Sequence record: PV730300.1
DNA from: a phage
Reading direction: 5' to 3' (one strand)
Length of the DNA: 64,000 nt
Every line of letters begins with the position of its first letter. Within the stretch, counting starts at the first letter, position 1. The notes below the pieces were generated by a model. The model made no database searches. It saw nothing but the letters and a program-made list of their open reading frames with translations, and was not told where the DNA came from. A program made the position numbers and the translations under genes. Below, in pieces: positions 1 through 64,000 of this stretch.

Positions 1-31
1 AGATTTAAGTTCAGAGAAACTTTGGTTTAAA

Positions 32-1651
32 ATGGAAATTAGTCAAAACATGCCAGGTTTTAAAGAAGAACCTTTGGTGCCGACTTTGACTGTAACCCTC
101 CTGGATAAAAGTGTTCATTATGTCAGTTTAGGATTCTATGCTTCAGATATTTCAGAAGATGGTAAAACAGCCACAATCAAGCTAGATTTTGGTAATATCT
201 TTTCTGGCCCTAATAATGATATTCCTTTGGATATGAGTGCCGTAGACAATATTTTCTTCTCTTTGATTACAGCAAGGTATGAAAAAATAGAGGAGATTGT
301 ACCTATTGACAGTCAAGAGGCTTGGTTTACTTTCACTCTTCTTGAACCTACTTCTGGTTATAGTATGATGAAAGTCAGCAACCTTGTCCAGCCTGAACAT
401 GATATTCGCATGTGCACATCTTATGATGATATGTATAACCTGACTCCAGAGAGAGTTATTTATAATACATATGCACTAGGTTATCGTGGAATGATTAACC
501 ATTACAACGGAATGTCTCACTATTATGAGTTCTCATGGAACGGAACATCTTGGGCTTTAAATAGATCTGTTTTCCTGAATCCGGCTACAGAAGCTTGGCT
601 TAACAGTTTCCATTCTATAGCTAATGAAAATGGCTACACAATAATGAACTCTTTGAGTTTTGAGTTGATGAGCACAGTTTGTCCTGTTGAATGGGTCCAG
701 CATGATTGGAACGATGCTCTTGCAGCAACAGGGTATAAGCCTCCTAGTTACGTGTTGTCTCCAACTATTGACGAAGGCATGGAATATTTGCAAAATGTTA
801 TTAACAAAATAGCATCTATTTCTCAAGCTAATAACATTCCAGTCGTCATTCAAATTGGTGAACCTTGGTGGTGGTATAATACAGCAAGTAAAATGCCTTG
901 CATATACGATTACACTACCAAACTGGCATTCAACACAGAAACTGGCTTATTTGCACAAGATGCAGGAACAATAGATAATTATAAAACAGGAACGCCGTTT
1001 GACGAATACTATGCGTTTTTGTCTCGTAAACTAGGATTAAGAGTTACAAAGTTTGCAACAGACACTAGAGCAACTTATCCAGGAGCTAAAGTAACATTGC
1101 TGCCATTCTTACCATCAATTATCGGCAATGGTTTAATGGAGAAAGTTAACTTTCCGTCTGATTACTACATTCCTGAAGCTTTTGATTTTTATTGTTCAGA
1201 GTGTTACGACTGGCTTCTGGAAGGTAAAATGATGAAAGCATTTGATGCAATTACCATACCACATGAAAAATTAGGTTTTGAATATTCTGATATTCACTAT
1301 CTTGCAGGTTTTGTTCCAGATGCTACTCTTGCCCCTTTGTATGGCTTTGATCCTGAATCAAACTACCGCACGTATCTTTGGAAAATGATTATAGGTAACA
1401 TAGTGTTGAACGCCAATAAGTTTGACGGACTTACACAATATATATGGGCCTATCCTCAAATAATGCACGATTCTATCACGGTAGTTAATTCTCAATCCCA
1501 AGTTTTCTATATGGGTAACGTGCCTTTGAACGCTTATTTACAGGATATCACTCTTAAGCAGGTAAATGTTGAGATTGCCACCCTAAGTGGAATTACATTA
1601 GCCACTAAATCTGGAGAAGATTTAGTAACAACACAAAAATTTTATATATAG
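32..1651 (+). CDS. hypothetical protein, probably virion/tail-associated (539 aa)
   Basis: Long ORF opening a co-directional block of tail genes; next gene starts 9 nt after its stop; no catalytic motif recognised. Confidence 0.5.
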   Translation: MEISQNMPGFKEEPLVPTLTVTLLDKSVHYVSLGFYASDISEDGKTATIKLDFGNIFSGPNNDIPLDMSAVDNIFFSLITARYEKIEEIVPIDSQEAWFTFTLLEPTSGYSMMKVSNLVQPEHDIRMCTSYDDMYNLTPERVIYNTYALGYRGMINHYNGMSHYYEFSWNGTSWALNRSVFLNPATEAWLNSFHSIANENGYTIMNSLSFELMSTVCPVEWVQHDWNDALAATGYKPPSYVLSPTIDEGMEYLQNVINKIASISQANNIPVVIQIGEPWWWYNTASKMPCIYDYTTKLAFNTETGLFAQDAGTIDNYKTGTPFDEYYAFLSRKLGLRVTKFATDTRATYPGAKVTLLPFLPSIIGNGLMEKVNFPSDYYIPEAFDFYCSECYDWLLEGKMMKAFDAITIPHEKLGFEYSDIHYLAGFVPDATLAPLYGFDPESNYRTYLWKMIIGNIVLNANKFDGLTQYIWAYPQIMHDSITVVNSQSQVFYMGNVPLNAYLQDITLKQVNVEIATLSGITLATKSGEDLVTTQKFYI

Positions 1652-1659
1652 GAGTAAAA

Positions 1660-3300
1660 ATGTCAACTACAATTACTAATTTACCTGAAACATCAAAAGT
1701 TAATGGTTCTGATTACCTGGTTTTAGACCAACCTGATAAGACTGTTAAAAGCACAGTTTCCAACTTTCTTACTGACACTGGGGTGGTTTTAGCCACCCAG
1801 TTGAAAGATACAGATGGAGCAGGTTTAGTTAACACATCTAGCGGAGATTCAGTCCAAACCGTTATTGATTATCTGATAGATACTGACCTGGCTCATCTTA
1901 GTAATCTGGCTACTGCCAAAGCGTCTACCATTAAAGCCAACAACATTAATATTGCTTATAAATATGGTAATGTTTCTTATCTCTCTACCGGCACTACTGG
2001 TACGCCTTCAACTGGTAACGCACATACTTTTTATGATGCAACTGGTAAGGGGTTTAAGATAAATGCACCGCAACGGCAGAAAAACACTTCTGGTGTAATA
2101 GCATTCTCGGAAGTATGGACTAAGTTAGATTTAGACCCTACTCTATTCGAAAAAGCAATATCGCTAGGAATTGGTACATTCATGTTCTATACCTGGACAG
2201 CGCCAGTACAGACATATAAAGATTTCCTCGACCTTGCGAGTATTTACGGATTTGATGTTATTTTACAGGCAGTACCAAATAGTACGTATTCATCCGACCT
2301 GGACGCGGATTTCGCTAAACTGTCTCCTTTATTCGACCATGACGCTGTAGTAGGGTTATACCTATTCGACGAGCCGAACTTGTCTACATACCCTCTTACC
2401 CGCCAGGGTGAGATTATTGCTAAAGCGAAAACACTTAGTAACCTACCGCTGTACGCCGCTAGTAATGCAGAAGTTAACGGGGAATCTCTACCACTCCATA
2501 TGGATATTGATTACGTATTTACATCCCAGTACGCGCATTTCATAGGTGCAGTTGGTATCCGTCGATACGCTGCCTCTATGTGGTCGGCTATGGAGGAGGA
2601 GGGGATGAGGGCAGGACGTATCATCCCGTTACTAACAGCGTATTGGTATGAGAACGAGGCCCCAACTTTAAAATCCGCACAGATTACAGCGGTTAATAAC
2701 TTCATCTGTAAAAACTTTTCTAAGATTGGCATGTGGGCTTTCTATGCTAATAAAAATGGGCACTTTCTGGAAAACGATGACCAGATATATAATCTCGTGA
2801 AACAAAGTCTTGCCATCCGCAAGAGTAAAATAAAAGACTGTAAGTTGATACGTACACTATTCCGAAAGGCTAACGCCCTGCCCGCTAACTGCTATAAATA
2901 CCAGACAAAACCAACTGTCGTAGGGGATGTGTTCTGGCTAGATCCTGCATCAACCGCTACATGGAACGACCCCGCAGGAGTTATTCGAATTAAGACAGGG
3001 GAGCAATTCGCCATAAACTTTGGGCGACCAGTACGTCTGGAGGCGATTATAGCAGCTTTCACCGACAACAACGGTTCAAGTAACAGCGCCACCCTGTCCC
3101 TCACTTTCAACCCAACTATCGCATCTGGTAGGGTGTATGATACTACTGTCACAAAAGTAGGCGGCGGCGATTTTGAGTGGTTTTTTACGGATTTATCGAA
3201 CCCACCACATTTAGTTACTACAGTGGCTATAAAGGTTGTATCGTCTACTGGCTCTGACTATCTGATATTGGAGCGTATTGGTTTTGTAGTAACTGAGTAA
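1660..3300 (+). CDS. putative tail fiber/tailspike protein (546 aa)
   Basis: N-terminal LPETSKVNGSDYLVLDQ-type segment typical of fiber/spike anchor regions; sits in tail module; followed by terminator. Confidence 0.5.
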   Translation: MSTTITNLPETSKVNGSDYLVLDQPDKTVKSTVSNFLTDTGVVLATQLKDTDGAGLVNTSSGDSVQTVIDYLIDTDLAHLSNLATAKASTIKANNINIAYKYGNVSYLSTGTTGTPSTGNAHTFYDATGKGFKINAPQRQKNTSGVIAFSEVWTKLDLDPTLFEKAISLGIGTFMFYTWTAPVQTYKDFLDLASIYGFDVILQAVPNSTYSSDLDADFAKLSPLFDHDAVVGLYLFDEPNLSTYPLTRQGEIIAKAKTLSNLPLYAASNAEVNGESLPLHMDIDYVFTSQYAHFIGAVGIRRYAASMWSAMEEEGMRAGRIIPLLTAYWYENEAPTLKSAQITAVNNFICKNFSKIGMWAFYANKNGHFLENDDQIYNLVKQSLAIRKSKIKDCKLIRTLFRKANALPANCYKYQTKPTVVGDVFWLDPASTATWNDPAGVIRIKTGEQFAINFGRPVRLEAIIAAFTDNNGSSNSATLSLTFNPTIASGRVYDTTVTKVGGGDFEWFFTDLSNPPHLVTTVAIKVVSSTGSDYLILERIGFVVTE

Positions 3301-3309
3301 TAATACATT

Positions 3310-3335
3310 CCCCTCTTAGGAGGGGTCTTTTTCTT
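3310..3335 (+). terminator. rho-independent terminator
   Basis: CCCCTC-ttag-GAGGGG hairpin followed by a T-run, directly after the stop of 1660-3300. Confidence 0.6.
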
Positions 3336-3355
3336 AGAAAAACAAAGAGGTACTT

Positions 3356-3508
3356 ATGAACGAATTATTCTCCCAAGGCGGTATTGCCCCAGGTATTACT
3401 GCCATTGGTCTTAGTGCTGCCGGAGTATTAGTTCACTCTGCTGGTAATGTGGACCTTGGGGAATTAGCTGCATATCGTGATTTAAAAAGTAATGAGAACG
3501 CACTATGA
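3356..3508 (+). CDS. small hydrophobic protein (50 aa), not in ORF track
   Basis: ATG preceded by AAAGAGG RBS; hydrophobic GIAPGITAIGLSAAGVLV stretch; stop overlaps next ATG (ATGA). Confidence 0.35.
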   Translation: MNELFSQGGIAPGITAIGLSAAGVLVHSAGNVDLGELAAYRDLKSNENAL

Positions 3509-3747
3509 GAAAATTTTTAATAGGTATGTTCTGTACATATCCTGATAATAAAGTCAGTTCTACGAAAGTCTGGAACGCTGTAGGCATGTCGGTTATGACA
3601 GGCATGTTTATCTTTTTAGGAATAGAAAAAGAAATTCCTGAATGGATGGGTTGGGCTTTTGTTTTCATGATAACTCCTTCTCGCCTCATGAAAAATCTTA
3701 TTGATTTACGCTGGGGCAGATCACAATCTACCAAAGAGGATGACTAA
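3505..3747 (+). CDS. small membrane protein (80 aa), holin-like candidate
   Basis: Two hydrophobic segments; translationally coupled to flanking genes; the antisense ORF 3411-3734 is judged spurious. Confidence 0.4.
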   Translation: MRKFLIGMFCTYPDNKVSSTKVWNAVGMSVMTGMFIFLGIEKEIPEWMGWAFVFMITPSRLMKNLIDLRWGRSQSTKEDD

Positions 3748-5234
3748 TGGACGAATATGGTTTGACAGATGCGGGATTTGTAATCCCGACTTTTGACGAT
3801 GTTTTAAACAACTACATGACAGCAGTAAAAAACACATTTGGTGCAGATGCAGCCACTTCGGAAGATACTGTGATCGGACAACTGTTTAGAATAATTGCAT
3901 ACACAGATTACACATTGTGGGAAGGTATGCAAGGTGTTTATAATACTCAAACACTGGATGGTGCAGAAGGTATTTATCTTGATGAAATCTTTTCTAAACG
4001 CGGTTTCTATCGAGCAGGTGCAGCAGCAAGTACAGGTTATGCATATGTTAAGAGTAATAACAAAGCAGCTTGGACTTATGAGCTAGGCACGGATATTTAC
4101 TTCAACTCTGATAGTGATATGAACTACTATGTTAGCACACCAACCATGTTGAATGCTAAGATTGCAGCTTATCAAATCTCTCGTGCTAATGCAACTGCTA
4201 CAGGTGTTCCAAATATTACTTTTTATGCACAAAGTGCGGTCGATGGAGGACTAAACAGCAAAACACTTGCACCTGGTTCTTCTACATTTATAACCGATCT
4301 TGAAACTTTTATCAAGGCAAATTTAACAGAAGCTGATCGTAGTCTTGTATTTTCTGATTCAGGTAACTTATCAATTGGTTTTACTTCTTTAACCAGTGAT
4401 ACTCCAGTGGGGCTGGTAACTCCTATTAAATTTTATGCTAGTGTTCCGGTTGGAACCAAGTGGAGTGAGATTCCGGTAGTTGCAGCAGAGAAAGGATACA
4501 ATCCTGTTGGTGTGGAGTCTATTACAGGGATATCTTCTACCTTTACAGGTTATCTTGACAGTGGTAACTTCTATTCATTTTCTCCTGGTCGAGATGTTGA
4601 GACAGACGCAGAATTCCGCTCTCGTTTCAATGACAACGTTGATGAAGCTAACGCAGGGACACGAGCAGCTATTGTGAAAGCTCTGTTGCTTACAGATGGT
4701 GTTACTAAGGTGAAGATTTATGATAACCCTACGTTACATGATCAAGAACACGCTCCAGCTATGACTTTCCAGACTATAGTTTATGGTGGCAGTGCAGAAG
4801 AAATTGCAAATGTTATCTATAAAACCAAACCAATCAACACTTTGACACACGGAACAACTAACATAACAGTTACAACAGAAGATGGAGGACAAGAAATTAT
4901 TCGCTTCTCCCCTGGTGCTTCTGCTACGTATTCTGTAAAACTTGTTTATCAAACTGTCAACGGAACAACTTTAAGTGGAACAGAAAAACAAAACATCGTA
5001 GAAGCTTTACAAAACCTGCAAGCTTACTTTGAGTTAGGTTCTTCAGTAACGAACGATCAAATCAAAGGTGTTATTTATGCAGCACTTGCTTTTGGACGCT
5101 TGACTTCTCTTCGTGTTTATGTTAAACTTAATACTGAGGATGACAGTAAATATACAGAGAATAATATAGTTCCTGCTTATAATGTTGTCCCTTCTTTTGA
5201 CCTTGATAACATTTCTTACGAGTATGGAGTGTAA
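3747..5234 (+). CDS. baseplate J-like protein (495 aa)
   Basis: N-terminal segment resembles baseplate-J family N-termini; followed by the small protein / fiber / fiber-assembly gene order seen in P2-like tail modules. Confidence 0.5.
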   Translation: MDEYGLTDAGFVIPTFDDVLNNYMTAVKNTFGADAATSEDTVIGQLFRIIAYTDYTLWEGMQGVYNTQTLDGAEGIYLDEIFSKRGFYRAGAAASTGYAYVKSNNKAAWTYELGTDIYFNSDSDMNYYVSTPTMLNAKIAAYQISRANATATGVPNITFYAQSAVDGGLNSKTLAPGSSTFITDLETFIKANLTEADRSLVFSDSGNLSIGFTSLTSDTPVGLVTPIKFYASVPVGTKWSEIPVVAAEKGYNPVGVESITGISSTFTGYLDSGNFYSFSPGRDVETDAEFRSRFNDNVDEANAGTRAAIVKALLLTDGVTKVKIYDNPTLHDQEHAPAMTFQTIVYGGSAEEIANVIYKTKPINTLTHGTTNITVTTEDGGQEIIRFSPGASATYSVKLVYQTVNGTTLSGTEKQNIVEALQNLQAYFELGSSVTNDQIKGVIYAALAFGRLTSLRVYVKLNTEDDSKYTENNIVPAYNVVPSFDLDNISYEYGV

Positions 5235-5236
5235 AA

Positions 5237-5866
5237 ATGGCAGTGAGTGTTGACCATGTAACAACTTGGGCCAGTATCAACGAAGATGTTAAAAACCTTC
5301 TGATTGAAGATTTTAAATCTTCTCCTAACATTGTCAAGCTCCTCTACATCGTATCCAGTGAAAAGCAAAAGATAGATCAGGCAATGATCTATCTTGCTAA
5401 ACACCGCTTGATCTCTACAGCCACAGGCAAATACCTAGATATTCTAGGGGAAGAAATGGGGATCGAACGTAATGGCTCTGATGATGAAGAGTATAGAACA
5501 ATATTAAAAATCAGGGCTTACCGCGTAGCCTCATCGGGGACTCGTGGTGACATAATTGATATCTTCGCCCGTTTCACAGGAACAGAGCGTGAAACGCTTA
5601 ATACTTACGTAGGTTTGAATAAAACCTTTGATGTGTTTTTCTACAACCTGTGTCTTCAATCTGATCAAGCTTTAGAGCAGTTGCTAAGTGTTTTCCCTAT
5701 TATTAGTAGCTACCGTCTTGGAGCAAAAGCAGGATCAGCTTTTGGTTTTAGTTCTTATTATGCTACCAAACCGCCTCATGGTATTGGTGGTTTAGGTTCC
5801 CTGTACATGGAATCTACTGGGGATGAAACAGGACGCATGTGTACGCTTCTCAAGCAAATAGATTAA
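5237..5866 (+). CDS. tail/baseplate protein (209 aa), gpI-like position
   Basis: Position between J-like protein and tail fiber; GGAGTG RBS; function from context only. Confidence 0.4.
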   Translation: MAVSVDHVTTWASINEDVKNLLIEDFKSSPNIVKLLYIVSSEKQKIDQAMIYLAKHRLISTATGKYLDILGEEMGIERNGSDDEEYRTILKIRAYRVASSGTRGDIIDIFARFTGTERETLNTYVGLNKTFDVFFYNLCLQSDQALEQLLSVFPIISSYRLGAKAGSAFGFSSYYATKPPHGIGGLGSLYMESTGDETGRMCTLLKQID

Positions 5867-5875
5867 GGAGTTTAA

Positions 5876-6937
5876 ATGGCGAAGCCAATATATTATCCTG
5901 ACTGGGCTACACAAACTGTAACGCTCCCAGGAACTTTAAACACAAACAAAATTAGACCTAAAGAAACCATCCGCACAGTTGGTATGGATTATGGTCAAAT
6001 CATGACTTGCGAAGAAATGAACTGGATTCTTAATAATATCGGTTTATGGATTCGCTATTTGGTGGATGACTTTCTTCCAACTTTACCTAATACCTACTTG
6101 CCTTTAGTGGGAACTAAGATTACAATGGCAGGTGATGCTACTGGTGAGGCTACTTGGAACGGTAACAAAGAAGTTACTTTATCTATCCAAGTTCAAGATA
6201 ACAGTCATAATCACTTGTCGGCAAACATTACAGATGCCACTAGTTCAACAGTAACACCAAACGTGTTGGTAAAACGTGATGCGGGTGGTGCTATTTATGG
6301 TGGCGATGTTTATGTTAACGGTACTTCCACAACAGATCCTGCAACACTGTTCTTCAAAAACTTCGCAGGACAAACAAATGGTGAGATTTCTGCCGAGTAT
6401 CAAAGCGGAGGTCAGCTTTACATCTATCGTAGAAATCCTAGCACAGGTAATGTATCGGCAGGTGTTCGTTTATATGATGCAGGTTATGTTCTAATAGACA
6501 GTCCAAGATCAAACAGTGGGCAAGATACTTCTAACGGAAACGCTTTAGTTCGCTTAGATTATCTGAATTCTCGTTTGACTTCTCTTCAGAACACATTGCA
6601 GACGAATATTAACACTGTTCAAAACAACCTGAATAGTGTTAACAACAACCTCTCTTCTCGTATAAACAATGTAGAAAGTAATCATCAAAGTCAGATTACA
6701 AATAACTACAACTATGCTAACGGAACCTTTGTAAGAGATATTCGTTATACTAGCCAAGGTGTGTATTATCCCCCAGGGAACGAGGTTTCTTGGACTTATA
6801 TCTGTTCTTCTGGTTATGTTCTTTCTGGTATTATCGTACAGGAAACAGGACGTAGCTCTGCGGATAACATCGGTGGGGTTTACTTCAAACGCCTCCAGCG
6901 CAACGTTAACGGAAACTGGTACGATATTGGAGGCTAA
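5876..6937 (+). CDS. tail fiber protein (353 aa)
   Basis: Central N/Q/S/T-rich heptad-like segment (LQNTLQTNINTVQNNLNSVNNNL) typical of fiber shafts; immediately followed by a fiber-assembly chaperone gene. Confidence 0.6.
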   Translation: MAKPIYYPDWATQTVTLPGTLNTNKIRPKETIRTVGMDYGQIMTCEEMNWILNNIGLWIRYLVDDFLPTLPNTYLPLVGTKITMAGDATGEATWNGNKEVTLSIQVQDNSHNHLSANITDATSSTVTPNVLVKRDAGGAIYGGDVYVNGTSTTDPATLFFKNFAGQTNGEISAEYQSGGQLYIYRRNPSTGNVSAGVRLYDAGYVLIDSPRSNSGQDTSNGNALVRLDYLNSRLTSLQNTLQTNINTVQNNLNSVNNNLSSRINNVESNHQSQITNNYNYANGTFVRDIRYTSQGVYYPPGNEVSWTYICSSGYVLSGIIVQETGRSSADNIGGVYFKRLQRNVNGNWYDIGG

Positions 6938-7483
6938 ATGATATTTACAAACTTTAAAAAATATATTCCTGAAGACCCTGAACTAAAAGAATTGGTAGAA
7001 GCAGAGAACATTCTTTTTCTTCGTTGCGATCAAGGTTACGATTGGTATGATTTACGTAGCACAGAGTTCAATAACGATAAAATGAAAGTCGTTTTTGATG
7101 ATCAAAATCGTATTGTGTTTTGGAATACTGATCCTACACTACTTTGCCCTGAAGATCTTTCTATAGCACAAGTAGACTTTAATATAGATACTTTTGAGGA
7201 TATTAGGAACAAGGTTCTGGATTTAGAAACCTTAACTCTTAAGGATAAAGAGTATTCCCGTGAAGAGTTGATGACACAAGCTAGTGCAAAAATTCGCTCT
7301 TTACAAGAAACAGCGGTAGCACTTATAACACCTTTACAGTATGCTAAAGATTTAGAAATGGCTACTGAAGACGAATTAGCTTATCTTAAAAATCTTCAAG
7401 TTTATGTAGTTAAACTAAATCGTGTTCCGCTTCAAAAAGACTATCCTTACGCTATAGATTGGCCTACATTACCGACAGAATAA
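6938..7483 (+). CDS. tail fiber assembly chaperone (181 aa)
   Basis: C-terminal pattern ending KDYPYAIDWPTLP resembles Tfa-family C-termini; located directly after the fiber gene. Confidence 0.6.
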   Translation: MIFTNFKKYIPEDPELKELVEAENILFLRCDQGYDWYDLRSTEFNNDKMKVVFDDQNRIVFWNTDPTLLCPEDLSIAQVDFNIDTFEDIRNKVLDLETLTLKDKEYSREELMTQASAKIRSLQETAVALITPLQYAKDLEMATEDELAYLKNLQVYVVKLNRVPLQKDYPYAIDWPTLPTE

Positions 7484-7492
7484 GGGATCACT

Positions 7493-7828
7493 ATGGAATT
7501 TCAAGAAGCATGGGGACTTGCAAAGGATGCAATAATCCCTTTAATCGGAGTCATCTGGTTCTTTTTCAAACAAAAAATGGATAAATTCGGCTCTGATCTT
7601 GAGGAAATGGAGGAGAAAAGTCGAGAGCTAGAGAAGAAGTTGGTCTTTGTTGAATCAACTTATGCAACTAAAGCCGAACTTACCCAGATGCTAAATCAAA
7701 TTAACTCTACATTAATGGCAAATAATAACACCCTTGAGCAAAAAATTGAAAAGATTATGGACCTCAAGAATGCGACTATCCAAATGATGCTAGATGACAT
7801 AGTTAAACGTACACAGAATAAGGGGTAA
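7493..7828 (+). CDS. membrane-anchored coiled-coil protein (111 aa)
   Basis: One N-terminal hydrophobic helix (IIPLIGVIWFFF) then charged heptad-like region. Confidence 0.4.
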   Translation: MEFQEAWGLAKDAIIPLIGVIWFFFKQKMDKFGSDLEEMEEKSRELEKKLVFVESTYATKAELTQMLNQINSTLMANNNTLEQKIEKIMDLKNATIQMMLDDIVKRTQNKG

Positions 7829-7831
7829 TTA

Positions 7832-10800
7832 ATGGCAACATTCCCAACATATCCAGCAACGTCTCTCGAACAGGGCGTAGACCTGGTTATTTTCTCATCT
7901 AACCAACTCCATGATGTTATTAATGGAAGTGCTACAGAGAGTATTGAAACAGAATCAGGGTTGATACCAACCCTGAGAAAAGCCCTTGTTGACAACTTTT
8001 TCTTTAAAAGCCCATTGGATTGGGCGCAAGGCACAAACGAAACAGTTTTTAACCAACTTCGTTATTTCCAGAATGGAGTATTGAGCGGTTATTACTATGC
8101 CCCTAACGCTACATTGGTTAACCCAATCCCTATGCAAGGGACTCCAGTAGGAGATAACAACTGGGTATTGTGGGGACTGAAAACAGAACAACTAGCAACA
8201 GAAGTCACCCCGTGGGTATACTCTGGTGCAACGGGTTATGAAACAGTAATTAGTCCTCCTTACATCTTTGATAGTGCTATTGTTACGATCAATGGTGTTA
8301 TTCAGGTTCTGGGGGAAGCTTTCCGTATAGAAGATAGTAAGATCATCTTATCTGAACCTTTGGGACACGATCCTGCAACAGGACTGCCAAACAAGCTTTT
8401 TGCTTATATTGGTAAAATCGTAGCTTCAGCAGATACAGATCCTAACCTAGAGAATCGTCTTGTTAGTTTAGAAACAAAAACGGAAGAACTAACAGAAAGC
8501 ATGGATAAAGTCCCTCTGCAAACTATTGCTCGTAAATATGGTTTGTTAGATGATGAGGTGGCTTACGCAACAGCAGGTCAATCGTTAACAGGGATTAAAG
8601 CTCTGTATGATCCAGTAGCACAGTCTTCCTACACATTACCTCCTAACATCACAGGAACTTTAACATCCTTATCTGTTTCTGGAGTAATGACTTATTCTGG
8701 TGGGTCTGTAGATCTTTCTGCACTAGCTGTTGAACGTGGACAGTTTGTTCATTTGCCTACAAGCTTTGGTAATAACGTAACTCTGACAGCTAAAAATCAG
8801 ACGATTGGACGTGGTGCTGGTCGTTATCGTTGGGCTGGAAGTTTACCAAAAAGTATTTTGGCCTCCGATACATTGGAGACAAGCGGTGGATTAGGTCCAA
8901 ATGCATGGGTTCTGACCAATACAGAAGGACTGTTAACCCCTCGTGGTGGAACATACAACGACTTATTCGATGTTGTCTACTTGTCAGAATTTGCTAACAA
9001 CACAACAGCATATACCACACCAGAAGCAGCTTTCCAAGCAGCACTGTTAGCAGCAAAAGCTTCTAAAAGCAAGATTCTCGATGCTTACGGTTGTGATATG
9101 ACTTTCACGACAAGCTCTTTTGATATTCAAGGTATCACTTTGCGTGGGGGTGTGTTCCGTGGTCAACGCGACTATCGTGTGCAAAATGCTACAGTAGAAG
9201 GCACAACTTTCCGTAACTCTCGTGTTATGTATTGGGGTGGTGCTGTGCGCATGTTCGATTGTTTGTGGGACGGTGCTCCTCGCGCAGGTCAAGTTGGTAG
9301 CTTGGTATTCCAAGGCAACCCAATATCAGGTACTTTTGAAATTGATAACTGTACTTTTAAAAACGGGTTGTATGGCATCCTTCAACAAGGAACAGGGGAA
9401 CCAGTAACACGTGGTGTCTTCCGTAACCTTACCTTCATGGACATGCAAGGTGATGCAATAGAACTGAACGTCATCAATAAACATTATGACGATGGTTGTG
9501 TGATTGAGAATATTTACCTGTCTAATATCGATGGGACTAACGCTCCTATTCCTCTGTCCAACTGGGGTATCGGTATCGGTGTAGCTGGTAAAGGACCATA
9601 TGGTTACGGAATCCCTGATGATCAATATTGCAAGAATATTACAATTCGTAACGTTTTTGCAAAACGTTGTCGTCAGATTGTCCACGTAGAAGTTGGTCGT
9701 AATATCTCTATCGAAAACATTCATGGCGATCCAGACCAGACCGTATCTGTTGGGACAGGTTTGGCAACTGGCGCAGTTGTAATGTATGGAAGTAAAGATT
9801 TTACGATTGACGGTGTTTACGGAGAGCCTAAAACAGACGGTAGCACACTTGCAAGTAATATCCGTATGATTTATTTGGAGTGGGGAACTAACGCAGTTCT
9901 GGATGAAGAGGGTAATCCGGTAGTTCCGGCACAGGGCAGACCTTCAAATCCATGCTTTAACTATTCTGTTCGTAACATTCACACCAAAACTGGGCGTGTT
10001 TTTGCGGGAGTTTCCGCTGGACCAGGTTATGAAAACAGAGTTAGCTTTGAAAATATTCGTTGCGCTGCATTGCAGTTGTTCGGTATAGCTTCTTGGCTTT
10101 CAATGTCTAACATCACCTGTAATATCTTCGATTGTGTTGGTCAACCTGAATCTGGTCCAGGGACATTTTATGATGGATTCTTCCGTAGAGAAAAATCTGT
10201 TCTTGAAATGGTTAACGTAAACTGTTACCCAGATGGCAAGACGATGGTTACTGGTCGTCCACAGTGGAGCCGTTGCCGTTACTCTGATATTCATCGTGTC
10301 AACTGTAATGTTGAAGCTAATATGTATACCAATATCGCAGGTGGTATTGGAGCTATTGTAGGGACAACGGGCAAAGTTTATTACTTAGAGCCTAATCCTA
10401 GTCGAAACATTGATGGAATGCATTTCCCAACAGGGAAAGAGTTTGACAAAGGTGATATGATAGTCAAGGCGGATAATACGTTCTTCCTTGTAACAACAAG
10501 TGGGGCATATATTCCAGATATCCCAGCTTTCGGTATTCGAGCTACACAGGCAGGAGATACCTTCCTAACACAGAACTTGACTCCTAACGGGACAGCAACA
10601 AATGCTTCTTGGTTGTATCATTACCCTCTGTCAGCAGGGACACGTATCCGTATTCCTGGTGCTGGCGTAGGTGGAGCAGATTTGGACACAGTTATTACTC
10701 GTGCACCTTATCAAGATAATGATACGTGGACTAACCCAGTTAAAATAGACATTGCAGATCCAATTGTAACGCCTACAAGTGCTGGAGTTAGAATTAAAAC

Positions 10801-10885
10801 CATACCTAATGATTCCAGCAATGTTTCTGTAGGTAATACTGCGGTTATTCGCCCAACGCCAGTAGTAGATGTGCCAACAACCTAA
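7832..10885 (+). CDS. tailspike/tail fiber protein with predicted right-handed beta-helix (1017 aa)
   Basis: Largest ORF of the tail module; repeated N/G/T-rich rungs (NCTFKNGLYG, NISIENIHGD, NITIRNVF) as in pectate-lyase-fold depolymerases; terminator follows. Confidence 0.55.
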   Translation: MATFPTYPATSLEQGVDLVIFSSNQLHDVINGSATESIETESGLIPTLRKALVDNFFFKSPLDWAQGTNETVFNQLRYFQNGVLSGYYYAPNATLVNPIPMQGTPVGDNNWVLWGLKTEQLATEVTPWVYSGATGYETVISPPYIFDSAIVTINGVIQVLGEAFRIEDSKIILSEPLGHDPATGLPNKLFAYIGKIVASADTDPNLENRLVSLETKTEELTESMDKVPLQTIARKYGLLDDEVAYATAGQSLTGIKALYDPVAQSSYTLPPNITGTLTSLSVSGVMTYSGGSVDLSALAVERGQFVHLPTSFGNNVTLTAKNQTIGRGAGRYRWAGSLPKSILASDTLETSGGLGPNAWVLTNTEGLLTPRGGTYNDLFDVVYLSEFANNTTAYTTPEAAFQAALLAAKASKSKILDAYGCDMTFTTSSFDIQGITLRGGVFRGQRDYRVQNATVEGTTFRNSRVMYWGGAVRMFDCLWDGAPRAGQVGSLVFQGNPISGTFEIDNCTFKNGLYGILQQGTGEPVTRGVFRNLTFMDMQGDAIELNVINKHYDDGCVIENIYLSNIDGTNAPIPLSNWGIGIGVAGKGPYGYGIPDDQYCKNITIRNVFAKRCRQIVHVEVGRNISIENIHGDPDQTVSVGTGLATGAVVMYGSKDFTIDGVYGEPKTDGSTLASNIRMIYLEWGTNAVLDEEGNPVVPAQGRPSNPCFNYSVRNIHTKTGRVFAGVSAGPGYENRVSFENIRCAALQLFGIASWLSMSNITCNIFDCVGQPESGPGTFYDGFFRREKSVLEMVNVNCYPDGKTMVTGRPQWSRCRYSDIHRVNCNVEANMYTNIAGGIGAIVGTTGKVYYLEPNPSRNIDGMHFPTGKEFDKGDMIVKADNTFFLVTTSGAYIPDIPAFGIRATQAGDTFLTQNLTPNGTATNASWLYHYPLSAGTRIRIPGAGVGGADLDTVITRAPYQDNDTWTNPVKIDIADPIVTPTSAGVRIKTIPNDSSNVSVGNTAVIRPTPVVDVPTT

Positions 10886-10891
10886 TGGAAC

Positions 10892-10916
10892 AGAGGGGGA
10901 TTCCCCCTCTTCTTCC
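10892..10916 (+). terminator. rho-independent terminator (weak T tract)
   Basis: AGAGGGGG-att-CCCCCTCT hairpin then TCTTCC, just after the tailspike stop. Confidence 0.45.
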
Positions 10917-10946
10917 AATAGAATGGTCTAATGATAGGAGAGATAA

Positions 10947-12971
10947 ATGAATTTAACAAGACCTAATAGTGCGATAGCCGATCTGGTAGAAGCTACTTAT
11001 CGAAAACGTCGCAGCTTTGAGGCAGGTTTTACATTACGTAATTCCCGTGAAGTTTTGCTGTTAGCAGCAGAAGGGAATTATTACCAATGGAAAGGAACTT
11101 TTCCTAAAGTAGTTCCAGCAAACTCTACGCCAGCCACCACAGGTGGTATTTCTTCCCTTGCATGGCAAAGTGTTGGGACCGCTGATGATATAGCAATTAT
11201 CAATGCCAAGTTTACGGCAATGCAGCAACAGATTGATGATCTGTCGGAAACAATACCTGAAGCTGGTAAATCGGCTTATCAGATCGCACTTGATAATGGT
11301 TTTGTTGGAACAGAAGCACAATGGCTTGCTTCTTTGAAAGGGGATACTGGTGCTCAACTTAATATTAAAGGATCATTAGCAAGCACTAGTGAGCTACCAT
11401 CTACAGGTAACGTTGCAGGGGACGGTTATATCGTAGGCGATGTAATCTATGCTTGGGATGGTTCTGTTTGGAAGCTTATTTCTTCTCTTGGACCAGAAGG
11501 GAAATCAGCTTATGAGGTATGGTTGGCAGATGGTAATACAGGATCTGTTTATGATTTTCTTACCTCTATAAAAGGTGATAAAGGTGATGTTGGTCCTACA
11601 GGGCCACAGGGAGCACCTGGTGTTAACGCCAACGGTTTTGATTATCGTGGAGATTTGCCTTCTACAAGTAACTTACCACAACCTAACTCTGAAAACGTAA
11701 GCCAAGCTTATTCTATCAATGGTAATCTTTATGTCTCTAATGGGACAGCTTGGGTCAACATGGGTAATATTGTTGGTCCTCAAGGTCCACAAGGTGAGGC
11801 AGGTAAAGACGGTCTTGATGGAACAGATGGAGATGAAGGGAAATCTGCATATCAAAGTTGGCTGGATGCTGGTAATGAAGGGACAGAAGTAGATTTTATT
11901 GCCTCACTTAAAGGTCCAAAAGGAGACAAGGGTGATCAAGGAGAGCGAGGTCCACAAGGTGAACTAGGTCCACAAGGACCAGTGGGTGCAACAGGATCAG
12001 GCTTAGAGATTATCGGGGTTCTGAACAGTGAAGCTGAACTTCCTCCTACTGGAGAAGTAGGTGATGCATATAAAATTAATAATGATTTGTATGTTTGGAT
12101 TCAAGATGCTACGGAATGGATGAATGTTGGCAGTCTTGGAGGAACATCAATTACAGCTAAAGGTCATGTTCCGAACAGTGAAGCTCTCCCTGTTTATAAT
12201 AACTATGGTGATGCCTATTTAACTGAAGACACTAGTAATCTTTACATCTATACCTACGATCAAGACACCAATTCCGCATCTTTTGTTGACATGGGAAGTA
12301 TTAAAGGCGACAAAGGTGAAAAAGGGGATAAAGGAGATAAGGGTGATCCTGGAACAAACGGAACCAACGGTACTAATGGGACCAACGGTAAAGACGGCGC
12401 ACAGTGGTTTGTAGCAACAACTAATCCAGTCGCAGGTGATGGTGTTATCAATGATTACGCTTTCAACACTACCACTGGAGCAGTGTTTAAGAAAACAGAT
12501 TCTTCTACGTGGACACTTATAGGAACTCTTCCTAGTATACCAGAAGCACCTCAAGACGGCTTGACGTATGGTCGTTCTGATGGGAACTGGATCGAAATAT
12601 CAGGATCAGATCCTACAGAAGCTATAACACCAACTAAAGTTACAGCAGGTTTCATGGAACTTGAAACAACTACTGCCAACTCTGGAGCATCTTGGACTCC
12701 TTCTGGAACTTCCAATATGTATGTTGTTACAGTAACTGACGCTCTGACAGTTGGAGCATGGCCTGGTGTCACTGGCTCTACAAAGCCTAAAGCGTTTTCA
12801 GCAATGATTTATTTGATTCAAGATACAACGGGACACACGGTTACACTAGATGCGTCTTATGGAGCACTGAATGATACAGAAATAGCAACTACTGCTAACG
12901 CAGTAACAATTTTGCAATTAACGTATCCTGGTGTGGGTAATGTCGTGGACATGGTTGTTGTAACACGATAA
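10947..12971 (+). CDS. collagen-like repeat tail fiber protein (674 aa)
   Basis: Several Gly-X-Y blocks (GDKGDVGPTGPQGAPG; GPQGPQGEAGKDGLDGTDGDEG; GPKGDKGDQGERGPQGELGPQGPVGATG; GDKGEKGDKGDKGDPGTNGTNGTNGTNGKDG). Confidence 0.7.
   Translation: MNLTRPNSAIADLVEATYRKRRSFEAGFTLRNSREVLLLAAEGNYYQWKGTFPKVVPANSTPATTGGISSLAWQSVGTADDIAIINAKFTAMQQQIDDLSETIPEAGKSAYQIALDNGFVGTEAQWLASLKGDTGAQLNIKGSLASTSELPSTGNVAGDGYIVGDVIYAWDGSVWKLISSLGPEGKSAYEVWLADGNTGSVYDFLTSIKGDKGDVGPTGPQGAPGVNANGFDYRGDLPSTSNLPQPNSENVSQAYSINGNLYVSNGTAWVNMGNIVGPQGPQGEAGKDGLDGTDGDEGKSAYQSWLDAGNEGTEVDFIASLKGPKGDKGDQGERGPQGELGPQGPVGATGSGLEIIGVLNSEAELPPTGEVGDAYKINNDLYVWIQDATEWMNVGSLGGTSITAKGHVPNSEALPVYNNYGDAYLTEDTSNLYIYTYDQDTNSASFVDMGSIKGDKGEKGDKGDKGDPGTNGTNGTNGTNGKDGAQWFVATTNPVAGDGVINDYAFNTTTGAVFKKTDSSTWTLIGTLPSIPEAPQDGLTYGRSDGNWIEISGSDPTEAITPTKVTAGFMELETTTANSGASWTPSGTSNMYVVTVTDALTVGAWPGVTGSTKPKAFSAMIYLIQDTTGHTVTLDASYGALNDTEIATTANAVTILQLTYPGVGNVVDMVVVTR
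12304..12398 (+). repeat. tandem triplet-codon repeats (GXY block) inside the collagen-like fiber gene
   Basis: aaaggngan-type 9-nt units followed by four ggaaccaacgg-like units. Confidence 0.6.
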
Positions 12972-12975
12972 CAGA

Positions 12976-12999
12976 AGCCCCGAAAGGGGCTTTCTTTTT
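12976..12999 (+). terminator. rho-independent terminator
   Basis: AGCCCC-gaaa-GGGGCT hairpin followed by TTTCTTTTT. Confidence 0.65.
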
Positions 13000-13012
13000 A
13001 TGGAGGGTTTAA

Positions 13013-14773
13013 ATGTTTCCAATTCCAATATTTACTATTATGACTAGCACTGGTGTCGTTCCTCTGCCAGCAGGTATTGTTAAAAAAGTGATTACTTTAG
13101 ATTACCCAGATAACGCTGGTAATTCTAACAACAGTTTAGCAATTTTGCTTAATGATGGTAGATTGTTTACTCAAGGCGCAAACCTCTTTGGTGAGATTGC
13201 AGATGGAACTCGTAGTGCACGATTCAATAATTTCCACTTAGCTTCTACTGTAGTAGCGGACGTGTTTACCGCAGATCGTTGTTTTGTTATTAAAACTAAC
13301 AGTGGTGGATGGCAATATTCAGGATTGACAGCAGGGTTGGTAGGATCTATAGCAGCAGGTGGTACGGATGCATGTGTAACTACTTGGACCAGCTTTCCAT
13401 CTGTAATAACAGGGACTATTTCTTTAGCCAATCTTAAAGAGGTTAAAGGAGGGTATAACAATACTCTCTGGTTAATGAATAGTGGTGTTCTTTATGGATC
13501 GGGTCAAAACACAGTAGGTAGTTTAGGTGCAAGCACTACTAACGAAGTTTCTACTCCTCGTCAGATAACAAGCGCAGCAGTTGCTTTTGATGCAGGTTAC
13601 AACCAATGCTCTTATGTCAACAATGTGGGAACCTTGCGTGTTTGTGGAGCTAGTAAAGGTTTAGCAGGTAATAATAACACAACAACAGCTTTTGTCAATG
13701 CCAAGATATCCACTACTGAAACAGTGTATGTCAAAGATTACATCAATACAGTTTCCCAGACAATAGTTGTAGGAGATACCTCCGGTGGCACGGGTACAGT
13801 AAACTACTTATATGTTAGATCTAATACAGAAACAACCTACACTAAACTGGACACCTTTGCAGCAGGTTTTTCAACATGGAAATTTCCACCAAGCCGCCAC
13901 TCTTTTTTCGTTGGGATCAATAATTCCTTGTGGGCTATTGGTAAGAACTATACGGCAAACTTAGGTTTGGGATATGATTCTGCGAGCGGAGATCCACTCC
14001 AAGTGGGAAAACCAGTTAAACCTGAAGGAGTGGGTTCCTGGGATATAAACAAGCTCACAAGCGTTCATACGCTGAATATGGATATTACTAACCAATTAGG
14101 TTATCAAGGAACCTTTTTCGTTTATAACGGGAATATGTATTATTCCGGTATTTGGAAAGATGGGAAAGCCTCGTATCTGTTCAATAGTGGTCTAAACTAT
14201 AATAAATTCACACCAATAGCAAGCTCTGTGATTACAGGGGATGTGCTGGCGACTAGCTTAACTACAGATTCTTTAGGAATTTGTATTGTAGGTGGAACTA
14301 AACAGTTGACACATTCTGTTAGCCCAGAAGGAGGTAAACTTTTCAATATTAAATACACTTCTTCTGCCCCTGCAAACATGACAATATCATCTACTGGTTT
14401 AATGACTTTCCATGCAGAAGGTGGTTTTGATGCAGGTATGACAGCCTTAAACGCTGAAGGAACAATTTTATCAGATACCTCTGGAGGATATGCTTCAACA
14501 TTGAGTGTTTACACCCCTAGCTTATCTGCGATGGATGTAGGAACAACACAAACAATGGTAGCAGAAATAACGCCAACAGGGGCAGCAAGCTTACCTGGTA
14601 TGGTTGTTGAGTATACCACTACAGATCCTAGTGTTGCTACAGTAGATCCTACAACTGGTGTAATAACTGGTGTTGGTGACGGTGGTTGTAGGATTGGTTG
14701 CACAGCTACGTATCAAGGTGTTGTTACCGCTTCTGATAGTTCTTATTTAACGGTGAATGCTGTTGCGGGATAA
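13013..14773 (+). CDS. tail fiber / receptor-binding protein with C-terminal Ig-like (Big_2-type) domain (586 aa)
   Basis: C-terminus (...TTDPSVATVDPTTGVITGVGDGG...YQGVVTASDSSYLTVNAV) matches bacterial Ig-like group 2 pattern; last gene of tail block. Confidence 0.55.
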   Translation: MFPIPIFTIMTSTGVVPLPAGIVKKVITLDYPDNAGNSNNSLAILLNDGRLFTQGANLFGEIADGTRSARFNNFHLASTVVADVFTADRCFVIKTNSGGWQYSGLTAGLVGSIAAGGTDACVTTWTSFPSVITGTISLANLKEVKGGYNNTLWLMNSGVLYGSGQNTVGSLGASTTNEVSTPRQITSAAVAFDAGYNQCSYVNNVGTLRVCGASKGLAGNNNTTTAFVNAKISTTETVYVKDYINTVSQTIVVGDTSGGTGTVNYLYVRSNTETTYTKLDTFAAGFSTWKFPPSRHSFFVGINNSLWAIGKNYTANLGLGYDSASGDPLQVGKPVKPEGVGSWDINKLTSVHTLNMDITNQLGYQGTFFVYNGNMYYSGIWKDGKASYLFNSGLNYNKFTPIASSVITGDVLATSLTTDSLGICIVGGTKQLTHSVSPEGGKLFNIKYTSSAPANMTISSTGLMTFHAEGGFDAGMTALNAEGTILSDTSGGYASTLSVYTPSLSAMDVGTTQTMVAEITPTGAASLPGMVVEYTTTDPSVATVDPTTGVITGVGDGGCRIGCTATYQGVVTASDSSYLTVNAVAG

Positions 14774-14778
14774 GAAAA

Positions 14779-14804
14779 GGAGCCAAATGGCTCCTTTCTT
14801 TTAT
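14779..14804. terminator. bidirectional terminator between convergent gene blocks
   Basis: GGAGCC-aaat-GGCTCC hairpin flanked by A-run upstream and T-run downstream; lies between the plus-strand tail block and the minus-strand replication block. Confidence 0.6.
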
Positions 14805-15295
14805 TCAGCGTTCAACCCTTCCCCATGTTCTTGATGCCAAGCTTCATGGTGCAGAGGACACAGCCATAGAACATCTAACGGTTTATCATAATCACAATGA
14901 TGAGCATGAACATCAACAGACCCACACACTTGGCAAGGTTGTTTTATTAACTTTCCATCTCGGAGTGCGTTACCTACAGCTATATGAGCAGAACGTTTTT
15001 TCGGATTCTTTTCGATGTAACGTTTCTTAGCTTCATTAGCCTTATCTTTACCTTTCCCTTTTGCGTAAGCCTCTTTTAAAGCTTTGCGCTCTGGGGTCTG
15101 ATCTCTGTTTTTATCATACTCTTTGTAATATTCAGATTTATCTTTACGATTCTGTTTAACATCTTTCTTATTACATTCTTTGCATTTATTGACGTGACCG
15201 TCAGCCATAGCTTTATGTTTGTAAAATTCAGTGAGGGGCTTTAACACCCCACACTTGAAACAAACCTTAGAAGCAATGCAGGAAGTTTCGACCAT
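14801..15295 (-). CDS. HNH endonuclease (start uncertain; ATG at 15295 chosen)
   Basis: C-terminal CQVCGSVDVHAHHCDYDKPLDVLWLCPLHHEAWH is an HNH motif with zinc-ligand cysteines; the longest ORF (to 15493) overlaps the upstream gene and is probably over-extended. Confidence 0.6.
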   Translation of the reverse strand: MVETSCIASKVCFKCGVLKPLTEFYKHKAMADGHVNKCKECNKKDVKQNRKDKSEYYKEYDKNRDQTPERKALKEAYAKGKGKDKANEAKKRYIEKNPKKRSAHIAVGNALRDGKLIKQPCQVCGSVDVHAHHCDYDKPLDVLWLCPLHHEAWHQEHGEGLNAE

Positions 15296-16196
15296 ATTGC
15301 AGTCCAATAGGGGCAAAAGGAATATCTTCATCGAAGTCCATTGGAGGTTCTTCTTGATTACTTGGAGTTGGTTCTGGTTGTGGTTCAGGTTTCTTAACTT
15401 CTTTCTTCTCTTCTTTCTTAGGTTGTTCTGCGGAACCACGGATGGCAGCAGCAACTTTATCAGACAGAGCCAGAACTTTACGAGCAGAGTCAATCAGATC
15501 TTCTACAGATACAGTCTTAATGGTATGGTCTTTACAAGCATTGAGGATAGCGTGACCAACAGATGCCCCAAGATCATAATCATTAATATCAACGCCACGA
15601 GATTCAGCAATTTCCGATTTCAGTGTGACAGTTGCAGATTGAACAACCCCAGCGATATCGAAAGCATCGCCTTTAACACCATTACGAATCAGTTCCAGTG
15701 CACCATTTACTGCGTGACCAGTTTCCAGACCTACAGTATCACGTTTTTTATAGGATTGCTTAGGAGCATCGTTGGAACCTTTATTGCCAGAAGATTTGTT
15801 AGACTTCTGAACACCATCGGTAGACAATACTGTAATACGAGATTTTTTAGTATTGTAGTAAGTCTTACCGCCTTTATTATCAACGCGATCAATATCAATA
15901 CTTACTTCTACACCTTTTTCAATAGTGATCCAATTATCACCTTCTTTGACTTGCAGGTTTTCATAACCTTCTTTCAGTTCAATGTCACCAAGAGAAATCC
16001 AAACACCTTTCTCATCTGGTTTAGCACCTTTCTCTTTCAGAACAAGAGAAGCTCGGTGAGTTGAAACAATCGTTTTTCCTTCCCAATGAAAAGTTTTAGG
16101 TTCAGCGAATTTATCCAGTTTAACGTAGTCTACGATACCAGTTGCATAAGTTACGGTTTTGCCTTTACGATCAGTTTCAGTATTAATTACGGACAT
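15267..16196 (-). CDS. putative single-stranded DNA-binding protein (309 aa)
   Basis: Basic/Gly-rich linker then acidic DFDEDIPF motif resembling the bacterial SSB C-terminal tip; strong AGAGGAGA RBS; in replication module. Confidence 0.5.
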   Translation of the reverse strand: MSVINTETDRKGKTVTYATGIVDYVKLDKFAEPKTFHWEGKTIVSTHRASLVLKEKGAKPDEKGVWISLGDIELKEGYENLQVKEGDNWITIEKGVEVSIDIDRVDNKGGKTYYNTKKSRITVLSTDGVQKSNKSSGNKGSNDAPKQSYKKRDTVGLETGHAVNGALELIRNGVKGDAFDIAGVVQSATVTLKSEIAESRGVDINDYDLGASVGHAILNACKDHTIKTVSVEDLIDSARKVLALSDKVAAAIRGSAEQPKKEEKKEVKKPEPQPEPTPSNQEEPPMDFDEDIPFAPIGLQYGRNFLHCF

Positions 16197-16212
16197 TATT
16201 ATCTCCTCTATA

Positions 16213-16605
16213 TTACATTAATTTTGCACAGAAAGAGCGGAGTCTTTCCATATCATCTTGCTCTAACAGGTATTTACCTTTACCTATTCCAACTCCAATT
16301 TCACCATTAGGAAAATGAACTATTTGCACTGGGAAACCTCCGAGTTTAATTGTGGCAGCTTTGCCTTCTTCGTCTATAACGTTTCGGATTGTATCTTGCA
16401 GTGAAATGAATTCTTTGTTTGTAACAGTGGTTTCAATTATTTCAGATGTTTCAACACGAGCAGTTAGCTTCTTGTTTCCACCTTGAATAACCAAAATTTG
16501 AAAATAAAAAGAGTTGTCAAGACCTACAACATTTTTCTCAACTAGTGTCAAACTGGTATAGTTTCCATAAACAGTTTCAACAGCTATCTTAGAACGTTCA
16601 GTCAT
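16213..16605 (-). CDS. hypothetical protein (130 aa)
   Basis: ORF in co-directional block; no motif recognised. Confidence 0.45.
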   Translation of the reverse strand: MTERSKIAVETVYGNYTSLTLVEKNVVGLDNSFYFQILVIQGGNKKLTARVETSEIIETTVTNKEFISLQDTIRNVIDEEGKAATIKLGGFPVQIVHFPNGEIGVGIGKGKYLLEQDDMERLRSFCAKLM

Positions 16606-16650
16606 TGAATGCTATCCTATCATAAAATGTTTAATATTGTCAAGCTTTAA

Positions 16651-17244
16651 TTACCAAGGAATATCATCTTCTTCCAATCTGGCATCTACTTGAGGTGGAC
16701 GTGGAACCTTAACCTCTTTCACAAAACGAAGATATGGGAAACGTGTAGCAATTTTAATAACATGTTTGGCATCTTCTCTAACATCTTTGTGCAAGAAGCA
16801 GATCCCTGTTTCCAAGGTTGTTTCAAAATCTTTAGAATAATAACAGTCCTTCCCATCAAATGCAGCCTGGCAGATGGACAGATCGAACTCATTTAGAAAG
16901 GTTGTCATTACGCTTGGTTCCATAATCATAAGGTTGCAAAGCTGACCATCACGTTCAAACTCAAAAACGTGTTTAAGACCAGTAACACCTTCATAATTGT
17001 CAGAAGCCTCTTTGTTTCCTAGTTTACGAATATTGGTTCCCATTAAAGCAGATGCAATTAATCCTTGTATTTGTTCTTCAGTCTGATGTGCAGGAAGGGA
17101 TGTATAGAAATCCAGATCACGTCCAGCAATATCAAGAATACGCCAATCACGAACAGCACCGCCAGCCAAGACAGAATTAGGATCAGCGATCTTTAATACG
17201 GTAAGAATCTCTTTGGCAATATTGATTTGTTTTGATTTAGTCAT
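16651..17244 (-). CDS. minimal nucleotidyltransferase-fold protein (197 aa), CCA-adding-enzyme-like head domain
   Basis: LAGGAVRD...DLD matches the GGxVRD / DxD signature of class II tRNA nucleotidyltransferase / poly(A) polymerase heads; C-terminus ends EEDDIPW. Confidence 0.45.
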   Translation of the reverse strand: MTKSKQINIAKEILTVLKIADPNSVLAGGAVRDWRILDIAGRDLDFYTSLPAHQTEEQIQGLIASALMGTNIRKLGNKEASDNYEGVTGLKHVFEFERDGQLCNLMIMEPSVMTTFLNEFDLSICQAAFDGKDCYYSKDFETTLETGICFLHKDVREDAKHVIKIATRFPYLRFVKEVKVPRPPQVDARLEEDDIPW

Positions 17245-17455
17245 TGATACGCTCCACAGTTACTTTTACAACATCGTCCATATTAATCTCATCCCCCAAG
17301 ACCTCAATAACACCTTCCTCATAAAGTCGAGCACATTCTTCCCACACTTCAGCTTCCGTCATTCCACCTGCAATCTTATTTGCAAGACCTTTAATAACAT
17401 CTTCATTTTGTTCATCAACAAGAATTGAAACATTAAAGCTCACTAATTTACGCAT
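17237..17455 (-). CDS. hypothetical protein (72 aa)
   Basis: AAGGAG RBS upstream of ATG; no motif recognised. Confidence 0.45.
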   Translation of the reverse strand: MRKLVSFNVSILVDEQNEDVIKGLANKIAGGMTEAEVWEECARLYEEGVIEVLGDEINMDDVVKVTVERIND

Positions 17456-17465
17456 TGTTTTCTCC

Positions 17466-17633
17466 TTATACTTCTAAACGGAAAGTTTCTTTAGATACAA
17501 AATCGTATCCACCTTTTTCAAGCCAGTTATTGTAAACCTCATCGGCTTGAGACTCTATCATAAAATACCGAGTGGTAACTTCGTCTCCGACAATACGCAC
17601 AATTTTATAGCAAATCATGATACCATTTCCCAT
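17466..17633 (-). CDS. small hypothetical protein (55 aa), not in ORF track
   Basis: ATG overlaps the stop of the upstream gene (TAATG); fills an otherwise empty 170-nt gap. Confidence 0.35.
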   Translation of the reverse strand: MGNGIMICYKIVRIVGDEVTTRYFMIESQADEVYNNWLEKGGYDFVSKETFRLEV

Positions 17634-17824
17634 TAATCTTCCTCCAGATCAATTTCATTGTAACAATGTATGCAGAAACCATCATTGTGCATATGTTGTT
17701 CATAAGACATATCTTTACCACAAGACCAACAACGGATATCCCCATCGTCCCATTCACGTTCTTCTTCACCTTCAAATTCATCTGGTAGGTAAGGCATACC
17801 AAGACAATCTAAATCGTAATGCAT
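17633..17824 (-). CDS. small zinc-ribbon protein (63 aa)
   Basis: CWSCG...CIHC cysteine pairs; GGAGGAG RBS. Confidence 0.45.
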   Translation of the reverse strand: MHYDLDCLGMPYLPDEFEGEEEREWDDGDIRCWSCGKDMSYEQHMHNDGFCIHCYNEIDLEED

Positions 17825-17837
17825 ATCTCCTCCTATA

Positions 17838-17855
17838 AAGGGGCAGAAGCCCCTT
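17838..17855 (-). other. stem-loop between DNA polymerase and downstream gene (possible attenuator or processing site)
   Basis: AAGGGGC-agaa-GCCCCTT hairpin; no clear U tract on either strand. Confidence 0.3.
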
Positions 17856-17872
17856 ATAAAACAATGAGTTAA

Positions 17873-20470
17873 CTAGTGACAGGACGCCCAGGAATTACCC
17901 ACATCATACCCAGCAGTAAGCTGAACATTAAGATTGTAAAATTCTCCAGCCTTAGTAACAGCTAAAGCAGCAAGTTCACCTGCCCGACTATAAGCTGTAA
18001 ACCATCCACCTTTGGGAGATTCATGAATGTTAGCCCAAATTTGCCCTGTCTCTTTTTCCTTATTATGCTTCCATTCTTCGACTTTAGCAAGGCATTCTTT
18101 ATCAATTTTCTTTTGTTCTTCAGGATCGTCTACTTTCTTCCAACCTAATGATTCAGGTGAAAACCATTTAAATTCTACAAGGTTACGAGAAACTTCAAGC
18201 TGGGCTTCATCGTGATATGCAATCATTTGTTGCACGAAATCTTTATTCTTCCAGTCATCTTTAAAGAAGTCAACACTTAATCCTTCTTCTTCGATCATGT
18301 CGTCATAAATAACCATTGCACGTTTAGCACAGATAACCCCACCACTTTGGAACAGAGAGTTAAGAATCGCGTGAGCAGAACGAGTAGGAACCTTACGACC
18401 GTCAATACCCAAAACATATTGTTTACCAGTCTTAACCCAGAAATCGTTTAAACGTTCTTTAAGACGCGCCAATGGGAATGCAGCTTCCCAGAAAGCATCG
18501 AACACCAATTGACCTGTAAACTTATCGCTACCAATTGTTTTAGCAACCTTGTCGGCTTGTGCACCATAGGTAATACCATACTTAACAGATTTAGCAGGAC
18601 TACGTTCAAATTTACGTCCAATAGTTTCAGTGATACGTTTTGCCATCATTGTGTGAACATCGTTAGGTTTCTCTAACAACAGAGCGTTACAATATTCGTG
18701 TGGCTCCGGCTCGTACCGCCAACAGTAGTGTGATTCAATTTTTGCTTCCAAAGAGTCGAAGTCGTAGCCGATCTGGAAGTATTTAGGAACCTCCACACCA
18801 AACAAGTTACGCATCTCCCATCCAAACAAAGATGTGACACGAGGAATATTAGCTACAGATCTATGCTTCATACGAGAGGTTGCAGCATCACATGTAGCGG
18901 CTGGGGTAGGAATACGACCATCCGCCCTTACTGCGGCTAAGAAACCTTTATCGTATTCTTGATCTTCCTCATCTTCTTCCCAATCAGCACCACCACCTAA
19001 AATAGAATTCCTACGATGCTTATACGTTAAGTATTCTACAATCTGTGTAGCATAAGGGAATTTCTCACCCAAAGCTTGCAGGTTAGGACAGATTTCTTTT
19101 TCCTGACCTTTGGTAAAGCATGGGTTAGTCAATACTTTAAGACCGCGACCTTTACCTTTTGCTATACGCTCTTGAATCTTCCTCTCCAAGGTTTCCGGTG
19201 TGCACTCCAGATGATCACAACGATCCTGACAAAAATTAGAAGATAGAGTTTGCTCAACGTAAGCTCGAATACCTTTCTGAAGTTCTTCCTCGCTCTTTTT
19301 AATCTTGGTGCCAGATTTAAGAGTCAAGTCTTTATCTTTATATTCAGACGGTACCCAACCTAATCCTACAAGCCAGTTTTTAATATGGGTAGTATCGTTC
19401 AATGTTGCAGGTATGTTAGGATCACACAAAGGCTCATCTGCTGCAACTGGCAGTTTCCACTCTTTCCCCAACATCACTAACCACCAATCTCCATCCCTCT
19501 CTTCCAAATGACCATCATGTTTCTTAGCAAAATTGATCATATGGTTAGTTGGCTCTAAGTTCTTTTTAATTTGCAACTTAGGTGGAATAAAAGCCTTAAG
19601 ATAACCTTTTGTTGCTGGTTTAGGTGGCAAAATAGGCTCAACGAGTAAACGAAGACGCTCCATTTCTGCATCCAAAAAAGCAAGGTTCTCTTCTGCTTGC
19701 TTCATGTTAAAAGCAAACCCACGGTGTTCCTGGCGTGTAATAATGTCTGCTACACGTTGTTCAAGTTCAAATGGACCTTCCCATTTATCATAATCGCCCC
19801 ATTCTTCCATAAGGTAATTATATACGCTCGTATTGGCTTTGTTGTCATAGATACAGTAATAAAGCATATCCGCAGCAAAAGTCTTAAATCGATCTTCTTC
19901 TGGAATCTCTTTACGGAAATCTATTTTTACATCACCACCTGCCTTTCGAGAAAGTGCTGCCAAACTATGTCCTGATTTGCCCTCAATCTTTCGATCTGGG
20001 TTTAACACTTTACTCAAAATCAAGGAGTCAATAAGTTTTACCTTATTTTTGCCCCACGTGTTATATTTAACACTGTAATCTAAGCCATAAAACAGTTTTG
20101 TAGCCAACCAGTCGTAGTTGATACCGTTGTGAGCCACAGCCATTTCAACCAGATATTCAGGCTTATCTTTAAAATAACCTTCATGATTAATAAAGTCTGG
20201 GAAATCTTTTAGTTGAAAATGTGTGTAATCTTGCGCCACATATTCTTTAAGAACATATGTGTATTTACCATCTGACTCTTCATAAGGACGCCCATCAAAG
20301 ATGTATTTAGGGCCATCGTGGAAAGCTACTATTTCTCCTGTTTCATGGTTCTCTAAGACAATACAGTGCATTTGAAATGTGTCTTTGAGACGATAAGGAC
20401 TAGCTAAATAATCGATAGTGTCATTATTCAACAATCCGTTTGCTTCAATATCCCATGTAAACTTACTCAC
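17873..20470 (-). CDS. family-A DNA polymerase with 3'-5' exonuclease domain (865 aa)
   Basis: N-terminal WDIEANGL exo motif; GIDGRKVPTRSAHAILNSLFQSGGVICAKRAM and the C-terminal ...NSWASCH tail align by eye with T7 gp5-type polymerases. Confidence 0.9.
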   Translation of the reverse strand: MSKFTWDIEANGLLNNDTIDYLASPYRLKDTFQMHCIVLENHETGEIVAFHDGPKYIFDGRPYEESDGKYTYVLKEYVAQDYTHFQLKDFPDFINHEGYFKDKPEYLVEMAVAHNGINYDWLATKLFYGLDYSVKYNTWGKNKVKLIDSLILSKVLNPDRKIEGKSGHSLAALSRKAGGDVKIDFRKEIPEEDRFKTFAADMLYYCIYDNKANTSVYNYLMEEWGDYDKWEGPFELEQRVADIITRQEHRGFAFNMKQAEENLAFLDAEMERLRLLVEPILPPKPATKGYLKAFIPPKLQIKKNLEPTNHMINFAKKHDGHLEERDGDWWLVMLGKEWKLPVAADEPLCDPNIPATLNDTTHIKNWLVGLGWVPSEYKDKDLTLKSGTKIKKSEEELQKGIRAYVEQTLSSNFCQDRCDHLECTPETLERKIQERIAKGKGRGLKVLTNPCFTKGQEKEICPNLQALGEKFPYATQIVEYLTYKHRRNSILGGGADWEEDEEDQEYDKGFLAAVRADGRIPTPAATCDAATSRMKHRSVANIPRVTSLFGWEMRNLFGVEVPKYFQIGYDFDSLEAKIESHYCWRYEPEPHEYCNALLLEKPNDVHTMMAKRITETIGRKFERSPAKSVKYGITYGAQADKVAKTIGSDKFTGQLVFDAFWEAAFPLARLKERLNDFWVKTGKQYVLGIDGRKVPTRSAHAILNSLFQSGGVICAKRAMVIYDDMIEEEGLSVDFFKDDWKNKDFVQQMIAYHDEAQLEVSRNLVEFKWFSPESLGWKKVDDPEEQKKIDKECLAKVEEWKHNKEKETGQIWANIHESPKGGWFTAYSRAGELAALAVTKAGEFYNLNVQLTAGYDVGNSWASCH

Positions 20471-21264
20471 TATTCCTCCTTTCTAATGTTCTCCAGAACC
20501 CACTGAAGTTCTTTTAAACTTAAACTTCTTACTCCCGCAGTTTTACTAGCTTCAGCTTTAAGTAACGGGTAAGCCTCAATGATACGCGTTTTAAGATCAG
20601 AAGTCAAGGCTTTTAAAAAATAGGTAGATGCTTCAGATAAAGAATCTTCTTCTGATAACACTTTACCTGCACTTGCTCCCGCTCTCCTAACAGCTATATC
20701 GTAGTCTTTACTGTTACCTAATACGAATAATCGATTCTCTCCTAAAACAACGGGAGAACGCTTCTCGTTGCGTTTAATCCATACCTGGAATACACAAGGA
20801 ACATCCCAAGGTTCTCCATGAAGAATAAAAGATCCTTTTGGACATTCTTCTTCGTAAAGAAGATGCATATGGGGATTTAGTTTGTGTGCAAAAAAGATTT
20901 TTTGAAATGTGCGAGGCAAGATAAAACAAATACCACCTTCGTTATCCAGCATTTCAGCACAATGGTTAAAGAATTTAATGGCAAGACTAGCATTTTTTCC
21001 AAAAGGAGGATTACCGACAAAAGCAGTTACACTACCAACAGACTCAACAGATTGAGCTAAAAAATCTGCCTCAATACAATCTTCAAACTTAGGGTCAATA
21101 TCAAAAGAAGTTATGTTTTTAAAACAAGAAGAGAAAGCTCCTTCTCCCGCAGATGGTTCTACGTAGTTAGCTTCCTCTCCAAAAATTTCTTTGATCTTAT
21201 CACATAAGAACCCCGCATAAGCGGGGTTAGTGTAATATTGATCAAGTGTGTTCAACTTGCTCAA
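20470..21264 (-). CDS. DNA methyltransferase (N6-adenine or N4-cytosine class), no adjacent restriction enzyme recognised
   Basis: SAM-binding EPSAGEGAF and catalytic NPPFG motifs; its stop overlaps the polymerase start. Confidence 0.7.
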   Translation of the reverse strand: MSKLNTLDQYYTNPAYAGFLCDKIKEIFGEEANYVEPSAGEGAFSSCFKNITSFDIDPKFEDCIEADFLAQSVESVGSVTAFVGNPPFGKNASLAIKFFNHCAEMLDNEGGICFILPRTFQKIFFAHKLNPHMHLLYEEECPKGSFILHGEPWDVPCVFQVWIKRNEKRSPVVLGENRLFVLGNSKDYDIAVRRAGASAGKVLSEEDSLSEASTYFLKALTSDLKTRIIEAYPLLKAEASKTAGVRSLSLKELQWVLENIRKEE

Positions 21265-21273
21265 TAGTCCTCC

Positions 21274-21705
21274 TTAGTTGTTAGCGAACTCAATAGTGAG
21301 GTCAACTTTACCATCATCAGAAATAACCATGTTTTTAGTATTTTTAAAGATGATATCTACTTTACCTTCACTTACACGACAGAAGGCAACACCATCTGCA
21401 ACTTTATCGATATAATATTTGTAAGAAAGAATACCCACTTTACTACGACCAGCACCTTTTGTGAAAGAAGGGCTTACATCGAAACGGAAACCTTTGGAAG
21501 AAACAACACGGTAAGAACGTCCAGTTGGGATATGTTCAATAACAGAAACATTGTTCTCAACAACTTTTACAGCAAACTCTTCAGGATGATCCTCAACAAT
21601 CATATGTGGGATGGCAAATGCCAACGCTTGTTTGTGTTTAATAACACCAGCACCCAGAGCACCAGCAGCTTTAACTTTTGCATTCAGATCGATTGTCATA
21701 CGCAT
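21274..21705 (-). CDS. hypothetical protein (143 aa)
   Basis: ORF with its own promoter-like element upstream; no motif recognised. Confidence 0.45.
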   Translation of the reverse strand: MRMTIDLNAKVKAAGALGAGVIKHKQALAFAIPHMIVEDHPEEFAVKVVENNVSVIEHIPTGRSYRVVSSKGFRFDVSPSFTKGAGRSKVGILSYKYYIDKVADGVAFCRVSEGKVDIIFKNTKNMVISDDGKVDLTIEFANN

Positions 21706-21739
21706 TTTTACTTCTCCTCTTGTTTGGTTGATGAGACAA

Positions 21740-21767
21740 GTATAAGTCCCTTCCGCAAAGTTGTCAA
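21740..21767 (-). promoter_or_regulatory. sigma70-like promoter for 21274-21705
   Basis: On minus strand: TTGACA, 16-nt spacer, TTATAC. Confidence 0.4.
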
Positions 21768-21769
21768 CA

Positions 21770-21799
21770 GGTATTTTTAATAAAAGGGCCGAAGCCCTT
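21770..21799 (-). terminator. rho-independent terminator after primase-helicase gene
   Basis: AAGGGC-ttcg-GCCCTT hairpin followed on the minus strand by TTTATTAAAAA. Confidence 0.5.
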
Positions 21800-23576
21800 A
21801 ATAGTTGCTATCCGTAGGCAAATTAGCAGGATTGTTGAAATACTGCTCTTTGTCATGCAGAGTTGCAGTTCTAATGTCATAGTAAAACTGCCCTGCCGGA
21901 CCAGTTTCCGAGAACTCACGGTTTTTTAGGATAAAGCAATGAGTCGTATTTCGTTCTACAGGGTCTTCAGCGGCTTTATCTCGTTCCAAAGCCAAGGTAA
22001 TACCAGCGCCTTTAGCCAAGAAACTACTACCCATTGCATCGTCCTCTGTTAAGTGTTCATTGCCACCATTAGCCGATTTCTTAACGTGTGAGATGACGAT
22101 AATAGTTATAGCATACTCTTTCATGATGCGCTTCAACCATGTTGCTAACTCTTCCTGGGCTTGAACATCCATACCAGAAAGCAAATCAGAATAAGGGTCG
22201 ATAACAAGAATTGTTACTCCAAAATAGATGATCATCTCCAAAACTTTTTCTTTGATAGACTCCACATCTGCTCCACGATCATCACACACATAAAAACGTG
22301 GTGATCCATCTTCTCTTTCGTAAAAATCTAGGATTTTTTCTTTATTCTCTTCCAGGATTTGAAATTTCTCTTCCGGTGTTTTCCTATGTAGAGGAATATG
22401 CAGGAACGAGGACAACAGGTTACGAGAATATTTCTTATAAGTTGCTTCCAATGACAGAATACCAAGAGTATGTTCTGGGTGTGCAACGATAATATGTTTG
22501 GTGATCTCATTCACCATCAAAGTTTTACCGATACTGGTCTTTGCCAGAATGACTGTAATCTCTTCCTCTACTAAACCACCACCCAGCATATTTGCAGCAA
22601 CACGCATAAAAGGAGGCAAGGTAATCATCTTGGATTCCAAGCATTCTAATGCAGCTTCATACAAGACATTAGAAGCATAAACACCTGCTGGGGTGTATAG
22701 ACGAGCACTCCAAAAAGCTTTTACGAAATCCTTTGCACGACCTTCTTCCAGATACTGATTGGCATCCTTAAGATCCATCTGCATACGGTAGACTTTGTTA
22801 CGAGGCAACACCTTAACAATATTTTCAAATGCCTCATTACCCGCTTTGTCATTATCCATGCAAACAATAATCTTCTTAAATTTTTCAAAGAAAGGATATT
22901 GTGCCTGAACTTGTTTATACATACTGGTTTCACCAGTTGTGCCACTAACTACTGCTGGAAGTTCATATTTGTTGTCCAAGTTTTCAGACAGCATTTGATA
23001 AGCTGCCAGAGCATCGTGTTCACCACCTGTAATTACCACAGTATGAGAACGGTCTGCAAAACGAATTTGTCCAAAAAGATCTACATCTTTACCTACTTGA
23101 CCAATAGGTTTACTGAAATCTTTAGGATGGATACGACGCTTAAAACCAACCAATTCTTTACCGATGGTAGTTGGATATAAACAACTTTCTACTACCATCT
23201 GATCCCCTTCCTGACGGTATTCATAACGAACACCATAGAAAGATGAAACTTTTTCTTTAATGCCTCGATAACCACGTGGGTTGGTTGATGTTTCTTGAAC
23301 AATTTTACGATGAATCTGTTTATTAAATTCCGAACCCACAATCTCCTCCTCTTCTTCTAAAACTTCACCATTTTCTCGTAACCATTCTACGCTAGGAATA
23401 GTGTATTCACACGCAAAGCACTTAGCACCTTTATGCTCTCCATTAGAATCTAATCCATAAACCATCAAGTTATTACGAGAGCGATCCTTGCCATTTTTCA
23501 TGCAGCGCGGACAACCTGTATGCCCTTCCTTGCTAAGATCAACATCAAATCCATATTTAGTTATAATGTGCGACAC
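21798..23576 (-). CDS. bifunctional primase-helicase, T7 gp4-like (592 aa)
   Basis: N-terminal zinc finger (CPRC...CFAC), TOPRIM-like DNDKAGNEA, DnaB-family Walker A (GKT) region. Confidence 0.85.
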   Translation of the reverse strand: MSHIITKYGFDVDLSKEGHTGCPRCMKNGKDRSRNNLMVYGLDSNGEHKGAKCFACEYTIPSVEWLRENGEVLEEEEEIVGSEFNKQIHRKIVQETSTNPRGYRGIKEKVSSFYGVRYEYRQEGDQMVVESCLYPTTIGKELVGFKRRIHPKDFSKPIGQVGKDVDLFGQIRFADRSHTVVITGGEHDALAAYQMLSENLDNKYELPAVVSGTTGETSMYKQVQAQYPFFEKFKKIIVCMDNDKAGNEAFENIVKVLPRNKVYRMQMDLKDANQYLEEGRAKDFVKAFWSARLYTPAGVYASNVLYEAALECLESKMITLPPFMRVAANMLGGGLVEEEITVILAKTSIGKTLMVNEITKHIIVAHPEHTLGILSLEATYKKYSRNLLSSFLHIPLHRKTPEEKFQILEENKEKILDFYEREDGSPRFYVCDDRGADVESIKEKVLEMIIYFGVTILVIDPYSDLLSGMDVQAQEELATWLKRIMKEYAITIIVISHVKKSANGGNEHLTEDDAMGSSFLAKGAGITLALERDKAAEDPVERNTTHCFILKNREFSETGPAGQFYYDIRTATLHDKEQYFNNPANLPTDSNY

Positions 23577-23588
23577 TTTGTTCTCCTG

Positions 23589-23867
23589 TTAAAATGGTTC
23601 GTTAGTCTCCATCATATATTCTGCTTCTAGTTCTTCCATGTGCTTTCTAAATTGGAAAGCAATTTCTGCTACAGTTACATTTAAATCTTTTTCAAAAACT
23701 TCTGTAGAGCCTTCGTAAAAACGAATACCGTCAATTAAAAGCCCTCCGTGGTAATCCCAATCACTTTCACGAGAAAGCGGGTTAGGCTCTTCATAATAGT
23801 AATCCACCTCCACGACTAAAGCTTTCCCGTTACGAGTGGTGTATTCAAAATCAAAAGTGTTAATCAT
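23589..23867 (-). CDS. hypothetical protein (92 aa)
   Basis: ORF translationally coupled to neighbours. Confidence 0.45.
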   Translation of the reverse strand: MINTFDFEYTTRNGKALVVEVDYYYEEPNPLSRESDWDYHGGLLIDGIRFYEGSTEVFEKDLNVTVAEIAFQFRKHMEELEAEYMMETNEPF

Positions 23868-24811
23868 TATAGCTCCTCAAATAAAAGTCTACGACGCTCA
23901 TTCAACACATCAATGTGATAATGAGTCCTGACATACTTAGCTAATGCTAATCCTTTCTCCATGCAAACATCGGGAGCACTTAATAAGTATTCCGTAATAT
24001 CTTTCCACTCGGAAGGTGTTTCAGCAAAGAATAACAGATCTTTAAACTCTTGTGTATGATAATTCTCACGAGGAGAACAGATCAAAGGTAAACCCTTAGC
24101 ACCTGCCTCAAGAATTTTAAGATTGCTTTTTGCATTATTAAACACGTTATCAATCAATGGCGCAAGACTGATTTGATGACCATCGTAAGATTCCATGTAG
24201 TTGGCATATGGTCTTACACCTTCATAAACACAAGTTGGTGCTACATTTTCCCTGATTACAGACCATTCACGACTACTTAAAACTTCAGAATCCCTACGAA
24301 AACCACATATTGTAAGATCTTTACCAAAATCGGGCAAGATAGCCAAATCTTGTTTATGTGTTTCACTTCCAGCCCAGACTAATGGAGTTTTGGAGTAGCG
24401 ATCACGGGTCAACACAAATTGACCTTCATCGTAAGGAAGTCCATTAGGGATTATGTGCACATTATCATTGTATTGTGAAAGTTCAACTTGCAAGGCAGGT
24501 GTCGTAGTTGTAACAAGGTCACTGTGCTCTAAAAACCATTTTAAATGTTCACGAATACCTGATTCAAAAATACCTTCTAACATGTGTCCTTTTGGAATAA
24601 CTAAAGAGTCATCCAAATCCATAACCATTTTAAAGCCTAGGTTTTTAAGGGCTAAAAAGCCCTCTTTACCTTTTGTTGGCACTCCGTTAAAAACGAAAAC
24701 GTTGTGTTTAGGTTGTGAAGAGAACTGCCTTGAGTAAGGCAGCACTACCCTATGGAAATCGCAGACACTATAATTGATTCCGTTACGATTGTCAAGAATT
24801 ATTTGTCCCAT
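23867..24811 (-). CDS. glycosyltransferase-like protein, paralog 1 (314 aa)
   Basis: Alignable by eye over its length with the adjacent gene (shared CD-HR-V-P, VWAG, SNLKILEAGAKG-P segments); C-terminal E/G-rich segment resembles GT-B donor-binding region. Confidence 0.4.
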   Translation of the reverse strand: MGQIILDNRNGINYSVCDFHRVVLPYSRQFSSQPKHNVFVFNGVPTKGKEGFLALKNLGFKMVMDLDDSLVIPKGHMLEGIFESGIREHLKWFLEHSDLVTTTTPALQVELSQYNDNVHIIPNGLPYDEGQFVLTRDRYSKTPLVWAGSETHKQDLAILPDFGKDLTICGFRRDSEVLSSREWSVIRENVAPTCVYEGVRPYANYMESYDGHQISLAPLIDNVFNNAKSNLKILEAGAKGLPLICSPRENYHTQEFKDLLFFAETPSEWKDITEYLLSAPDVCMEKGLALAKYVRTHYHIDVLNERRRLLFEEL

Positions 24812-24818
24812 ACTTCAC

Positions 24819-25766
24819 CTACAAACTTTCAATAACCTGGCGTCGCAATTCGTTTGCATCTGCCAGATTGTAGTGTGTTCGAACATGTTCCGCTAAGAAC
24901 AAGCCACGATCTTCCCGATAGTTTGGATTGCGAAGAAGCTTAACAATTTCGTAATGCCATTCTGCTTTATTCTCTGCGTAAGCAACAGCACGAGCATCTA
25001 CAGGGTTAAAATAAGGTAACACCTTAGAACAAACAATCGGAATACCTTTTGCCCCAGCTTCCAGGATTTTGAGATTACTTTTGCAATTATTAAAATCATT
25101 ATCTACCAAAGGAGCTATAGCAATAGCATGACTTTCGTAAACACTCATGTAATTATCTAAATCTTTTACAGCAGCTTTATATTTGGCATTTGGTAAATTT
25201 CTGCGAATCTTAATCCACTCTTGTCCCGTGATGCTCTGCGATGCTTCATATCCCGCAATAGTAAGAAGTTCATCATCGAAAGTATTAGAGACTAGTCGTA
25301 AATCGGGTTCGTGACTAGCACCGCCAGCCCATACAACAGGGGTACCGGATGAACGATCATTTGACAAAGTGAATTGTCCACTATCAAAAGGAAGTGCATT
25401 TCGGATCACAACAACATTCCTATTTAAGTGACGGATCTTATATGCCAAGTATTCCGTAGTCACAATAACCACATCAGCAAGTTTAACCATAGCCACAATA
25501 GCATGAGTGTTTGACTCGTATAGACTTGCTAAATAATGTTCTGGATTAAGTTGGTAGAAATCATCTAAATCTACAACAATCTTAACACCTTGACGTTTCA
25601 AAGATAAAACGTATTCTGCACCTTTAGAGTGGATACGGTTAAACACAACAACATCTTTCTTAGGTTGAAGATTATGGTTGTTAAATGGCATAACAATACG
25701 ATGATAGTCACAACCGCTGTGAGGTTTTGCATCAATTTTTAGTTTAGACCATTTTTTATTTGACAT
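24819..25766 (-). CDS. glycosyltransferase-like protein, paralog 2 (315 aa)
   Basis: Tandem paralog of 23867-24811. Confidence 0.4.
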   Translation of the reverse strand: MSNKKWSKLKIDAKPHSGCDYHRIVMPFNNHNLQPKKDVVVFNRIHSKGAEYVLSLKRQGVKIVVDLDDFYQLNPEHYLASLYESNTHAIVAMVKLADVVIVTTEYLAYKIRHLNRNVVVIRNALPFDSGQFTLSNDRSSGTPVVWAGGASHEPDLRLVSNTFDDELLTIAGYEASQSITGQEWIKIRRNLPNAKYKAAVKDLDNYMSVYESHAIAIAPLVDNDFNNCKSNLKILEAGAKGIPIVCSKVLPYFNPVDARAVAYAENKAEWHYEIVKLLRNPNYREDRGLFLAEHVRTHYNLADANELRRQVIESL

Positions 25767-26439
25767 GTGCTAGTGCCTCCTCATAGGAAATTCGGATTTT
25801 CCCATTTTTAATATCCTCTAAAGATGCTTTATATTCTTCCCAGTTAATCCCGATAGCAGCTTCTTTCTCTTCTTTTGTCAGATTAGCAAAAGGCATAGGA
25901 TTGTTTCCAAAAACATCGTCTGGGTGGATATAAGCCATGATACGAAGTGGACAAGGTGTTGCCTGAATACCATGATTCAAACCAGCAGCTTTCAAACGGT
26001 GTCCCCATTCGGCATCTTCAAAACCATAACCGTGAGTGTAAGGGCGGAAATAACCCATCTTCTCAACAACGGCACGAGAATACATTGCAAATTGACACAT
26101 TGCAAGTTCCCAGAGAATAACTTCTCCTTTGCTTCCAACAACTTTATCTTTGAAGTACTCCGGCATACCAAAGAAATCCCATCCTCCAGAAACAGCCTGA
26201 TCTACAAAATATGTTTCCCATCCTTCCATGACTGGGTAGCAATCATCGTCAAAAATAAACCAATAATCATAACCTTCTTCATAGAACTGGTGCATAAGTT
26301 CATTCCTGGCATAAGCTACACCTTTACGATCTGGATCGTTGAATACTCGAAAATCTGCACGTGGATCTGTTACAAGGTAGTCTTTAAGTGGACGGACACC
26401 TACAGTGATAACACCCACTCCGATTTTAATATTTTCCAT
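25756..26439 (-). CDS. glycosyltransferase-like protein with DxD-type motif (227 aa)
   Basis: WFIFDDDCYP resembles the GT-A DxD metal/donor-binding motif. Confidence 0.35.
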   Translation of the reverse strand: MENIKIGVGVITVGVRPLKDYLVTDPRADFRVFNDPDRKGVAYARNELMHQFYEEGYDYWFIFDDDCYPVMEGWETYFVDQAVSGGWDFFGMPEYFKDKVVGSKGEVILWELAMCQFAMYSRAVVEKMGYFRPYTHGYGFEDAEWGHRLKAAGLNHGIQATPCPLRIMAYIHPDDVFGNNPMPFANLTKEEKEAAIGINWEEYKASLEDIKNGKIRISYEEALAHVK

Positions 26440-26447
26440 TTTCTCTC

Positions 26448-27011
26448 CTAAATAGTTTTACTGTGATCATGACAGTGTAATAAATGATGTATAGACCGTT
26501 GAGGATTTGTTTGACCTAATCTGTAAATGTGAAACAGATACATTCCCCGCATCAATCCTAACCTCTTTCCTTTTTCATGTAAAGTGCGAGAGAAAATTAA
26601 GTCAAATTGGATAGATTTTTCTTCGAAAGGAATTTCATTCCACAGTGATTTCCTAAAAAGCAAAAAGAAACCAGCTAAAGGTGTTCCAAAAGGAACTTCT
26701 TCAACGTTTGTTTTATGATATTCCCGTGCAATTTTAGCATATTCTATGTGATTTAGAATGTCTGGGTCATCATTAATTTGGTTAGAGAAAAGCTGATAAC
26801 CACTACCCAGCCTATTACAAGTTGCACCTATTACATCAAAAGGTGGGTTTGACATAATAAGCTCTTCAAGCATAGATGGTTGATCAGGTAGGAGGAACAT
26901 TGTATCGGTATCTCTTAAACACACCCAACTATCATCTGGAAGAACGGCAATAGCTTCATTAATAGCCTTGCCGATATTTCCTGTCAGATAGGGAGTAATA
27001 TAATAAATCAT
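26448..27011 (-). CDS. glycosyltransferase-like protein (187 aa)
   Basis: CLRDTDTMF DxD-like motif; same operon as the other three GT-like genes. Confidence 0.3.
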   Translation of the reverse strand: MIYYITPYLTGNIGKAINEAIAVLPDDSWVCLRDTDTMFLLPDQPSMLEELIMSNPPFDVIGATCNRLGSGYQLFSNQINDDPDILNHIEYAKIAREYHKTNVEEVPFGTPLAGFFLLFRKSLWNEIPFEEKSIQFDLIFSRTLHEKGKRLGLMRGMYLFHIYRLGQTNPQRSIHHLLHCHDHSKTI

Positions 27012-27027
27012 TCTCCCCTCCGTTATA

Positions 27028-27219
27028 TTAACTGTCAGCTACAATCCCACGTTTAATCATTTCTTGTTGGATTTGGATCACACGATCTCGTGCTTCCATA
27101 TATTCTTTAAAAGATTCTTGAAGATGGTCACGAGCTACGTCTCGTAGCTTAATCAGTTTGTCGTTTGTCACTTCTTGAAGAGAGATTTCGCCAGTTTCAT
27201 TGGTCCCAAGCGTTTTCAT
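27028..27219 (-). CDS. hypothetical protein (63 aa)
   Basis: Small ORF in co-directional block. Confidence 0.4.
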   Translation of the reverse strand: MKTLGTNETGEISLQEVTNDKLIKLRDVARDHLQESFKEYMEARDRVIQIQQEMIKRGIVADS

Positions 27220-27475
27220 TTACAACCTCCTTAATAGCTACTGCACAGTTCTTACAAATACATTGACCTTTGTTCTTAGAAATTTCAATGTAAGGTTCAT
27301 TTTCGTTTTCTCCGCGTCGTGAGTCGTATATTACTGTATTGAAGCAGACAACGCAAATGTTTTTAATAACGACATATTTTTGCACTTTCTGTTTAGTGCG
27401 AAAATTGACTTCAATGACTTCTCCCATCAGTGAATCTCCCCTAAAATGTTGTTTTGAGACATTACTGCGGAGCAT
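27197..27475 (-). CDS. small cysteine-rich protein, possible zinc ribbon (start uncertain)
   Basis: CVVCF...CICKNC cysteine pairs; N-terminus may start at the internal MGEV. Confidence 0.35.
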   Translation of the reverse strand: MLRSNVSKQHFRGDSLMGEVIEVNFRTKQKVQKYVVIKNICVVCFNTVIYDSRRGENENEPYIEISKNKGQCICKNCAVAIKEVVNENAWDQ

Positions 27476-27774
27476 TCTACAGCATCATGAGTCCTTGCAA
27501 AACGCTCCCACAACACAGCATCTACTTTAAGAACCATACAAGGATAAATACTGTCGTTGATCATATCAATGCTATATTTATCTACATCCTTTTCATCTTC
27601 CATAAACAAAGTAGCGTATGCTTCTAAATGCTTACGGGTGTAGTATACATCCTCTTCGGTAAGACCGACAACCAGGTAACTTGCTACAACAACAGTATTA
27701 TCTTCTTGCATTTTAACTCCCCTTTGGTAGATAGAAACCATGCACTTTATCTCGATAAACAAGACGCATATCAC
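27427..27774 (-). CDS. hypothetical protein (start uncertain)
   Basis: ORF overlapping its neighbours at both ends; real start probably internal. Confidence 0.3.
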   Translation of the reverse strand: MICVLFIEIKCMVSIYQRGVKMQEDNTVVVASYLVVGLTEEDVYYTRKHLEAYATLFMEDEKDVDKYSIDMINDSIYPCMVLKVDAVLWERFARTHDAVECSAVMSQNNILGEIH

Positions 27775-28234
27775 GTTCCCAGTGTGTCCTTATATTCCGT
27801 TTCTTGAAGTATAGAGCACCTTTAGTAACATCTAAAACAGACCGCAATTCAGGAAAATGTTTCTCTAAATAAAGTAAACGCTCCGCTATTGCTTTTGCTT
27901 CCTGCCACTTATCTTTCTCTGTTACGTTAAAAGTTTTCGCATATGAGAATTGTCCTTTCTGGAACAAGACTCCTCTGACTGTGTTAGGGAAGTAGGTATC
28001 ATTTCTTCTGTTGATTACCACATTCCCAACGGCATTCATTCCTTTTTTACCCAGACCGCGACCTTCTGCGTAAATTGCACAAGCTAATAGAATTTTATCA
28101 TTATATTGCTTTGTACATTTGTGAACTACTTTAGCGGTTTTTACGTTTGCAGCTTCGGCTTTCGCCACAACAGGTGTAAATGTAAAAGCAGTTAAGGATA
28201 GTAACGCAACTGTTACAAAGTTTTTTATCAGCAA
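27713..28234 (-). CDS. secreted SleB/CwlJ-like cell-wall hydrolase (endolysin candidate), TTG start
   Basis: N-terminal signal-like hydrophobic segment ending AKA; YAEGRGLG...NAVGNVVINRRND...FPNTVRGVLFQKGQFSYA matches cell-wall hydrolase family 2 pattern; AGGAGG RBS 7 nt before TTG. Confidence 0.6.
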   Translation of the reverse strand: MLIKNFVTVALLSLTAFTFTPVVAKAEAANVKTAKVVHKCTKQYNDKILLACAIYAEGRGLGKKGMNAVGNVVINRRNDTYFPNTVRGVLFQKGQFSYAKTFNVTEKDKWQEAKAIAERLLYLEKHFPELRSVLDVTKGALYFKKRNIRTHWERDMRLVYRDKVHGFYLPKGS

Positions 28235-28334
28235 ATTTTGCCTCCTTTTTAAGTTAACGAATTTCTAGTATAACACGATAGAGGCTTTATTGCAAGAGGG
28301 GGGATTTCTCCCCCTCAAAATCATTTGTTAATTA

Positions 28335-28937
28335 TTATGGACATTCATACCATTCTTTTTTACCACCGAAGGCCATCACCACATCACAAATATCCAGACC
28401 AGCTTTACCTACACCATATGCTTTCAGCTTCCATTCCCCATCTTCACGAACCAAGGAAGCCACGTGGCAGATTGTGTTGCCAGCTACTTCAGGAGCCAGG
28501 AAGTCAAAATCCAGAATTTCCACATTGCGCTCGGAGTCGAAGATTTTAAGCATACCTTCAGAAGCATGACCAAAACGTTTCAGACCTGTATCATCATCAA
28601 TGGTCAGGACAAAGGCAATCTCTTGTGCATCAGGAGAGATTTTAGCCAGAGTAATATCAATCTGCTCCATGCTGCCAGTTCCATCACGAACATCGTCACC
28701 AGCGAAGGTAGAACGTTCAGGATCAAACTTGTTAGCATAGCAAACCAGGTGACGTGCAGACAGCATTTCAGGATTGCCAGCGGCATTGTGACGACAAACC
28801 AGTGCACTTACATCCAGATCCAGTTTAGAATCAGATTTCCAAGAGAATTCCAGGCGCAGTTCTTTCAGAGCCGGAGCAACTTTCTTCAGGGAAATTTTTT
28901 CGCTAGAGCCTTTTTTCAGGGAAATTTTATCAGTCAT
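28335..28937 (-). CDS. TerD-family protein (200 aa)
   Basis: N-terminal ISLKK repeats and GDDVRDGTGSMEQIDI...LTIDDD Ca-binding-like acidic motifs typical of TerD domains. Confidence 0.65.
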   Translation of the reverse strand: MTDKISLKKGSSEKISLKKVAPALKELRLEFSWKSDSKLDLDVSALVCRHNAAGNPEMLSARHLVCYANKFDPERSTFAGDDVRDGTGSMEQIDITLAKISPDAQEIAFVLTIDDDTGLKRFGHASEGMLKIFDSERNVEILDFDFLAPEVAGNTICHVASLVREDGEWKLKAYGVGKAGLDICDVVMAFGGKKEWYECP

Positions 28938-28952
28938 CTTTTGTCTCCTCTA

Positions 28953-29222
28953 TTATTTAAGTGTAATACCAGTTACAGTCAATTCTACTTCCAAAAGCTT
29001 AGATGTGTTTTGGATTGATACTAATTGTGCATGATGGTTTAGTTCTACAGCAGAACAATCATTTTCCCCATCATCTACTTTTAAATAAACAATGATTTCA
29101 CTAAGGTCTAAACCATTTTCGTCAAATGCATTTTCATAGACGAAAGTATCTCCTACATCCAAATCTTTAATGGTAAGGCATCGTTTATTTACTTTTTGCT
29201 CATCAATTTCGAAGTTTAACAC
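28953..29222 (-). CDS. hypothetical protein, paralog of 30244-30522 (89 aa)
   Basis: Shares KDLDVGDTF...LEVELTVTGITLK pattern with 30244-30522. Confidence 0.45.
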   Translation of the reverse strand: MLNFEIDEQKVNKRCLTIKDLDVGDTFVYENAFDENGLDLSEIIVYLKVDDGENDCSAVELNHHAQLVSIQNTSKLLEVELTVTGITLK

Positions 29223-29451
29223 TTCTTCCTCCTAATGTTATCTCCGGTTTGTATATACGAAGAATTATAGCATTTTCATTTTCTTTGTCAACCCATTCTT
29301 CATAATCGGGCCATACATGAATCTCTACTCTACTTACAATATCTTCCATTCGCACAGTCCCAATGAAATACTCTTTGAGACTGCGTATAATGAAAGCTTC
29401 TCTCTCGCGCCAATAATTTTCTATGACTTGAGAGGCAAGCTCGTCGATCAT
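29203..29451 (-). CDS. hypothetical protein (82 aa)
   Basis: ORF coupled to neighbours. Confidence 0.4.
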   Translation of the reverse strand: MIDELASQVIENYWREREAFIIRSLKEYFIGTVRMEDIVSRVEIHVWPDYEEWVDKENENAIILRIYKPEITLGGRSVKLRN

Positions 29452-30242
29452 TTTTTAGCACCTACTTTAACAACCCACTCTCCGAACTCTTCAGATAAGA
29501 GTTTGTCATAAAGCTCTGAATCTGTCAAGTCTAAATCTTTAATGCCAATAAAACCAACATTATCATAAGCATTTGCCAGTTCTTTCAGGAAGCCAAACTT
29601 CTCATTACCAACGCCAACCATGAACCAATAGATAGGCTTATTCTTATTTTCTTCAATAAGACGACGAACAGCACTAGGATCACCATTCTCACCATCCGTC
29701 TGGAAGAATACAACACCAGGGGTAACGTCAGCACCTGGTTCAGATACAGCTACAACTTTTTCACGCTCTACAGACACTGTTTCAGTTTTACCAAGCAGAC
29801 GATTAAAGAAGCCTTTCTTTGGAGCCTCCTCTTGTACCACTTGTTTAGTGGTAATATATTTAGTAACAGTGCCAAAATACTCATCGTAGATATCCGCCAT
29901 TACAGGGGCGTAATTTGTTCCACCTCCGATACGAACATTACGCATACATTTACCAACATAGTCATCGTAAACATCTGCTGTTGCTGGAGTAAGCTCTTGG
30001 GAACTCGTATTGAAGGCCCACATATCAATTTGTTGATTATCGTCGAACAGCATACCAAAAGGAAGCAGTTTACCTACAAAATCACTCACTACCCCACTAG
30101 AATATAGACCATGCATACTACCAGAAATATCTAGAGCACATGCTACACGAAGAACAATCTTACCTTCATTCAGGTTCTTATTCTTTTTCAGAGAGAAAGC
30201 AAGGTTTTCTTGACGTTTTTTCAGGCTGATTTTCTCGGACAT
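29448..30242 (-). CDS. vWA-domain protein (TerY/TerF-like) with TerD-like N-terminus (264 aa)
   Basis: MIDAS-type DISGSM motif; N-terminal EKISLKK as in TerD family. Confidence 0.55.
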   Translation of the reverse strand: MSEKISLKKRQENLAFSLKKNKNLNEGKIVLRVACALDISGSMHGLYSSGVVSDFVGKLLPFGMLFDDNQQIDMWAFNTSSQELTPATADVYDDYVGKCMRNVRIGGGTNYAPVMADIYDEYFGTVTKYITTKQVVQEEAPKKGFFNRLLGKTETVSVEREKVVAVSEPGADVTPGVVFFQTDGENGDPSAVRRLIEENKNKPIYWFMVGVGNEKFGFLKELANAYDNVGFIGIKDLDLTDSELYDKLLSEEFGEWVVKVGAKK

Positions 30243-30243
30243 A

Positions 30244-30522
30244 TTATTTCTCCTTCTTAAGTGTAATATTGGTAACTTCTAAATCTACTTCCACCATATT
30301 TGTATCTGGTGGGATGCAATGAGTATAGCCTCGTTGTGCTAGTGATCCATTAATACAAATCGCACTGTTTGTGGAATTTTTAATGAACACCAAGTTACGG
30401 TAGGTATCCAACCCTGCGTCTTCATAGGCATCATAATACATGAATGTGGCCCCTACGTCAAGATCTTCGAAAGCAATAGGTAAATCCTGACACTTTTCTT
30501 CTTGAATATTGAATCTAAACAC
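30244..30522 (-). CDS. hypothetical protein, paralog of 28953-29222 (GTG start)
   Basis: GGAGG then GTG start gives an N-terminus aligned with its paralog; longer track ORF would overlap the upstream gene by about 70 nt. Confidence 0.45.
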   Translation of the reverse strand: MFRFNIQEEKCQDLPIAFEDLDVGATFMYYDAYEDAGLDTYRNLVFIKNSTNSAICINGSLAQRGYTHCIPPDTNMVEVDLEVTNITLKKEK

Positions 30523-31078
30523 GCATACCTCCTCTACCAATTTTGAAGCCCAAATCGTAAGCTTCCTTAGTGATCTTTTGTAACTCACTTATAGGAAGTG
30601 TTACAAGAGGATCATCTTCTTCAATTTCCATCTTGTCATCTTCTGTTTCAATGAGAGTATTATGCACTTTGTGATAAGGGTTGTCAACACGTTTAAACTT
30701 ATTCTTTTCTGTGCTGAAAAAACAATCTGGATCTTCTTCACCATCACCCCAACCTTGATTAGGATCTCCGTCAGATTGTTCTGTAGGGATTTCACCTGTA
30801 AAGTACTCTTCCAGCACCATAGCGATACCGTCCCTTGGATTTGAGGAATGCATTAAATCACAAACCTTACCCCAATCCATAGCCCATTCGAACCGTTCAC
30901 GAACGCCATTTTCATCCTCCTTTCCAGAGAAAACACAACCATAACTATCATAGTTGCCATACATCTCTTCAATAACAGCACCGTCCTTCAAAAGAAAGAG
31001 ATAACAAGGTGATCCGTCGAAAGAAGTAGAAAGGGCAGCTTTGCCCGATTCCTTACACAAAAAACTAAAACAACCCAT
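30515..31078 (-). CDS. hypothetical acidic protein (187 aa)
   Basis: ORF; Asp/Glu-rich C-terminal half. Confidence 0.45.
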   Translation of the reverse strand: MGCFSFLCKESGKAALSTSFDGSPCYLFLLKDGAVIEEMYGNYDSYGCVFSGKEDENGVRERFEWAMDWGKVCDLMHSSNPRDGIAMVLEEYFTGEIPTEQSDGDPNQGWGDGEEDPDCFFSTEKNKFKRVDNPYHKVHNTLIETEDDKMEIEEDDPLVTLPISELQKITKEAYDLGFKIGRGGMRV

Positions 31079-31281
31079 TACAAACCCTCCTTCAGATTAT
31101 CAAGAGCTACAGTGGTTTCACAAAAGTCTCCATACGTTTTATGATGTTCCAGAAAAGCTTCGGGTCCACCCCAATCATTGTCTTGTGTATTCCAGCCATC
31201 AATAAAAGCATCTTCAATGATTGTGATCAGTTCTTGTCGGGTTAACTGGATAATATTAGGGTCGTTATCGTAGTTAAACAT
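31078..31281 (-). CDS. hypothetical protein (67 aa)
   Basis: ORF coupled to neighbours. Confidence 0.4.
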   Translation of the reverse strand: MFNYDNDPNIIQLTRQELITIIEDAFIDGWNTQDNDWGGPEAFLEHHKTYGDFCETTVALDNLKEGL

Positions 31282-31447
31282 CCTCTTCCTCCTCTAAAAT
31301 ATGGAACCCGTAATTACAATAGTCCTGAAAGGTTTCGTGCGCAAGATCTTCTATATCCTCTTGAGACATATCATCTTCAATTTCGATATCCACAACCTCA
31401 TTGCATCCACACCAAGCAGTTTCAATACTCACTCGTAATATTTTCAT
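31274..31447 (-). CDS. small acidic protein (57 aa), not in ORF track
   Basis: ATG overlaps the upstream stop (TAATG); ends overlapping the next start. Confidence 0.3.
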   Translation of the reverse strand: MKILRVSIETAWCGCNEVVDIEIEDDMSQEDIEDLAHETFQDYCNYGFHILEEEEDV

Positions 31448-31641
31448 TACTCCTCCTCATTGAAGTCAATATCTGCAAGGAGTTGGAATTTACGGAAGTT
31501 ACGACAACCTTCATAAATATAACAATCACGACAAACTGCTAGAACACTTGGGGGATATATGCCTCCCATCGGTGCGAATCGTTTTTCGTCATCATAACGG
31601 ACACCAATGTCTTCATCAATTATATAGATACGGATTCTCAT
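31447..31641 (-). CDS. hypothetical protein (64 aa)
   Basis: ORF coupled to neighbours. Confidence 0.4.
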   Translation of the reverse strand: MRIRIYIIDEDIGVRYDDEKRFAPMGGIYPPSVLAVCRDCYIYEGCRNFRKFQLLADIDFNEEE

Positions 31642-32750
31642 TTACCAAGCCCTCGTTTCACAGCAGCTACCATCCCGTCTTCCAGAGATTGAACTTCATT
31701 AATATAATCAACACGAGCAGCACGGGCTTCCGTATTGATGCGGTTAGTTTCTTCCAACATCTTAACCAAGTTTTCCTGATCGTGACGCAGAGTTTCAATA
31801 TCCAACACTTGACGGTTAGCCAGTGCTGCTGCTTCGATTTGATTCTGTGTGGCAAGATCGCTACCCAGTTTAATTGCCAGGTTAAATTCATCAAGAACGT
31901 TATTCTGCGTCTCTGCTGCTTTCATTTGACGTAAGCTTTCGATATACATTGAGAAGTTAGCAGAGTAAGCAGGAATAACATTATTTACTATGTTACGCGC
32001 AGATCGCATTAAGCTTGCAGAAACTTTTTGCATACCTTGTACACGCGGTCCCATTTGGACACACAGTAGGCGCAATGCTTTTAAATCTGCAATACGAATC
32101 TCCAGAAGATCCAAAGTATCTCGGATCACTTGTCGCTGTTCTACTGCATCTTCTGGAAGAGCAGCCAAAACTTGTTCTTCTTTTTCATAGGTTGCTGTTA
32201 GAAGCTGCATATCTCGGTTCAAACTTGCAGCATATTGTCCAATAGCTTGATGTAGCTTTTCAAGATATACCAAGGAATCTTCTTCTTTGCGAATATCCAT
32301 TTGAAGGTTCTTTACCAACTCTTCAATACGGTTATTAACATTATCAAACTCCCCGAACAGGTCTTCTTTCATACCCATAACTTTTTTAATGAGTTTAGTA
32401 ATACCTTTGCTTTGTTTAATAGAGTTTGGATCAAGTTGTTTTGCCTGTTTAATCAAAGCTGTGAGTCGTTCACTCATCTGATCGCCTTGATTACTACGTT
32501 GATGTTTTAATACCTCGGCATTCAAGGAACGCAAGGTTGTTCCTGCCTCTGCCCCAATCTCTTCGATCTCTTGTCGGGTCATAGAAGGCAAAACTGGAAC
32601 TTCTTGCGGTGCTGCTGGTGCGTAAACAGGACTGGCATCTAACACGCTTGGAGCGAATACAGATTTACTTGCATCTGTTGTTGCAGCGAATACACTCATT
32701 TCAGACTTCTTCTGACCACCAGTAGCTGCTTTTAAAAATGGACTTGTCAT
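31638..32750 (-). CDS. TelA-like (toxic anion resistance family) protein (370 aa)
   Basis: Size and extended coiled-coil character typical of TelA/KlaA proteins; sits with TerD, vWA and TerC genes. Confidence 0.5.
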   Translation of the reverse strand: MTSPFLKAATGGQKKSEMSVFAATTDASKSVFAPSVLDASPVYAPAAPQEVPVLPSMTRQEIEEIGAEAGTTLRSLNAEVLKHQRSNQGDQMSERLTALIKQAKQLDPNSIKQSKGITKLIKKVMGMKEDLFGEFDNVNNRIEELVKNLQMDIRKEEDSLVYLEKLHQAIGQYAASLNRDMQLLTATYEKEEQVLAALPEDAVEQRQVIRDTLDLLEIRIADLKALRLLCVQMGPRVQGMQKVSASLMRSARNIVNNVIPAYSANFSMYIESLRQMKAAETQNNVLDEFNLAIKLGSDLATQNQIEAAALANRQVLDIETLRHDQENLVKMLEETNRINTEARAARVDYINEVQSLEDGMVAAVKRGLGK

Positions 32751-33337
32751 TCTTCATTCTCCTCTTCTGCATCTCTTATATATGGTGAAACACCGTACTC
32801 TTTAGCTACTTTAACCCAATCATCCCATTTATACAACCATAATTTTCCTTCAGTTCCTTCTTTATCTGATTTCAACCACATATTAGGTTGCTTGCCTGGA
32901 TACATGCGATTAGGTTTACGATTATAACCTCTGACACATCTTGTCGCAAACCTATCTACCAGAACAAGAACATACTTATATTCGTGGTTCAACGGTTCTT
33001 TGGAAGTGGCTTTAGGATTAGCCCCTAATTCTGCTGCCAGTTTTTGCCAATGAGCACCGTGTCTACTAAATTTACCCATACAACCATCAATAGCATGAGC
33101 AATTTCGTGCTTCATTGTATCCACGATCATATCTCTTGTAGAGTTCTTATGCAAGTGCCAATTTACAACAACAATTTTATCTCGGTAGTTGCACCAACCG
33201 AAAGAGTTATTCACTTTGTTTCTAACACAAGCTTTATATCCTGCTTCACGTAACATGTTGTAGTAAACAGGAAAATCTTCTTTTATTTCCTGCATCACTT
33301 CCCACCACAAGAGTTGCAAGTCTCTCTCGGTATGCAT
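32747..33337 (-). CDS. SprT-like zinc metallopeptidase (196 aa)
   Basis: HEIAH (HExxH) motif in a SprT-like setting; overlaps the TelA-like gene stop. Confidence 0.5.
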   Translation of the reverse strand: MHTERDLQLLWWEVMQEIKEDFPVYYNMLREAGYKACVRNKVNNSFGWCNYRDKIVVVNWHLHKNSTRDMIVDTMKHEIAHAIDGCMGKFSRHGAHWQKLAAELGANPKATSKEPLNHEYKYVLVLVDRFATRCVRGYNRKPNRMYPGKQPNMWLKSDKEGTEGKLWLYKWDDWVKVAKEYGVSPYIRDAEEENEE

Positions 33338-33340
33338 AAC

Positions 33341-33934
33341 TTACACCTTAAAAGCGAAATACGTGGTCGTGGCTTCAAAATCAGGGCCAGATAAACTTGC
33401 ACTGAAATCTGAAATATTTGTAATTAAAAAGCTTTTATGCATACCTAACACAGCCACGCTTTCAATATCTTCTACTAACATTTCAATCATGTTAGAAACA
33501 TGGCTGAACGTAGAGTTTTGTTTTTTGATGGTGTAGAAAGAAAGATTCCCACCTGCTGTATAAGATACCTCTTCAAAATCTTTAATCGTATATTGTGTGC
33601 CATCAGTAAAGAAAATGGTAGCTTTATTAGTAGCACGTTTCTTGTTTTTTGGTCCTTTTTTACGTTTACTGCGAGTAGGCAAACCGTTTGGAAATACCGT
33701 AGCTACAAATTCTTCAGGAGAAACCTCCTTACCGAAATCATAACCGTAAGAAACAGCGTCTATAAACTCGTCGTCTTCATTTTTAAAATAATGAAAATAG
33801 GGCCAATTTGAGAGATTATCGAGCATCTTATGCTCATCCACAGCAGAGAACGTATCCCTCAAAGCACGTGTGATTTGTAAAGCATTAGGCAAACTTTTAA
33901 CACCTGTAATGGAAGTACGAATAGAAATTGTCAT
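33341..33934 (-). CDS. hypothetical protein (197 aa)
   Basis: ORF; basic KRKKGPKNKKR patch. Confidence 0.45.
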   Translation of the reverse strand: MTISIRTSITGVKSLPNALQITRALRDTFSAVDEHKMLDNLSNWPYFHYFKNEDDEFIDAVSYGYDFGKEVSPEEFVATVFPNGLPTRSKRKKGPKNKKRATNKATIFFTDGTQYTIKDFEEVSYTAGGNLSFYTIKKQNSTFSHVSNMIEMLVEDIESVAVLGMHKSFLITNISDFSASLSGPDFEATTTYFAFKV

Positions 33935-33948
33935 TGTTTTTCTCCTTA

Positions 33949-34386
33949 TTAACGTCGCTTGCTACGAGATGAACTCTTTTTACTTAAAGGGCTATTGTAA
34001 GATTTACGAGTTGTATAGCTACTATTTGTTTTAAAAGTTTGTCTCGGCTTTTCATAAGTTTTTATCTCTTGCTTAGGCTTACCATAAAAATTAGTTTTCG
34101 GTTTAGGTGTATTATAATGCTTATTAATAATCGTTCTGTTATCGTTATAATCCCCACTGTTACGATTACCACCACCACTCATCATATGCCCTAACAACAT
34201 ACCTGTAGCAAACTCACCAACACCGCTACTACTAGAACCGCCACCATTGTTGATAATAGTTGTATCTCCGTCAGATCCTTGTTGAGCGTATTGTTGAGGA
34301 GGTTGTTGGTATTGTGCAGGATTTGTTTCATCCTCGCAAGCTGTTAAAAAGATACAACCAATTAAAATCAGTGCTAGTTTTTTCAT
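33949..34386 (-). CDS. lipoprotein, Gly/Ser-rich (start at internal ATG)
   Basis: MKKLALILIGCIFLTAC signal peptide with lipobox cysteine; GAGGAAAG RBS before this ATG. Confidence 0.5.
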   Translation of the reverse strand: MKKLALILIGCIFLTACEDETNPAQYQQPPQQYAQQGSDGDTTIINNGGGSSSSGVGEFATGMLLGHMMSGGGNRNSGDYNDNRTIINKHYNTPKPKTNFYGKPKQEIKTYEKPRQTFKTNSSYTTRKSYNSPLSKKSSSRSKRR

Positions 34387-34573
34387 ATTTGCTTTCCTCA
34401 TTTTGACTATTAATACACCTGTGTTTGAAATCTCCAGAGAAGCAATAAAGTTGCTCTCCATCTCGGTATAAACTCACTTTACTGCCGTTGATTACGCTTG
34501 TCAATACAAAAATTACAACAAACAACCCTATTGCAAAACAAATATTTTCAAACACAACCAACAAGTATTTCAT
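34328..34573 (-). CDS. small membrane protein (81 aa)
   Basis: One hydrophobic helix; overlaps the lipoprotein gene start. Confidence 0.3.
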   Translation of the reverse strand: MKYLLVVFENICFAIGLFVVIFVLTSVINGSKVSLYRDGEQLYCFSGDFKHRCINSQNEESKYEKTSTDFNWLYLFNSLRG

Positions 34574-34920
34574 TTTAAAAATACCTCATCATCAGTTTCA
34601 TTATCCCAGAAGAACAAATCCCAACCATTCGGATCATTCCATTTGGCTGCTGGAGAAGTCCATATTTGTTCGATATCAATATTCAAAACTTCACCGTTTC
34701 GTTTTGAAACAGCTTTAGTTAATTCCCAACGAGATACAGGCTCTACTTCTCCTGAACCACTTCCACAACAAGCTACAACATTAGGAGGCAAATTAATTGG
34801 ATCTTTGGTCACAATCATAACGCTTACCCCAGGGTAAACTTTTGAAAGATAATCTAAAACGTAATCCACATCACCAGATAAATCCCAAATAAGTTCTTGA
34901 ATTTCATCAAAATTATTCAT
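34570..34920 (-). CDS. hypothetical protein (116 aa)
   Basis: ORF following the TerC gene. Confidence 0.45.
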   Translation of the reverse strand: MNNFDEIQELIWDLSGDVDYVLDYLSKVYPGVSVMIVTKDPINLPPNVVACCGSGSGEVEPVSRWELTKAVSKRNGEVLNIDIEQIWTSPAAKWNDPNGWDLFFWDNETDDEVFLK

Positions 34921-34962
34921 AAGTCTCTCCTATAAAATAGCCTCCCGAAGGAGGCTCATCTA

Positions 34963-35937
34963 TTAAACAGCAGCTTCTTCTTTTTCAGGGAAGATAAAGC
35001 TTGCAATAACACCCAGAGCTAATGTGCCTAGAACAATCATCAGACTTACGTTAGGGGAAATATCATGCGGGAGGAATGACCACTTGGCATGAAGTGTTTC
35101 ACCGAACGGGTGATACATAAGTTTAGCACCAACAAACACCAGAACCACAGCAACAGCTTTCTCTAAGTGAACCAGATATTTCACAGCTACACTCAACACA
35201 AAGAAAAGTGCACGTAAACCAAGAACAGCCATCAGCATTGCAGAATAAACTAGCAGAGGTTCTTGTGTCACACCGATCACAGCCGGAACTGAATCAAAAG
35301 AGAAGACAATATCTGTAAGCTCAATAACAAACACACAAAGAAGAGCAGGAGTTGCATATTTAATACCATTCTTAATGGTGATGAACTTTTCACCATCCAG
35401 CGCATTGTGCACAGGCAGAACTTTACCTACTAAACGAACAGCCCAATGCTTAGAGTAATCAATATCCTCTTCTTCGTCACCACCTTTGATGATAGCCACG
35501 GCAGACCAAGCTACAATCAAACCGAACAACACTTGGACCGACCAATGAAGGTTAAACAAAGCGGTCCCTGCTGCAACAAAAATACCTCGGAAGACAATGG
35601 CTCCTGCAATCCCCCAAAGTAAAATCTTATGTTGGAGATGTGTACTCTTAATTCCAAAGCTTGCAAAAATTGCCATGAACACCATCAGGTTATCTACAGA
35701 AAGACTCTTTTCCAACACATAGCCACTTAAGAAAAGCGCGGCAAACTCTTTACCATGTTCTACCCAAATGAATGCGTAATATCCTAAAGCTAAAGCAATC
35801 CAAAAAACAGACCAAAGCAAAGCAGATTTAATTCCAATTTCTTTATTCTCTTTATGACCAAAGAAATCGATACCAATAGACAATGCCAAAATACCAACTA
35901 AAACAACTACATCAATAATTGGGAAACCGAGTTGCAT
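34963..35937 (-). CDS. TerC-family integral membrane protein (324 aa)
   Basis: Multiple transmembrane segments and the TerC-type EKSLSVDNLMVF motif; preceded by an early-type promoter-hairpin cassette. Confidence 0.75.
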   Translation of the reverse strand: MQLGFPIIDVVVLVGILALSIGIDFFGHKENKEIGIKSALLWSVFWIALALGYYAFIWVEHGKEFAALFLSGYVLEKSLSVDNLMVFMAIFASFGIKSTHLQHKILLWGIAGAIVFRGIFVAAGTALFNLHWSVQVLFGLIVAWSAVAIIKGGDEEEDIDYSKHWAVRLVGKVLPVHNALDGEKFITIKNGIKYATPALLCVFVIELTDIVFSFDSVPAVIGVTQEPLLVYSAMLMAVLGLRALFFVLSVAVKYLVHLEKAVAVVLVFVGAKLMYHPFGETLHAKWSFLPHDISPNVSLMIVLGTLALGVIASFIFPEKEEAAV

Positions 35938-36013
35938 TCTTTTCTCCTCTCTTTGCGGGGAACTATTCCCCGCTTCATGTGATATATCTTACTCTTTTTA
36001 AGAACTGTGTCAA
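35938..36013 (-). promoter_or_regulatory. early-type promoter-hairpin-RBS cassette driving the TerC gene
   Basis: On minus strand: TTGACA, 16-nt spacer, TAAGAT, ATATCACAT, GCGGGGAA-tag-TTCCCCGC hairpin, AAAGAGAGGAGAAAAGA, ATG; same layout as the 57.6-64 kb cassettes. Confidence 0.6.
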
Positions 36014-36016
36014 CAC

Positions 36017-36238
36017 TTATTTTGTTGAATGAGAGGAAAAGATTCCTCGTAATACCGCCAGAATAAACGAAACACAAACCACGGTCCAGAAGGTTACTGG
36101 GACAGTGATATCTGCATGACCCATAACTTCAGCAACATAGTTGTAAGCCAGCAACAGTAACCAAGCTGGAATCAAACTAAGCATAAAAGCAATAACAAAA
36201 AAGCTTACCACTGCAACAATACCTGCAAAAACACCCAT
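36017..36238 (-). CDS. small membrane protein (73 aa)
   Basis: Two hydrophobic helices. Confidence 0.4.
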   Translation of the reverse strand: MGVFAGIVAVVSFFVIAFMLSLIPAWLLLLAYNYVAEVMGHADITVPVTFWTVVCVSFILAVLRGIFSSHSTK

Positions 36239-36250
36239 ACTAATCTCCTC

Positions 36251-36724
36251 TTAAAGTTTATAAATAGTTACATCGTGACCTGTTTTTACTAAAGTTTCTT
36301 CAATCATCACTTGGATGATAGCCCAATTACCTCCAGCATATCCAGCGCCAATCATAGGTAAGCCGATCTTACATTTTTGGTCACGGAGAAGCAAATCATT
36401 AGCCATAGCTATTAGTGCATCGTAAAGTGCATCATAGTCCAACTGACGACCTTTAGCATTGTATCCGTAACGGTATTGCCCGTATAGATTATATACCAAA
36501 GGGTCTGATTGTTCGTCTGGCACCCCTAAACTAAAAGAACCTAACTTACTTTGATCACCAGCCATTGTGTCTAAATCTGCCGCATATGCATAAGGGAATG
36601 CTCGTTTAATTTGCGGAGCAATTCCTGCTCCCATGTTACACATACAATTGCAACAATGAGCAATAACAGTTACTTCACCTGCTTTAGCGGCATCAATAAG
36701 ATTACCTGTTTTCGTTTTAAGCAT
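36251..36724 (-). CDS. macrodomain protein, TARG1/OARD1-like (157 aa)
   Basis: IAHCCNCMCNMGAGIA and C-terminal IGLPMIGAGYAGGNW...DVTIYKL align by eye with TARG1 (LAHCISEDCRMGAGIA ... LSMPRIGCGLDRLQW...DIKITVYTL). Confidence 0.6.
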   Translation of the reverse strand: MLKTKTGNLIDAAKAGEVTVIAHCCNCMCNMGAGIAPQIKRAFPYAYAADLDTMAGDQSKLGSFSLGVPDEQSDPLVYNLYGQYRYGYNAKGRQLDYDALYDALIAMANDLLLRDQKCKIGLPMIGAGYAGGNWAIIQVMIEETLVKTGHDVTIYKL

Positions 36725-36736
36725 TTTAGCTCCTTA

Positions 36737-37564
36737 TTACAGAATGTGTTGTTTTGTGTAACGATCCAAGAATTCAAAGTTTTCAGCATACTTTGAAATT
36801 CGGTTGTAACCTTCTCCCAAGCATCCAAAGAAAAGTTGCTCTACATAGTAGTGTGGCAATTGACTAAGAATGATTTTGAAGTCTTCATGATTTTGGCCCA
36901 TAAGATATTTAATAGGACGAACAAGACACTGTGCATCACGTTCTTCATTAATCATTTTAACAAATGCTTCTGGTGTATTAATGTAGTTAAAATTCAGTTT
37001 AGCTTCGGTATCTGCTTGATTACCTTCATATTTTGCAAAATACAGGAAGTAAACATCATTTTTAACTTGATTTTCATCAAGAATCTCAATCAGTTTGTCT
37101 TCATGCGTTCCAGTGATATTTACATCATCAATGAATACAAGCTTCTTATCACCCCAGAATTCTTTGTTGCAGTAGAATGTATCCCCATCAATAAGTTTCT
37201 TACGACTAGCTTTATCCAAGAAACCATAATCGTTGATATAGCTAACTTTACGATGAATAATGTCCAGTTCTGCTGAACGACCTTGATCATATTGTGATTG
37301 CAACATGTTAAAGTAATTAATAAAATGATCTGTCATCATTGTTGCAGCATTATGCACATGGTTGTAAGGAGAAGGAATGATAACAAATTGTTCCCCAATA
37401 TGTTTCATTGCCACTTGAGCAAAAAACTGAAGTGCCAATTCTTTACCCATACGACGCGCGGCTTGGTTACTACCAAATTTCAATTTTGAATAATCTTGGA
37501 TATCAAAAGTAGCAGTTTCCAGGTCATCAAATTTATTTGCAAAAATTTGAGTTTGATTACGCAT
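36737..37564 (-). CDS. phosphoribosyltransferase-domain protein (275 aa)
   Basis: KLVFIDDVNITGTHED resembles the PRPP-binding motif of type I PRTases. Confidence 0.55.
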   Translation of the reverse strand: MRNQTQIFANKFDDLETATFDIQDYSKLKFGSNQAARRMGKELALQFFAQVAMKHIGEQFVIIPSPYNHVHNAATMMTDHFINYFNMLQSQYDQGRSAELDIIHRKVSYINDYGFLDKASRKKLIDGDTFYCNKEFWGDKKLVFIDDVNITGTHEDKLIEILDENQVKNDVYFLYFAKYEGNQADTEAKLNFNYINTPEAFVKMINEERDAQCLVRPIKYLMGQNHEDFKIILSQLPHYYVEQLFFGCLGEGYNRISKYAENFEFLDRYTKQHIL

Positions 37565-38213
37565 TTACAATTTCTCCTCTTTTAAGTTTCTCTAGTAAGT
37601 CGTTAGGGTTCTTAATATGACAGAAGTTAAATCCTAAGTCAACACATTTTCCATCATATTCTTCACTATCGCCTACGTGCAATACTTCGTGCCCTAACAG
37701 AGGGATCGGAGAATACGTGAGCGTGCGAGCAAAGAATCGCGGATCTGGTTTACAAAGTAAAGCTTCATCCGAGAAATGGGTGAACTCAAAACAATTCCAA
37801 CTATCAAACTTACAAGCACGACGCAGGATATCCCCTGATATAAAGTTGGTATTGCTCTTAATACTCAAATCATAACGTCCCGAAAGATACAGCAAGTACA
37901 TCGGCAGATCCACGGCTACGTGTGGTGGAAACTTAAGGAACCACTGTTCACACTCAAAACGAAGCTTTGCAGACTTCCAAGGCGTTATCCCAAGTTCAGA
38001 ACCAAGTCTTTCCCAGGCGTATGCTGCACACTCGGCTTTGCCTTGAAGTGCTGCATTATCCAGTTCCTTTTTGATCTTCTTATAAGCTGCTCTTGCTTCC
38101 ACTTCTGTAATATCTCCATATTTTGCGATAGTCCAGGCTCGCATATCTGCGTAATTGGAGTTTGCTGTGATCAGTGTGTTCCATACATCAAAAGAGATAT
38201 GTTTAATAGTCAT
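37557..38213 (-). CDS. HAD-superfamily hydrolase-like protein (218 aa)
   Basis: N-terminal FDVWNTL (haloacid-dehalogenase-type motif I variant) and distal HVGDS motif. Confidence 0.5.
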   Translation of the reverse strand: MTIKHISFDVWNTLITANSNYADMRAWTIAKYGDITEVEARAAYKKIKKELDNAALQGKAECAAYAWERLGSELGITPWKSAKLRFECEQWFLKFPPHVAVDLPMYLLYLSGRYDLSIKSNTNFISGDILRRACKFDSWNCFEFTHFSDEALLCKPDPRFFARTLTYSPIPLLGHEVLHVGDSEEYDGKCVDLGFNFCHIKNPNDLLEKLKRGEIVNA

Positions 38214-38214
38214 A

Positions 38215-38820
38215 TTAAGCCCACCATGCGTCTAAGTTAAGATTACTGTCCACTACCACTTGTTCTATGTGGTAGCCTTTTATCTGTATCCCACTGTTCA
38301 AGAGCATATCATACGCTTCATTGAAACGCAACTTATCTTCTGCGGAATATAAGCGAGCATTATAAAATCGGTAATCAATTTCTTCAGCATTAGAAGAAAT
38401 ACGGAAGAAGTTTGTTTCTACTTCGGGGTCACTTGCTGAAGTCTTAATGTGAACTTCTCCGTAATTTTCTTTACTTAGATCCATGAAAAGAACACAGGCA
38501 ACATGTTTAAACATTCGTTCCAGTTTGTAACGAACAACATTGAAACCTGCATTCTCAAGTTTTTCTACACACTGCAACATTAAAGTAGTGTCGAGATCGC
38601 TTTGATACTTTGTTAACATACGATCACGTTGAGACTTTGTATCCCGATGTAAATCAATTGTTGTGCATTTGGCACCAATAATCTTAGCTGCTTTCATCAA
38701 CTCTTCAGAACTAACGTTAGATAAAGTAAGATGAAAATGGGCTTTCCACACTTTTTTAGCAGGGACACCAAAAGATTTATCCCCACTATTCGGCATGTTG
38801 ACTACTACACTATGTTGCAT
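38215..38820 (-). CDS. hypothetical protein (201 aa)
   Basis: ORF between the HAD-like gene and nrdG operon; no motif recognised. Confidence 0.45.
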   Translation of the reverse strand: MQHSVVVNMPNSGDKSFGVPAKKVWKAHFHLTLSNVSSEELMKAAKIIGAKCTTIDLHRDTKSQRDRMLTKYQSDLDTTLMLQCVEKLENAGFNVVRYKLERMFKHVACVLFMDLSKENYGEVHIKTSASDPEVETNFFRISSNAEEIDYRFYNARLYSAEDKLRFNEAYDMLLNSGIQIKGYHIEQVVVDSNLNLDAWWA

Positions 38821-38835
38821 TACTTATCTCCTCAC

Positions 38836-39027
38836 TTAAAATGGAAGTCTTTGAAGTTCATCTCCTCCGATATCAAGTAATTTAGCAACATCTTGATCAG
38901 AAAGCAACTCTTTTCTTTGTAAAATATCTACAAGGGTTGCAAGAATGTCCTTAACGTCCCGATCACTGTTCTTCAAAAGTTCTCCTGCCGTCCCTACTCT
39001 ATCTCCTACAGCAAAATATGTAACCAT
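38836..39027 (-). CDS. small hypothetical protein (63 aa, start at internal ATG)
   Basis: AGGAGG RBS before internal ATG; longer form would overlap nrdG. Confidence 0.35.
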   Translation of the reverse strand: MVTYFAVGDRVGTAGELLKNSDRDVKDILATLVDILQRKELLSDQDVAKLLDIGGDELQRLPF

Positions 39028-39040
39028 GAAACCTCCTAAG

Positions 39041-39511
39041 TTAATCTGATTGCCAACCACTTGCCGTTTTGGTCCATAATCTTTGATTATCTGACCCTCT
39101 GAAAGGTTTTGTAGTTGGATTGTTTATTTCATACTTTCCGTCTACAATAATGTCAACAAGATTTTTAATATACAAAGGCACTTCCTCAAAAGTATATCCT
39201 GTATACACCATTATATCTTTGCTTGACCCATAAACATCTCTAACCTTTTCTATAAGGTTTTTAACATTGTAAATATTCTGCGGATCTAATGGCTCTCCTC
39301 CTAAAATTGTTAAACCTTTTACAAACGGTCTTGACAAATCTTTTAAAACTTGCTCTACATTTTCGTGAGTAAACGGTTTCCCATAAGAATAAGACCAGGC
39401 TTTTTGGTTAAAACAGCCACGACAACCGTGGCTACAACCACTAACCCAGAGGGAGCACCTAACTCCCTCACCATTAATAAGATCTACAGGTTCGTATCCT
39501 GCAAAATTCAA
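39041..39511 (-). CDS. nrdG: anaerobic ribonucleotide reductase activating protein (radical SAM)
   Basis: CSLWVSGCSHGCRGC (CxxxCxxC-type cluster) near N-terminus; size and position next to nrdD. Confidence 0.85.
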   Translation of the reverse strand: MNFAGYEPVDLINGEGVRCSLWVSGCSHGCRGCFNQKAWSYSYGKPFTHENVEQVLKDLSRPFVKGLTILGGEPLDPQNIYNVKNLIEKVRDVYGSSKDIMVYTGYTFEEVPLYIKNLVDIIVDGKYEINNPTTKPFRGSDNQRLWTKTASGWQSD

Positions 39512-41334
39512 AAATGTTTCTCCCTTTGCAAAACTTCCTGCATTTTACCTTTGTTATAAGGCCGTGAATTAGGGGCAGAAAGATACCCTGATACACGTCT
39601 AACTACAGAAATAGTTTCTTCTTCATGGTTGCCACAATCAGGACACTCAAACCCTTTAGCCGTTGCCTTAAATTCCCCATGAAAACCACACTTAAAGCAT
39701 TGATCCACGGGCTGATTAATACCAAAATAGTGAATATGTTCATAAGCGTAGTCTACTAAAGTCTCCAAAGCTTCTAAGTTATTCTTTAAGTTTGGTGTTT
39801 CGACATAACTTATGTTACCACCATTACTAATCTGTGCAAAACCTGCTTCATAATCCCATTTTTCAAAAGGATTTGTTACCAACCATACAGGTTGATGAAA
39901 AGAGTTAGTAAGATAGTCTCTTTCTACCAAACCTGGGTATTTTTCATTTAAAGCTGTTGCAAACTTATAGCACAAAGATTCTGCTGGAGTTCCATAGAGA
40001 CTAAACGCCAAATTAGATCGTTCTTTAAACACAGCACACACATCTTTCATATGTTGCAGAATGTTTTTACCAAGTTCCTTTTTATCTTTTTCTTCTGGAT
40101 AAAGGATTTCCAAAGCTTCGGCAAGACCTACATAACCAATACTAATAGAAGCATAACCACCTTCAAACAAAACACCAATTTCATCGTTGGCATTTAAACG
40201 CGCTAAAGCCCCTTCCATGAAAAGAATAGGGTTTTCAGATGCTTTGGTATGTCTGATACGGTTTACACGTAGCATGTGAGCATCGTAGGCTATCTCCATA
40301 TGTTTATTAAGAAGATCGGTGAAAGATTCTCCTTTACTTCTCGCTTCCGCAGCGATCAGAGGTAAGTTGATAGAAACTACTCCAAGGTTGAATCGTCCAT
40401 CGTATTTTTCTCCTTGTTCGGTGGCATAGTGAGAAAGGAAGCTTCTGCAACCCATGCTTGTAACCTTGCCATCTGAAGATCCTGTGACTTCCATGTTCAG
40501 TGGAACAGAGATGAAATCAGGGTAAATCCTTTCTGCACAACATTCCATTGCCAGTTGCTTGAGATCGTAATTCGGGTCACCCGGTTTCATATTCACCCCG
40601 TCTTTCAGGAAGAACACGACTTTCGGGAATACTGGGGTCACGCGATCCTTCCCAAGACCTCCTGTATGAACCTTTAAATAGTTCTTAGTGATCATTCGTC
40701 CAAAAACAGAGGTGTCCAAGCCGAGGCTGATAGTGATGAATGGTGATTGACCATTCACACTCATCAAGGTATTAACTTGATACAGAAGTGTTTGCATTGC
40801 GTCATAAACAAGACTGTCCACCACTTCCATCGCCCTTTTCTCTAAGTCCTCTGTATTAGGACCACGATAATTTTTGCTGAGATTATTAAAGATTTTGTTG
40901 TAGCTTTTTTCTACGTATTGTTTTAATCCCTCGTCAATATGCGCACAAGTCTGTCCACCATACTGGCTCGATGCTACAGCTTGGATGATTTGAGTTAGCA
41001 CTGTGGTAGCTACTCCAATAGATTTTGGTTTTTCTATCTGTGCAGCACCGATCTTAAAACCATTTTCTAACATATCTTGGTAATTAACAAGACAACAGTT
41101 TGTAAGAGGAGAGAGCAGATAATCCAAGTCGTGAATATGTCCAAAACCTTCTGTATGCCATTCTGACAAGTTTTTTGGCAGTATCTGTGTCATTGCCATA
41201 TGTTTGCTTAAAATCCCCGCCAAGAGATCCCTGTGTGTGTTAACGAGGTGGGAAGGTTTGTTTGCATTCTCTCTAGTGTATGTTTCTGAAGTGCGATCTA
41301 AAAAAGAAAAAACATCTTGGTACAAATCTTTCAT
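39508..41334 (-). CDS. nrdD: anaerobic ribonucleoside-triphosphate reductase (class III)
   Basis: C-terminal zinc ribbon (CFKCGFHGEF...CPDCGNHEEE) followed by the glycyl-radical motif RRVSGYL. Confidence 0.85.
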   Translation of the reverse strand: MKDLYQDVFSFLDRTSETYTRENANKPSHLVNTHRDLLAGILSKHMAMTQILPKNLSEWHTEGFGHIHDLDYLLSPLTNCCLVNYQDMLENGFKIGAAQIEKPKSIGVATTVLTQIIQAVASSQYGGQTCAHIDEGLKQYVEKSYNKIFNNLSKNYRGPNTEDLEKRAMEVVDSLVYDAMQTLLYQVNTLMSVNGQSPFITISLGLDTSVFGRMITKNYLKVHTGGLGKDRVTPVFPKVVFFLKDGVNMKPGDPNYDLKQLAMECCAERIYPDFISVPLNMEVTGSSDGKVTSMGCRSFLSHYATEQGEKYDGRFNLGVVSINLPLIAAEARSKGESFTDLLNKHMEIAYDAHMLRVNRIRHTKASENPILFMEGALARLNANDEIGVLFEGGYASISIGYVGLAEALEILYPEEKDKKELGKNILQHMKDVCAVFKERSNLAFSLYGTPAESLCYKFATALNEKYPGLVERDYLTNSFHQPVWLVTNPFEKWDYEAGFAQISNGGNISYVETPNLKNNLEALETLVDYAYEHIHYFGINQPVDQCFKCGFHGEFKATAKGFECPDCGNHEEETISVVRRVSGYLSAPNSRPYNKGKMQEVLQREKHF

Positions 41335-41434
41335 TATTAATCCTTATTTTGTGAGTAGAACTATTATTCTACCTCTTCCAACCGAAAAAAGCTTTGAGGA
41401 AAATCAAAAAAGGCGCAAAGTGCGCCTTTAAGTT

Positions 41435-42784
41435 TTATCGTTTGGAGAGGAATTGTCTTCCCATGATCTTACCGTTCTTTACAGCGGTCCCATCGTGTCC
41501 ATTATAATCCCAAGTTCCATCAATGTTACGCAAGAAGCTATCACGAACAGTGTAGGCTTTACCGTTCTCTACTTTACTTTCTTCAACAATGATTGCCATA
41601 ACAAGCTTATTTTCAATTTCGGTAGTAACCGATTCTTTAATACCCTCTGTAACTTCACGATCATATTGGATATAAACTCGCTCCTCGGTCACTTGCACGT
41701 CTACCACATTTTTAAATGTGTATGTCTGCTGTGTAGTGTAAAGGACACGAACAACACTCTTCTTACCTACTGGCGGCTTCTTACGAGGCTTACGGTAACG
41801 TGGAGACGGGTTAAGTTTAATATAGCCTACAATGTCTGATCCATCTCCAGAGTGGCTCCAATAAAGTGTCTCTGCCAACAAACCTTTTCCTTGGTCCCCA
41901 TTTCGAAAAAGAACATCAACAGGACCATCACAAGGGCGTTTACCTCCGATGTGGGCTTGGTATTTTGCTGTTCTTGGGAGAACAAAATATTCTTCAATCT
42001 GCCATTCACTATCGTATTTCTCCCATTCAAAGTGGTTGGCTTTGCATACTTCTAAAACACCATTTTTGTAACGGACTTGAACAAAGTCCTCACAAGGTTG
42101 AATACCTGTATTAGGAATATAGGTAGGCTCTGTGTCTTCTGGTTCAAAAGTCTTTTTTTGTTGTTCCACATCTTCCACTTTTCTTACATGCTTAGTATAA
42201 AACATATCTTTAAACTCCTGTGCTTCAACCTCAACTGCAAATTCATGTTCTCTGACCGCCGGAGGCACAAGACTTCCACACTCAAGATGTAGAGCATCCA
42301 GACCTGCCATTTTATCGTAAAAGATAACTTTTCGATACTTCTTACCGTCTTCTGGAATAGCAGGGTCTACTCGTTTAAGACGGGAAGCATCGCTTTTAGT
42401 CCAAAAACTCTTCCCTGTTGTATTATTGAAAGTAGTAATCATTTCTCCAATTTCTTCTTCAGAAAGGTTACTAGTGTCTGTGTAAACATCTTCAATTTTT
42501 AGCATTTTAGTTTTCTTAAAAATTAAATCTAGCATTGCATCTCCTGTAAAACGTAGTTCATTATCTCCTACTGTCGGCTCTCCATTAAATTCATCGGTCC
42601 CGACTGTGTGACAGATGTATGGAAAATTTGTGCAACCGTGTAAAAGAGCATATTGTCCTGTAAGTTTAGGATCTGTCTCTTTAGTCCAACCATATGCAAT
42701 CTCAATAGCTTTGCAAAGCCTATCGAACAAGCCCCGATTGTTTGCCGCTGTTACCAAATCTTGCTTATGTGCATATACATTCAT
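41435..42784 (-). CDS. hypothetical protein (449 aa)
   Basis: Large ORF; no motif recognised by eye. Confidence 0.5.
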   Translation of the reverse strand: MNVYAHKQDLVTAANNRGLFDRLCKAIEIAYGWTKETDPKLTGQYALLHGCTNFPYICHTVGTDEFNGEPTVGDNELRFTGDAMLDLIFKKTKMLKIEDVYTDTSNLSEEEIGEMITTFNNTTGKSFWTKSDASRLKRVDPAIPEDGKKYRKVIFYDKMAGLDALHLECGSLVPPAVREHEFAVEVEAQEFKDMFYTKHVRKVEDVEQQKKTFEPEDTEPTYIPNTGIQPCEDFVQVRYKNGVLEVCKANHFEWEKYDSEWQIEEYFVLPRTAKYQAHIGGKRPCDGPVDVLFRNGDQGKGLLAETLYWSHSGDGSDIVGYIKLNPSPRYRKPRKKPPVGKKSVVRVLYTTQQTYTFKNVVDVQVTEERVYIQYDREVTEGIKESVTTEIENKLVMAIIVEESKVENGKAYTVRDSFLRNIDGTWDYNGHDGTAVKNGKIMGRQFLSKR

Positions 42785-43335
42785 AATAACCCTCCTCGTT
42801 TTATTGCAATAGATGCCCTAGGCTCTGCGATACCAGTGGCGTATAAATATGGATGACCTTGTGGAGAAGTTCTCATCCCAAACGAACCTAATTCTAACCC
42901 ATACATATCTTCCACGTCAAGACCAATATCTGTCTCTATGATTTGAGTTTGAACTTTGTAATACGTCCAAAAGAAATAGCGCATAGTTTCGGCATATTCT
43001 TTGACGGACGCTCCTGGATAAAACTCAATAATTTCCAACTTTAAGAAAATGTTAAAATGAGCATCATCCAATTCTTCTTCTGTTCGGTAGCAAGGTGTTA
43101 GAGCCATATAAGGATGATCTGTTGAAAATTCAAACCCATCTTTCTCCATCTGGAGGAAAGACTGCTCTGCACTGGCTACGTAGAACTTACCATTAGGATG
43201 CCCCAAGGGGCGATCCTCTTTACCTTCTGGTAATGTATATGCAAGGATATCCGCATCTACAAGATAAGGGACTTCCAACATCTCCGCAAATCGCCCGTAG
43301 TAATCAATAGCTTGAGCAATAACAGCTACGTTCAT
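42781..43335 (-). CDS. hypothetical protein (184 aa)
   Basis: ORF coupled to neighbours. Confidence 0.45.
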   Translation of the reverse strand: MNVAVIAQAIDYYGRFAEMLEVPYLVDADILAYTLPEGKEDRPLGHPNGKFYVASAEQSFLQMEKDGFEFSTDHPYMALTPCYRTEEELDDAHFNIFLKLEIIEFYPGASVKEYAETMRYFFWTYYKVQTQIIETDIGLDVEDMYGLELGSFGMRTSPQGHPYLYATGIAEPRASIAIKRGGLL

Positions 43336-43583
43336 GATCTTCCTCCTGTGCGGAAAGCGCGTTTAGTAATGTTGGACATAATGATTAAATCTTGTAAAGT
43401 CATATCTGGGAACTGTTGTTCTAAAACTCCCTCAACAGCACCTATAATATCTGACAATTCAACAAGTTGCATTATTTTGCAATCCTGCGCAACAGCATCA
43501 AAAAGTTCTTCTACTTCCTCTTTAATCTTTTCTATGCTGCCGTAAGGTTGTTTCTTAATGTCTGTTATGTGATACCCTGCCAT
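43332..43583 (-). CDS. MazG-like nucleotide pyrophosphohydrolase candidate (83 aa)
   Basis: Small helical protein with clustered acidic residues (EKIKEEVEEL...ELSDIIGAVEGVLE) as in MazG-type dimeric NTP-PPases. Confidence 0.35.
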   Translation of the reverse strand: MAGYHITDIKKQPYGSIEKIKEEVEELFDAVAQDCKIMQLVELSDIIGAVEGVLEQQFPDMTLQDLIIMSNITKRAFRTGGRS

Positions 43584-45176
43584 TTAACGATCCTCTCTGA
43601 TTTGATTAATCTTACGAGCAAGGGCAGCTATAAGCTTATCTTCTTCAGATACAGGAGCCGTGCTCTTACCTAAACGATGCATGTCTAAAATCTCTTGAAC
43701 AGTCCGGTTCCATTGCAGACATTTAATACAACGTGTATGTGCAACATACAGAAGATTTCGTTCTGATTCTTCAAGACCTACCCACTCACCCTTCTTATCA
43801 TAATTAGAAGGGAAGTCATTTGCAACAATAACCTGATCCCATTCCAAACCTTTTGATTTGTGGGCTGTAGTTAAAGTAACTTTAGCCGTTGGAGAGTTAC
43901 GGTGCATACGTAAAGTGTATGCAATATTATTAGCTTTACCAGAAACAACAATGTTTAAAAGTCGTTTTGCATCAGGATCTGATTCTGCACACTCTACAAA
44001 TTCTTCCCAAGAAGTGTAAGGGAGAACTGTCTCATGCTTAACTTTGTCCAAATCACCTCTACGTAAAGCATTAACACTATCAACCATAGAAATGAAATCT
44101 TTGGTATCTACGTTAATAATAATCTCTTCTCCGTTAGCGATTCGGTCCATAGCTTCGAGCAACAGAGTCAAATTCTTACGGAAAATAATGGTGTAAGGTT
44201 TACTATAATCTACCACATCAGAATGAAAACTTCCAGTGACAGTATCATAACCTTTGCCTACCAGCGGATGCTTCAGAGGTGAGCGATCAGAAAGGATCGC
44301 ATTAGCAATGTCCGCAACTTTAGGACCAAAGCGAAAACAAGCTGTCAGAGGCAACTCAACCCCATATGTAGCCGTTTGCTTCATCATGTTCTGGCTTCCA
44401 CGGAACTGATAAATACTCTGAAACTCATCACCCACAACAACAATACGTTTAGCCGATTTAGCATTGCGAAGGATAGACAGGAATGCAGGGTTAACATCCT
44501 GGAATTCATCTCCAAAAATAATATCGTATCCTAAATCTTCTTTACTCAATTCAAAGAGTTTCACATAGGTGTCATGAGTCATAATGGTTTCTGATTTAGG
44601 ATCAATACGCTCCCGCCAAAGTTGCTTCGCATATTTAACAACTTCGTTAATAAGTTTTTGTTCGTTGATGTTCTTACGTTTAAGATCTGACATATGCACT
44701 TTAGGAAAATGTTTATGTCCAATATGTTCATCGTCAGAAAACTCGTATTTAGCTAAAGTTTGTTTTACCATTAACCCGATCATTGCACGAGTCAGTAGCA
44801 CTTTACCATTCTTATCGATCAAGTTCTGAATCTTGAATTTTTTAGCAATCTCACTACCAGTTCCAGCTACGTTAACATATTGACCTTCTGGACGAGACAA
44901 TTTGTGTCGAAGGTTTTGTGGAAGACGCTGGTAGCAGATAGAATGTAGCGTTCGGCACATAACATTAGGCGGCATTTTACGTCGAGCTTCCTCTGCCATA
45001 CTTTTGTTAAACGCCAAGTATAGAATACTATCATTTGTGCCATTAGCCAACATATACAGTGTTGACGTTTTACCTGATCCAGATTTAGCTTGAATTGTAA
45101 CGAAACGATTTTCTTTATACCCGCTTTCAATAGCGTATTGTTCCTCGGTAGGTGTAAAACTCAATTGTGTAGACAC
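43584..45176 (-). CDS. superfamily-1 DNA helicase, UvrD/Dda-like (530 aa)
   Basis: Walker A AKSGSGKTS; GDEFQD; VVVGDEFQSIY; C-terminal TTAHKSKGLEWDQV and YVAHTRC motifs. Confidence 0.8.
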   Translation of the reverse strand: MSTQLSFTPTEEQYAIESGYKENRFVTIQAKSGSGKTSTLYMLANGTNDSILYLAFNKSMAEEARRKMPPNVMCRTLHSICYQRLPQNLRHKLSRPEGQYVNVAGTGSEIAKKFKIQNLIDKNGKVLLTRAMIGLMVKQTLAKYEFSDDEHIGHKHFPKVHMSDLKRKNINEQKLINEVVKYAKQLWRERIDPKSETIMTHDTYVKLFELSKEDLGYDIIFGDEFQDVNPAFLSILRNAKSAKRIVVVGDEFQSIYQFRGSQNMMKQTATYGVELPLTACFRFGPKVADIANAILSDRSPLKHPLVGKGYDTVTGSFHSDVVDYSKPYTIIFRKNLTLLLEAMDRIANGEEIIINVDTKDFISMVDSVNALRRGDLDKVKHETVLPYTSWEEFVECAESDPDAKRLLNIVVSGKANNIAYTLRMHRNSPTAKVTLTTAHKSKGLEWDQVIVANDFPSNYDKKGEWVGLEESERNLLYVAHTRCIKCLQWNRTVQEILDMHRLGKSTAPVSEEDKLIAALARKINQIREDR

Positions 45177-45190
45177 GTATTTCTCCTCTC

Positions 45191-45706
45191 TTAATAAAAA
45201 CTCTTGACAATCCTCATCATTTCCTTAGCTCTGTTGGCATAAGGTTCTTTTAGATTAGGTGGCAAATGTGCATTAATGTACCCCATTTGTTTTTCCCATG
45301 TCCACTTATCTTTAAATCTTGGCATGGTGTCTCCTGCTAAACTGTTTTCTTTTCGTGTTTGAATAATCCAATTACATGGAAAATGCACACCACCTTTACG
45401 GAAGGGAATATAATGTCCCAATGTGAATGCCTTATTGTTCTTTAAACGTCCAGCTAAATTAAGATTAACAATAAGACTACGAAACACGTAGTATTGATAA
45501 AGATTGTCAACAGTATATACAGAGTAGTATGCTCTAAGTGCATTATCTCGACTAAGATTACCAACATCCAAACTGCACCAGTTTAAATTACTTGGATCGT
45601 AGTTGTGATTATCAATCCATTCTTCTCTTTCCTCAAATTCTGCATTAACAGCGGATTGCCCTGCCGTAGATACAAAAAGAGAATTTGCATCAAAGAACAT
45701 ACTCAC
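45191..45706 (-). CDS. hypothetical protein (171 aa)
   Basis: ORF in block. Confidence 0.45.
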   Translation of the reverse strand: MSMFFDANSLFVSTAGQSAVNAEFEEREEWIDNHNYDPSNLNWCSLDVGNLSRDNALRAYYSVYTVDNLYQYYVFRSLIVNLNLAGRLKNNKAFTLGHYIPFRKGGVHFPCNWIIQTRKENSLAGDTMPRFKDKWTWEKQMGYINAHLPPNLKEPYANRAKEMMRIVKSFY

Positions 45707-45714
45707 TCCCCCTT

Positions 45715-46068
45715 TTAGTTTACATCGTTTAGAGCATTACCAATTTTTAAGATAATAACATCGTTAAGAGCTTCTTCTCCATTAAGGCCAGAGAAAGCAG
45801 GAGTAACGAAAGTTACCATATAATAATGGTCTTCTTGTAGGATTGCGATAACGCCGTCTAGTTTAACATCTCCTGTGAAACGAAAAACTTTCAACTTTTG
45901 TTCTAAAGGAAGATCTCCTTCAACATTTAAAACCATATCTCCGACACCAAACTTTTCTGCCCCGATGTAGATGTAAGCTTGGTCCTCTTTTTTATGGTAA
46001 TACAATGTTGCTTGTTTGTCTTGTAGTGTTGTGATACCAAACACATCTACATCAATAATATTTTTCAA
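45715..46068 (-). CDS. hypothetical protein (TTG start chosen)
   Basis: GGAGGAGAA then TTG overlapping the upstream stop; longer track ORF would overlap the upstream gene by 60 nt. Confidence 0.4.
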   Translation of the reverse strand: MKNIIDVDVFGITTLQDKQATLYYHKKEDQAYIYIGAEKFGVGDMVLNVEGDLPLEQKLKVFRFTGDVKLDGVIAILQEDHYYMVTFVTPAFSGLNGEEALNDVIILKIGNALNDVN

Positions 46069-46433
46069 AAATTCTCCTCCCAAATCCAATAATTGTCTAC
46101 ATAAGTAGGATGCCTTTTGTCCCACTCTTTTCTAGCCCAGGCCACGGCTGCTACCAATACATCTCCATGACAAGGTTGAGGTGAGCAGTAGCAAACTAAA
46201 TCTTTCCCTTCTAACTCTAATAAATCTTCAAGAGTGATCTTACCACAACGAATTTGCTCCCACAACCACTCTTTATACCTTTGTATGGTTGATCCTCGTG
46301 GTTCATCATCTTTTAACTTAAAAGGATTTGCAAACTTAGAGGCTTTTAGTCCCATATGTGGCATTGCTCTACCAATATAAACAGCACCCTCTGGGATTGT
46401 TTTGCCTAAATGGTAAAAGTTTAATACCTTCAT
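46065..46433 (-). CDS. conserved-looking hypothetical protein with cysteine/histidine cluster (122 aa)
   Basis: GRAMPHMGLKASKFANPF...LVCYCSPQPCHGDVL motif block; family not identified. Confidence 0.45.
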   Translation of the reverse strand: MKVLNFYHLGKTIPEGAVYIGRAMPHMGLKASKFANPFKLKDDEPRGSTIQRYKEWLWEQIRCGKITLEDLLELEGKDLVCYCSPQPCHGDVLVAAVAWARKEWDKRHPTYVDNYWIWEENF

Positions 46434-46434
46434 A

Positions 46435-46797
46435 TTAACCTAAACACATACGTGCGATCAGACCTTGGATGAGTTTATCTGCTTCTTCACGATCATAGTC
46501 GGTATCTTCTATACCACCATCTTCGTCACGATAAACTTTACCTTCCAGGTACCCAGCATCGATCAAACCAATAATCAAATCAAACTGCCAGCAAGAGTTA
46601 CCGAAAGGGCGTTTTCCACTGAAACTGTCTTCTTCTTCCCAAAGTGTAGAGAGCAGTCGTCTGAAATATTCACGCACAGTAACAGTGCCAAGATCATCGT
46701 CTTCAAAAACAACATCTAAAGCATCTGGTTCAGCTTTCTCTACAACAGGCACATAACGTTGACCATTAATAACAACATCTACGATTGTTTCTCTCAT
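46435..46797 (-). CDS. hypothetical protein (120 aa)
   Basis: ORF in block. Confidence 0.45.
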   Translation of the reverse strand: MRETIVDVVINGQRYVPVVEKAEPDALDVVFEDDDLGTVTVREYFRRLLSTLWEEEDSFSGKRPFGNSCWQFDLIIGLIDAGYLEGKVYRDEDGGIEDTDYDREEADKLIQGLIARMCLG

Positions 46798-47156
46798 TTT
46801 TCCTCCTTTTTGTATTCAATGAACATATCTGCATAGTAAGCTTTACGTTCTTCAAATTTAGCAGGGTTTACCACAATGAACAACACCTTTCTGTTGTCTT
46901 GTGGTTCTTTGACTGTAATATATAAATCTTTTGTGCAATAGAAACCTGTGGCTTTGTAAGCGTCACCCCAATTATCCACTCCACGATCTATACGATCAAA
47001 CTTACAGTTATACTTTTTATCATCCACCTGGTAGACAGCTTCACCACCATACCAAGTGAAGAATTGGCTACCTTCCACCCCAATCTTGAAACCATCACGG
47101 GCGGCTGTAGCATTGGTGGCAATCATCAACATCAGGACACAAAGTAGCCTTTTCAT
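46794..47156 (-). CDS. secreted protein (120 aa)
   Basis: N-terminal signal peptide MKRLLCVLMLMIATNATAA. Confidence 0.5.
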   Translation of the reverse strand: MKRLLCVLMLMIATNATAARDGFKIGVEGSQFFTWYGGEAVYQVDDKKYNCKFDRIDRGVDNWGDAYKATGFYCTKDLYITVKEPQDNRKVLFIVVNPAKFEERKAYYADMFIEYKKEEK

Positions 47157-47462
47157 TTAGAATTCCTCTTCAGTCTTCTGTCGGTTTTTGAAGAATACTA
47201 CGTCATATACCTCTCCGTAACCATCATTTACACAAAACATAATAAAACGATCATCTTCTGCTGTTGGTGCACGATGTTCAAGTTCAAAACTTTCAATAAA
47301 ACCGCGTGAATTTACGTAGTAGATTTCATCCTCACCAGAGAACATCCAATCCCTGTCTATCAGATAGAAAGCTAAACTCACAGGCGACAACTCATCCTTC
47401 ACAGAATCATTGTACAGCATGTGGGCTGCAACTGCCAAGCTTAAAGTCGGATTATACAACAT
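47157..47462 (-). CDS. hypothetical protein, tandem paralog A (101 aa)
   Basis: Alignable with 47462-47770 (shared DEIY...FIM-FCVN-G-GE...VVF-K pattern). Confidence 0.5.
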   Translation of the reverse strand: MLYNPTLSLAVAAHMLYNDSVKDELSPVSLAFYLIDRDWMFSGEDEIYYVNSRGFIESFELEHRAPTAEDDRFIMFCVNDGYGEVYDVVFFKNRQKTEEEF

Positions 47463-47770
47463 TACACCTCCTCGTCAGACTCATCTGCTTTAGAGAATAC
47501 AACATTAAACGTTTCACCGCAACCATTATTTACGAAATACATGATAAAGTTTTCATCTTCGTCTACAGGGCCACGGTATTCCAGTTCGTAGCTATACAGA
47601 GAACTATCGCTTGTGGCTCCCTGCGGATACCAGAAATAGATCTCATCGAAAGATTTAACCCACTTCAAACCTGTACGATCCTCAAACACTAATGAGGAAG
47701 GATTGTCAGCATCTTTGACAGCTTCTTCATAATCCTGGTGGAACTTGACTGCTGTTGATAATGTGCTCAT
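47462..47770 (-). CDS. hypothetical protein, tandem paralog B (start at internal ATG)
   Basis: GGAGG RBS before internal ATG gives 102 aa matching its paralog; track start is a GTG 13 codons upstream. Confidence 0.5.
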   Translation of the reverse strand: MSTLSTAVKFHQDYEEAVKDADNPSSLVFEDRTGLKWVKSFDEIYFWYPQGATSDSSLYSYELEYRGPVDEDENFIMYFVNNGCGETFNVVFSKADESDEEV

Positions 47771-47943
47771 TATGCCTCCTCGTAATGTTTGCAAACAACG
47801 TGTCTCCACGTCTTCTTATAATGTTCTCGCTTCGTCATAGCTTCTTGATAAGAGGGAATACGCTGTAACAGAAGTCTCCATTCGCAGTCTACGCCCATAC
47901 GTCCGTACAAAGCATAACGAACATTGTTTTTCTTGTCTTGCAT
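47770..47943 (-). CDS. small basic protein (57 aa), not in ORF track
   Basis: GGAGGG RBS; stop overlaps the next ATG (TAATG). Confidence 0.35.
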   Translation of the reverse strand: MQDKKNNVRYALYGRMGVDCEWRLLLQRIPSYQEAMTKREHYKKTWRHVVCKHYEEA

Positions 47944-47962
47944 ACTCCCTCCGATCAGTTAA

Positions 47963-48160
47963 TTAAACTTTTTCCCAAGTACCAAAAGCACAGGAAGGGT
48001 AGATTCCAACTTGAGGGTTTCCGTTATCATCTTTGAAAGTAAAACTGTTGTTGTCTTTATCAAGAACTGTAGAATAAATCTTACCAACAGTAACGCAGTT
48101 GGAAGCTTGACCCAGTTCAGTGAGAGTAAGACATTTCATTTTCTGTTTCTTTGTAGCCAT
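47963..48160 (-). CDS. hypothetical protein (65 aa)
   Basis: AAGGAG RBS; own promoter upstream. Confidence 0.45.
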   Translation of the reverse strand: MATKKQKMKCLTLTELGQASNCVTVGKIYSTVLDKDNNSFTFKDDNGNPQVGIYPSCAFGTWEKV

Positions 48161-48190
48161 TTATAAAATCTCCTTAGTAAGTGAATCTTT

Positions 48191-48220
48191 ATTCTACACA
48201 AAGAGCTTTGCACATGTCAA
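48191..48220 (-). promoter_or_regulatory. sigma70-like promoter for 47963-48160, flanked by an 8-bp inverted repeat
   Basis: On minus strand: TTGACA, 18-nt spacer, TAGAAT; ACAAAGAG / CTCTTTGT inverted repeat brackets the -35. Confidence 0.4.
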
Positions 48221-48242
48221 GTAACTCTTTGTCAGATTAGTC

Positions 48243-48512
48243 TTAATGATTAGTGATGTTGATGACAATCTTAGTTTCAACCTTAGCCCAACAGTAGTCT
48301 GCTTCATTAAAACGACTAGTCACAATGTATTCTCCTGCACGAGAACCTGTTAAGCACACTGCACCTGTATCTGTAGCTAAGTAGTAGTCCCGTTCTTGTT
48401 CACTTACTTCTGAATCGTAGTAGTAGAAAACAGACATAGGTTCAATTTCATCTAAACGATATAATTTTGGAACAGGGGATTTCTCGATAAACTCGATAGA
48501 AGTCTTACTCAT
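48243..48512 (-). CDS. hypothetical protein (89 aa)
   Basis: ORF coupled to downstream gene. Confidence 0.45.
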   Translation of the reverse strand: MSKTSIEFIEKSPVPKLYRLDEIEPMSVFYYYDSEVSEQERDYYLATDTGAVCLTGSRAGEYIVTSRFNEADYCWAKVETKIVINITNH

Positions 48513-48706
48513 TTGTTTTCTCCTAGATCTAAACTAATTAAGAAGTCACGAAGGATGATCATTTGTTCTGTAGATAATGATAATACACCTTCTCCATAAA
48601 TATCACCAGACCATTCAGCAGTTAGATCTAGTGTACCAGTACCAGGAAACCAATCAATAGTGATCTGATTACCATTAGAGTCAGGTAGTATTTCACTGAC
48701 TAACAT
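48509..48706 (-). CDS. hypothetical protein (start at internal ATG, 65 aa)
   Basis: AGGAGAG RBS before internal ATG. Confidence 0.4.
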   Translation of the reverse strand: MLVSEILPDSNGNQITIDWFPGTGTLDLTAEWSGDIYGEGVLSLSTEQMIILRDFLISLDLGENK

Positions 48707-48875
48707 AACACACTCTCCTATTATTGTTCTTGATCTTACGATCATCTACCGATAAGAACAAGTACTTAAATCTCTGTTCTTCGAACATCTAACGATAGAG
48801 ATTAATCTATTACATAATCTATACTCGCTATCGCTCGACCCTTCGGGGTTAGGGTAGCATATTTTTTGAAAAAAG

Positions 48876-49199
48876 TCAACACTTATTTTTGGTAAGTAGA
48901 TAAATCAATTGTTCACCTGCCTCTGGTGCATATAGTGCTTTAGTATCGAAGTCAAAGAAGTGAGTGACTCCTGTTACTTTGGATGCATGAATAGATAATC
49001 GTGCAAGCTTAAGCAGATTATCCATTTCCGCAATCTTTGCACGAAATACTGCACGTGTAGCGTCAAAAGCTGCATGTGGCATGTATTTACGATTTAGACT
49101 ACTACGTTTAAATTTACGATAATCTGCAATGATCTTGTTACGTTCTTTGTTCAAGTGCTTTACCAGTGCAGTATATACATGTGGTTCTTTGTTAGCCAT
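48876..49199 (-). CDS. hypothetical protein (start at internal ATG, 107 aa)
   Basis: GAGGAG RBS before MANKEPHV. Confidence 0.4.
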   Translation of the reverse strand: MANKEPHVYTALVKHLNKERNKIIADYRKFKRSSLNRKYMPHAAFDATRAVFRAKIAEMDNLLKLARLSIHASKVTGVTHFFDFDTKALYAPEAGEQLIYLLTKNKC

Positions 49200-49404
49200 T
49201 GTTAATCTCCTCTTCATATGTTGGTAGTGCATGGTATGCGATCACAGGTGCCAAGTCAAAATAAAAATGACCATTGATAACAGCTATCGTGCCATTGCGT
49301 GTTTTGTTAACTTCACAGAATCCCTTCTTGCCGTTTGCCATGATTACAAGCCACTCTCCGATAGGAACATCCTCAGTACCAGATACTTTAATCCATCCAC
49401 TCAC
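49192..49404 (-). CDS. hypothetical protein (70 aa)
   Basis: ORF coupled to neighbours. Confidence 0.4.
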   Translation of the reverse strand: MSGWIKVSGTEDVPIGEWLVIMANGKKGFCEVNKTRNGTIAVINGHFYFDLAPVIAYHALPTYEEEINNG

Positions 49405-49724
49405 TTTACTTCCCCTTTGTAATCGGACACTATACCAGGTCTTACTTTTGCCTTAAGATGTTTCAACTCTGCCATAGGAGTTGCCACTTGTATAAGGTTA
49501 ATAATTTCAACCTCGTAGATAGTATACTCATAACCCGCATACTTCCCAATGGAATGCAGGTATTTGATAGCATGTTCAGGTGAATCTGCTTCAACATACC
49601 CCAAATCTTTTGTAGTGCGGCCTTCACAGTCGCCTTCTGTAGTTACGTGATAAAGTGTCATAAAACCTCCTCGTAGTAAGGCAAAGCTTTGATTAACTGT
49701 TCTGAAGTGCCATTCTCTGTCCAT
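49401..49724 (-). CDS. hypothetical protein (start uncertain)
   Basis: ORF; possible internal start at MTLYHV. Confidence 0.4.
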   Translation of the reverse strand: MDREWHFRTVNQSFALLRGGFMTLYHVTTEGDCEGRTTKDLGYVEADSPEHAIKYLHSIGKYAGYEYTIYEVEIINLIQVATPMAELKHLKAKVRPGIVSDYKGEVK

Positions 49725-49803
49725 GTAACCCCGTTGTCAAGAGAAACAAACCCTTTCTTATCGATAAATTTACGGAGACAACCAGTGAACTTGTTTTTGT
49801 AGA

Positions 49804-50247
49804 TCATTTCTTCTTTCCTTTCTTTAATTTGTTGTGACCTTTACCCTTATAAAGCTTGTGATTACGAGCAGAGGGGTTATTTTGGTTCTCCAGTCGGCTA
49901 ACAGGTGTATTCCAAAGATTTCCTGCTACAAAAGATGCTGCCACAAGTTCTTCCAGGTATACAAAATCCAAAACAGGTATCTTTGTTTCCCTCATCTTGC
50001 GTTCTACATTAGACAACACGCCTTCTTCCTGACTGTCTTCTTTTTCAATTACAGACCAACCCTCTTCCTGCCAAGCTTCCCCTCTGAACCAAGTTTCCAT
50101 GTTATAACCTTGTTCGTCGAGAATAACACCATCTCGCATCTCAAACCATTCGCCACCACAAAAATGGCGGTGCTCAACACGTCTACCTTCCTTCATTGCT
50201 TCTTTAGCTTCGGGCCAAGTCAGTTTGATGTTTTGGATGTTTTGCAT
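49804..50247 (-). CDS. hypothetical protein with basic C-terminal tail (147 aa)
   Basis: First gene after the divergent promoter; Trp-rich N-terminal half, KGKGHNKLKKGKKK tail. Confidence 0.5.
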   Translation of the reverse strand: MQNIQNIKLTWPEAKEAMKEGRRVEHRHFCGGEWFEMRDGVILDEQGYNMETWFRGEAWQEEGWSVIEKEDSQEEGVLSNVERKMRETKIPVLDFVYLEELVAASFVAGNLWNTPVSRLENQNNPSARNHKLYKGKGHNKLKKGKKK

Positions 50248-50277
50248 TTGTTTTCTCCTTTTGTTTGGTAGGAGTTG

Positions 50278-50336
50278 ATCTTAACAAGATTAAAAAGTAT
50301 GTCAATACTTGATCTGAAATTATTTTCAGGTATCAT
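50278..50336. promoter_or_regulatory. divergent back-to-back sigma70-like promoters
   Basis: Minus strand: TTGACA-16-TAAGAT (same type as the early cassettes); plus strand: TTGATC-16-TATCAT; the two -35 boxes are a few bp apart. Confidence 0.5.
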
Positions 50337-50361
50337 GTATGAACATTAACAAGAGAGGTAG

Positions 50362-50655
50362 ATGATGAACATTACTTTAGCAACTAAGAATATTTCTGAA
50401 ACAATTAACGGTTTTGGTGTGATTGTAGCCTTGCACGGTAACAATGAGAAATGGTTGGCTTCTTTTGAAGAGGATCGTCAACACAACATTATTTTAGATG
50501 CCCCTATAAAAGTTATGCATATCGTTGGTGAAAGCAAAGTGCTCACTTCCTCCCGTTCAAAAGAACAAATTACAAATGAATTAGTAAAACTGCTTGACAA
50601 TGTTCTTAACATGTTTGATAATGCACCCATCGATACAAAACGTGTCTTAATGTGA
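50362..50655 (+). CDS. hypothetical protein (97 aa)
   Basis: AGAGAGG RBS; first gene of plus-strand block. Confidence 0.5.
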   Translation: MMNITLATKNISETINGFGVIVALHGNNEKWLASFEEDRQHNIILDAPIKVMHIVGESKVLTSSRSKEQITNELVKLLDNVLNMFDNAPIDTKRVLM

Positions 50656-50667
50656 GAGGAGAACAAA

Positions 50668-50955
50668 ATGTACTATTCACAAGACGAAGTAGCAAACATT
50701 AAACTGGCAGTGGGAGATCTTATTGTGTCACCTAACTACTATTGGGATAACACAGATTTGGTTGAAGTAGTAACCCATGTTGGAGTTGAAGGTATTGTGC
50801 TCTACACACTAGGTGGAGGTGTTGTTGGGGAAATGGAACGTTATACGACAACGAAGAAACTGGTAAGCTCTTATCACATGTTTTTACACCAAGGTTCGGA
50901 AGAGTATACAGCTTTCTTGTTGAAATTAGATGCAGATCGGGAGAAGGCACGATGA
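50668..50955 (+). CDS. hypothetical protein (95 aa)
   Basis: ORF with GAGGAG RBS. Confidence 0.45.
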   Translation: MYYSQDEVANIKLAVGDLIVSPNYYWDNTDLVEVVTHVGVEGIVLYTLGGGVVGEMERYTTTKKLVSSYHMFLHQGSEEYTAFLLKLDADREKAR

Positions 50956-51308
50956 AAATTGTACACGATGAAATTCAAATAGAAGAAAGTGACCTGATGG
51001 ATTTGGATGCAGTTTTGGGAAAGGTAATCTATGCAGGAATTAAAGCCTTCCGTGAGAAGGCAAACAATAGCACGTTTGTCATGATCCCCACTAAACTGAT
51101 GCGTGTTTTGTATCCAAATAGAAGTGCGCCGTATACAGATGAAGAAGAGGAGACAGGTAGAAGAGAGTGGTTAAATATTTTAGAAAAGATGGAGAATGCT
51201 TTTATTGATAGTGGTAATCCAGAAATCGTGTATGCTGAAGATCAAAGGAAGGCACGATTAGAGGGCCGTCTTTTATTCGCTAGTTATTTTGATAATCTTT
51301 GGAGCTAA
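50952..51308 (+). CDS. hypothetical protein (118 aa)
   Basis: Translationally coupled (ATGA overlap). Confidence 0.45.
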   Translation: MKIVHDEIQIEESDLMDLDAVLGKVIYAGIKAFREKANNSTFVMIPTKLMRVLYPNRSAPYTDEEEETGRREWLNILEKMENAFIDSGNPEIVYAEDQRKARLEGRLLFASYFDNLWS

Positions 51309-51487
51309 ATATGTCTGAATTCTTCACAATGGCTTTCTTAGGGATCTATCTGATTATTAGTGCTGTTGGCTTAATCATGTCTCTAATAGAGGGAATGGGA
51401 ATTAAGTGGAATTGTGCATTCGGTATAGCTCTTATGCTCACTCCGGTTTGGATCTACATCTGCAAAGCAGTTGAACTCATTGGTTAA
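51299..51487 (+). CDS. small membrane protein (62 aa)
   Basis: Two hydrophobic helices. Confidence 0.4.
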   Translation: MELNMSEFFTMAFLGIYLIISAVGLIMSLIEGMGIKWNCAFGIALMLTPVWIYICKAVELIG

Positions 51488-51836
51488 TGGAGGTAATATG
51501 TTTAGTAAAGAAATGAGAGAGGTGATCGCTACTCTGGTAGTAGATCATGGTGTTGAAGTTGAGCGTCACGTTTGGAAAGATGAGCCTCCTTTCTTTGATT
51601 TGGCATCACGGGCTAAAAGTCACATGTATCTCCTTGAAGATGATAAGGATTTTATTCTGCGTATGCGTTATGATCGAGAGTTTAGAATTCCTCTTGACAC
51701 AGATCCTGATGATGTAGTATTGTGGTTGGCAGAGCATTTCGCATTTAACGCTCTACATGGAAGAAGTTTTGGTAATGAACGTTGGGATACCATTTGTCGT
51801 AAACATAATATTGAACCAGAATACGGGAGTATGTAA
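51471..51836 (+). CDS. hypothetical protein (121 aa)
   Basis: ORF in block. Confidence 0.45.
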   Translation: MNSLVNGGNMFSKEMREVIATLVVDHGVEVERHVWKDEPPFFDLASRAKSHMYLLEDDKDFILRMRYDREFRIPLDTDPDDVVLWLAEHFAFNALHGRSFGNERWDTICRKHNIEPEYGSM

Positions 51837-52087
51837 TGTTAAGCGTTAAGCCTAAGATGATCAGTGAAGACCAGAAAGATTTCATTTACAAGTGTGGACG
51901 AATCTGGAGAGAGTATACCAAGGGTAACGAGGTCGTGGTGGTTACTGAACACCAGATTGAAATCTCTGATCTTTTCGGTGATTATTTGCAAGTGATCAAA
52001 TTAGGCATTGACAGAGGTTTGGTGCAGGTGTTAACATTATCCCAAGTTGAAGCAGAACACTTAGACAAAATCATTGTCGAGTTCTAA
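51836..52087 (+). CDS. hypothetical protein (83 aa)
   Basis: ORF coupled to neighbours. Confidence 0.45.
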   Translation: MLSVKPKMISEDQKDFIYKCGRIWREYTKGNEVVVVTEHQIEISDLFGDYLQVIKLGIDRGLVQVLTLSQVEAEHLDKIIVEF

Positions 52088-52100
52088 GAGGAGAAAGAAT

Positions 52101-52265
52101 ATGATCTCTTTAGAATCAATAGCTTTTAAGAAAGGGTATACCGCAGGGTTCAAGTTTGGTATGTTTAATAAAGTAAATCCATACTGTCCAATGACACACA
52201 AAAAGGAATTCGAAGAATGGGAAGATGGATTTTCTAAAGGCTACCAGGCAAAGGGTTGGTTGTAA
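52101..52265 (+). CDS. hypothetical protein (54 aa, start at internal ATG)
   Basis: AGAGGAGAAAG RBS before ATG at 52101. Confidence 0.4.
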   Translation: MISLESIAFKKGYTAGFKFGMFNKVNPYCPMTHKKEFEEWEDGFSKGYQAKGWL

Positions 52266-52274
52266 GGAGAGAAT

Positions 52275-52439
52275 ATGATTTTAAACTTCATCATCAACTT
52301 GTGTTTGACATTGGGACTACTCTGTGCAATAGTATCCCCTCTGGTTGGTGAATATTATTCTGAACTGGCGATGTTTATAGTTCTTGGTGCGGCTATTGCT
52401 AATATGTTTGTCGCTGCGATTTGTATGTTGTGGGAATAG
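52275..52439 (+). CDS. small membrane protein (54 aa), not in ORF track
   Basis: AAGGAGAG RBS; two hydrophobic segments. Confidence 0.35.
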   Translation: MILNFIINLCLTLGLLCAIVSPLVGEYYSELAMFIVLGAAIANMFVAAICMLWE

Positions 52440-52450
52440 GAGGGAAGTTT

Positions 52451-52807
52451 ATGAAAAAATTAATCTTAGCCACATTGCTGGCTACCGTAAGCTTCACCAC
52501 TTACGCTCAAAAATTTGTAGCAGTTAAAACGGATATTGGTAAAGATGTTGTGATCACAGGCAACAAATTTTACTATACACCTGGAAATGGTGTTCTAGAA
52601 GAGTGCCAAGATGTTGAGGCATATACAGGAAAAGAAGATAACACGGAACGTCCTTTTTATTCTATTATAGCTACTTGCAAAAATGAAATAGTAGCTATTA
52701 AACAATACAAAGATGCCCCTGGAGGAGAGTACTTATTAATCAAGAATATTAAGAGTGAAAAAACTGCAAAGTTTACAGTAATTATTTTAAAAGGAGAAAC
52801 GTTCTAA
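52451..52807 (+). CDS. secreted protein (start at internal ATG)
   Basis: Signal peptide MKKLILATLLATVSFTTYA; AGGAGGG RBS. Confidence 0.5.
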   Translation: MKKLILATLLATVSFTTYAQKFVAVKTDIGKDVVITGNKFYYTPGNGVLEECQDVEAYTGKEDNTERPFYSIIATCKNEIVAIKQYKDAPGGEYLLIKNIKSEKTAKFTVIILKGETF

Positions 52808-53946
52808 TGAAATACACTATTTTTGGAGATGTGGCTGTTGTAAATAAGGAATATGGTGTTGAAGCTAATAAACTTCCTGCTGGAGTTTGGGTTGTCAACT
52901 GCGATCCGCACGGTAACTACTCTTTAGTGCGTGGCGAAAGTTTCTCTCTTCCGAACACTCTTTATGGGGAAACTAAAGACCGCGCCGCACATGTTATTAA
53001 AACATTTGCTCGTCGTAGTAAAGAAGGTAAAAATACTGGGGTGTTACTGACAGGGACAAAGGGCAGTGGTAAGACGATGTTAGCTAAACTGATTAGCATG
53101 TCCCTAATGTCCACAGAAGGTTTAGGTATTCCAACCATTTTGGTTACACAGCCTTACACAGATGCTGGCTTCTTAGAATTTATGAGTAAAATTACAGATC
53201 GTGCTGTTGTTTTATTTGACGAATTTGATAAAGTGTACGCTAAGAAAGAAGATCAGGAAGCACTGTTGACCTTGTTGGATGGAACAGGAAGTGGGAATAA
53301 ACTTTACATCCTAACTAAAAATAGTGGTTATATCTCGGAATATTTTGTAAACCGTCCTAGTCGTATCTATTATAGTTTCAATTACGATAAACTGTCTAGT
53401 GAAACTATGTTAGATTACTTGGATAAGAACTTGGTAAATAAAAAACACGTAGATAACTTCCAACGTTTATGGGATGTTAGTACAGAGTTGTCTTTTGATG
53501 TTATTCAAGGTATTGTAGAAGAATTGAATTTCTATCCAAAAATGACTTTTAAAGAATGTCTGGAAATGATGGGTATTTCTTTAGGCAACGATGCTAAATG
53601 GAATGTGGCTTCTATCGTAGCTAATGGCAAAACGCTGAAGGTGAATTGGATCAATAACTGGCACGACTTCACCCCTACTAAGTTTTTGTCGGGTGCTTGT
53701 TCCTTGAACATCTATCTACAAAGCTTGAAAGATGATGAAGTGGAAGCAATGGAAACCAATAGTTATGTTATCCTAGACGAAGATGGCGACCCACATATTG
53801 ATCTATGTGCAACTGCTGATGGTCTAACTTGTGATCTGATTGAAGGTGGTAAGATCCTGGTGATGAGCACTACACCAGGAAACACTCTGCGAGTGGTGCT
53901 GGAGCCTGTAACGCAGCGATCTACCACACTGGGTAGCGTATTCTGA
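52807..53946 (+). CDS. AAA+ / P-loop ATPase (379 aa)
   Basis: Walker A GTKGSGKT and Walker B VVLFDEFD. Confidence 0.65.
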   Translation: MKYTIFGDVAVVNKEYGVEANKLPAGVWVVNCDPHGNYSLVRGESFSLPNTLYGETKDRAAHVIKTFARRSKEGKNTGVLLTGTKGSGKTMLAKLISMSLMSTEGLGIPTILVTQPYTDAGFLEFMSKITDRAVVLFDEFDKVYAKKEDQEALLTLLDGTGSGNKLYILTKNSGYISEYFVNRPSRIYYSFNYDKLSSETMLDYLDKNLVNKKHVDNFQRLWDVSTELSFDVIQGIVEELNFYPKMTFKECLEMMGISLGNDAKWNVASIVANGKTLKVNWINNWHDFTPTKFLSGACSLNIYLQSLKDDEVEAMETNSYVILDEDGDPHIDLCATADGLTCDLIEGGKILVMSTTPGNTLRVVLEPVTQRSTTLGSVF

Positions 53947-53962
53947 TACAGCACAAATAGCT

Positions 53963-53988
53963 AAACCCGCTTCGGCGGGTTTTGTTAT
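53963..53988 (+). terminator. rho-independent terminator
   Basis: AAACCCGC-ttcg-GCGGGTTT hairpin followed by TGTTATATT. Confidence 0.6.
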
Positions 53989-54015
53989 ATTGATTTCAGT
54001 TTAATAGGAAGAGAA

Positions 54016-55023
54016 TTGTTAGATATGCCAGTAAAGAAGAGTATTGAAACATATATGGAAGAATGTAAGCCGATAGCTGAGGCTAAAGGGATTACCATTC
54101 TCGGCACGTATGGAGAAGATAAAGGTGTGCATACGAAGATGATCAATCGTTGTGAGCATGGTCATGAATGGAATACTACAACGTTTCACAGTTTTAAAGA
54201 TGGTCGAGGTTGTCCTAAGTGCGCCTACAGAGAACGTTCGAAAAAGAGAAGCAAAGCTATCACTATTCCAGACCAGCAACACATACAAGATTTTATGAAG
54301 GTAGGTAAATTTAAGGAAGGCACTATTTTCACCAATACAGGGGAACGTAAAGGGTGTGATATAGTATGGATGGTTGAATGTCCTGTTTGCTCTCATGATG
54401 AATATGTGGAAGCTGGGGTGTGTGATGGTAAATTCTATGCTACCGGAAGTCATCTTAAACGTGGGTGTCTCCCTTGCCGCTGTTCTACGAGTTACAAATA
54501 CACAGAGGATCAGACCACCTATAGAACAAGAAAGGAAGTAGAAAGGAGAGGATATATATGGGTAGGATGGATCGGTAAACCTTCAACAATGGGTAAGTTT
54601 AAATATGGATGTAAGGAGCACGGGGAACAGATAGGGCGTGCAGATGGTTTGCTACATAAGGGGAGTGGGTGTCCGCAGTGCGGGGGCCAAAACCAACAAC
54701 AATGTTACATTAATCATATTTATGATGAAGATGGTATTCTTTGTGCACTGAAGTTTGGTATTGCCAATAGTAGTGATCGCCGTATCAAAGAACAGAATAG
54801 CCGCAATGTGTTTACTATGAGACAAGTTCAAGTGTGGCAGTTCCCCACTGTGAAGCAGTGCAAAAATTCAGAAAAGTATTGCAAAAAGGTGTTAGACACA
54901 GAAGCAGTGAGCAAATATGCTATGCCAGACGGCTACACAGAAACAGTGGAGCTATCTTGTTTGGCCTCAATACAAAACATTTATAAACTTTATGGTGGAA
55001 CATTACAGGAGGAAACATGTTAG
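54016..55023 (+). CDS. cysteine-rich multi-zinc-finger protein (335 aa)
   Basis: Several CxxC pairs (GCPKCAY, CPVCSHDE, CLPCRC, GCPQCGG, CKEHG). Confidence 0.45.
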   Translation: MLDMPVKKSIETYMEECKPIAEAKGITILGTYGEDKGVHTKMINRCEHGHEWNTTTFHSFKDGRGCPKCAYRERSKKRSKAITIPDQQHIQDFMKVGKFKEGTIFTNTGERKGCDIVWMVECPVCSHDEYVEAGVCDGKFYATGSHLKRGCLPCRCSTSYKYTEDQTTYRTRKEVERRGYIWVGWIGKPSTMGKFKYGCKEHGEQIGRADGLLHKGSGCPQCGGQNQQQCYINHIYDEDGILCALKFGIANSSDRRIKEQNSRNVFTMRQVQVWQFPTVKQCKNSEKYCKKVLDTEAVSKYAMPDGYTETVELSCLASIQNIYKLYGGTLQEETC

Positions 55024-55382
55024 TTGACGTTCAAATTATGCGCAACGAAAGAATGGACTTCTTTGAAGCAGTAGAGAAACATCTGATCAGATGGGACTAT
55101 GAATTTGTTCCTGCTGGATGTGGACCAGTAGAGCATTTAGCGGAAGACGACGATGTATACATGATCATTCGTCAAGTGTACCAGACAGACCAGTGTGAAG
55201 AAACTCCCGAACTGATTTTGTTTGAGTGTAAAGATCTTGCAAAATATTTTGACTATGGCGGAAAAGAGGGTCATAATCTCTCCAGATACAATAAACGTCT
55301 ACTTATCTTAGACTACATGCGGAACAACAAACACAAACTCATCGACGCAGACGCAGTTTATGGCTACTGGTGGATGGACTAA
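55017..55382 (+). CDS. hypothetical protein (121 aa)
   Basis: ORF coupled to upstream gene. Confidence 0.45.
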   Translation: MLVDVQIMRNERMDFFEAVEKHLIRWDYEFVPAGCGPVEHLAEDDDVYMIIRQVYQTDQCEETPELILFECKDLAKYFDYGGKEGHNLSRYNKRLLILDYMRNNKHKLIDADAVYGYWWMD

Positions 55383-55395
55383 CAAAGGAGAAACT

Positions 55396-55584
55396 ATGGC
55401 ACGTTTAGCAGATAACCCTGTATTCTACCCCGTTCTTGATCTTTATGATGAATTGACATATGTTGTGGAGCGGTATAACTACAATGAAGATCTTTTGGAG
55501 ACAAACCTTAAAGTGGTCCTGATGAAAGCCTATCAGAAAGGGCAACGTGAAATTTTGGAGAGTATGAAAAATGCGAATAACTGA
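55396..55584 (+). CDS. hypothetical protein (62 aa, start at internal ATG)
   Basis: AAGGAGAAA RBS before ATG at 55396. Confidence 0.4.
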   Translation: MARLADNPVFYPVLDLYDELTYVVERYNYNEDLLETNLKVVLMKAYQKGQREILESMKNANN

Positions 55585-56113
55585 TGATTATGTATTCTTC
55601 TTTTCACATAAAGATGTGTTTAGTAATTGGTATATTGCACCCTTTACAGAAACCGAACCAGGTTACAATCAAACATTTAATTGTGTCGAACAATATATGA
55701 TGTGGCGTAAAGCTTTGCTTTTTAATGACCACAACACTGCACAGGCTATTCTGACTCATAGCTTGATACGGAAAGATGAGAAGATCCAAGCTTATTACAA
55801 ACGTATGGGTAGGGCAGTGTCGGATTTTGATAACAACGTATGGGAAGAGAACCGTGAGCGTATTGTTATGCGAGGTTTATGCTTGAAATATGTACAGAAT
55901 CCAGATTTGTATGCAGACTTACACCTTTACCAATATAAAACGTTTGTTGAAGCAAGCCCCTACGATAAGGTTTACGGAATTGGAATGGGGATGTATGAAC
56001 CAGGGGTGCTAAACCCTGCCACCTGGAAAGGGCAGAATCTTTTAGGCAAATATCATAATAAACTGATCGAAATACTTTTCCCAGACAAAATACCGCAAAG
56101 ACGATATTTGTGA
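55571..56113 (+). CDS. NADAR (YbiA-like) domain protein (180 aa)
   Basis: FFFSHKDVFSNWY, CVEQYMMWRKA, NVWEE and FVEASPYDKVYGIGMG match the conserved NADAR blocks. Confidence 0.6.
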   Translation: MRITDDYVFFFSHKDVFSNWYIAPFTETEPGYNQTFNCVEQYMMWRKALLFNDHNTAQAILTHSLIRKDEKIQAYYKRMGRAVSDFDNNVWEENRERIVMRGLCLKYVQNPDLYADLHLYQYKTFVEASPYDKVYGIGMGMYEPGVLNPATWKGQNLLGKYHNKLIEILFPDKIPQRRYL

Positions 56114-56167
56114 TATTTTAACTTTTTTCATTTTTAGAACAAAGGTGTCACTTTGTAGCACAGAAAT

Positions 56168-56207
56168 AAGGCTCCTACAGCACCGTAGAGAGCCTGTTAT
56201 TTTGTCT
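56168..56207 (+). terminator. rho-independent terminator closing the plus-strand block
   Basis: AGGCTC...GAGCCT extended hairpin with internal CTAC/GTAG pairing, followed by GTTATTTTGTCTT. Confidence 0.5.
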
Positions 56208-56355
56208 TATACAAACACTTATCTTTTTCAGTTTGCATCACTAGAATTAGATCTAGGTGGGTTCCTGAAGGTTTACCAATAAGATTAAAGGTTATCTCAA
56301 ATTACCACTACCTGTTATCTCAAAAAATCCCTCAAATTATTTAAACTTTTTAAGA

Positions 56356-56543
56356 ATTTACAAAAGTGAAAGTTGAAAACCAAAATTTAAAGTTTAGGAA
56401 AATTATCTTAAAATGTCAGATACAAAACAAAACTCAAAAGTCAAGGAAAATTTTAAAAATTTTGCGCGCCCACAGTATTTAAAGTTTTTTTGCTTTTACA
56501 AAAATGAAAGTACAAAAGCAAAATTTAAAGTTTACAAAAATTT
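56356..56543. repeat. two copies of a ~45-bp AT-rich direct repeat (about 56356-56405 and 56493-56543)
   Basis: acaaaagtgaaagttgaaaaccaaaatttaaagtttaggaaaatta vs acaaaaatgaaagtacaaaagcaaaatttaaagtttacaaaaattta. Confidence 0.6.
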
Positions 56544-56554
56544 ATGCAGATGGG

Positions 56555-56664
56555 AATGAGAAGAGTTCTCATATGGAAATGCAAATGATAATGATTCGCA
56601 TTTAGGTTTATAAATGAGATTGATTCTTATTTGATAAGGTAAATGATAAGCATTCTCATTTAGA
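56555..56664. repeat. four iteron-like imperfect palindromes, about 27-bp periodicity
   Basis: gaatgagaagagttctcatatgg / aaatgataatgattcgcatttagg / aaatgagattgattcttatttga / aaatgataagcattctcatttaga. Confidence 0.6.
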
Positions 56665-56895
56665 GAATGACGCGCAGGGGTGGTGTTTGTCTCGCGCTCC
56701 CGTGTCCCCTCGCCATGTAATAAGAATAACAGATCCAGCCAGGAAAGCAAGCGATTATTTTTATCTTTACATTTCTTTACAAATATATAGCGCCCAGCCT
56801 CCCGGCGATCGACCTTCCAACCGGTGCCCCTGGTATGTTAGCCCCGCCTTTACGCCGTGGGGGTGGCGCTTCCTCTTCTGTATGTAAAACAGTAT

Positions 56896-56935
56896 AAGCC
56901 CGATCCCTGGGCTTGTCAAGATTATTTTTTGTTTT
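56896..56935. terminator. bidirectional hairpin terminator in GC-rich block
   Basis: AAGCCC-gatccctg-GGGCTT hairpin; T-run downstream on plus strand, TGTTTT downstream on minus strand after the stop of 56922-57188. Confidence 0.4.
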
Positions 56936-57188
56936 CTTGCCAGGATAAGACACCTAACCAAAAATGCATATCGCCCCGCGCCCCTGGTGGGATCTTGCTT
57001 TCCCCGCCGCCACTGCAAGCCCATAAATAACCATCAGCGAACGGATCAAAGTTTTCTATCTCTTCCACCTTATGATCGCCCAGGTTGAGAACGGTTTCAA
57101 CCTTTAAGCCCGTTGCGCTTGCTACCTGGTGCACCGTGCCGCCTTGCCAGCCCAATGAGTGCATAAGGTGTAATGTAGTATTTGTCAT
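56922..57188 (-). CDS. small hypothetical protein (88 aa), divergent from the early array
   Basis: Coherent GC-rich codon usage; upstream TTGCTG-17-TATCAT, then GCGCC...GGCGC hairpin and AAAGGG RBS, a diverged version of the early cassette. Confidence 0.4.
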   Translation of the reverse strand: MTNTTLHLMHSLGWQGGTVHQVASATGLKVETVLNLGDHKVEEIENFDPFADGYLWACSGGGESKIPPGARGDMHFWLGVLSWQENKK

Positions 57189-57296
57189 GGTATCGCCCTT
57201 TCTTTGTTGTGCGCCCTGGTTGGCGCGGTAGAAAGATGATAGCCGTTTCCTTTATATACAGCAAGCAAAAAAGAAAATAAAAAAGATTAAAAAATG

Positions 57297-57325
57297 GTTG
57301 ACGTTCCCCAGGGGGTAGCGTATTA
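57297..57325 (+). promoter_or_regulatory. sigma70-like promoter with about 135-nt leader for first early-array gene
   Basis: TTGACG, 17-nt spacer containing CCCCAGGGGG, TATTAT. Confidence 0.4.
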
Positions 57326-57461
57326 TTCATCTTGTCGAGGGGGGCGAGGCACAACGACAATAAACAAAAGGCGGGCGCGATGCAGGACGGGCAAAGGTGA
57401 GGATCTCCATAATCCACCGTCCACCAACAAAAAACATCATTCATAACCTGGAATTAAGATC

Positions 57462-57659
57462 ATGGCAACATTGCACATAGTAGCGAAAGCAGGACAAATC
57501 AGCGTAATTGTAAACGGTTTTACTGAATTCAGTCATCCCCAGGATGATCATGAAACGGTTTTATCTTTTATTGATTCCTTGTTAGAAATGGGAGTCATTA
57601 CAGAAGATCAGCACGCTACAAAATGCAAGCGCGTTAATCAAATTGCAGAAATAGAATAA
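57462..57659 (+). CDS. early small protein (65 aa)
   Basis: ORF ends 6 nt before the next cassette -35. Confidence 0.5.
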   Translation: MATLHIVAKAGQISVIVNGFTEFSHPQDDHETVLSFIDSLLEMGVITEDQHATKCKRVNQIAEIE

Positions 57660-57665
57660 AAAGTA

Positions 57666-57746
57666 TTGACAACGTTTTTTAATCTGATAAGATGTATCAC
57701 ATAGGGCGGGAAATGGTTTCCCGCCCACAATAGAAGAGAAATCATC
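57666..57746 (+). promoter_or_regulatory. early promoter-hairpin-RBS cassette 1
   Basis: TTGACA-16-TAAGAT, GTATCACAT, GGGCGGGAAA-tgg-TTTCCCGCCC hairpin, AGAAGAGAAATC, ATG. Confidence 0.65.
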
Positions 57747-57899
57747 ATGGCATCATATAGCGCAACAATGATCGTAGCTGGCATCACTGGTAAACCTATG
57801 AGCGGTGGCGGATCTTTCGCTAATATCAATATCGACGGACGTTTATCCCTGGACGCAGCGATCGCCATTGCACGGGATACATTCAAAAAAAGAATGTAA
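57747..57899 (+). CDS. early small protein (50 aa as written; probably continues to 58020 in the +1 frame)
   Basis: ATG defined by cassette 1; ends just after an A7 run (57885-57891); +1 frame stays open to 58020, immediately before the next cassette. Confidence 0.45.
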   Translation: MASYSATMIVAGITGKPMSGGGSFANINIDGRLSLDAAIAIARDTFKKRM

Positions 57900-58023
57900 A
57901 TTCAACAAACAAAATTATCTCGGTTTTGCTATTGAAAAAACCGCGCGTTTTGTGGATTATAAAAGCCCGAAAATGGTTGATACTACACTAAAAGCGCAAG
58001 ATGTAGCGTTTTTGCTTTAAGGC

Positions 58024-58096
58024 TTGACGCTAACGAATAATTTGTTAATATGTTACATAACGCGGGAATAGTTCCCGCTGTTTGTAAGGTGATACA
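58024..58096 (+). promoter_or_regulatory. early promoter-hairpin-RBS cassette 2 (diverged)
   Basis: TTGACG-16-TAATAT, GTTACATAA, GCGGGAA-tag-TTCCCGC hairpin, ATG. Confidence 0.55.
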
Positions 58097-58354
58097 ATGT
58101 TTTACATCAAATTAAAAGGTCACGTTATCGCGTTCAAGGATAAAGCTTTTTACCGGTTAGCTAAATATGCTTTGATCCATCCTCATTATGTTTACATAAG
58201 GGGGCGCGATGAGATAAATATCTTTGATCAAACAACATGCGAAAACATCGAGATCCGCAAGGTTGGCGTACGTGATTATCGTACATCTTTCTACCCTTGC
58301 AAGGATTCCGCAAGTCTTTTTAAGGTGTGCCGATTATTGAAAAAAGGTGGGTAA
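58097..58354 (+). CDS. early small protein (85 aa)
   Basis: ORF defined by cassette 2. Confidence 0.5.
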   Translation: MFYIKLKGHVIAFKDKAFYRLAKYALIHPHYVYIRGRDEINIFDQTTCENIEIRKVGVRDYRTSFYPCKDSASLFKVCRLLKKGG

Positions 58355-58355
58355 T

Positions 58356-58925
58356 ATGGGCCGCGAATATGTGATCCAAACCTGGGTAAAACATGAAGCA
58401 GATGATCCGCGCATCATTCCCGATCATCTTGTCGATGAATCCACGGGCTATAGCGGGGAGCAAATAGGCAACAGATTAGCACGCAGTAACGGCAACGTAA
58501 AAGCGCGCTATGTGCGCCCTGGTTGGCTGGCGAATGGTACCGCTGATTTATCCAGTGCGGAAGATACGAGCGACGGCGCGAAAGATAATCCCTTGTACAA
58601 AATTGATCCGGCTTTTCGTGTCCTGGATGAATATCCCAGCAAGATAGCGGCGCTCGATCAGGCCCTGGAAAGTAAGCGCATCACCTGGACCGCTTACAAC
58701 ATGGCAAAAAACGTACTTGATGGTAAGCTGATCCAGGCTGAAAGGAAATTAGCCAAAATTGCAGCCATAGCCCAGGAGGAAGACGAGGAAACAACGGAAG
58801 AGGAAGAGTACGAAGAGATCCCGCCGTTGTTGTGTGTTGATGCTTTTCCTGATTATCAACCGACAGAGGAAGAAAAAAGGATCGCCCTAGAAAACTTTGA
58901 AAATATTATTGACAACATTTTTTAA
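58356..58925 (+). CDS. early protein (189 aa), acidic C-terminal region
   Basis: ATG 2 nt after upstream stop with GGTGGG RBS; C-terminal codons (IIDNIF) are the -35 and spacer of the next cassette. Confidence 0.5.
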   Translation: MGREYVIQTWVKHEADDPRIIPDHLVDESTGYSGEQIGNRLARSNGNVKARYVRPGWLANGTADLSSAEDTSDGAKDNPLYKIDPAFRVLDEYPSKIAALDQALESKRITWTAYNMAKNVLDGKLIQAERKLAKIAAIAQEEDEETTEEEEYEEIPPLLCVDAFPDYQPTEEEKRIALENFENIIDNIF

Positions 58926-58991
58926 TCTGATAAGATGTATCACATAGGGCGGCGGAATGGTCCACCGCTCAAAACAGAAGAGAGAAAAATC
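58909..58991 (+). promoter_or_regulatory. early promoter-hairpin-RBS cassette 3
   Basis: TTGACA-16-TAAGAT, GTATCACAT, GGCGG...CCGC hairpin with AATGG loop, AACAGAAGAGAGAAAAATC, ATG. Confidence 0.65.
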
Positions 58992-59237
58992 ATGAAACAC
59001 TTATCATCTATCACCAACCACAATGAAATTTTCGTTAATGAAAAAGGTTTCGCCTGGATTCAGTTAAAAGAGATGAAAAATAACCGTCATGTAACGGTTG
59101 TTCGTAAAATTAAAAGCAAGCCTTTTAGTAACTTCTCGATTGATACCGTGCGGATCAAGAATGAAGAATACTTGATCGATAGTCAAATCACTTGGAGCTT
59201 AACGGCATCAGCCGCCGCGCCATATTTCGCAAACTAA
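58992..59237 (+). CDS. early small protein (81 aa)
   Basis: ATG set by cassette; track ORF starts upstream inside the promoter and is over-extended. Confidence 0.5.
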   Translation: MKHLSSITNHNEIFVNEKGFAWIQLKEMKNNRHVTVVRKIKSKPFSNFSIDTVRIKNEEYLIDSQITWSLTASAAAPYFAN

Positions 59238-59247
59238 GAAAAAACGT

Positions 59248-59327
59248 TTGACACTGTTTAAAGTTCTGTTATAGTTTATCACGTAGGGCGGCAATGGTGC
59301 CGCCAACAATGAAAAAAGGTTATCATC
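59248..59327 (+). promoter_or_regulatory. early promoter-hairpin-RBS cassette 4
   Basis: TTGACA-16-TATAGT, TTATCACGT, GGCGGCA-atgg-TGCCGCC hairpin, AAAAAAGG, ATG. Confidence 0.6.
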
Positions 59328-59693
59328 ATGGCTATTAATATCAATGTTTCCTCTTATGCTACCCTGGCTGACACGGCTAAAATCGAATTATCTAGCATTG
59401 AGGCGGTGCATATTAGCGCCCGCCGCTGGTTTCAAAAGTCTTATGGTAATACTTATTTCTCTTTGATGGTTGACGTTGAGATCGGCGGTAAACTGATCGA
59501 GGTGGTTAACGTTCCGTTTCAATATGGCTATGGTGATCATTTTGATACCGTTGCCCTGGAAGAGTTTAGCAAGGTTGTTAATATGGAAGGTAAAGAGTTT
59601 TCGCGCGGCGCGTATCTTTCCCGTTTTTGCCGTGACAATGGGATCACTGTATACAGTCATGCAAGCGATGTTAAACGTAAAAAAGATCTATAA
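59328..59693 (+). CDS. early protein (121 aa)
   Basis: ORF defined by cassette 4. Confidence 0.5.
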   Translation: MAININVSSYATLADTAKIELSSIEAVHISARRWFQKSYGNTYFSLMVDVEIGGKLIEVVNVPFQYGYGDHFDTVALEEFSKVVNMEGKEFSRGAYLSRFCRDNGITVYSHASDVKRKKDL

Positions 59694-59699
59694 AAAGCA

Positions 59700-59781
59700 T
59701 TGACAGCACGAATAAAAAGAGTAAACTGTATTACATCAAGGCGGCGGAATGGTCCACCGCCTAACAAAGAGAGAAATAAAA
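59700..59781 (+). promoter_or_regulatory. early promoter-hairpin-RBS cassette 5
   Basis: TTGACA-16-TAAACT, GTATTACAT, GGCGG...CCGCC hairpin with AATGG loop, AACAAAGAGAGAAATAAAA, ATG. Confidence 0.6.
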
Positions 59782-59964
59782 ATGGCTAAATGCACTATCT
59801 GCAAAAAAGAAATAGTATTAGTTCCAAGTGCAAGTGAACGCGCCGCGCGTTTCGGTGGGAAAGCGTCAGACTACACGAAAATGTTTACTACTCATGCAGA
59901 TTGCCAGGTGGCAAAACGTTCACAAGAAAGCATAGAATTAATGCGTAAACTTTCCAAAAAATAA
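59782..59964 (+). CDS. early small cysteine-containing protein (60 aa)
   Basis: CTIC...HADC; ATG set by cassette. Confidence 0.5.
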   Translation: MAKCTICKKEIVLVPSASERAARFGGKASDYTKMFTTHADCQVAKRSQESIELMRKLSKK

Positions 59965-59966
59965 TA

Positions 59967-60049
59967 TTGACAAAGTATCTTATTACTATATAATGTTTTA
60001 CATAGGGCGCGGGAATAGTTCCCGCCCCACTGAAAAAGAGAGAAAAATC
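59967..60049 (+). promoter_or_regulatory. early promoter-hairpin-RBS cassette 6
   Basis: TTGACA-16-TATAAT, GTTTTACAT, GCGGGAA-tag-TTCCCGC hairpin, AAAAAGAGAGAAAAATC, ATG. Confidence 0.65.
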
Positions 60050-60289
60050 ATGGCTAAATCTAAAATGTACAACGGTCACAAAAACAAAACTCATTGGAAT
60101 GTAAGCCTTTGGATTAATAACGATCCAGGTTTTTATAATATGGCAAAAGAATTTATAGCCGTGAACAACAATAAAGATAACGCCGCGCGTGAAATGATGT
60201 CACTACTTAACGAAATGGGCCAAAATACTACGCCAGATGGCTATAAATTCAGCAAAACCAGTATCCGCGCCGCTATGGTAGGAATGTAA
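60050..60289 (+). CDS. early small protein (79 aa)
   Basis: ATG set by cassette. Confidence 0.5.
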   Translation: MAKSKMYNGHKNKTHWNVSLWINNDPGFYNMAKEFIAVNNNKDNAAREMMSLLNEMGQNTTPDGYKFSKTSIRAAMVGM

Positions 60290-60298
60290 TAAAAGCAG

Positions 60299-60380
60299 TT
60301 GACAACGTTTTTTAATCTGGTAAAGTGTATCACATAGGGCGGGAAATGGTTTCCCGCCAAATGAAAGAAAGGTTATCATT
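60299..60380 (+). promoter_or_regulatory. early promoter-hairpin-RBS cassette 7
   Basis: TTGACA-16-TAAAGT, GTATCACAT, GGCGGGAAA-tgg-TTTCCCGCC hairpin, ATG. Confidence 0.65.
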
Positions 60381-60608
60381 ATGGCTATCGTTATTGTTCG
60401 CGTATCCGGCACGGTTGGAATCTCCCAGGTAGTAGCAGTTATCACCGAGAAGAAAGGGGATGATCTTCACTCCTCCTTGAATAGCTGGGCGGTCGCTAAC
60501 TTTGGGCAATGGTCGAGCGTTGAGTACATCGAATCCTACCAGGTGCCAACGATTAGCCTGACCGATCTCAACGTTGATCGTCTGTTATGCCTGGATGAAT
60601 TAATCTGA
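60381..60608 (+). CDS. early small protein (75 aa)
   Basis: ORF defined by cassette 7. Confidence 0.5.
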   Translation: MAIVIVRVSGTVGISQVVAVITEKKGDDLHSSLNSWAVANFGQWSSVEYIESYQVPTISLTDLNVDRLLCLDELI

Positions 60609-60617
60609 AAAAGATTG

Positions 60618-60698
60618 TTGACACGGGAAAGAAAAAGAGTAAACTGTATTACGTAGGGCGGCAATAGTGCCGCTCATAACAGAAGAGAGATTATCACG
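60618..60698 (+). promoter_or_regulatory. early promoter-hairpin-RBS cassette 8
   Basis: TTGACA-16-TAAACT, GTATTACGT, GGCGGCA-atag-TGCCGC hairpin, AACAGAAGAGAGA, ATG. Confidence 0.6.
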
Positions 60699-60914
60699 AT
60701 GGCTAATATCCGCACACTGTTAAAAAATGCAAAGCAAGTTTTATTTTCAGATGACGAATATTTCAATAAAGACATTACGGGCGTAAAAAATCTTAAAGAT
60801 GTGAAAGATGTGATAGGTATTCGCGGATCTTTACGTAAAGGTGACACATGCGGTAACAAGGTGCAATATAAATTAGATCAGTTTTATGATTTTACTTTGA
60901 CAATTATTTCATAA
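60699..60914 (+). CDS. early small protein (71 aa)
   Basis: ORF defined by cassette 8. Confidence 0.5.
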   Translation: MANIRTLLKNAKQVLFSDDEYFNKDITGVKNLKDVKDVIGIRGSLRKGDTCGNKVQYKLDQFYDFTLTIIS

Positions 60915-60920
60915 AACTAC

Positions 60921-61005
60921 TTGCAAACCTGGTAAAATAAAGTAAACTATATTCATCAAGGCGGTGGAATAGCCCACCGCCTAACAAAGAGAAGAGGAAA
61001 ATATC
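60921..61005 (+). promoter_or_regulatory. early promoter-hairpin-RBS cassette 9
   Basis: TTGCAA-16-TAAACT, TATATTCAT, GGCGGTGG...CCACCGCC hairpin, AACAAAGAGAAGAGGAAAA, ATG. Confidence 0.6.
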
Positions 61006-61176
61006 ATGATCACTTTCGCTACCCGTGAAGCCGCTCGCAACGTTGCACGTAAAGTTAACGCCGCCAACCTGGGCGCTACGCTTAAAGCACCGGTGAAAGA
61101 TGAATCAGGAAAATGGATCTTTCCTGGTCTGCATCACGCTGATAAGCTGGGAACATTAACGCTAAAAAATAAATAA
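61006..61176 (+). CDS. early small protein (56 aa), not in ORF track
   Basis: ATG set by cassette 9; ends 8 nt before the next -35. Confidence 0.45.
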   Translation: MITFATREAARNVARKVNAANLGATLKAPVKDESGKWIFPGLHHADKLGTLTLKNK

Positions 61177-61183
61177 TATCCGC

Positions 61184-61260
61184 TTGACAGTAGCATCATT
61201 TATAAGTAAAGTAACAACAACGGCGGGAAATGGTTTCCCGCTCAAAAAGAGAGAAAAACC
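61184..61260 (+). promoter_or_regulatory. early promoter-hairpin-RBS cassette 10
   Basis: TTGACA-17-TAAAGT, GGCGGGAAA-tgg-TTTCCCGC hairpin, AAAAAGAGAGAAAAACC, ATG. Confidence 0.6.
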
Positions 61261-61614
61261 ATGAAAGCACAAAATGCAATTAAAGAGTACATCCTTGCCG
61301 CTATTGATTATAGCGAGTATGGCATCACGGAAGAGAAAGAGAAGATCGCGGAATTGATGCGCTGTTTTAATTCCGAATACTGGTACCCTGATAATCAAAA
61401 ACGGTACGATCATAGTATTATTAAAGCAATAGCATCATGGTTACAAGGTTTGCCATCAAATATTAATATCGCTTTCGAGTATTGGGAAGTAGATCGGTTG
61501 TTAACATCCTGGGGATACATTACAGAGAATAGCAGAGACGATAAAATCCAACGAGAAAGGGAAAATTATTGGCTTTATATTGCAGGCGTGATCCTTGCTT
61601 GCTCTTATGAATGA
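61261..61614 (+). CDS. early protein (117 aa)
   Basis: ORF defined by cassette 10. Confidence 0.5.
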   Translation: MKAQNAIKEYILAAIDYSEYGITEEKEKIAELMRCFNSEYWYPDNQKRYDHSIIKAIASWLQGLPSNINIAFEYWEVDRLLTSWGYITENSRDDKIQRERENYWLYIAGVILACSYE

Positions 61615-61620
61615 TAAACC

Positions 61621-61693
61621 TTGACAATTTTACAAAACAGTTTAAATTAATAATATAGCGGCAATGGTGCCGCTCATATAAAGAGGAAACAAA
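61621..61693 (+). promoter_or_regulatory. early promoter-hairpin-RBS cassette 11
   Basis: TTGACA, AT-rich -10 region, GCGGCA-atgg-TGCCGC hairpin, AAAGAGGAAAC, ATG. Confidence 0.5.
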
Positions 61694-61840
61694 ATGAATA
61701 CATCTAATCGCGCAGAAAAAATCCAATCTTCCAAGATCCGCAAGGCCTGGAACGAGGAAGTGATCCGCAAAGGCGACAAGCGCAATAAAACAAAGCGCGG
61801 GAAGAGTGACAAATATAATTGGATGGATTTAGAGGATTAA
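61694..61840 (+). CDS. early small basic protein (48 aa), not in ORF track
   Basis: ATG set by cassette 11; followed by a terminator. Confidence 0.45.
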   Translation: MNTSNRAEKIQSSKIRKAWNEEVIRKGDKRNKTKRGKSDKYNWMDLED

Positions 61841-61847
61841 CATAACA

Positions 61848-61874
61848 AGGGCGCAAATAGCGCCCTTTCTTTTT
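61848..61874 (+). terminator. rho-independent terminator inside the early array
   Basis: AGGGCGC-aaata-GCGCCCT hairpin followed by TTCTTTTT. Confidence 0.65.
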
Positions 61875-61895
61875 ACATGCAGAGGATAAACAAAG

Positions 61896-62081
61896 ATGAC
61901 TTTAAACGAGCTTAAAACAGCCTACAACGCAACATTAAAAATAGCCGTGCATTACCGTGATGAATATGGTTTTATCACGCAGGGCGTGATCCTGGGCTTT
62001 TCTGACGATGGTTTGATCTATGTTGATGCACATTATAACAAGGTAAAACCTGAAAACGTCATTAGCATAAAATATCTTTAA
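61896..62081 (+). CDS. early small protein (61 aa)
   Basis: GAGGA RBS; the only array gene with a terminator rather than a cassette upstream. Confidence 0.45.
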   Translation: MTLNELKTAYNATLKIAVHYRDEYGFITQGVILGFSDDGLIYVDAHYNKVKPENVISIKYL

Positions 62082-62087
62082 AAGTGG

Positions 62088-62166
62088 TTGACACCATAAC
62101 CGGACCTGTTAAACTGTATTACATCAGGCGGGGAATAGTTCCCCACCATACAAAAAGGTAAATATT
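62088..62166 (+). promoter_or_regulatory. early promoter-hairpin-RBS cassette 12
   Basis: TTGACA-16-TAAACT, GTATTACAT, GGGGAA-tag-TTCCCC hairpin, AAAAAGG, ATG. Confidence 0.6.
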
Positions 62167-62373
62167 ATGATCACCGCAAAACAAGAGAAAATCATTATCG
62201 ACGTTGCAGCCGTTGCCGCTATTGCTATTATTGGATCTTATTATGATACCCGTTTCCCGTCGGCTATGCATGAGATCGCCGCCGTTGCATCAGTTGGCGT
62301 ACTGTTTTACGTTGGTAAACGCTATTTATCACCAATGATTAACAAGCTGACACCGTGGAAAAATAAAGGTTGA
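62167..62373 (+). CDS. early small membrane protein (68 aa)
   Basis: Hydrophobic helices (IIIDVAAVAAIAIIG, AAVASVGVLFYVG). Confidence 0.5.
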   Translation: MITAKQEKIIIDVAAVAAIAIIGSYYDTRFPSAMHEIAAVASVGVLFYVGKRYLSPMINKLTPWKNKG

Positions 62374-62445
62374 TCCTGTTTTATATTGTGTTATAGTTAT
62401 CGTGTAGGGCGGCAATGGTGCCGCGCCCCCTTTGAGGATGCAATC
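62370..62445 (+). promoter_or_regulatory. early promoter-hairpin-RBS cassette 13 (diverged -35)
   Basis: TTGATC-16-TATAGT, TATCGTGT, GGCGGCA-atgg-TGCCGC hairpin, ATG. Confidence 0.5.
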
Positions 62446-62730
62446 ATGAGTAAAGCTAACACCGTGCTAATGTTTTCCCTGATTAATGATCCCGCTTACT
62501 TGTCCAACATGACGCAGGAGGGTAACACATTAACGGCAACATTCACCAATAAGCTTGACCGAGTGATCATCATCTCACTGAAAACAGTTGGTAAAGGCTT
62601 TTACTCGTTAGCTTATCATTGGATCACTGATACCGATGAGACAAGCCAGGACTATAGCGCCCCATTCCCTGAATCAATGGCGCGGGAGATCATCGCCGCC
62701 GTTGTAAATGATGGTTTGTTTACTGCATAA
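62446..62730 (+). CDS. early protein (94 aa)
   Basis: ATG set by cassette; track ORF over-extended into the promoter. Confidence 0.5.
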   Translation: MSKANTVLMFSLINDPAYLSNMTQEGNTLTATFTNKLDRVIIISLKTVGKGFYSLAYHWITDTDETSQDYSAPFPESMAREIIAAVVNDGLFTA

Positions 62731-62745
62731 AAATTTAGAAAAGGC

Positions 62746-62825
62746 TTGCAATAATTTTGAGATAGTGTATATTTAATTCATAGGGCGGCGGGAATAGTTC
62801 CCAAAGCAAACGAGAGGATTACACG
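62746..62825 (+). promoter_or_regulatory. early promoter-hairpin-RBS cassette 14
   Basis: TTGCAA-16-TATATT, GGGAA-tag-TTCCC hairpin, AACGAGAGGATTACACG, ATG. Confidence 0.5.
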
Positions 62826-62945
62826 ATGAGCAAGTACACAGTAGAATACACGGTAGAAAATCCGGCAGTATCCGAAGGTAAAAAGATGACATTTGCCATC
62901 AGTATAATCGCTTTCGTTGTCACTATCTTATCAATCATCTTATAA
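62826..62945 (+). CDS. early small membrane protein (39 aa), not in ORF track
   Basis: ATG set by cassette 14; C-terminal hydrophobic helix FAISIIAFVVTILSIIL. Confidence 0.4.
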   Translation: MSKYTVEYTVENPAVSEGKKMTFAISIIAFVVTILSIIL

Positions 62946-62955
62946 GGTGCACACC

Positions 62956-63117
62956 ATGAAAACAACAAATATTATCAAAGAGATCGCCCTTGCCGCTGGC
63001 GTTGAGATCGAGGAAGTGATCGCGCTCAATCTTACAGAAAACGATCTGCGCAACTATGAAACGGAAAGCGTGAAAGCGAGCGGCGCGGTCCTGGCATATA
63101 ATCCGGCTAACAAGTAA
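62956..63117 (+). CDS. early small protein (53 aa, start at internal ATG)
   Basis: AAGGTG RBS before ATG at 62956. Confidence 0.4.
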   Translation: MKTTNIIKEIALAAGVEIEEVIALNLTENDLRNYETESVKASGAVLAYNPANK

Positions 63118-63126
63118 GGGCGCAAC

Positions 63127-63333
63127 ATGTTAAGCAATGCAGACAAGAAAAAGATCCAGGCACTGGTAAAGCGTCAACGGTTGGCAAAAAAGGCGGTAAA
63201 AGTTAGTTTGCAACGTGTAATAGACGGAATCATCACAGCAAGCGAACAAGCCGACAACATGCAATATAACAGCAAGCCGCTTAACCTGGTTTGCAGTAGT
63301 CCGGCAAGTAATATTATTTACGCGACACGTTAA
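63127..63333 (+). CDS. early small protein (68 aa)
   Basis: ORF coupled to upstream gene; ends 6 nt before the next -35. Confidence 0.45.
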   Translation: MLSNADKKKIQALVKRQRLAKKAVKVSLQRVIDGIITASEQADNMQYNSKPLNLVCSSPASNIIYATR

Positions 63334-63339
63334 AAAGTA

Positions 63340-63415
63340 TTGACAAGCTGAATCAACCTAATAAGATGTATCACATAGGGGCGACAAGCGCCCCGCCTAA
63401 CAGAGAGATAGAATC
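63340..63415 (+). promoter_or_regulatory. early promoter-hairpin-RBS cassette 15
   Basis: TTGACA-16-TAAGAT, GTATCACAT, GGGGCG-acaa-GCGCCCC hairpin, AACAGAGAGATAGAATC, ATG. Confidence 0.6.
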
Positions 63416-63694
63416 ATGACCATCGCCAAATTATCCGCCGAAGAAATCGAACAAGTGTTAACTACTAACCTGGAACAATGGAAACGTGAGGCAGATATAC
63501 AATCAGCACAACGGCTTAACGAGAAGTTAACACCGGATGATCTGAGTAAGATTATAGATCCTCAATTCTATGAAGATATTCACGACACCGTTTTAAGCGT
63601 CGAGGATGTACTTGATAAGCATTACATTGCTACTGATTTGCAGGTTTACGGGCGTAAAAACTTTATCACTATTCACGACATTTACAATAATTAA
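63416..63694 (+). CDS. early protein (92 aa)
   Basis: ORF defined by cassette 15. Confidence 0.5.
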   Translation: MTIAKLSAEEIEQVLTTNLEQWKREADIQSAQRLNEKLTPDDLSKIIDPQFYEDIHDTVLSVEDVLDKHYIATDLQVYGRKNFITIHDIYNN

Positions 63695-63704
63695 AGGCGC
63701 TAAC

Positions 63705-63815
63705 ATGAATCCGAAAGACATGCAAGCCTGGAAAGGGTATGATGATCTAAGCGCCTTGCGCAATAAGTCCAGCCGTAACCTTAGACGATTGAAAGCAAAG
63801 AAAAAGAAAAAATAG
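63705..63815 (+). CDS. early small basic protein (36 aa, start at internal ATG)
   Basis: ATG after AAAGG; Lys-rich C-terminus; ends 1 nt before the next -35. Confidence 0.35.
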   Translation: MNPKDMQAWKGYDDLSALRNKSSRNLRRLKAKKKKK

Positions 63816-63816
63816 T

Positions 63817-63893
63817 TTGACAAGTCCGCTTAATCTGGTAATATGTATCTTGTAGGGCGGCAATGGTGCCGCTCACAAGAAGAGAGAAAAATC
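63817..63893 (+). promoter_or_regulatory. early promoter-hairpin-RBS cassette 16
   Basis: TTGACA-16-TAATAT, GTATCTTGT, GGCGGCA-atgg-TGCCGC hairpin, AAGAAGAGAGAAAAATC, ATG. Confidence 0.6.
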
Positions 63894-64000
63894 ATGAAAA
63901 TCACAAAAAGCCTAACTAATTATGCAGCACGTCGCGGATTATGTTTAACCGTTGAAAACTTAGGGAAAGAAGACTTTTTGTGTTTTTGGGAGCTTGAAAA
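63894..64000 (+). CDS. early small protein, 3'-truncated by window end
   Basis: ATG set by cassette 16; ORF open to the last base of the window. Confidence 0.45.
   Translation, partial: MKITKSLTNYAARRGLCLTVENLGKEDFLCFWELE

What the first reader, a model, noticed from the sequence alone, without database searches (positions are those of the whole stretch)
56680..57461. Abrupt GC-rich block between the repeat region and the early array
Base composition switches sharply from very AT-rich to GC-rich at about 56680 and the higher GC persists into the early-gene array. The block holds a probable 88-aa minus-strand gene with a diverged promoter-hairpin-RBS layout, a bidirectional hairpin terminator, and a long structured leader before the first early gene. 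The change suggests a different evolutionary origin for the early region or a structured RNA element. Several overlapping track ORFs here look like by-products of GC-rich sequence.
Basis: seen in the sequence. Interest (0 to 1): 0.45.

Follow-up and report, generated by a model that had tools for sequence, protein, structure and literature searches.

The report
Unannotated structured RNA gene in phage
The GC-rich patch is real: it holds a small conserved phage protein gene and, beside it, an unannotated folded RNA gene with its own promoter that is found in more than 200 large phage genomes and matches no catalogued RNA family.

Summary
The window comes from a phAPEC8-like coliphage (Phapecoctavirus). 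The composition jump is confirmed. 56680-57461 is the GC-richest stretch of the 64 kb (0.52 against a mean of 0.395) and it abuts the most AT-rich stretch.

The block is a minus-strand unit that diverges from the early-gene array:
- a promoter, 5' hairpin and ribosome-binding site;
- a real 88-aa gene (PHROG 19316, fold unknown);
- a hairpin that sits inside the spacer of a second conserved sigma-70 promoter;
- a ~98-nt RNA, "RNA A" (56886..56789);
- a third promoter with a less certain element, B.

RNA A has a pseudoknot and a long hairpin. Compensatory changes support 11 of 22 tested pairs across 48 distinct sequences. It carries an invariant 18-nt motif, has no Rfam match, and is almost never annotated.

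The "long structured leader" is not supported: it folds worse than shuffled sequence and is missing in phAPEC8. The higher GC does not persist into the early array. A "different origin" is partly supported, because the block is a mosaic module, ~90-100% identical to phi92 while its flanks are ~45-70%. What RNA A does is unknown.

The parts
56680..57461 (.). GC-rich block as flagged (GC 0.486; sub-parts 0.512 / 0.491 / 0.458)
57236..57264 (-). Putative sigma-70 promoter of the 88-aa gene: -35 TTGCTG (57264..57259), 17-nt spacer, -10 TATCAT (57241..57236), with an A/T-rich stretch upstream
   Evidence: Read from the sequence; conserved in the alignment. Not among the sites listed by the consensus scan.
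57211..57226 (-). 5'-UTR hairpin GCGCC-AACCAG-GGCGC, followed by the RBS-like AAAGAAAGGG
56922..57188 (-). 88-aa gene 'p88' (PHROG 19316): conserved, all-alpha, five helices, function unknown
   Evidence: No fold match.
56896..56914 (-). GC hairpin AAGCCCAGGGAUCGGGCUU. It is terminator-like for p88 and also forms the spacer of promoter P_A.
   Evidence: 27 of 37 relatives have a stable hairpin in this spacer
56891..56919 (-). Promoter P_A: TTGACA-17-TATACT (11 of 12 matches)
   Evidence: A promoter scoring >=9/12 sits at the same place in 37 of 38 distinct relatives, against 4.6% of random 53-nt windows.
56789..56886 (-). RNA A, a structured ncRNA (predicted start ~56884). Parts: purine-rich 5' end; hairpin P1; pseudoknot between the P1 loop (CCCC) and downstream GGGG; long variable hairpin P2; invariant AAGGUNNAUCGCCGGNAG.
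   Evidence: Covariance model R1 scores 88 bits, E 2e-24, and finds a single copy in the window. Covariation. No Rfam match.
56764..56780 (-). Two GTAAAGA direct repeats 10 bp apart, conserved between RNA A and P_B
56723..56750 (-). Promoter P_B: TTGCTT-16-TATTCT. Relatives have stronger versions (TTGCAA-17-TATATT, TTGACC-17-GATAAT).
   Evidence: read from the alignments
56667..56718 (-). Element B: begins at the predicted start ACAUGGCG, ends at CGUCAU, and carries the conserved motif GAGACAAACACC
   Evidence: The closing stem is 88% paired but its covariation is not significant.
56555..56660 (.). Four 19-bp palindromic boxes at 29-bp phasing (consensus AATGAGAATGATTCTCATT), Fur-box-like. Context, outside the flagged block.
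   Evidence: Conserved downstream of B in relatives.
56333..56542 (.). Two 72-bp AT-rich direct repeats (82% identical). This is the AT-rich side of the composition jump.
57298..57326 (+). Promoter of the first early gene: TTGACG-17-TATTAT, divergent from the p88 promoter
57333..57461 (+). Long A-rich leader of the first early gene. It is not predicted to be structured, and ~87 nt of it are an indel among relatives.

Best explanation
The GC-rich block is a compact minus-strand transcription unit. It diverges from the first promoter of the plus-strand early-gene array and is read by the host sigma-70 RNA polymerase.

In order along the minus strand it holds:
1. a promoter, 5' hairpin and RBS;
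2. the 88-aa gene p88, a conserved small all-alpha protein of unknown function;
3. a GC hairpin that probably ends the p88 transcript and also forms the spacer of a second promoter, P_A;
4. RNA A, a roughly 100-nt non-coding RNA that folds into a hairpin-type pseudoknot plus a long hairpin of variable length, with an invariant 18-nt 3' motif;
5. two GTAAAGA repeats;
6. a third promoter, P_B, with a GC-rich start-proximal element B. Transcription from P_B runs into an array of palindromic boxes and AT-rich repeats.

The high GC has two sources. One is nucleotide-level constraint on folded RNA (RNA A is 64% GC). The other is a p88 gene with unusually high GC3. The block is also a mosaic module that has moved between phage genera.

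Shown: the gene, the conserved promoters, and the base-pair covariation of RNA A.
Inferred: that RNA A is transcribed from the minus strand, that it is a stand-alone early RNA, and that its invariant unpaired nucleotides contact a conserved partner. I take a conserved host or phage factor as the most likely partner. An action in cis on the adjacent repeat region is the second possibility.
For: **Composition.**

**p88 is coding and conserved.**

**RNA A is more conserved than its surroundings.**
- 56800-56920 is 88-100% identical even in Av-05 (L011), whose p88 protein is only 70% identical.
- nhmmer and the covariance model find it in 55 loci (48 distinct sequences) from 115-153-kb phage contigs.
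- blastn finds it in 227 GenBank phage records of Stephanstirmvirinae and Vequintavirinae. Hosts include Klebsiella, Salmonella, Cronobacter, Pectobacterium, Proteus and Serratia. Most listed rows have no annotated feature under the match.
- It is also present in Aeromonas phages.

**Structure of RNA A.**
- On the 48 distinct sequences, 11 of 22 tested pairs change on both sides. The covariation score is 0.165 against at most 0.073 when partners are slid, and 0 of 500 shuffles reach it.
- 7 of the 8 P2 pairs are compensatory, and one pair shows AU, CG, GC and UA.
- The pseudoknot pair 29-44 is CG in 36 sequences and AU in 11.
- A structure-blind MAFFT alignment gives the same picture: 9 of 16 pairs, 0.204 against at most 0.061.
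- One homolog replaces P2 with a UUCG mini-hairpin.

**RNA A is not coding.** Homopolymer indels of 1-3 nt occur inside the conserved core.

**RNA A has its own promoter.** 37 of 38 relatives have one at the same position.

**RNA A is independent of p88.**
- 18 loci have RNA A without p88, and 5 have p88 without RNA A.
- In CR8 and SSE121, RNA A sits alone in a ~1-kb gene-free gap, antisense to both flanking gene sets.

**RNA A looks like a discrete gene in Aeromonas phages.** Read by eye, a terminator-like hairpin follows ~30 nt after it.
Against: - There are no transcript data, so no start or end has been observed.
- The strand cannot be read from the pair statistics: 4 G.U cells against 9 A.C cells. 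The strand assignment rests on the promoters and the Aeromonas hairpins.
- RNA A of this window is not more stable than shuffled sequence (z -0.55).
- P1 covaries only in the Aeromonas lineage.
- The proposed 3' hairpin P3 has no compensatory changes.
- No clear terminator follows RNA A in this window.
- The structure of element B is not statistically supported.
- The covariation alignments come from related phages, so inherited changes are counted more than once.
- I found no target, ligand or partner. A search for complements of the invariant motif in the window gave chance-level results.
Confidence: 0.7

Rival explanations
1. The block is part of a transcription-activated replication origin. 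G-rich transcripts from P_A and P_B run into the AT-rich repeats and the box array. There they open the DNA or prime synthesis, as at the T7 primary origin, T4 oriF/oriG or ColE1 RNA II.
For: - The order RNA A, GTAAAGA x2, element B, palindromic boxes, AT-rich DNA is conserved in the enterobacterial-phage relatives, and always points toward the AT-rich side.
- There are four boxes at exact 29-bp phasing and two 72-bp AT-rich repeats.
- The region holds the lowest GC of the window.
- Plus-strand GC skew across 56750-57199 is -0.17 to -0.20, so minus-strand transcripts here are G-rich.
- The region is a ~1-1.3-kb gene-free gap in all relatives checked.
- The rV5 genome paper reports a 'non-coding' box and could not locate the origin (PMC3606486).
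Against: - Cumulative GC skew shows no inflection beyond what gene orientation explains.
- In Aeromonas phages RNA A is followed by a terminator-like hairpin and has no boxes or element B. That fits a discrete RNA gene better than a primer.
- A pseudoknot with an invariant loop is not needed for R-loop priming.
- I identified no initiator gene.
Confidence: 0.2
2. The GC-richness simply marks horizontally acquired foreign DNA, with no special function beyond the 88-aa gene.
For: - The block is 78-100% identical to phi92-type phages while their flanks are 43-73%.
- The C-terminal half of p88 is replaced in near-identical relatives.
- p88 has GC3 of 0.52 against 0.30-0.43 in its immediate neighbours.
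Against: - The non-coding part is the best conserved part, and it carries compensatory base-pair changes and a conserved promoter.
- RNA A persists in lineages that lack p88 altogether.
- Mosaic exchange and function are not mutually exclusive.
Confidence: 0.1
3. The conserved GC-rich sequence acts as DNA rather than RNA. It could be a packaging or terminase site, a single-strand initiation signal, or a protein-binding site near a genome end.
For: - Several GenBank records of this family start or end within a few kb of this locus. ECGD1 ends inside p88, LTH01 ends inside RNA A, and phi1_175008 has RNA A at 447-625.
- The pair statistics do not discriminate the strand. This would also fit a fold of single-stranded DNA.
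Against: - Record ends in this family are mostly arbitrary or copied from reference genomes.
- A sigma-70 promoter is conserved at a fixed distance upstream.
- Terminator-like hairpins follow RNA A in the Aeromonas phages.
- Sites bound by a protein dimer conserve sequence rather than covary.
Confidence: 0.07
4. One reading: the structured element is a long cis-regulatory leader of the first early gene.
For: The predicted promoter at 57298-57326 lies ~128 nt upstream of the ATG at 57462.
Against: - The leader folds worse than 193 of 200 shuffles.
- About 87 nt of it are missing in phAPEC8, nepoznato and SF1-1, which keep the same gene.
- It has no Rfam match.
Confidence: 0.03

Closest known systems
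Stand-alone phage-encoded small RNAs with their own sigma-70 promoter (for example lambda OOP, P22 sar, P1/P7 C4; comparison from my own knowledge)
   Same: A short non-coding transcript unit with a host-type promoter, sitting in a regulatory intergenic region next to early genes.
   Different: Those are antisense regulators with known targets and simple hairpins. RNA A has a pseudoknot, a long variable hairpin and an invariant 18-nt motif. I found no antisense target. The C4 clan model gave only a 13.5-bit chance hit elsewhere.
Orphan conserved RNA motifs found by comparative genomics and catalogued in Rfam (comparison from my own knowledge)
   Same: Defined only by conservation and covariation. 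The helices vary while the unpaired nucleotides are invariant. Found in phage or metagenomic DNA.
   Different: RNA A matches none of the 4227 Rfam 15 families, either in this window or in eight diverged homologs.
Origin-proximal promoter transcripts: T7 primary origin, T4 oriF/oriG, ColE1 RNA II (comparison from my own knowledge)
   Same: One or more promoters followed by G-rich transcribed DNA that leads into an AT-rich repeat region.
   Different: No replication data exist for this region. RNA A appears as a terminated gene in Aeromonas phages. No initiator or RNase H site is known.
HK022 put RNAs, promoter-proximal cis-acting antiterminator RNAs (comparison from my own knowledge)
   Same: A folded RNA immediately downstream of an early promoter, present as two tandem promoter-RNA units.
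   Different: put is two simple stem-loops with no pseudoknot. I could show neither sequence similarity nor a downstream terminator-and-gene arrangement.
E. coli Fur boxes (19-bp consensus GATAATGATAATCATTATC)
   Same: The adjacent palindromic boxes match 14-15 of 19 positions. Two of them match the 7-1-7 core with 2 mismatches.
   Different: Thirteen sites in the window reach 14 of 19, so the match is not specific. The boxes' own consensus and their 29-bp phasing are more distinctive. Binding is untested.

Membership tests
Any Rfam 15 RNA family | Score at or near the family's gathering threshold in cmscan | tested here: not met
   Within 56680-57461, no match with E <= 10 on either strand of the window. 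In eight diverged homolog loci, no match to RNA A with E <= 1.
Structured non-coding RNA (general) | Base pairs maintained by compensatory changes across homologs, beyond controls | tested here: met
   11 of 22 pairs change on both sides. The score is 0.165 against at most 0.073 for slid partners, with 0 of 500 shuffles reaching it. A structure-blind alignment gives the same result.
Structured non-coding RNA (general) | Not protein-coding | tested here: met
   1-3-nt homopolymer indels occur inside the conserved core among close relatives. No conserved ORF is present.
H-type (hairpin-loop) pseudoknot | Loop of a hairpin pairs with a downstream segment, and both helices are supported | tested here: inconclusive
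   In the loop-downstream helix, pair 29-44 is CG in 36 and AU in 11 sequences, and pair 30-43 shows AU, UA and GC. P1 covaries only in the Aeromonas lineage (2 of 4 pairs). In the main group the fourth pseudoknot pair is an A.G mismatch.
Stand-alone bacterial-type sRNA gene | Own promoter | tested here: met
   TTGACA-17-TATACT. A promoter scoring >=9/12 is found at the same position in 37 of 38 relatives, against 4.6% of random windows. This is consensus evidence only.
Stand-alone bacterial-type sRNA gene | Intrinsic terminator at the 3' end | tested here: inconclusive
   No canonical terminator follows RNA A in this window. Terminator-like hairpins with U-rich tails follow it in the Aeromonas phage homologs, read by eye.
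Stand-alone bacterial-type sRNA gene | Detected transcript of defined size | not testable with these tools
   No expression data are available.
Riboswitch / cis-regulatory leader | Sits upstream of, and on the same strand as, a regulated gene | tested here: not met
   No minus-strand ORF lies downstream of RNA A or B. The next gene (NADAR, 55571-56113) is convergent. The plus-strand leader is unstructured.
Intrinsic (rho-independent) terminator, for hairpin 56896-56914 | GC-rich stem followed directly by a U tract | tested here: inconclusive
   The stem is present and kept by compensatory changes. On both strands the U run starts several nt after the stem.
Helix-turn-helix DNA-binding proteins (considered for p88) | Fold or profile similarity to HTH domains | tested here: not met
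Fur box | Match to the 19-bp consensus well above background | tested here: inconclusive
   The best boxes match 14-15 of 19, but 13 sites in the window reach 14 of 19. Fur binding cannot be tested here.
Iteron / transcription-activated replication origin | Repeated sites plus an AT-rich region plus an inward-pointing promoter | tested here: met
   These features are necessary but not sufficient.
Iteron / transcription-activated replication origin | Replication actually starts there | not testable with these tools
   Needs marker-frequency or 2D-gel data.

The most novel reading that the evidence does not exclude
RNA A is a previously undescribed family of pseudoknotted RNA that host RNA polymerase makes at the very start of infection. 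It is conserved with an invariant 18-nt motif across large virulent phages of Enterobacteria and Aeromonas. On this reading it acts through a new mechanism. It might bind and redirect a conserved host machine, or sense a small molecule. Or, together with element B and the Fur-like box array, it might switch on the phage replication origin.
Probability: 0.4. Interest if true: 0.8.

Novelty: new variant of a known kind. Interest (0 to 1): 0.6.

Why it matters
Phages of the rV5, phi92, phAPEC8 and PVP-SE1 groups are widely isolated for therapy and biocontrol. Their ~1-kb "non-coding" gap has been left blank or filled with spurious ORFs.

A promoter-driven, covariation-supported RNA lies in that gap in more than 200 genomes. 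It is more conserved than the neighbouring proteins and has no Rfam family. That makes it a concrete target that is cheap to test:
- a Northern blot or cappable-seq;
- a deletion;
- compensatory mutants.

It could reveal an RNA-based host-takeover or replication-control step. It also corrects annotation, for example phAPEC8_00257. Finally, it supplies a covariance model that can be used to annotate these phages.

Tried and rejected
- **Rfam.** cmscan at permissive thresholds on the window and on eight diverged homologs found nothing.
- **tRNA/tmRNA.** ARAGORN found none in the window.
- **Large multi-repeat hits of the p88 profile.** They are leucine-rich-repeat proteins, so they reflect composition and pattern bias rather than homology.
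- **Alternative helix GGCG:CGCC (3' motif), chosen by RNAalifold.** It shows no covariation and is broken in the Aeromonas lineage, where P1 is compensated.
- **Closing 5'/3' helix of RNA A.** No consistent register appears across lineages (reading).
- **3' hairpin P3.** It has no compensatory changes and is 68% paired.
- **Element B closing stem.** It is paired in 88% of cells, but its covariation is no better than shuffles.
- **Strand from G.U against A.C counts.** Uninformative.
- **Antisense targets of the invariant motif in the window.** Chance level.
- **Bacterial-genome scan.** Of 45 pattern hits, only one (a 4-kb MAG contig) is a true RNA A. The rest are chance matches in GC-rich genomes.
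- **Pattern-only viral loci.** They are coding DNA.
- **A motif copy beside a tRNA-like T-arm in L072.** ARAGORN does not call it a tRNA, and I did not pursue it.
- **Literature.** Searches on Phapecoctavirus, Stephanstirmvirinae, rV5, PVP-SE1 and Fur boxes in phages found no description of this RNA.

Full report
**Source and setting.** The window is a phAPEC8-like myovirus (Phapecoctavirus, Stephanstirmvirinae). Region 56000-58000 is 98.5% identical to Escherichia phage EF1-1 and ~95% to phAPEC8. The flagged block lies between the end of a plus-strand operon and the first gene of a plus-strand array of small early genes. The operon's last gene is a NADAR-domain protein at 55571-56113. The first early gene is at 57462-57659. 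All relatives examined share this layout.

**The observation.** The composition jump is real.
- In 300-bp windows GC rises from 0.26 (56300-56599) to 0.50 (56750-57199).
- At every scale tried (200-780 bp) the block is the GC maximum of the 64 kb. At 500 bp it is 0.518 against mean 0.395, sd 0.028.
- It abuts the GC minimum, 0.247 at 56331.
- It does not persist. GC is 0.38-0.42 again by 57500 and 57462-60000 averages 0.414. A second peak at 58250-58850 lies inside a 192-aa gene.

**The 88-aa gene.** The minus-strand ORF 57188..56922 is a genuine gene.
- It matches PHROG 19316 end to end at E 1e-58.
- tblastn finds it in 152 phage records down to 35-45% identity.
- Database searches give 21 close clusters and 209 representatives at E <= 1e-3. 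The long multi-stretch hits among them are leucine-rich-repeat artefacts.
- Variable alignment columns fall 22/15/38 by codon position.
- AlphaFold gives a confident five-helix model, pLDDT 94.
- Upstream it has TTGCTG-17-TATCAT, a GCGCC/GGCGC hairpin and a purine-rich RBS.

**Conservation pattern.** Sliding identity against ten relatives shows two things.
- phi92-type phages have a NADAR protein only 59% identical and flanks 43-73% identical. They are nevertheless 78-100% identical across 56680-57340.
- Relatives that are ~98% identical in the flanks (anhysbys, nepoznato, SF1-1) carry a different C-terminal half of p88, 22-83% identical over 56920-57100.

The block is therefore a mosaic, exchangeable module. 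Together with a GC3 of 0.52, this gives partial support to "a different origin". The best-conserved piece, however, is non-coding. 56800-56920 stays 88-92% identical in Av-05 (L011), where the p88 protein is only 70% identical.

**A second promoter and RNA A.**
- Directly after the p88 stop lies TTGACA-17-TATACT (56919..56891), 11 of 12 matches on the minus strand.
- In relatives the hairpin sequence changes but keeps pairing. A stable spacer hairpin occurs in 27 of 37 distinct contexts.
- A promoter scoring >=9/12 sits at the same distance upstream in 37 of 38, against 4.6% of random 53-nt windows.
- Downstream lies a ~100-nt element that nhmmer and a covariance model (R1) find in GenBank, IMG/VR and metagenome loci. 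It occurs once in this window, at 56886..56789, with 88 bits and E 2e-24.
- By blastn it is present in 227 GenBank phage records of Stephanstirmvirinae and Vequintavirinae with many hosts. Most listed rows have nothing annotated under it.
- It is also present in Aeromonas phages.
- A scan of bacterial genomes gave one true hit, on a 4-kb MAG contig.
- Close relatives differ by 1-3-nt homopolymer indels inside the core, which excludes a conserved ORF. This argues that phAPEC8_00257, annotated over this stretch, is spurious.

**Structure of RNA A.** Reading the alignments suggests four parts:
- a short hairpin P1 (CGCC/GGCG);
- a pseudoknot between its loop (CCCC) and a downstream GGGG;
- a long hairpin P2 with a variable tip;
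- an invariant AAGGUNNAUCGCCGGNAG.

The counts on 48 distinct sequences are as follows.
- 81% of cells are paired and 11 of 22 pairs change on both sides.
- The covariation score is 0.165, against at most 0.073 for slid partners. No shuffle out of 500 reaches it.
- 7 of 8 P2 pairs are compensatory. One pair is A-U in 35 and G-C in 12 sequences. Another shows AU, CG, GC and UA.
- The pseudoknot pair 29-44 is CG in 36 and AU in 11.

The structure-blind MAFFT alignment gives the same result, so model fitting does not explain it. One homolog replaces P2 by a UUCG mini-hairpin, as expected for a peripheral stem.

The weaker points:
- P1 covaries only in the Aeromonas lineage.
- The alternative helix preferred by RNAalifold has no covariation.
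- A 3' hairpin is unsupported.
- The single sequence is not unusually stable, z -0.55.
- G.U against A.C counts do not identify the strand. The minus strand is inferred from the conserved promoter and from terminator-like hairpins that follow RNA A in Aeromonas phages.

No Rfam 15 family matches, either here or in eight diverged homologs.

**Independence from p88.** 18 loci have RNA A with no p88 neighbour, and 5 have p88 without RNA A. In one locus RNA A lies on the other side of p88. In Cronobacter phage CR8 and Salmonella phage SSE121, RNA A lies alone in a ~1-1.2-kb gene-free gap, antisense to both flanking gene sets and back to back with the first early gene.

**Downstream of RNA A.** In most relatives the order continues as follows.
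- Two GTAAAGA repeats 10 bp apart.
- A third promoter. It is TTGCTT-16-TATTCT here and closer to consensus elsewhere.
- Element B (56718..56667), which starts at the predicted transcription start and contains the conserved motif GAGACAAACACC.

B's closing stem is paired in 88% of cells, but its covariation is no better than shuffles, so its fold is unproven. After B come four 19-bp palindromes at exact 29-bp phasing. They are unique in the window (6 strand-hits against 0.06 expected) and resemble Fur boxes at 14-15 of 19 positions, a level that 13 sites in the window reach. Two 72-bp AT-rich repeats follow.

**The leader.** From the plus-strand promoter at 57298-57326 the leader to the ATG at 57462 is ~128 nt. 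It folds worse than 193 of 200 shuffles, z +1.68. About 87 nt of it are missing in phAPEC8, nepoznato and SF1-1. It is long but not structured.

**Interpretation.** The GC-rich block is a minus-strand, host-polymerase-read unit: p88, then RNA A, then element B. It diverges from the early array. Its GC-richness comes mainly from folded-RNA constraint (RNA A is 64% GC) and from a p88 gene with high GC3, inside a module that recombines between genera.

The function of RNA A is not established. Variable helices around invariant unpaired nucleotides, conservation across phages of many hosts, and a discrete promoter-and-terminator gene in Aeromonas phages all point to a stand-alone RNA that contacts a conserved partner. 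The main rival is that RNA A and B serve the adjacent repeat region as origin-activating or priming transcripts. The fixed order and orientation toward the AT-rich boxes support this rival, and the rV5 genome paper notes that no origin has been located (PMC3606486). I found no antisense target in the window and no paper describing the element.

**Verdict.** The most valuable content is an unannotated, covariation-supported RNA family that can now be tested directly.

Noticed in passing
window 56555-56660: Four 19-bp palindromic boxes (consensus AATGAGAATGATTCTCATT) at exact 29-bp phasing. They are unique in the 64 kb and conserved downstream of element B in most relatives. They resemble E. coli Fur boxes (14-15 of 19), but that score is not specific in this AT-rich genome.
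   Followed up: partly
window 56333-56404 and 56471-56542: A 72-bp AT-rich direct repeat (82% identical, 138 bp apart), with a shorter third copy at 56424-56452. It looks like iterons or a DNA-unwinding region.
   Followed up: partly
window 56764-56780 (minus strand): Two GTAAAGA repeats one helical turn apart, conserved between RNA A and the next promoter in nearly all enterobacterial-phage relatives. They could be a protein-binding site or the 3' tail of the RNA.
   Followed up: no
window 56920-57100; loci L002, L005, L006: The C-terminal half of the 88-aa protein is replaced by unrelated or diverged sequence in phages whose flanks are ~98% identical. The N-terminal 36 residues stay conserved. 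This looks like a domain swap within a tiny gene.
   Followed up: partly
L001 (phAPEC8) 3687-4028, equivalent to window ~56687-57030 plus strand: The annotated 114-aa CDS phAPEC8_00257 overlies element B, RNA A and part of p88 on the opposite strand. Frame-breaking homopolymer indels in relatives suggest it is spurious. Several other records annotate 'hypothetical protein' here.
   Followed up: partly
window 57343-57431: An ~87-nt insertion/deletion in the leader of the first early gene. It is present here and in EF1-1, anhysbys and phi92, and absent in phAPEC8, nepoznato and SF1-1.
   Followed up: partly
window 56896-56914 and 57304-57320: GC-rich hairpin-forming sequences sit inside the 17-nt spacers of two strong promoters: P_A, and the plus-strand early promoter (CCCCAGGGGG). 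In the L075 group the hairpin loop is the -35 element itself. This may insulate or regulate divergent transcription.
   Followed up: partly
window 58250-58850: A second GC peak (0.49-0.53) lies inside a 192-aa gene with an acidic C-terminal part (GC3 0.49). High GC is therefore not unique to the flagged block.
   Followed up: no
L021 1697-1796 and L073 163-262 (Aeromonas-phage-like contigs): In these homologs of RNA A, about 47 nt forming three small hairpins are inserted between P1 and the pseudoknot partner. The covariance model misaligns their 5' half.
   Followed up: no
L072 ~3990-4100 (minus strand), 148-kb IMG/VR contig: The 18-nt motif AAGGTAAATCGCCGGCAG occurs just upstream of a tRNA-like T-arm (GGGTTCGACTCCC), next to tRNA-Met and tRNA-His genes. 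ARAGORN does not call it a tRNA. It may be chance.
   Followed up: partly

What the first reader, a model, noticed from the sequence alone, without database searches (positions are those of the whole stretch)
57297..64000. Array of small genes each driven by a near-identical promoter-hairpin-RBS cassette (PeSL-like)
From 57.6 kb to the window end, 16 copies of a conserved ~80-bp cassette occur at 200-450 bp spacing: -35 TTGACA, 16-nt spacer, -10 TAAGAT/TAAACT/TATAAT, then GTAT(C/T)ACAT, a GC-rich hairpin (7-10 bp stem) with an AATGG or AATAG loop, a purine-rich AACAGAAGAGAGAAAAATC ribosome-binding region and the ATG. Each drives one to three small ORFs (36-189 aa) that end within a few nucleotides of the next -35; some C-termini are encoded by the next promoter. 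The hairpin sits at or just after the predicted transcription start and lacks a U tract, so it is a 5'-leader structure, not a terminator. The same cassette also occurs on the minus strand before the TerC gene, and the promoter type recurs at the 50.3-kb divergent promoter, which suggests the cassette is a mobile regulatory unit. This is like the promoter-early-stem-loop elements described in T4-type phages, but this phage has T7-like replication genes. The small proteins have no recognisable domains and are candidates for host takeover or anti-defence.
Basis: seen in the sequence. Interest (0 to 1): 0.85.

Follow-up and report, generated by a model that had tools for sequence, protein, structure and literature searches.

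The report
Repeated promoter-hairpin cassettes driving phage early genes
A coliphage (phAPEC8-type) puts the same small control unit (strong host-type promoter, RNA hairpin at the transcript start, ribosome site) in front of some 16 tiny genes of unknown function, and comparison with other phages shows these units are the seams where such genes are gained, lost and swapped, even between unrelated phage families.

Summary
Sixteen + strand cassettes lie between 57666 and 63896, and one - strand copy precedes TerC at 36013. Each has TTGACA, a 16-17-nt spacer, TAnnnT, about 10 nt (often GTATYACRTAG), a GC hairpin, a purine-rich RBS and ATG. Shuffled sequence gives 0-2.

The window is a Phapecoctavirus, a ~150-kb phAPEC8-like myovirus. 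In a complete relative the cassette occurs only in the homologous ~10-kb array and before TerC.

The hairpin starts 8-12 nt after the -10 element, so it lies in the transcript. It has no U tract, varies in stem sequence and length while staying paired, and leaves the RBS unpaired. The best reading is a standard early-gene expression cassette with a 5'-terminal, probably stabilising, stem-loop. This is untested.

Relatives lacking a gene carry one chimeric cassette. The promoter half follows the upstream gene and the hairpin/RBS half follows the downstream gene. One module (59734-60003) matches a jumbo Asteriusvirus at 86% nt, with both junctions at the start-site motif TTACAT.

It works like T4-type PeSLs in gene shuffling but differs in anatomy. 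The 2012 phAPEC8 record already annotated the hairpin, as a "PHIRE promoter". Verdict: a new variant of a known kind, of moderate interest.

The parts
57298..57326 (+). First promoter of the array (TTGACG-17-TATTAT). No cassette hairpin in this phage. It drives ORF 57462-57659.
   Evidence: The orthologous promoter in tuntematon and phAPEC8 is followed by GTAGGGCGGCAATGGTGCCGCTC. Window 57328-57448 is a replacement leader shared with ECO340P1, ECO340P2 and PsgM04F and is not structured.
57666..57749 (+). Cassette 1: TTGACA-16-TAAGAT (TG), GTATCACATA, hairpin 57704-57726 (10 bp), RBS, ATG 57747
   Evidence: -19.5 kcal/mol, z -4.6
58024..58099 (+). Cassette 2: TTGACG-16-TAATAT, hairpin 58062-58078, ATG 58097
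   Evidence: z -3.0. This is the only cassette hairpin followed by a T-rich tail (TGTTTGT).
58909..58994 (+). Cassette 3: TTGACA-16-TAAGAT, hairpin 58947-58970 (with one C.A mismatch), ATG 58992. The upstream ORF stops inside the spacer at 58925.
59248..59330 (+). Cassette 4: TTGACA-16-TATAGT, hairpin 59287-59304, ATG 59328
59700..59784 (+). Cassette 5: TTGACA-16-TAAACT, hairpin 59739-59762, ATG 59782. The promoter half is native. The hairpin/RBS half belongs to the imported gene-9 module.
59967..60052 (+). Cassette 6: TTGACA-16-TATAAT (12/12 consensus), hairpin 60005-60028, ATG 60050. The promoter half is of the Asteriusvirus type (imported). The hairpin/RBS half is native to gene 10.
60299..60383 (+). 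Cassette 7: TTGACA-16-TAAAGT, hairpin 60338-60358, ATG 60381
60618..60701 (+). Cassette 8: TTGACA-16-TAAACT, hairpin 60656-60675 (contains a G.U pair), ATG 60699
60921..61008 (+). Cassette 9: TTGCAA-16-TAAACT, hairpin 60959-60982 (9 bp, 6-nt loop), ATG 61006
   Evidence: -18.7 kcal/mol, z -5.7
61184..61263 (+). Cassette 10: TTGACA-17-TAAAGT, hairpin 61222-61242, ATG 61261
61621..61696 (+). Cassette 11: TTGACA-16-TAAATT, hairpin 61657-61674, ATG 61694
61847..61875 (+). The only canonical intrinsic terminator in the array (AAGGGCGCAAATAGCGCCCTT + TCTTTTT), located after the gp1.1-like gene
62088..62169 (+). Cassette 12: TTGACA-16-TAAACT, hairpin 62127-62147, ATG 62167
62370..62448 (+). Cassette 13: TTGATC-16-TATAGT, hairpin 62409-62424, ATG 62446. 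The upstream stop codon lies inside the -35.
   Evidence: (z only -0.1)
62746..62828 (+). Cassette 14: TTGCAA-16-TATATT, degenerate hairpin 62790-62802 (3' arm eroded), ATG 62826
   Evidence: -7.8 kcal/mol, z -0.5
63340..63418 (+). Cassette 15: TTGACA-16-TAAGAT, hairpin 63378-63394 (GGGGCG-ACAAG-CGCCCC, a different type), ATG 63416
63817..63896 (+). Cassette 16: TTGACA-16-TAATAT, hairpin 63855-63874, ATG 63894. Its ORF runs off the window.
35935..36013 (-). Isolated cassette copy in front of the TerC-like membrane protein gene (TTGACA-16-TAAGAT, hairpin 35955-35973)
   Evidence: z -4.8. It is conserved at the same place in tuntematon (39267+; gp093 TerC).
57462..57659 (+). ORF, 65 aa
   Evidence: phrog_23268, unknown function
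57747..58020 (+). Gene 4. It is frameshifted here by one extra A in an A-run (50-aa ORF 57747-57899). Relatives encode 90 aa.
58097..58354 (+). ORF, 85 aa
   Evidence: phrog_17947
58356..58925 (+). ORF, 189 aa, with no cassette of its own (coupled to the previous ORF)
   Evidence: phrog_16605. No PDB relative.
58992..59237 (+). ORF, 81 aa, a variable module. Among the Stephanstirmvirinae records listed it is seen only in nepoznato, phiWec181 and PsgM04F.
   Evidence: phrog_10124. Homologues of 70-76% aa identity lie near the start of several T7-like Kayfunavirus records. Gene map.
59328..59693 (+). ORF, 121 aa
   Evidence: phrog_6246
59782..59964 (+). ORF, 60 aa (Cys-x2-Cys ... Cys). It is absent from all 8 relatives compared and is 95% aa identical to Asteriusvirus A4_298.
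60050..60289 (+). ORF, 79 aa
   Evidence: Pfam DUF7249 at 7e-14; phrog_871
60381..60608 (+). ORF, 75 aa
   Evidence: phrog_13850
60699..60914 (+). ORF, 71 aa. It is absent from phage nieznany, which carries a chimeric cassette at that position.
   Evidence: phrog_12266
61006..61176 (+). ORF, 56 aa
   Evidence: phrog_13689
61261..61614 (+). ORF, 117 aa
   Evidence: phrog_11100
61694..61840 (+). ORF, 48 aa, a homologue of T7 gene 1.1 protein
   Evidence: Pfam PF08200 Phage_1_1 at 5e-13
61896..62081 (+). ORF, 61 aa, downstream of the terminator, with no cassette
   Evidence: phrog_25271
62167..62373 (+). ORF, 68 aa
   Evidence: phrog_30003
62446..62730 (+). ORF, 94 aa
   Evidence: phrog_10737
62826..62945 (+). 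ORF, 39 aa, small membrane protein
   Evidence: phrog_10979, 'membrane protein'
62956..63117 (+). ORF, 53 aa, no cassette
   Evidence: phrog_35944
63127..63333 (+). ORF, 68 aa, no cassette
   Evidence: No PHROG or Pfam hit
63416..63694 (+). ORF, 92 aa. It is 87% aa identical to Asteriusvirus A4_297, which in A4 sits directly upstream of the gene-9 homologue.
   Evidence: phrog_14947
63705..63815 (+). ORF, 36 aa, no cassette
   Evidence: phrog_31652

Best explanation
The region is the accessory early-gene array of a Phapecoctavirus (phAPEC8-like myovirus). Almost every small gene, or short gene group, has its own standard expression cassette.

(1) A near-consensus sigma-70 promoter, often with a TG extended -10 and an A-rich upstream tract that holds the previous stop codon. 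Host RNA polymerase is inferred to read it directly after infection.

(2) A conserved start-site segment, (G/T)TAT(C/T)AC(A/G)T.

(3) A GC-rich stem-loop of 6-10 bp that begins about 2-5 nt after the predicted +1.

(4) A purine-rich, pyrimidine-poor leader that keeps the ribosome-binding site and ATG single-stranded.

The most likely role of the hairpin is that of a 5'-terminal stem-loop. It would shield the short monocistronic early mRNAs from 5'-end-dependent decay (RppH and RNase E) and insulate the ribosome-binding site from upstream sequence in read-through transcripts. This role is inferred, not shown.

Because the same unit is repeated every 260-890 nt, it also provides short homology for recombination. 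Crossovers fall between the -10 and the hairpin. The evolutionary module therefore runs from one start site to the next: hairpin, RBS, gene(s), stop, next promoter. Such modules are deleted, inserted and exchanged among Phapecoctavirus and Justusliebigvirus. At least one was exchanged with a jumbo Asteriusvirus that uses the same cassette grammar.
For: Anatomy and non-randomness
- There are 16 + 1 copies, against 0-2 in shuffles.
- The consensus promoters are independently called.

Restriction to one region
- In the complete tuntematon genome, cassettes occur only at 7208-17426 (the array homologue) and before TerC.

Hairpin in the transcript, at a fixed distance
- The core stem starts 8-12 nt after the -10 element.
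- Folding from the assumed +1 places a hairpin of -11 to -19.5 kcal/mol at nt 3-6. The RBS and ATG are unpaired in 14 of 17 copies. z is -2.5 to -5.7 in 15 of 17.

Structure rather than sequence
- There are 72 distinct hairpins in 150 cassettes.
- At the same depth in the stem, C-G, G-C and U-A pairs all occur.
- Spacing between the GGCGG and CCGCC arms varies from 8 to 12 nt.
- Loops differ in Vequintavirus slur16 and Asteriusvirus A4 although the position is the same.
- The sense-strand RNA folds better than the antisense in 68 versus 23 unique segments.

Not a terminator
- There is no U tract, and A+G makes up 78% of the 10 nt after the stem.
- The phage uses a canonical terminator where it needs one, at 61847.
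- The hairpin never occurs after a gene that lacks a following promoter.

Recombination
- HSP ends against 8 relatives cluster in cassettes.
- nieznany lacks gene 60699-60914, and its single cassette equals the promoter half of c60618 plus the hairpin half of c60921.
- All 7 relatives that cover this junction (phAPEC8 does not) lack gene 59782-59964 and carry the promoter half of c59700 plus the hairpin half of c59967.
- The promoter half tracks the upstream gene (identity 0.86 versus 0.69). The hairpin/RBS half tracks the downstream gene (0.83 versus 0.68).
- Window 59731-60056 aligns to Asteriusvirus A4 at 86% nt identity. Homology starts at TTACATCAAGGCGG and ends at TTTACAT of the next promoter.
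- That imported promoter type occurs once in the window, and an exact-match search did not find it in the Phapecoctavirus loci.
- The promoter halves of c57666, c58909 and c60299 are 89-97% identical including the spacer, which indicates recent copying.
Against: - No transcript 5' ends, expression timing or half-lives are available. +1 is predicted only from the -10 position.
- Two of 16 hairpins are weak or degenerate (c62370, c62746), and the 57298 and 50305 promoters work without one, so the hairpin is not obligatory.
- AAT[A/G]G is present in 100 of 133 Stephanstirmvirinae copies. This could mean sequence-specific recognition rather than a purely structural role.
- Both G.U pairs (which favour sense RNA) and a recurrent C.A mismatch (which would be G.U in antisense) occur. 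The copies are related by descent, so the sense/antisense statistic is not a clean test.
- Breakpoints at cassettes are partly expected for any viable gene replacement. BLAST also extends into paralogous cassettes.
- The SLS of a PeSL without an obvious U tract behaved as a strong terminator in a reporter (PMC2839356), so some attenuation cannot be excluded.
Confidence: 0.6

Rival explanations
1. The hairpins are terminators or attenuators, or 3'-end protective barriers, for transcripts coming from the upstream cassette, as proposed for PeSL stem-loops. They would limit the build-up of read-through along the array. After processing, they could protect the 3' end of the upstream mRNA from exonucleases, as REP elements do.
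For: - Each hairpin lies about 40-60 nt after the previous stop codon and is stable, at -11 to -19.5 kcal/mol.
- The PeSL SLS reduced lacZ expression as strongly as rrnB T1 in a reporter (PMC2839356).
- The c58024 hairpin is followed by TGTTTGT.
Against: - No U tract. T count in the 8 nt after the stem is 0-1 in 109 of 150 copies and never above 4, and the following 10 nt are 78% purine.
- The hairpin lies inside the transcript of its own promoter, so an efficient terminator would abort its own gene.
- Its distance to the -10 is fixed at 8-12 nt, which a 3'-end element would not need.
- Genes not followed by a promoter have no such hairpin. One has a canonical terminator instead, at 61847.
- A 3'-protective side role is not excluded and could coexist with the main explanation.
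Confidence: 0.15
2. The hairpin is a sequence-specific binding site in RNA for a phage or host factor that co-regulates the whole early array. Possible roles include timed shut-off, translational repression, processing or antitermination.
For: - The apex motif AAU(A/G)G is present in 100 of 133 Stephanstirmvirinae cassettes while the lower stems vary.
- A similar apex, GAAAUGGUUC or GAAUAGUUC, appears in some Asteriusvirus copies.
- One common site in front of about 30 genes would allow coordinated control.
Against: - Other loops occupy the same position (ACAAG, UAC, GUGGU, AAUAAG, ACGG). slur16 has 0 of 4 copies with the motif and A4 has 2 of 7.
- Motif sharing can be explained by common descent and demonstrated exchange.
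- There is no boxA-like element and no Rfam family.
- No candidate RNA-binding protein was identified.
Confidence: 0.15
3. The element acts on DNA. It could be a palindromic operator for a dimeric repressor overlapping +1, a cruciform that stimulates recombination, or, as annotated in phAPEC8, a phage-specific promoter found by PHIRE.
For: - The sequence is a perfect or near-perfect inverted repeat placed where operators commonly sit.
- The phAPEC8 record labels the 20-mer GTAGGGCGGCAATGGTGCCG as 'putative promoter determined with PHIRE'.
- Crossovers map next to it.
Against: - The distance between the two arms varies from 8 to 12 nt and the arm sequence varies with compensatory changes. That fits a folded strand, not a fixed-geometry dimer site.
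- The sense strand folds better than the antisense.
- The element always follows a full sigma-70 promoter at fixed spacing and precedes the RBS by 15-25 nt, so a second promoter there is unnecessary.
- No phage RNA polymerase is annotated in the relatives.
- Crossovers fall between the -10 and the hairpin, not within it.
Confidence: 0.07

Closest known systems
PeSL (promoter-early stem-loop) cassettes of T4-type phages RB49/phi1, PST and nt-1 (Arbiol et al. 2010, PMC2839356; Comeau et al. 2014, PMC4122927)
   Same: - Strong sigma-70-like early promoter with an AT-rich upstream tract containing the previous stop codon.
- An associated GC stem-loop.
- SD and ATG at the 3' end.
- Dense arrays in a hyperplastic region of small genes of unknown function.
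- Chimeric cassettes at gene indels between close relatives, implying recombination between neighbouring cassettes.
   Different: - In PeSLs the stem-loop sits in varied positions upstream of the start site: between -35 and -10, over a box, in the AT tract, or just before +1. It is interpreted as a terminator.
- Here it sits at a fixed place after the predicted +1, in the 5' UTR, with no U tract.
- The host phages are not T4-type.
- Crossovers here concentrate in the -10-to-hairpin segment.
- Mini-circles have not been looked for.
5'-terminal stem-loop mRNA stabilisers in E. coli (ompA 5' UTR; Emory, Bouvet and Belasco 1992; synthetic 5' hairpins of Carrier and Keasling). Cited from my own knowledge.
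   Same: A stable hairpin within a few nucleotides of the 5' end, followed by an accessible RBS. Stem sequence is free to vary as long as pairing is kept.
   Different: - No half-life data exist here.
- The element is mass-produced in front of about 30 phage genes and doubles as a recombination seam.
- There is a preferred apex sequence within one subfamily.
phAPEC8 GenBank annotation (NC_020079): 'putative host dependent promoter determined with MEME' and 'putative promoter determined with PHIRE'
   Same: These are the same sequences. The 39-nt MEME feature runs from just upstream of the -35, through the -10, to ACAT. The 20-nt PHIRE feature is the hairpin.
   Different: The record treats the hairpin repeat as a separate (phage) promoter. 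It does not describe a composite cassette, a 5' hairpin, or a role in gene shuffling.
Early promoter arrays of rV5-like phages (Kropinski et al. 2013, PMC3606486, Table S4)
   Same: The same kind of consensus sigma-70 promoters in front of small early genes. Orthologous promoters (P168, P174, P185) are followed by GC hairpins in slur16.
   Different: The paper lists promoters and U-tract terminators only. The promoter-proximal hairpins are not noted.

Membership tests
PeSL (T4-type promoter-early stem-loop cassette) | Strong sigma-70-like early promoter with an AT-rich tract upstream of -35 that holds the upstream stop codon | tested here: met
   TTGACA-16/17-TAnnnT with 9-12 of 12 matches. 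An A-rich tract with the stop codon lies 1-15 nt before the -35 in 14 of 16 copies.
PeSL (T4-type promoter-early stem-loop cassette) | Stem-loop placed within or upstream of the promoter (between or over the -35 and -10 boxes, in the AT tract, or just before +1), so that it is present only in read-through transcripts | tested here: not met
   The core stem starts 8-12 nt after the -10 hexamer in all copies, downstream of the predicted +1. PeSL positions are taken from PMC2839356.
PeSL (T4-type promoter-early stem-loop cassette) | Shine-Dalgarno sequence and start codon at the 3' end of the element | tested here: met
   A purine-rich RBS and ATG lie 15-25 nt after the hairpin.
PeSL (T4-type promoter-early stem-loop cassette) | Clustered in hyperplastic regions next to small genes of unknown function | tested here: met
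   The cassettes are restricted to the ~10-kb array plus TerC in a whole genome. The genes have PHROG hits of unknown function. Gene content varies among relatives.
PeSL (T4-type promoter-early stem-loop cassette) | Recombination between cassettes creates indels with a single chimeric cassette | tested here: met
   Alignments A2 and A3, the half-cassette analysis and the cross-family module.
PeSL (T4-type promoter-early stem-loop cassette) | Stem-loop acts as a transcription terminator or attenuator; mini-circles form during infection | not testable with these tools
   This needs reporter assays, Term-seq and inverse PCR. The sequence lacks a U tract.
Intrinsic (rho-independent) terminator | GC-rich hairpin immediately followed by a U-rich tract | tested here: not met
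   T count in the 8 nt after the stem is 0-1 in 109 of 150 copies and at most 4. Only c58024 passes the terminator scan. The true terminator at 61847 passes.
5'-terminal stabilising stem-loop (ompA type) | Hairpin begins within about 0-4 unpaired nt of the transcript 5' end | tested here: inconclusive
   The feature is met if +1 lies 7-8 nt after the -10, leaving 2-5 unpaired nt. The start sites are not mapped.
5'-terminal stabilising stem-loop (ompA type) | Function depends on pairing, not on stem sequence | tested here: met
   72 distinct hairpins, compensatory pair changes and variable stem length. Unrelated stems occupy the same position in slur16 and A4.
5'-terminal stabilising stem-loop (ompA type) | Prolongs mRNA half-life in an RNase E/RppH-dependent way | not testable with these tools
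   Requires decay measurements.
Lambdoid nut site (boxA + boxB) | boxA motif upstream of a 5-bp hairpin with a purine-rich pentaloop | tested here: not met
   No [C/T]GCTCTT[T/A]A in the array. The loops are UAG, UGG or AUGG, and the stems are 6-10 bp.
Any curated RNA family (Rfam 15) | Match at the gathering score | tested here: not met
   No hits at gathering score over the window. Only two chance-level hits at E 0.36 and 0.86 in the array.

The most novel reading that the evidence does not exclude
Large E. coli myoviruses of at least four lineages share one regulatory grammar: a sigma-70 promoter, a TTACAT-type start site, a 5' GC hairpin and a purine-rich RBS. The lineages are Phapecoctavirus, Justusliebigvirus, Vequintavirus and the jumbo Asteriusvirus. 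On this reading the grammar works as a common plug-and-play interface. Start-site-to-start-site modules (hairpin, RBS, gene, next promoter) are exchanged across families by recombination at the very short conserved start-site segment, so that any incoming gene arrives already fitted for early expression. This would be an integron-like gene-capture system without an integrase, convergent with T4-type PeSLs. A further possibility is that the conserved hairpin apex is read by a shared factor.
Probability: 0.35. Interest if true: 0.65.

Novelty: new variant of a known kind. Interest (0 to 1): 0.5.

Why it matters
If the reading is right, it extends the PeSL idea (regulatory cassettes as seams for modular gene shuffling) beyond T4-type phages. 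The architecture here differs in that the hairpin is part of the mRNA.

It also defines the unit of exchange precisely, from one transcription start to the next, and gives a concrete case of transfer between a 150-kb phage and a 350-kb phage.

Three practical consequences follow:
- It corrects an annotation that has been in the phAPEC8 record since 2012, where the hairpin is labelled as a promoter.
- It offers a compact natural part (promoter, protective 5' hairpin, unstructured RBS) for phage engineering.
- It marks about 30 small early genes per genome as a rapidly exchanged pool in which to look for host-takeover or anti-defence functions. These phages are widely used in therapy collections.

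Tried and rejected
- RNAalifold on a MAFFT alignment of 16 leaders gave no structure, because MAFFT did not register the 3' arms of stems of different length. Pair statistics were therefore computed per hairpin in Python. No covariance model was built.
- Rfam at gathering score and at E <= 1 gave nothing meaningful.
- The G.U versus C.A strand test was ambiguous on inspection. Type A hairpins carry G.U and type D carry C.A. The energy comparison favours the sense strand, but the copies are not independent.
- PDB sequence searches with four array proteins found no relatives. Pfam gave only DUF7249 and Phage_1_1, so protein function stays open.
- The 120-nt replacement leader after the 57298 promoter was folded and is not structured (z +1.3).
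- A lambda-type nut site was rejected: no boxA and the wrong loops.
- The N4-type hairpin promoter and 'PHIRE promoter' readings were rejected, because a full sigma-70 promoter always precedes the hairpin and no phage RNA polymerase is annotated.
- Literature searches for a description of this cassette in phAPEC8, Phapecoctavirus, phi92, rV5 or Asteriusvirus found none in the held library. The phAPEC8 genome announcement itself is not held.
- Large collection scans (IMG/VR, metagenomes) were not run, because the annotated phage collection answered the distribution question.

Full report
**What the window is.** Megablast of the flagged region and of 34-58 kb places the window in the genus Phapecoctavirus (Stephanstirmvirinae). 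These are phAPEC8-like myoviruses of about 150 kb. The conserved part is 95-97% identical to EF1-1, SF1-1, ECO340P1 and others. The flagged region, by contrast, is covered only 50-85% by the 25 best-matching records, in 5-11 pieces. The annotated relative tuntematon carries a family-A DNA polymerase and a primase/helicase.

**Checking the observation.** Reading the sequence, extracting the copies in register and aligning them confirms 16 + strand cassettes, with -35 boxes at 57666, 58024, 58909, 59248, 59700, 59967, 60299, 60618, 60921, 61184, 61621, 62088, 62370, 62746, 63340 and 63817. One - strand copy has its -35 at 36013, in front of the TerC-like gene.

- The independent promoter scan calls them as TTGACA-16-TAnnnT, with one 17-nt spacer, and 8 have a TG extended -10.
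- A strict composite scan (promoter plus a GC hairpin 6-16 nt after the -10) finds 16 sites in the window: 13 of the array copies, the TerC copy and two chance sites. Markov-2 shuffles give 0-2.
- Corrections: spacing is 263-885 nt. 'Near-identical' is true only of subsets, with 62% mean column identity overall and 89-97% among the promoter halves of c57666, c58909 and c60299. c63340 has a different hairpin, and c62746 has an eroded one.
- The promoter at 57298 lacks the hairpin here, but its orthologue in tuntematon and phAPEC8 has it.
- The 50305(-) promoter is of the same type without a hairpin.
- Two ORFs end inside the next promoter, at 58925 and 62373.

**Where else the cassette occurs.** In the complete tuntematon genome the composite scan finds cassettes only at 7208-17426, which is the array homologue of about 10 kb, and before TerC. 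The window therefore holds roughly the first two thirds of the array.

- The array is present in every Phapecoctavirus examined and in Justusliebigvirus alia.
- The same design sits in front of small early genes of the rV5-like Vequintavirus slur16 and of the 355-kb jumbo Asteriusvirus A4. That design is a sigma-70 promoter, about 10 nt, a GC hairpin, a purine-rich RBS and ATG, with different stems and loops.

**Prior knowledge.**

- The phAPEC8 RefSeq record already carries two features over these sequences. One is a 39-nt 'putative host dependent promoter determined with MEME', running from just upstream of the -35 through the -10 to ACAT. The other is a 20-nt 'putative promoter determined with PHIRE', which is the hairpin, for example GTAGGGCGGCAATGGTGCCG. 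The repeat has thus been on record since 2012, with the hairpin read as a promoter.
- The rV5 paper lists the promoters and U-tract terminators but not the promoter-proximal hairpins.
- I found no paper in the held library that describes the composite cassette in these phages.
- Rfam has no matching family.

**Anatomy of the hairpin.** The core stem begins 8-12 nt after the -10 hexamer. If +1 lies 7-8 nt after the -10 (the A or G of ACAT/ACGT), the RNA starts AUAGGGCGG... or AUCAAGGCGG... and the stem begins after 2-5 unpaired nucleotides.

- Folding the 17 predicted leaders gives a single 5' hairpin of -11 to -19.5 kcal/mol in the 15 strong copies, with z of -2.5 to -5.7 against dinucleotide shuffles. 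The RBS and ATG are unpaired in 14 of the 17. The exceptions are c62370 (z -0.1) and c62746 (z -0.5).
- Across 12 sources I collected 150 cassettes with 72 distinct hairpins.
- Within Stephanstirmvirinae there are about six types. They share the base GGCGG/CCGCC but differ inside. At the sixth pair C-G, G-C and U-A all occur. Stem length is 6-10 bp, loops are 3-6 nt, and the distance between the two arms is 8-12 nt.
- This pattern fits a folded strand. It does not fit a fixed-geometry protein operator.
- Sense RNA folds better than antisense in 68 of 93 unique segments, against 23 the other way (mean 1.1 kcal/mol, Wilcoxon 2e-6). The copies are related, and both G.U pairs and a C.A mismatch occur, so this is supportive only.

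**Not a terminator.** The 8 nt after the stem contain 0-1 T in 109 of 150 copies and never more than 4. The next 10 nt are 78% purine.

- The terminator scan passes only c58024 among the cassette hairpins. It does pass the one canonical terminator in the array, 61847-61875.
- This hairpin type never follows a gene that lacks a following promoter, namely those ending at 58354, 61840, 62945, 63117 and 63694.
- Together with the fixed spacing to the -10, this ties the hairpin to the start of a transcript rather than the end of one.

**The genes.** Twenty of the 21 complete ORFs match a PHROG family. Nineteen of those families have unknown function, and one is a 39-aa membrane protein.

- Pfam adds only DUF7249 (60050-60289) and Phage_1_1, the T7 gene 1.1 protein (61694-61840).
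- Four proteins searched against PDB sequences gave nothing.
- The 81-aa gene at 58992 has homologues of 70-76% aa identity near the start of several T7-like Kayfunavirus records.
- These are therefore real, widely shared small genes, presumably early, and their functions are open. 'Host takeover or anti-defence' remains a guess.

**Cassettes as recombination seams.** BLAST of the array against eight relatives breaks into blocks. The block ends fall at 58914, 59317-59328, 59791, 59988-59994, 60289-60291, 61172 and 61211-61250, all inside or at the edge of cassettes, and at 63332. A few fall at plain gene boundaries, 63116-63129 and 63694.

- A gene-family map shows a conserved backbone with single modules present or absent between cassettes. 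Some modules, families 25 and 26, sit at different places in Justusliebigvirus.
- Two clean cases were aligned. Phage nieznany lacks gene 60699-60914. Its single cassette is identical to c60618 up to ...TAAACTGTATTAC and to c60921 from ATCAAGGCGG onward.
- All seven relatives that cover this junction lack gene 59782-59964. Their cassette is c59700 up to ...GTATTACAT and c59967 from the hairpin onward.
- Across all pairs of cassettes from different genomes, the promoter half is conserved with the upstream gene (0.86 when that gene is shared and the downstream gene differs, 0.69 in the reverse case). The hairpin/RBS half is conserved with the downstream gene (0.83 versus 0.68).
- The module boundary is therefore the short segment between the -10 and the hairpin, which is the start site.

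**A cross-family exchange.** The 60-aa product of 59782-59964 is 90-95% identical to proteins of jumbo Asteriusvirus phages (A4, PBECO4 and others) and of some Justusliebigvirus. At the DNA level, window 59731-60056 matches A4 at 86%.

- In the alignment, homology begins exactly at TTACATCAAGGCGG. It runs through the hairpin, RBS, gene and stop codon, and then through the whole next promoter TATTGACAAAGTATCTTATTACTATATAATGTTTTACAT, where it stops.
- That promoter type is the standard one of A4. It occurs exactly twice and in close variants several more times within 8 kb.
- It occurs only once in the window, at c59967. The exact 28-mer is absent from the other loci.
- The simplest reading is import of one start-site-to-start-site module from an Asteriusvirus-like donor.
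- The same 8 kb of A4 holds homologues of four further window genes in a different order, including an 87% aa match to 63416-63694.

**Mechanism, with shown and inferred steps.**

- Shown by sequence: the composite anatomy, its restriction to one gene array plus TerC, the structural conservation of the hairpin, the absence of a U tract, the accessibility of the RBS in predicted folds, and the chimeric and imported cassettes.
- Inferred: that host RNA polymerase starts 7-8 nt after the -10 early in infection. Also inferred is that the hairpin stabilises the mRNA by hindering RppH and RNase E access, following established work on ompA-type 5' stem-loops (my own knowledge), and that it insulates the RBS. 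A further inference is that recombination uses the phage or host homologous recombination machinery on very short homology.
- A secondary role as a 3' barrier or mild attenuator for upstream read-through, or recognition of the common AAU(A/G)G apex (100 of 133 copies) by a factor, cannot be excluded.

**Comparison with PeSLs.** The cassette works like a PeSL as an early promoter unit and as a shuffling seam. It fails one defining anatomical feature. PeSL stem-loops lie upstream of +1 in varied positions and are interpreted as terminators. Here the stem-loop lies at one fixed position in the 5' UTR. I therefore file it as a new variant of a known kind, not as a PeSL member.

**Verdict.** Novelty is moderate, because the repeat was already annotated and the concept is known from T4-type phages. 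The added value is threefold: the 5'-leader architecture, the precise module boundary, and the cross-family exchange. Interest is scored 0.5.

Noticed in passing
window 56333-56663: Just upstream of the array lies a roughly 1.3-kb stretch without convincing genes. It holds several families of direct repeats: three 29-nt-spaced units each containing a small inverted repeat (AATGAGAAGAGTTCTCAT...), a 72-nt pair 138 nt apart, and three 29-nt A-rich units. Relatives annotate 'repeat_region' at the corresponding place (tuntematon 18062-18140, alia 76984-77251). This could be an origin or a regulatory region between divergent transcription units.
   Followed up: no
window 57747-58020: The first cassette-driven gene is frameshifted relative to the 90-aa gene of tuntematon and ECO340P1 by one extra A in an A-run (CAAAAAAAG versus T-AAGAAAG at about 57884-57892). 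This leaves a 50-aa ORF. It may be a pseudogene, a homopolymer sequencing error, or slippage.
   Followed up: partly
window 57328-57448: The leader after the first array promoter is a G-rich replacement of about 120 nt, shared with ECO340P1, ECO340P2 and PsgM04F. In tuntematon, phAPEC8, SKA64 and nieznany the standard hairpin stands there instead. The replacement is not predicted to be structured (z +1.3).
   Followed up: partly
window 61694-61875: A 48-aa homologue of T7 gene 1.1 protein (Pfam PF08200) is followed directly by the only canonical intrinsic terminator of the array. The next gene (61896) has no cassette.
   Followed up: partly
window 58992-59237: This 81-aa variable gene has homologues of 70-76% aa identity near the start of several T7-like Kayfunavirus records, and weaker ones in N4-like phages. 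It is a small gene shared across very different coliphage families.
   Followed up: partly
L012 (Escherichia phage A4, ON286972.1 14514-22693): The Asteriusvirus early promoters carry a conspicuous repeated AGTACT (ScaI-site-like) motif in the spacer and nearby (TTGACAAAGTATCTTAGTACTGTATAAT, and also 'cagtact' upstream). Its meaning is unknown.
   Followed up: no
L009 (SKA64) cassette at locus position about 8513: One hairpin, GGGCGGCACTATTGCCGCCC, is the exact inverse (reverse complement) of the common GGCGGCAATAGTGCCGCC type. This looks like an inversion of the palindrome core.
   Followed up: no
Hit tables: Several records labelled as Campylobacter, Pseudomonas, Acinetobacter or Klebsiella phages are near-identical to these coliphages (for example PsgM04F and vB_AbaM_ABPW7). 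This suggests host mislabelling or contamination in the deposited records.
   Followed up: no

What the first reader, a model, noticed from the sequence alone, without database searches (positions are those of the whole stretch)
57747..58020. A7 homopolymer splits an early gene: programmed slippage, pseudogene or sequencing error
The cassette-defined ORF starting at 57747 stops at 57897-57899, right after a run of seven A (57885-57891). The +1 frame is open from before the A-run to 58018-58020, which is 3 nt before the next cassette -35, exactly where other array genes end. Loss of one A would fuse the two frames into a roughly 90-aa protein. The geometry points to one gene interrupted at a slippery homopolymer.
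Basis: seen in the sequence. Interest (0 to 1): 0.5.

Follow-up and report, generated by a model that had tools for sequence, protein, structure and literature searches.

The report
Frameshifted copy of conserved phage gene
One extra A in a run of A's breaks a small, widely conserved early phage gene in this genome. It is an ordinary frameshift mutation or a sequencing error, not a programmed recoding signal.

Summary
An A7 run at 57885-57891 ends the ORF 57747-57899 after 50 codons, and the +1 frame stays open to TAA 58018-58020, 3 nt before the next promoter.

Removing one A gives a 90-aa protein 100% identical to gp257 of Escherichia phage EF1-1, the nearest relative. It matches phrog_8099 end to end.

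- **Relatives are in frame.** Every related record listed in the isolate-phage collection (two lists of 60 rows, some records in both), plus six related metagenome/viral contigs and one MAG contig, encodes the protein in one frame. The site reads A6, AAGAAA or AAATCC.
- **Both halves are coding.** Each shows third-codon-position variation in the fused frame.
- **One domain.** The predicted fold is a single alpha/beta domain (pLDDT 88), and the break falls inside its helix.

A conserved programmed frameshift is therefore excluded. A7 is also below the run length at which E. coli RNA polymerase slips detectably.

What remains is a recent A6->A7 insertion. I lean towards a real mutation over an assembly error (about 0.55 to 0.37). 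It is the only frame-breaking indel against EF1-1 in roughly 56 kb. Independent frameshift alleles of this gene, including A5 at the same run, occur in other public assemblies.

The protein's function is unknown. Interest is low.

The parts
57666..57693 (+). sigma70-like promoter of the gene (TTGACA-16 nt-TAAGAT, with TG before the -10)
   Evidence: Consensus scan, 10/12 matches. phAPEC8 annotates a 'putative host dependent promoter' at the equivalent place.
57704..57726 (+). GC-rich stem-loop of the promoter cassette, in the 5' leader (GGGCGGGAAA-TGG-TTTCCCGCCC; 10 bp stem)
   Evidence: RNA fold -18.8 kcal/mol, z = -5.0, 0 of 200 shuffles fold as well. In EF1-1 the arms differ at paired positions but the hairpin is kept.
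57747..57899 (+). 5' part of the broken gene: codons 1-48 of the conserved protein, then Arg-Met-stop read out of frame (50-aa product)
   Evidence: Residues 1-48 are identical to EF1-1 gp257.
57885..57891 (+). A7 homopolymer at the Lys47-Lys48 codons, carrying the 1-nt insertion. Relatives have A6, AAGAAA, AAATCC, or A5 in another frameshift allele.
   Evidence: Alignments. It is the only A7 in the window.
57879..57897 (+). Short inverted repeat ACATTC / GAATGT that places the A run in a hairpin loop
   Evidence: Fold. It is weak (z = -1.7), so it is not evidence for a recoding stimulator.
57892..58020 (+). 3' part of the broken gene: codons 49-90 plus TAA, now in the +1 frame
   Evidence: Identical to EF1-1 gp257 residues 49-90. 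In relatives the variable sites by codon position are 15/10/33 in this frame. The invariant residues E49, Y57, G59, F60, T65, F68, P74 and L89 lie here.
57935..57940 (+). Second A6 run in the same gene (GAAAAAAC), intact here. It is the site of an A5 frameshift allele in other assemblies.
   Evidence: L016 and L017 (P0021) carry A5 here.
58024..58078 (+). Next promoter + stem-loop cassette (TTGACG-16-TAATAT, then GCGGGAA-TAG-TTCCCGC), which bounds the gene on the 3' side

Best explanation
The interval 57747-58020 is one conserved small early gene. It belongs to family phrog_8099, encodes 90 aa and is the orthologue of EF1-1 gp257, phAPEC8 gp259 and phi92 gp226. In this genome it carries a non-programmed 1-nt insertion (A6->A7) at the Lys47-Lys48 codons.

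Shown: the ancestral state of the window/EF1-1 pair is TTC AAA AAA GAA. More distant relatives have TTT AAG AAA GAA, so a synonymous AAG->AAA change produced an uninterrupted A6.

Inferred: slipped-strand mispairing during phage DNA replication then added one A.

The predicted consequence is a 50-aa peptide (48 native residues plus Arg-Met). It ends inside the single long helix and lacks strands beta4 and beta5 of a one-domain alpha/beta fold, so it is a null or near-null allele of a dispensable accessory gene. At most a trace of full-length protein would come from error-level +1 ribosomal slippage of tRNA-Lys on AAA_AAA_A before the rare AGA codon (inference from general knowledge, not tested). 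Rescue by host RNA polymerase slippage is expected to be negligible at A7. The event is very recent, because no other difference from EF1-1 has accumulated in the gene.
For: - **Identity of the gene.** Deleting one A gives 100% identity to EF1-1 gp257. The fused protein matches phrog_8099 over positions 1-90 of 90, E = 1.8e-47.
- **Relatives are intact.** By tblastn, 177 of 179 phage records hold a place covering at least 80% of the protein. Every record listed (two lists of 60 rows, some records in both) is a single in-frame 258-270-nt piece. The same holds for 2 IMG/VR contigs, 4 metagenome contigs and 1 MAG contig.
- **Both halves are coding.** Variable sites by codon position in the fused frame are 11/11/33 for codons 1-48 and 15/10/33 for codons 49-90. 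Invariant residues lie on both sides of the break.
- **One domain.** The AlphaFold model has pLDDT 87.8, with helix 35-52 spanning the break and strands 60-65 and 75-77 after it.
- **The assembly is otherwise clean.** Over roughly 56 kb aligned to EF1-1 at 97-98.5% identity, every other indel is intergenic (28298, 30450, 45713, 56827), a multiple of 3 (3421, 15765, 50077), or compensated inside a divergent patch. This is the only frame-breaking one (with the annotation).
- **Real frameshift alleles of this gene circulate.** A5 at the same run occurs in 8 contigs, including a 145-kb genome, from two ENA samples and one Logan run, with strain-level differences between them. A5 at the second run occurs in 3 contigs. 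A non-homopolymer 1-nt deletion occurs in L018.
- **Long runs are avoided here.** Three A/T runs of 7 or more are observed where about 37 are expected, so this A7 is an anomaly rather than a maintained feature.
Against: - No reads are available, so a consensus homopolymer miscall cannot be excluded. A lone error at one of about 76 A6/T6 runs is plausible.
- No listed isolate genome in the phage collection has a broken copy, so a broken copy in a propagated phage is unusual.
- The window's own 50-aa product is not on record in any other assembly, so nothing independent confirms the A7 allele.
- The gene is otherwise identical to EF1-1, so there is no post-inactivation decay to prove it is a pseudogene.
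Confidence: 0.55

Rival explanations
1. Sequencing or assembly artefact. The phage really has A6 and an intact gene, as EF1-1 does. The seventh A is a homopolymer miscall in the consensus.
For: The only difference from EF1-1 inside the gene is the length of a homopolymer. Homopolymer length is the classic error mode of several sequencing platforms (general knowledge). All listed isolate genomes have the intact gene. The A7 allele has no independent record.
Against: An error-prone assembly should show more such events. The window holds 76 A6/T6 and 223 A5/T5 runs, and most of the aligned region is annotated CDS in EF1-1. Even so, no other indel against EF1-1 breaks a frame. Length changes at this run and at the second A run of the same gene recur across several samples and studies, which argues that they are real.
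Confidence: 0.37
2. Programmed recoding. The gene is meant to be decoded through the A7 run, either by +1 ribosomal frameshifting or by transcriptional deletion of one A. This would give a short and a long product in a set ratio.
For: tRNA-Lys can re-pair in the +1 frame on AAA_AAA_A, and the next 0-frame codon is the rare AGA (sequence; general knowledge of hungry-codon +1 shifting). A +1 shift there would recreate the wild-type protein exactly.
Against: The two-ORF organisation is absent from every homologue examined. The run itself is not conserved: AAGAAA or AAATCC in many relatives. No significant stimulatory structure is present; the local fold has z = -1.7 and the run sits in the loop. 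E. coli RNAP showed no detectable rescue on A runs shorter than 8, and no deletion-type rescue on any poly(A) run tested (PMC6260861). Selection against slippage in bacteria is typically evident only at about 9 nt (PMC1088944).
Confidence: 0.03
3. Two genuine separate small genes: a 50-aa ORF, and an independent ORF in the other frame (for example the GTG-started 71-aa ORF 57805-58020).
For: Both ORFs appear in a mechanical ORF list.
Against: The first 27 residues of the 71-aa ORF are an out-of-frame read of the conserved N-terminal half. No homologue is organised this way. After the run, the downstream frame has no plausible start codon with a ribosome-binding site. Conservation is that of one continuous 90-aa protein with one fold.
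Confidence: 0.01

Closest known systems
Intact orthologues: EF1-1 gp257 (XPO96415), phAPEC8_00259 (AFU62830), phi92 gp226; family phrog_8099
   Same: Same genomic slot between the same promoter/stem-loop cassettes. 100% (EF1-1) to about 90% protein identity once one A is removed.
Other frameshift alleles of the same gene in public assemblies (P0028: A5 at the same run; P0021: A5 at the second run; P0029/P0030: upstream 1-nt deletion)
   Same: Single-base indels, mostly at the two A6 runs, that truncate the same protein.
   Different: Those are deletions in phi92-like relatives. The window's is an insertion in an EF1-1-like genome and is a separate event.
'Savior'/compensated homopolymer indels, e.g. 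herpes simplex thymidine kinase G7->G8 with low-level frameshifting (as reviewed in PMC5009743)
   Same: A one-base change in a 6-7-nt homopolymer knocks out a viral accessory gene. The run could in principle allow trace read-through by slippage.
   Different: Nothing here shows a selective benefit of the knockout or any compensating frameshift.
Programmed transcriptional slippage sites (Thermus dnaX A9, Shigella mxiE, IS elements with A9; PMC1088944)
   Same: A run of A's in a coding region at the junction of two frames.
   Different: Those runs are 8-9 nt or longer, and both the run and the two-frame layout are conserved among homologues. Here the run is 7 nt and neither feature is conserved.
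PeSL cassettes (promoter-early stem-loops) of T4-type phages (PMC2839356, PMC4122927)
   Same: The gene sits in an array of small ORFs, each preceded by a strong sigma70-like promoter plus a GGG...CCC stem-loop.
   Different: This is a different phage group (phAPEC8-like). The recombination and terminator roles of the cassettes were not tested here. This is context only and not part of the frameshift.

Membership tests
phrog_8099 / EF1-1 gp257 protein family | Full-length similarity to the family profile | tested here: met
   With one A removed: E = 1.8e-47, residues 1-90 on profile positions 1-90 of 90. 100% identity to EF1-1 gp257.
phrog_8099 / EF1-1 gp257 protein family | Same genomic position as the orthologues | tested here: met
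   Same flanking genes and cassettes in EF1-1, phAPEC8 and ZCKP1.
phrog_8099 / EF1-1 gp257 protein family | Uninterrupted reading frame | tested here: not met
   A7 causes a stop after codon 50. The locus is a disrupted member.
Programmed ribosomal frameshift site | Two-frame organisation conserved among homologues | tested here: not met
   All listed homologues are single-frame.
Programmed ribosomal frameshift site | Conserved slippery motif | tested here: not met
   The site reads AAGAAA, AAAAAA or AAATCC in relatives.
Programmed ribosomal frameshift site | Stimulatory element next to the shift site | tested here: inconclusive
   Only a weak 6-7 bp hairpin with the run in its loop, z = -1.7. 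A rare AGA codon follows, which is a sequence observation only.
Programmed ribosomal frameshift site | Trans-frame product made at a defined ratio | not testable with these tools
   Needs proteomics or a reporter assay.
Programmed transcriptional slippage site | A/T run long enough for the transcribing polymerase (at least 8 A for E. coli RNAP; typically 9) | tested here: not met
   The run is 7 nt. Thresholds come from PMC6260861 and PMC1088944. The promoter is sigma70-type, so host RNAP is assumed.
Programmed transcriptional slippage site | Run conserved among homologues with the same ORF layout | tested here: not met
Homopolymer contingency (phase-variable) locus | Tract length differs among related strains, switching the gene on and off | tested here: met
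   A5 (off), A6 (on) and A7 (off) occur at the same site in different genomes.
Homopolymer contingency (phase-variable) locus | Tract long enough for high-frequency reversible switching (usually at least 8-9 nt; general knowledge) | tested here: not met
   The baseline tract is 6 nt and is interrupted (AAGAAA) in many relatives.
Homopolymer contingency (phase-variable) locus | Mixed tract lengths within one population | not testable with these tools
   Needs reads or plaque-level sequencing.

The most novel reading that the evidence does not exclude
The break is adaptive rather than accidental. The small early protein would be a liability in some hosts, for example as the trigger of an abortive-infection or other defence system. 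Its two A6 runs would then act as soft spots that repeatedly yield knock-out escape alleles (A7 here; A5 at either run elsewhere). These could revert, or be slightly compensated by slippage, in the manner of a 'savior indel'. The only support is recurrence: at least four independent frameshift alleles in a 273-nt gene, three of them at the A runs, and one spread over several samples. There was no usable control for the background rate of such alleles in neighbouring genes.
Probability: 0.1. Interest if true: 0.45.

Novelty: already known. Interest (0 to 1): 0.13.

Why it matters
- **Annotation.** The locus should be labelled as a frameshifted copy of a conserved hypothetical early gene, or corrected if reads show A6. 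It should not be labelled as two ORFs or as a recoding site.
- **What it says about the gene.** If the allele is real, phrog_8099 is dispensable for this phage. That agrees with other broken alleles in public assemblies and marks the gene as an accessory, host-interaction type gene worth a knockout test.
- **What it does not do.** It opens no new mechanism.

Tried and rejected
- **IUPAC pattern across the run in IMG/VR.** 0 hits. This is explained by flank differences in the two IMG/VR relatives found later.
- **Exact look-up of the window's 50-aa product in the contig collection.** Not on record, so the source and any second A7 record were not found.
- **E. coli complete genomes and plasmids.** No match.
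- **Genome contigs pattern scan.** One MAG contig, in frame with AAGAAA.
- **Control for the background rate of frameshift alleles.** I used the neighbouring 85-aa gene, which returned only 2 clusters and was uninformative.
- **Known RNAs.** Rfam over the whole window gave 0 matches at gathering score, and no tRNAs were found in 55000-58000.
- **Rejected readings.** Two independent genes, and a stimulatory RNA structure for recoding.

Full report
**What the window is.** The region 57400-58400 matches 128 phage records. The listed ones are phAPEC8-like myoviruses; phAPEC8 and ZCKP1 are classified as Stephanstirmvirinae, Phapecoctavirus. The nearest record is Escherichia phage EF1-1 (PQ571289), at 99.4% over that kilobase. 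Over the larger aligned blocks covering roughly 56 kb of the window, identity is 97.2-99.0%. The window's own genome is not in the phage, plasmid or E. coli collections, nor in the contig index.

**Checking the observation.**
- The ATG at 57747 opens an ORF that ends at TAA 57897-57899 and encodes 50 aa.
- The run AAAAAAA occupies 57885-57891.
- The +1 frame is open across the run to TAA 58018-58020.
- A sigma70-like promoter (TTGACA-16-TAAGAT) lies at 57666-57693. It is followed by a strong stem-loop at 57704-57726 (-18.8 kcal/mol, z = -5.0).
- The next such cassette starts at 58024, 3 nt after the second stop.

**What it is.** Deleting one A gives a 273-nt ORF. Its 90-aa product is identical to EF1-1 gp257 and matches PHROG family phrog_8099 over all 90 profile positions (E = 1.8e-47).

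In the alignment with EF1-1, phAPEC8 and ZCKP1, the extra A is the only length difference inside the gene. EF1-1 has TTC AAA AAA GAA, while phAPEC8 and ZCKP1 have TTT AAG AAA GAA.

Several lines of evidence show that the two halves are one gene:
- **Isolate genomes.** A tblastn search with the fused protein finds 179 phage records, and 177 hold a place covering at least 80% of the query. Every row listed, 60 spread evenly down the ranking and the 60 best (some records appear in both), is one uninterrupted in-frame piece. These include jumbo phages such as PBECO4 and CBB, and podophages such as pSb-1 and EcP1, at 39-60% identity.
- **Other collections.** Two IMG/VR contigs, four metagenome contigs and one MAG contig are also in frame.
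- **Codon pattern.** Among eight intact sequences, variable sites by codon position are 11/11/33 for codons 1-48 and 15/10/33 for codons 49-90 in the fused frame. In the most distant of them the site reads TTT AAA TCC GAA, with no run at all.
- **Conserved residues.** A 20-member protein alignment has invariant residues on both sides of the break.
- **Fold.** AlphaFold gives one compact alpha/beta domain (pLDDT 87.8, pTM 0.75). Its elements are strands 3-11, 17-19 and 26-29, helix 35-52, and strands 60-65 and 75-77. The frameshift at residue 48/49 cuts the helix and removes the last two strands.

The two ORFs are two pieces of one gene, and the 50-aa product should not fold.

**Programmed slippage is rejected.**
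- A recoding site would require the split layout and the slippery motif to be conserved. Neither is.
- The local RNA fold is weak. It is a 6-7 bp stem, ACAUUC/GAAUGU, with the run in its loop (z = -1.7).
- The gene has a sigma70-type promoter, so host RNA polymerase is assumed to transcribe it.
- In a systematic reporter study, E. coli RNAP gave no detectable rescue on runs shorter than 7 T or 8 A. It gave no deletion-type rescue on any poly(A) run tested (PMC6260861).
- Genome-wide selection against slippage-prone runs is usually evident at about 9 nt (PMC1088944).
- A +1 slip of tRNA-Lys on AAA_AAA_A before the rare AGA codon would recreate the native protein. I can offer this only as an error-level possibility from general knowledge; it was not tested.

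**Real mutation or sequencing error?** I listed every indel between the window and EF1-1 and placed each against ORFs and the EF1-1 annotation.

| Class of indel | Window positions |
|---|---|
| Isolated 1-nt indels, all intergenic | 28298, 30450, 45713, 56827 |
| Multiples of three, in coding sequence | 3421, 15765, 50077 |
| Clusters inside divergent patches, net 0 or +9 | 40660-40678, 49715-49723, 54108-54828 |
| Cluster in the spacer where EF1-1 carries an HNH gene that the window lacks | 17856-17874 |
| Frame-breaking | 57885 only (the A7) |

The A7 is the only frame-breaking indel, although the window contains 76 A6/T6 and 223 A5/T5 runs. The assembly is therefore not littered with homopolymer errors.

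Independent frameshift alleles of this same gene exist elsewhere:
- **P0028** has A5 at the very same run. It occurs in 8 contigs, including a 145-kb genome, from two ENA samples and a Logan run. Those copies differ at other positions.
- **P0021** has A5 at the second run (GAAAAAAC, window 57935-57940), in 3 contigs.
- **P0029** (and, judging by its protein sequence, P0030) has a 1-nt deletion outside any run.

These alleles make a real loss-of-function allele plausible. Against that, no listed isolate genome has a broken copy, the A7 allele has no second record, and the gene shows no further decay. I put a real recent mutation at about 0.55, an assembly miscall at about 0.37, and the rest at about 0.05-0.08.

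**A supporting oddity.** A/T runs in this window follow first-order Markov expectation at lengths 5 and 6 (223 and 76 observed, 218 and 74 expected). At length 7 and above they collapse: 3 observed against about 37 expected, with a minimum of 22 in 200 simulations. Runs longer than 6 appear to be selected against in this genome. That fits an A7 which is a fresh lesion or an error rather than a maintained signal.

**Function.** It is unknown.
- Pfam and PADLOC gave no hit.
- NCBIfam and the PDB sequence profile gave only chance-level hits.
- BFVD returned only uncharacterised phage proteins.
- A literature search on the family and locus names found no papers.

The gene sits in an array of small ORFs, each with its own strong promoter plus a GC stem-loop. 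This resembles the PeSL cassettes of T4-type phages (PMC2839356) and suggests a non-essential early accessory gene.

**Verdict.** This is an ordinary single-base frameshift in a conserved hypothetical gene. Interest is low. The one mildly interesting residue is that the gene seems to be broken repeatedly at its A runs in nature, which could reflect counter-selection in some hosts. That idea is untested, because the control with a neighbouring gene was uninformative.

Noticed in passing
whole window; runs of 7 or more at 42153-42159 (T7), 56485-56491 (T7), 57885-57891 (A7): A/T homopolymers stop sharply at length 6. Counts are 223 runs of 5, 76 of 6 and only 3 of 7 or more. A first-order Markov model expects 218, 74 and about 37, with a minimum of 22 in 200 simulations. 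This suggests strong avoidance of runs of 7 or more in this phage.
   Followed up: partly
window 42153-42159, - strand: The T7 run is, on the coding (-) strand, an in-frame CAA AAA AAG. That is the A_AAA_AAG heptamer in the phase of the E. coli dnaX -1 slippery site (named in the PMC1851650 abstract). It lies inside the gene that maps to the EF1-1 'ribonucleotide reductase' gp221. The run length is the same in EF1-1, since no indel was reported there.
   Followed up: no
window 17836-17852: The window lacks about 590 bp that EF1-1 has here. The missing stretch coincides with the EF1-1 HNH endonuclease gene gp183 (104955-105545), next to the DNA polymerase gene. This is a presence/absence polymorphism of a homing-type endonuclease.
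   Followed up: partly
window 56100-57450: About 1.3 kb has no convincing gene, no tRNA and no Rfam match. It holds a 138-nt-spaced direct repeat (56333-56404 / 56471-56542, 82% identical). It also holds three 29-nt-spaced units of the form AATGAnA...TCnCATTT at 56555-56663, which look like iterons and could mark an origin or a regulatory region.
   Followed up: partly
window 57666-57726, 58024-58078 and further cassettes at 58909, 59248, 59700, 59967, 60299, 60618, 61184, 61621, 62088, 63340, 63817: There is an array of strong sigma70-like promoters (TTGACA-16/17-TAnnnT). Most were not checked for a stem-loop; the two flanking this gene, which were folded, are each followed by a GC-rich stem-loop. 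Each promoter precedes a small ORF, resembling the PeSL cassettes of T4-type phages. The stem at 57704-57726 differs from the EF1-1 copy at paired positions (GAAA/TTTC against CGGA/TCCA) while staying a hairpin.
   Followed up: partly
window 57879-57897: The A run lies in the loop of a short perfect inverted repeat, ACATTC-A7-GAATGT. In relatives with ACATTT the closing pair would be a G-U wobble. The fold is not significant as RNA structure (z = -1.7). As a DNA quasi-palindrome it might contribute to the indel hot spot.
   Followed up: partly
L013-L018 (public contigs related to the window gene): At least three other independent frameshift alleles of the same 273-nt gene occur in public assemblies: A5 at the first run, A5 at the second run, and a 1-nt deletion at GTGGCACGG. 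The A5 allele at the first run is shared by strains that differ at several other sites.
   Followed up: yes
EF1-1 annotation (L001, L005, L006): Several small early ORFs of EF1-1 carry implausible product names, such as 'putative capsid protein' for the 65-aa gp256, 'Gag polyprotein' and 'DnaJ-like protein R260'. These look like annotation-transfer artefacts and should not be propagated to the window.
   Followed up: no
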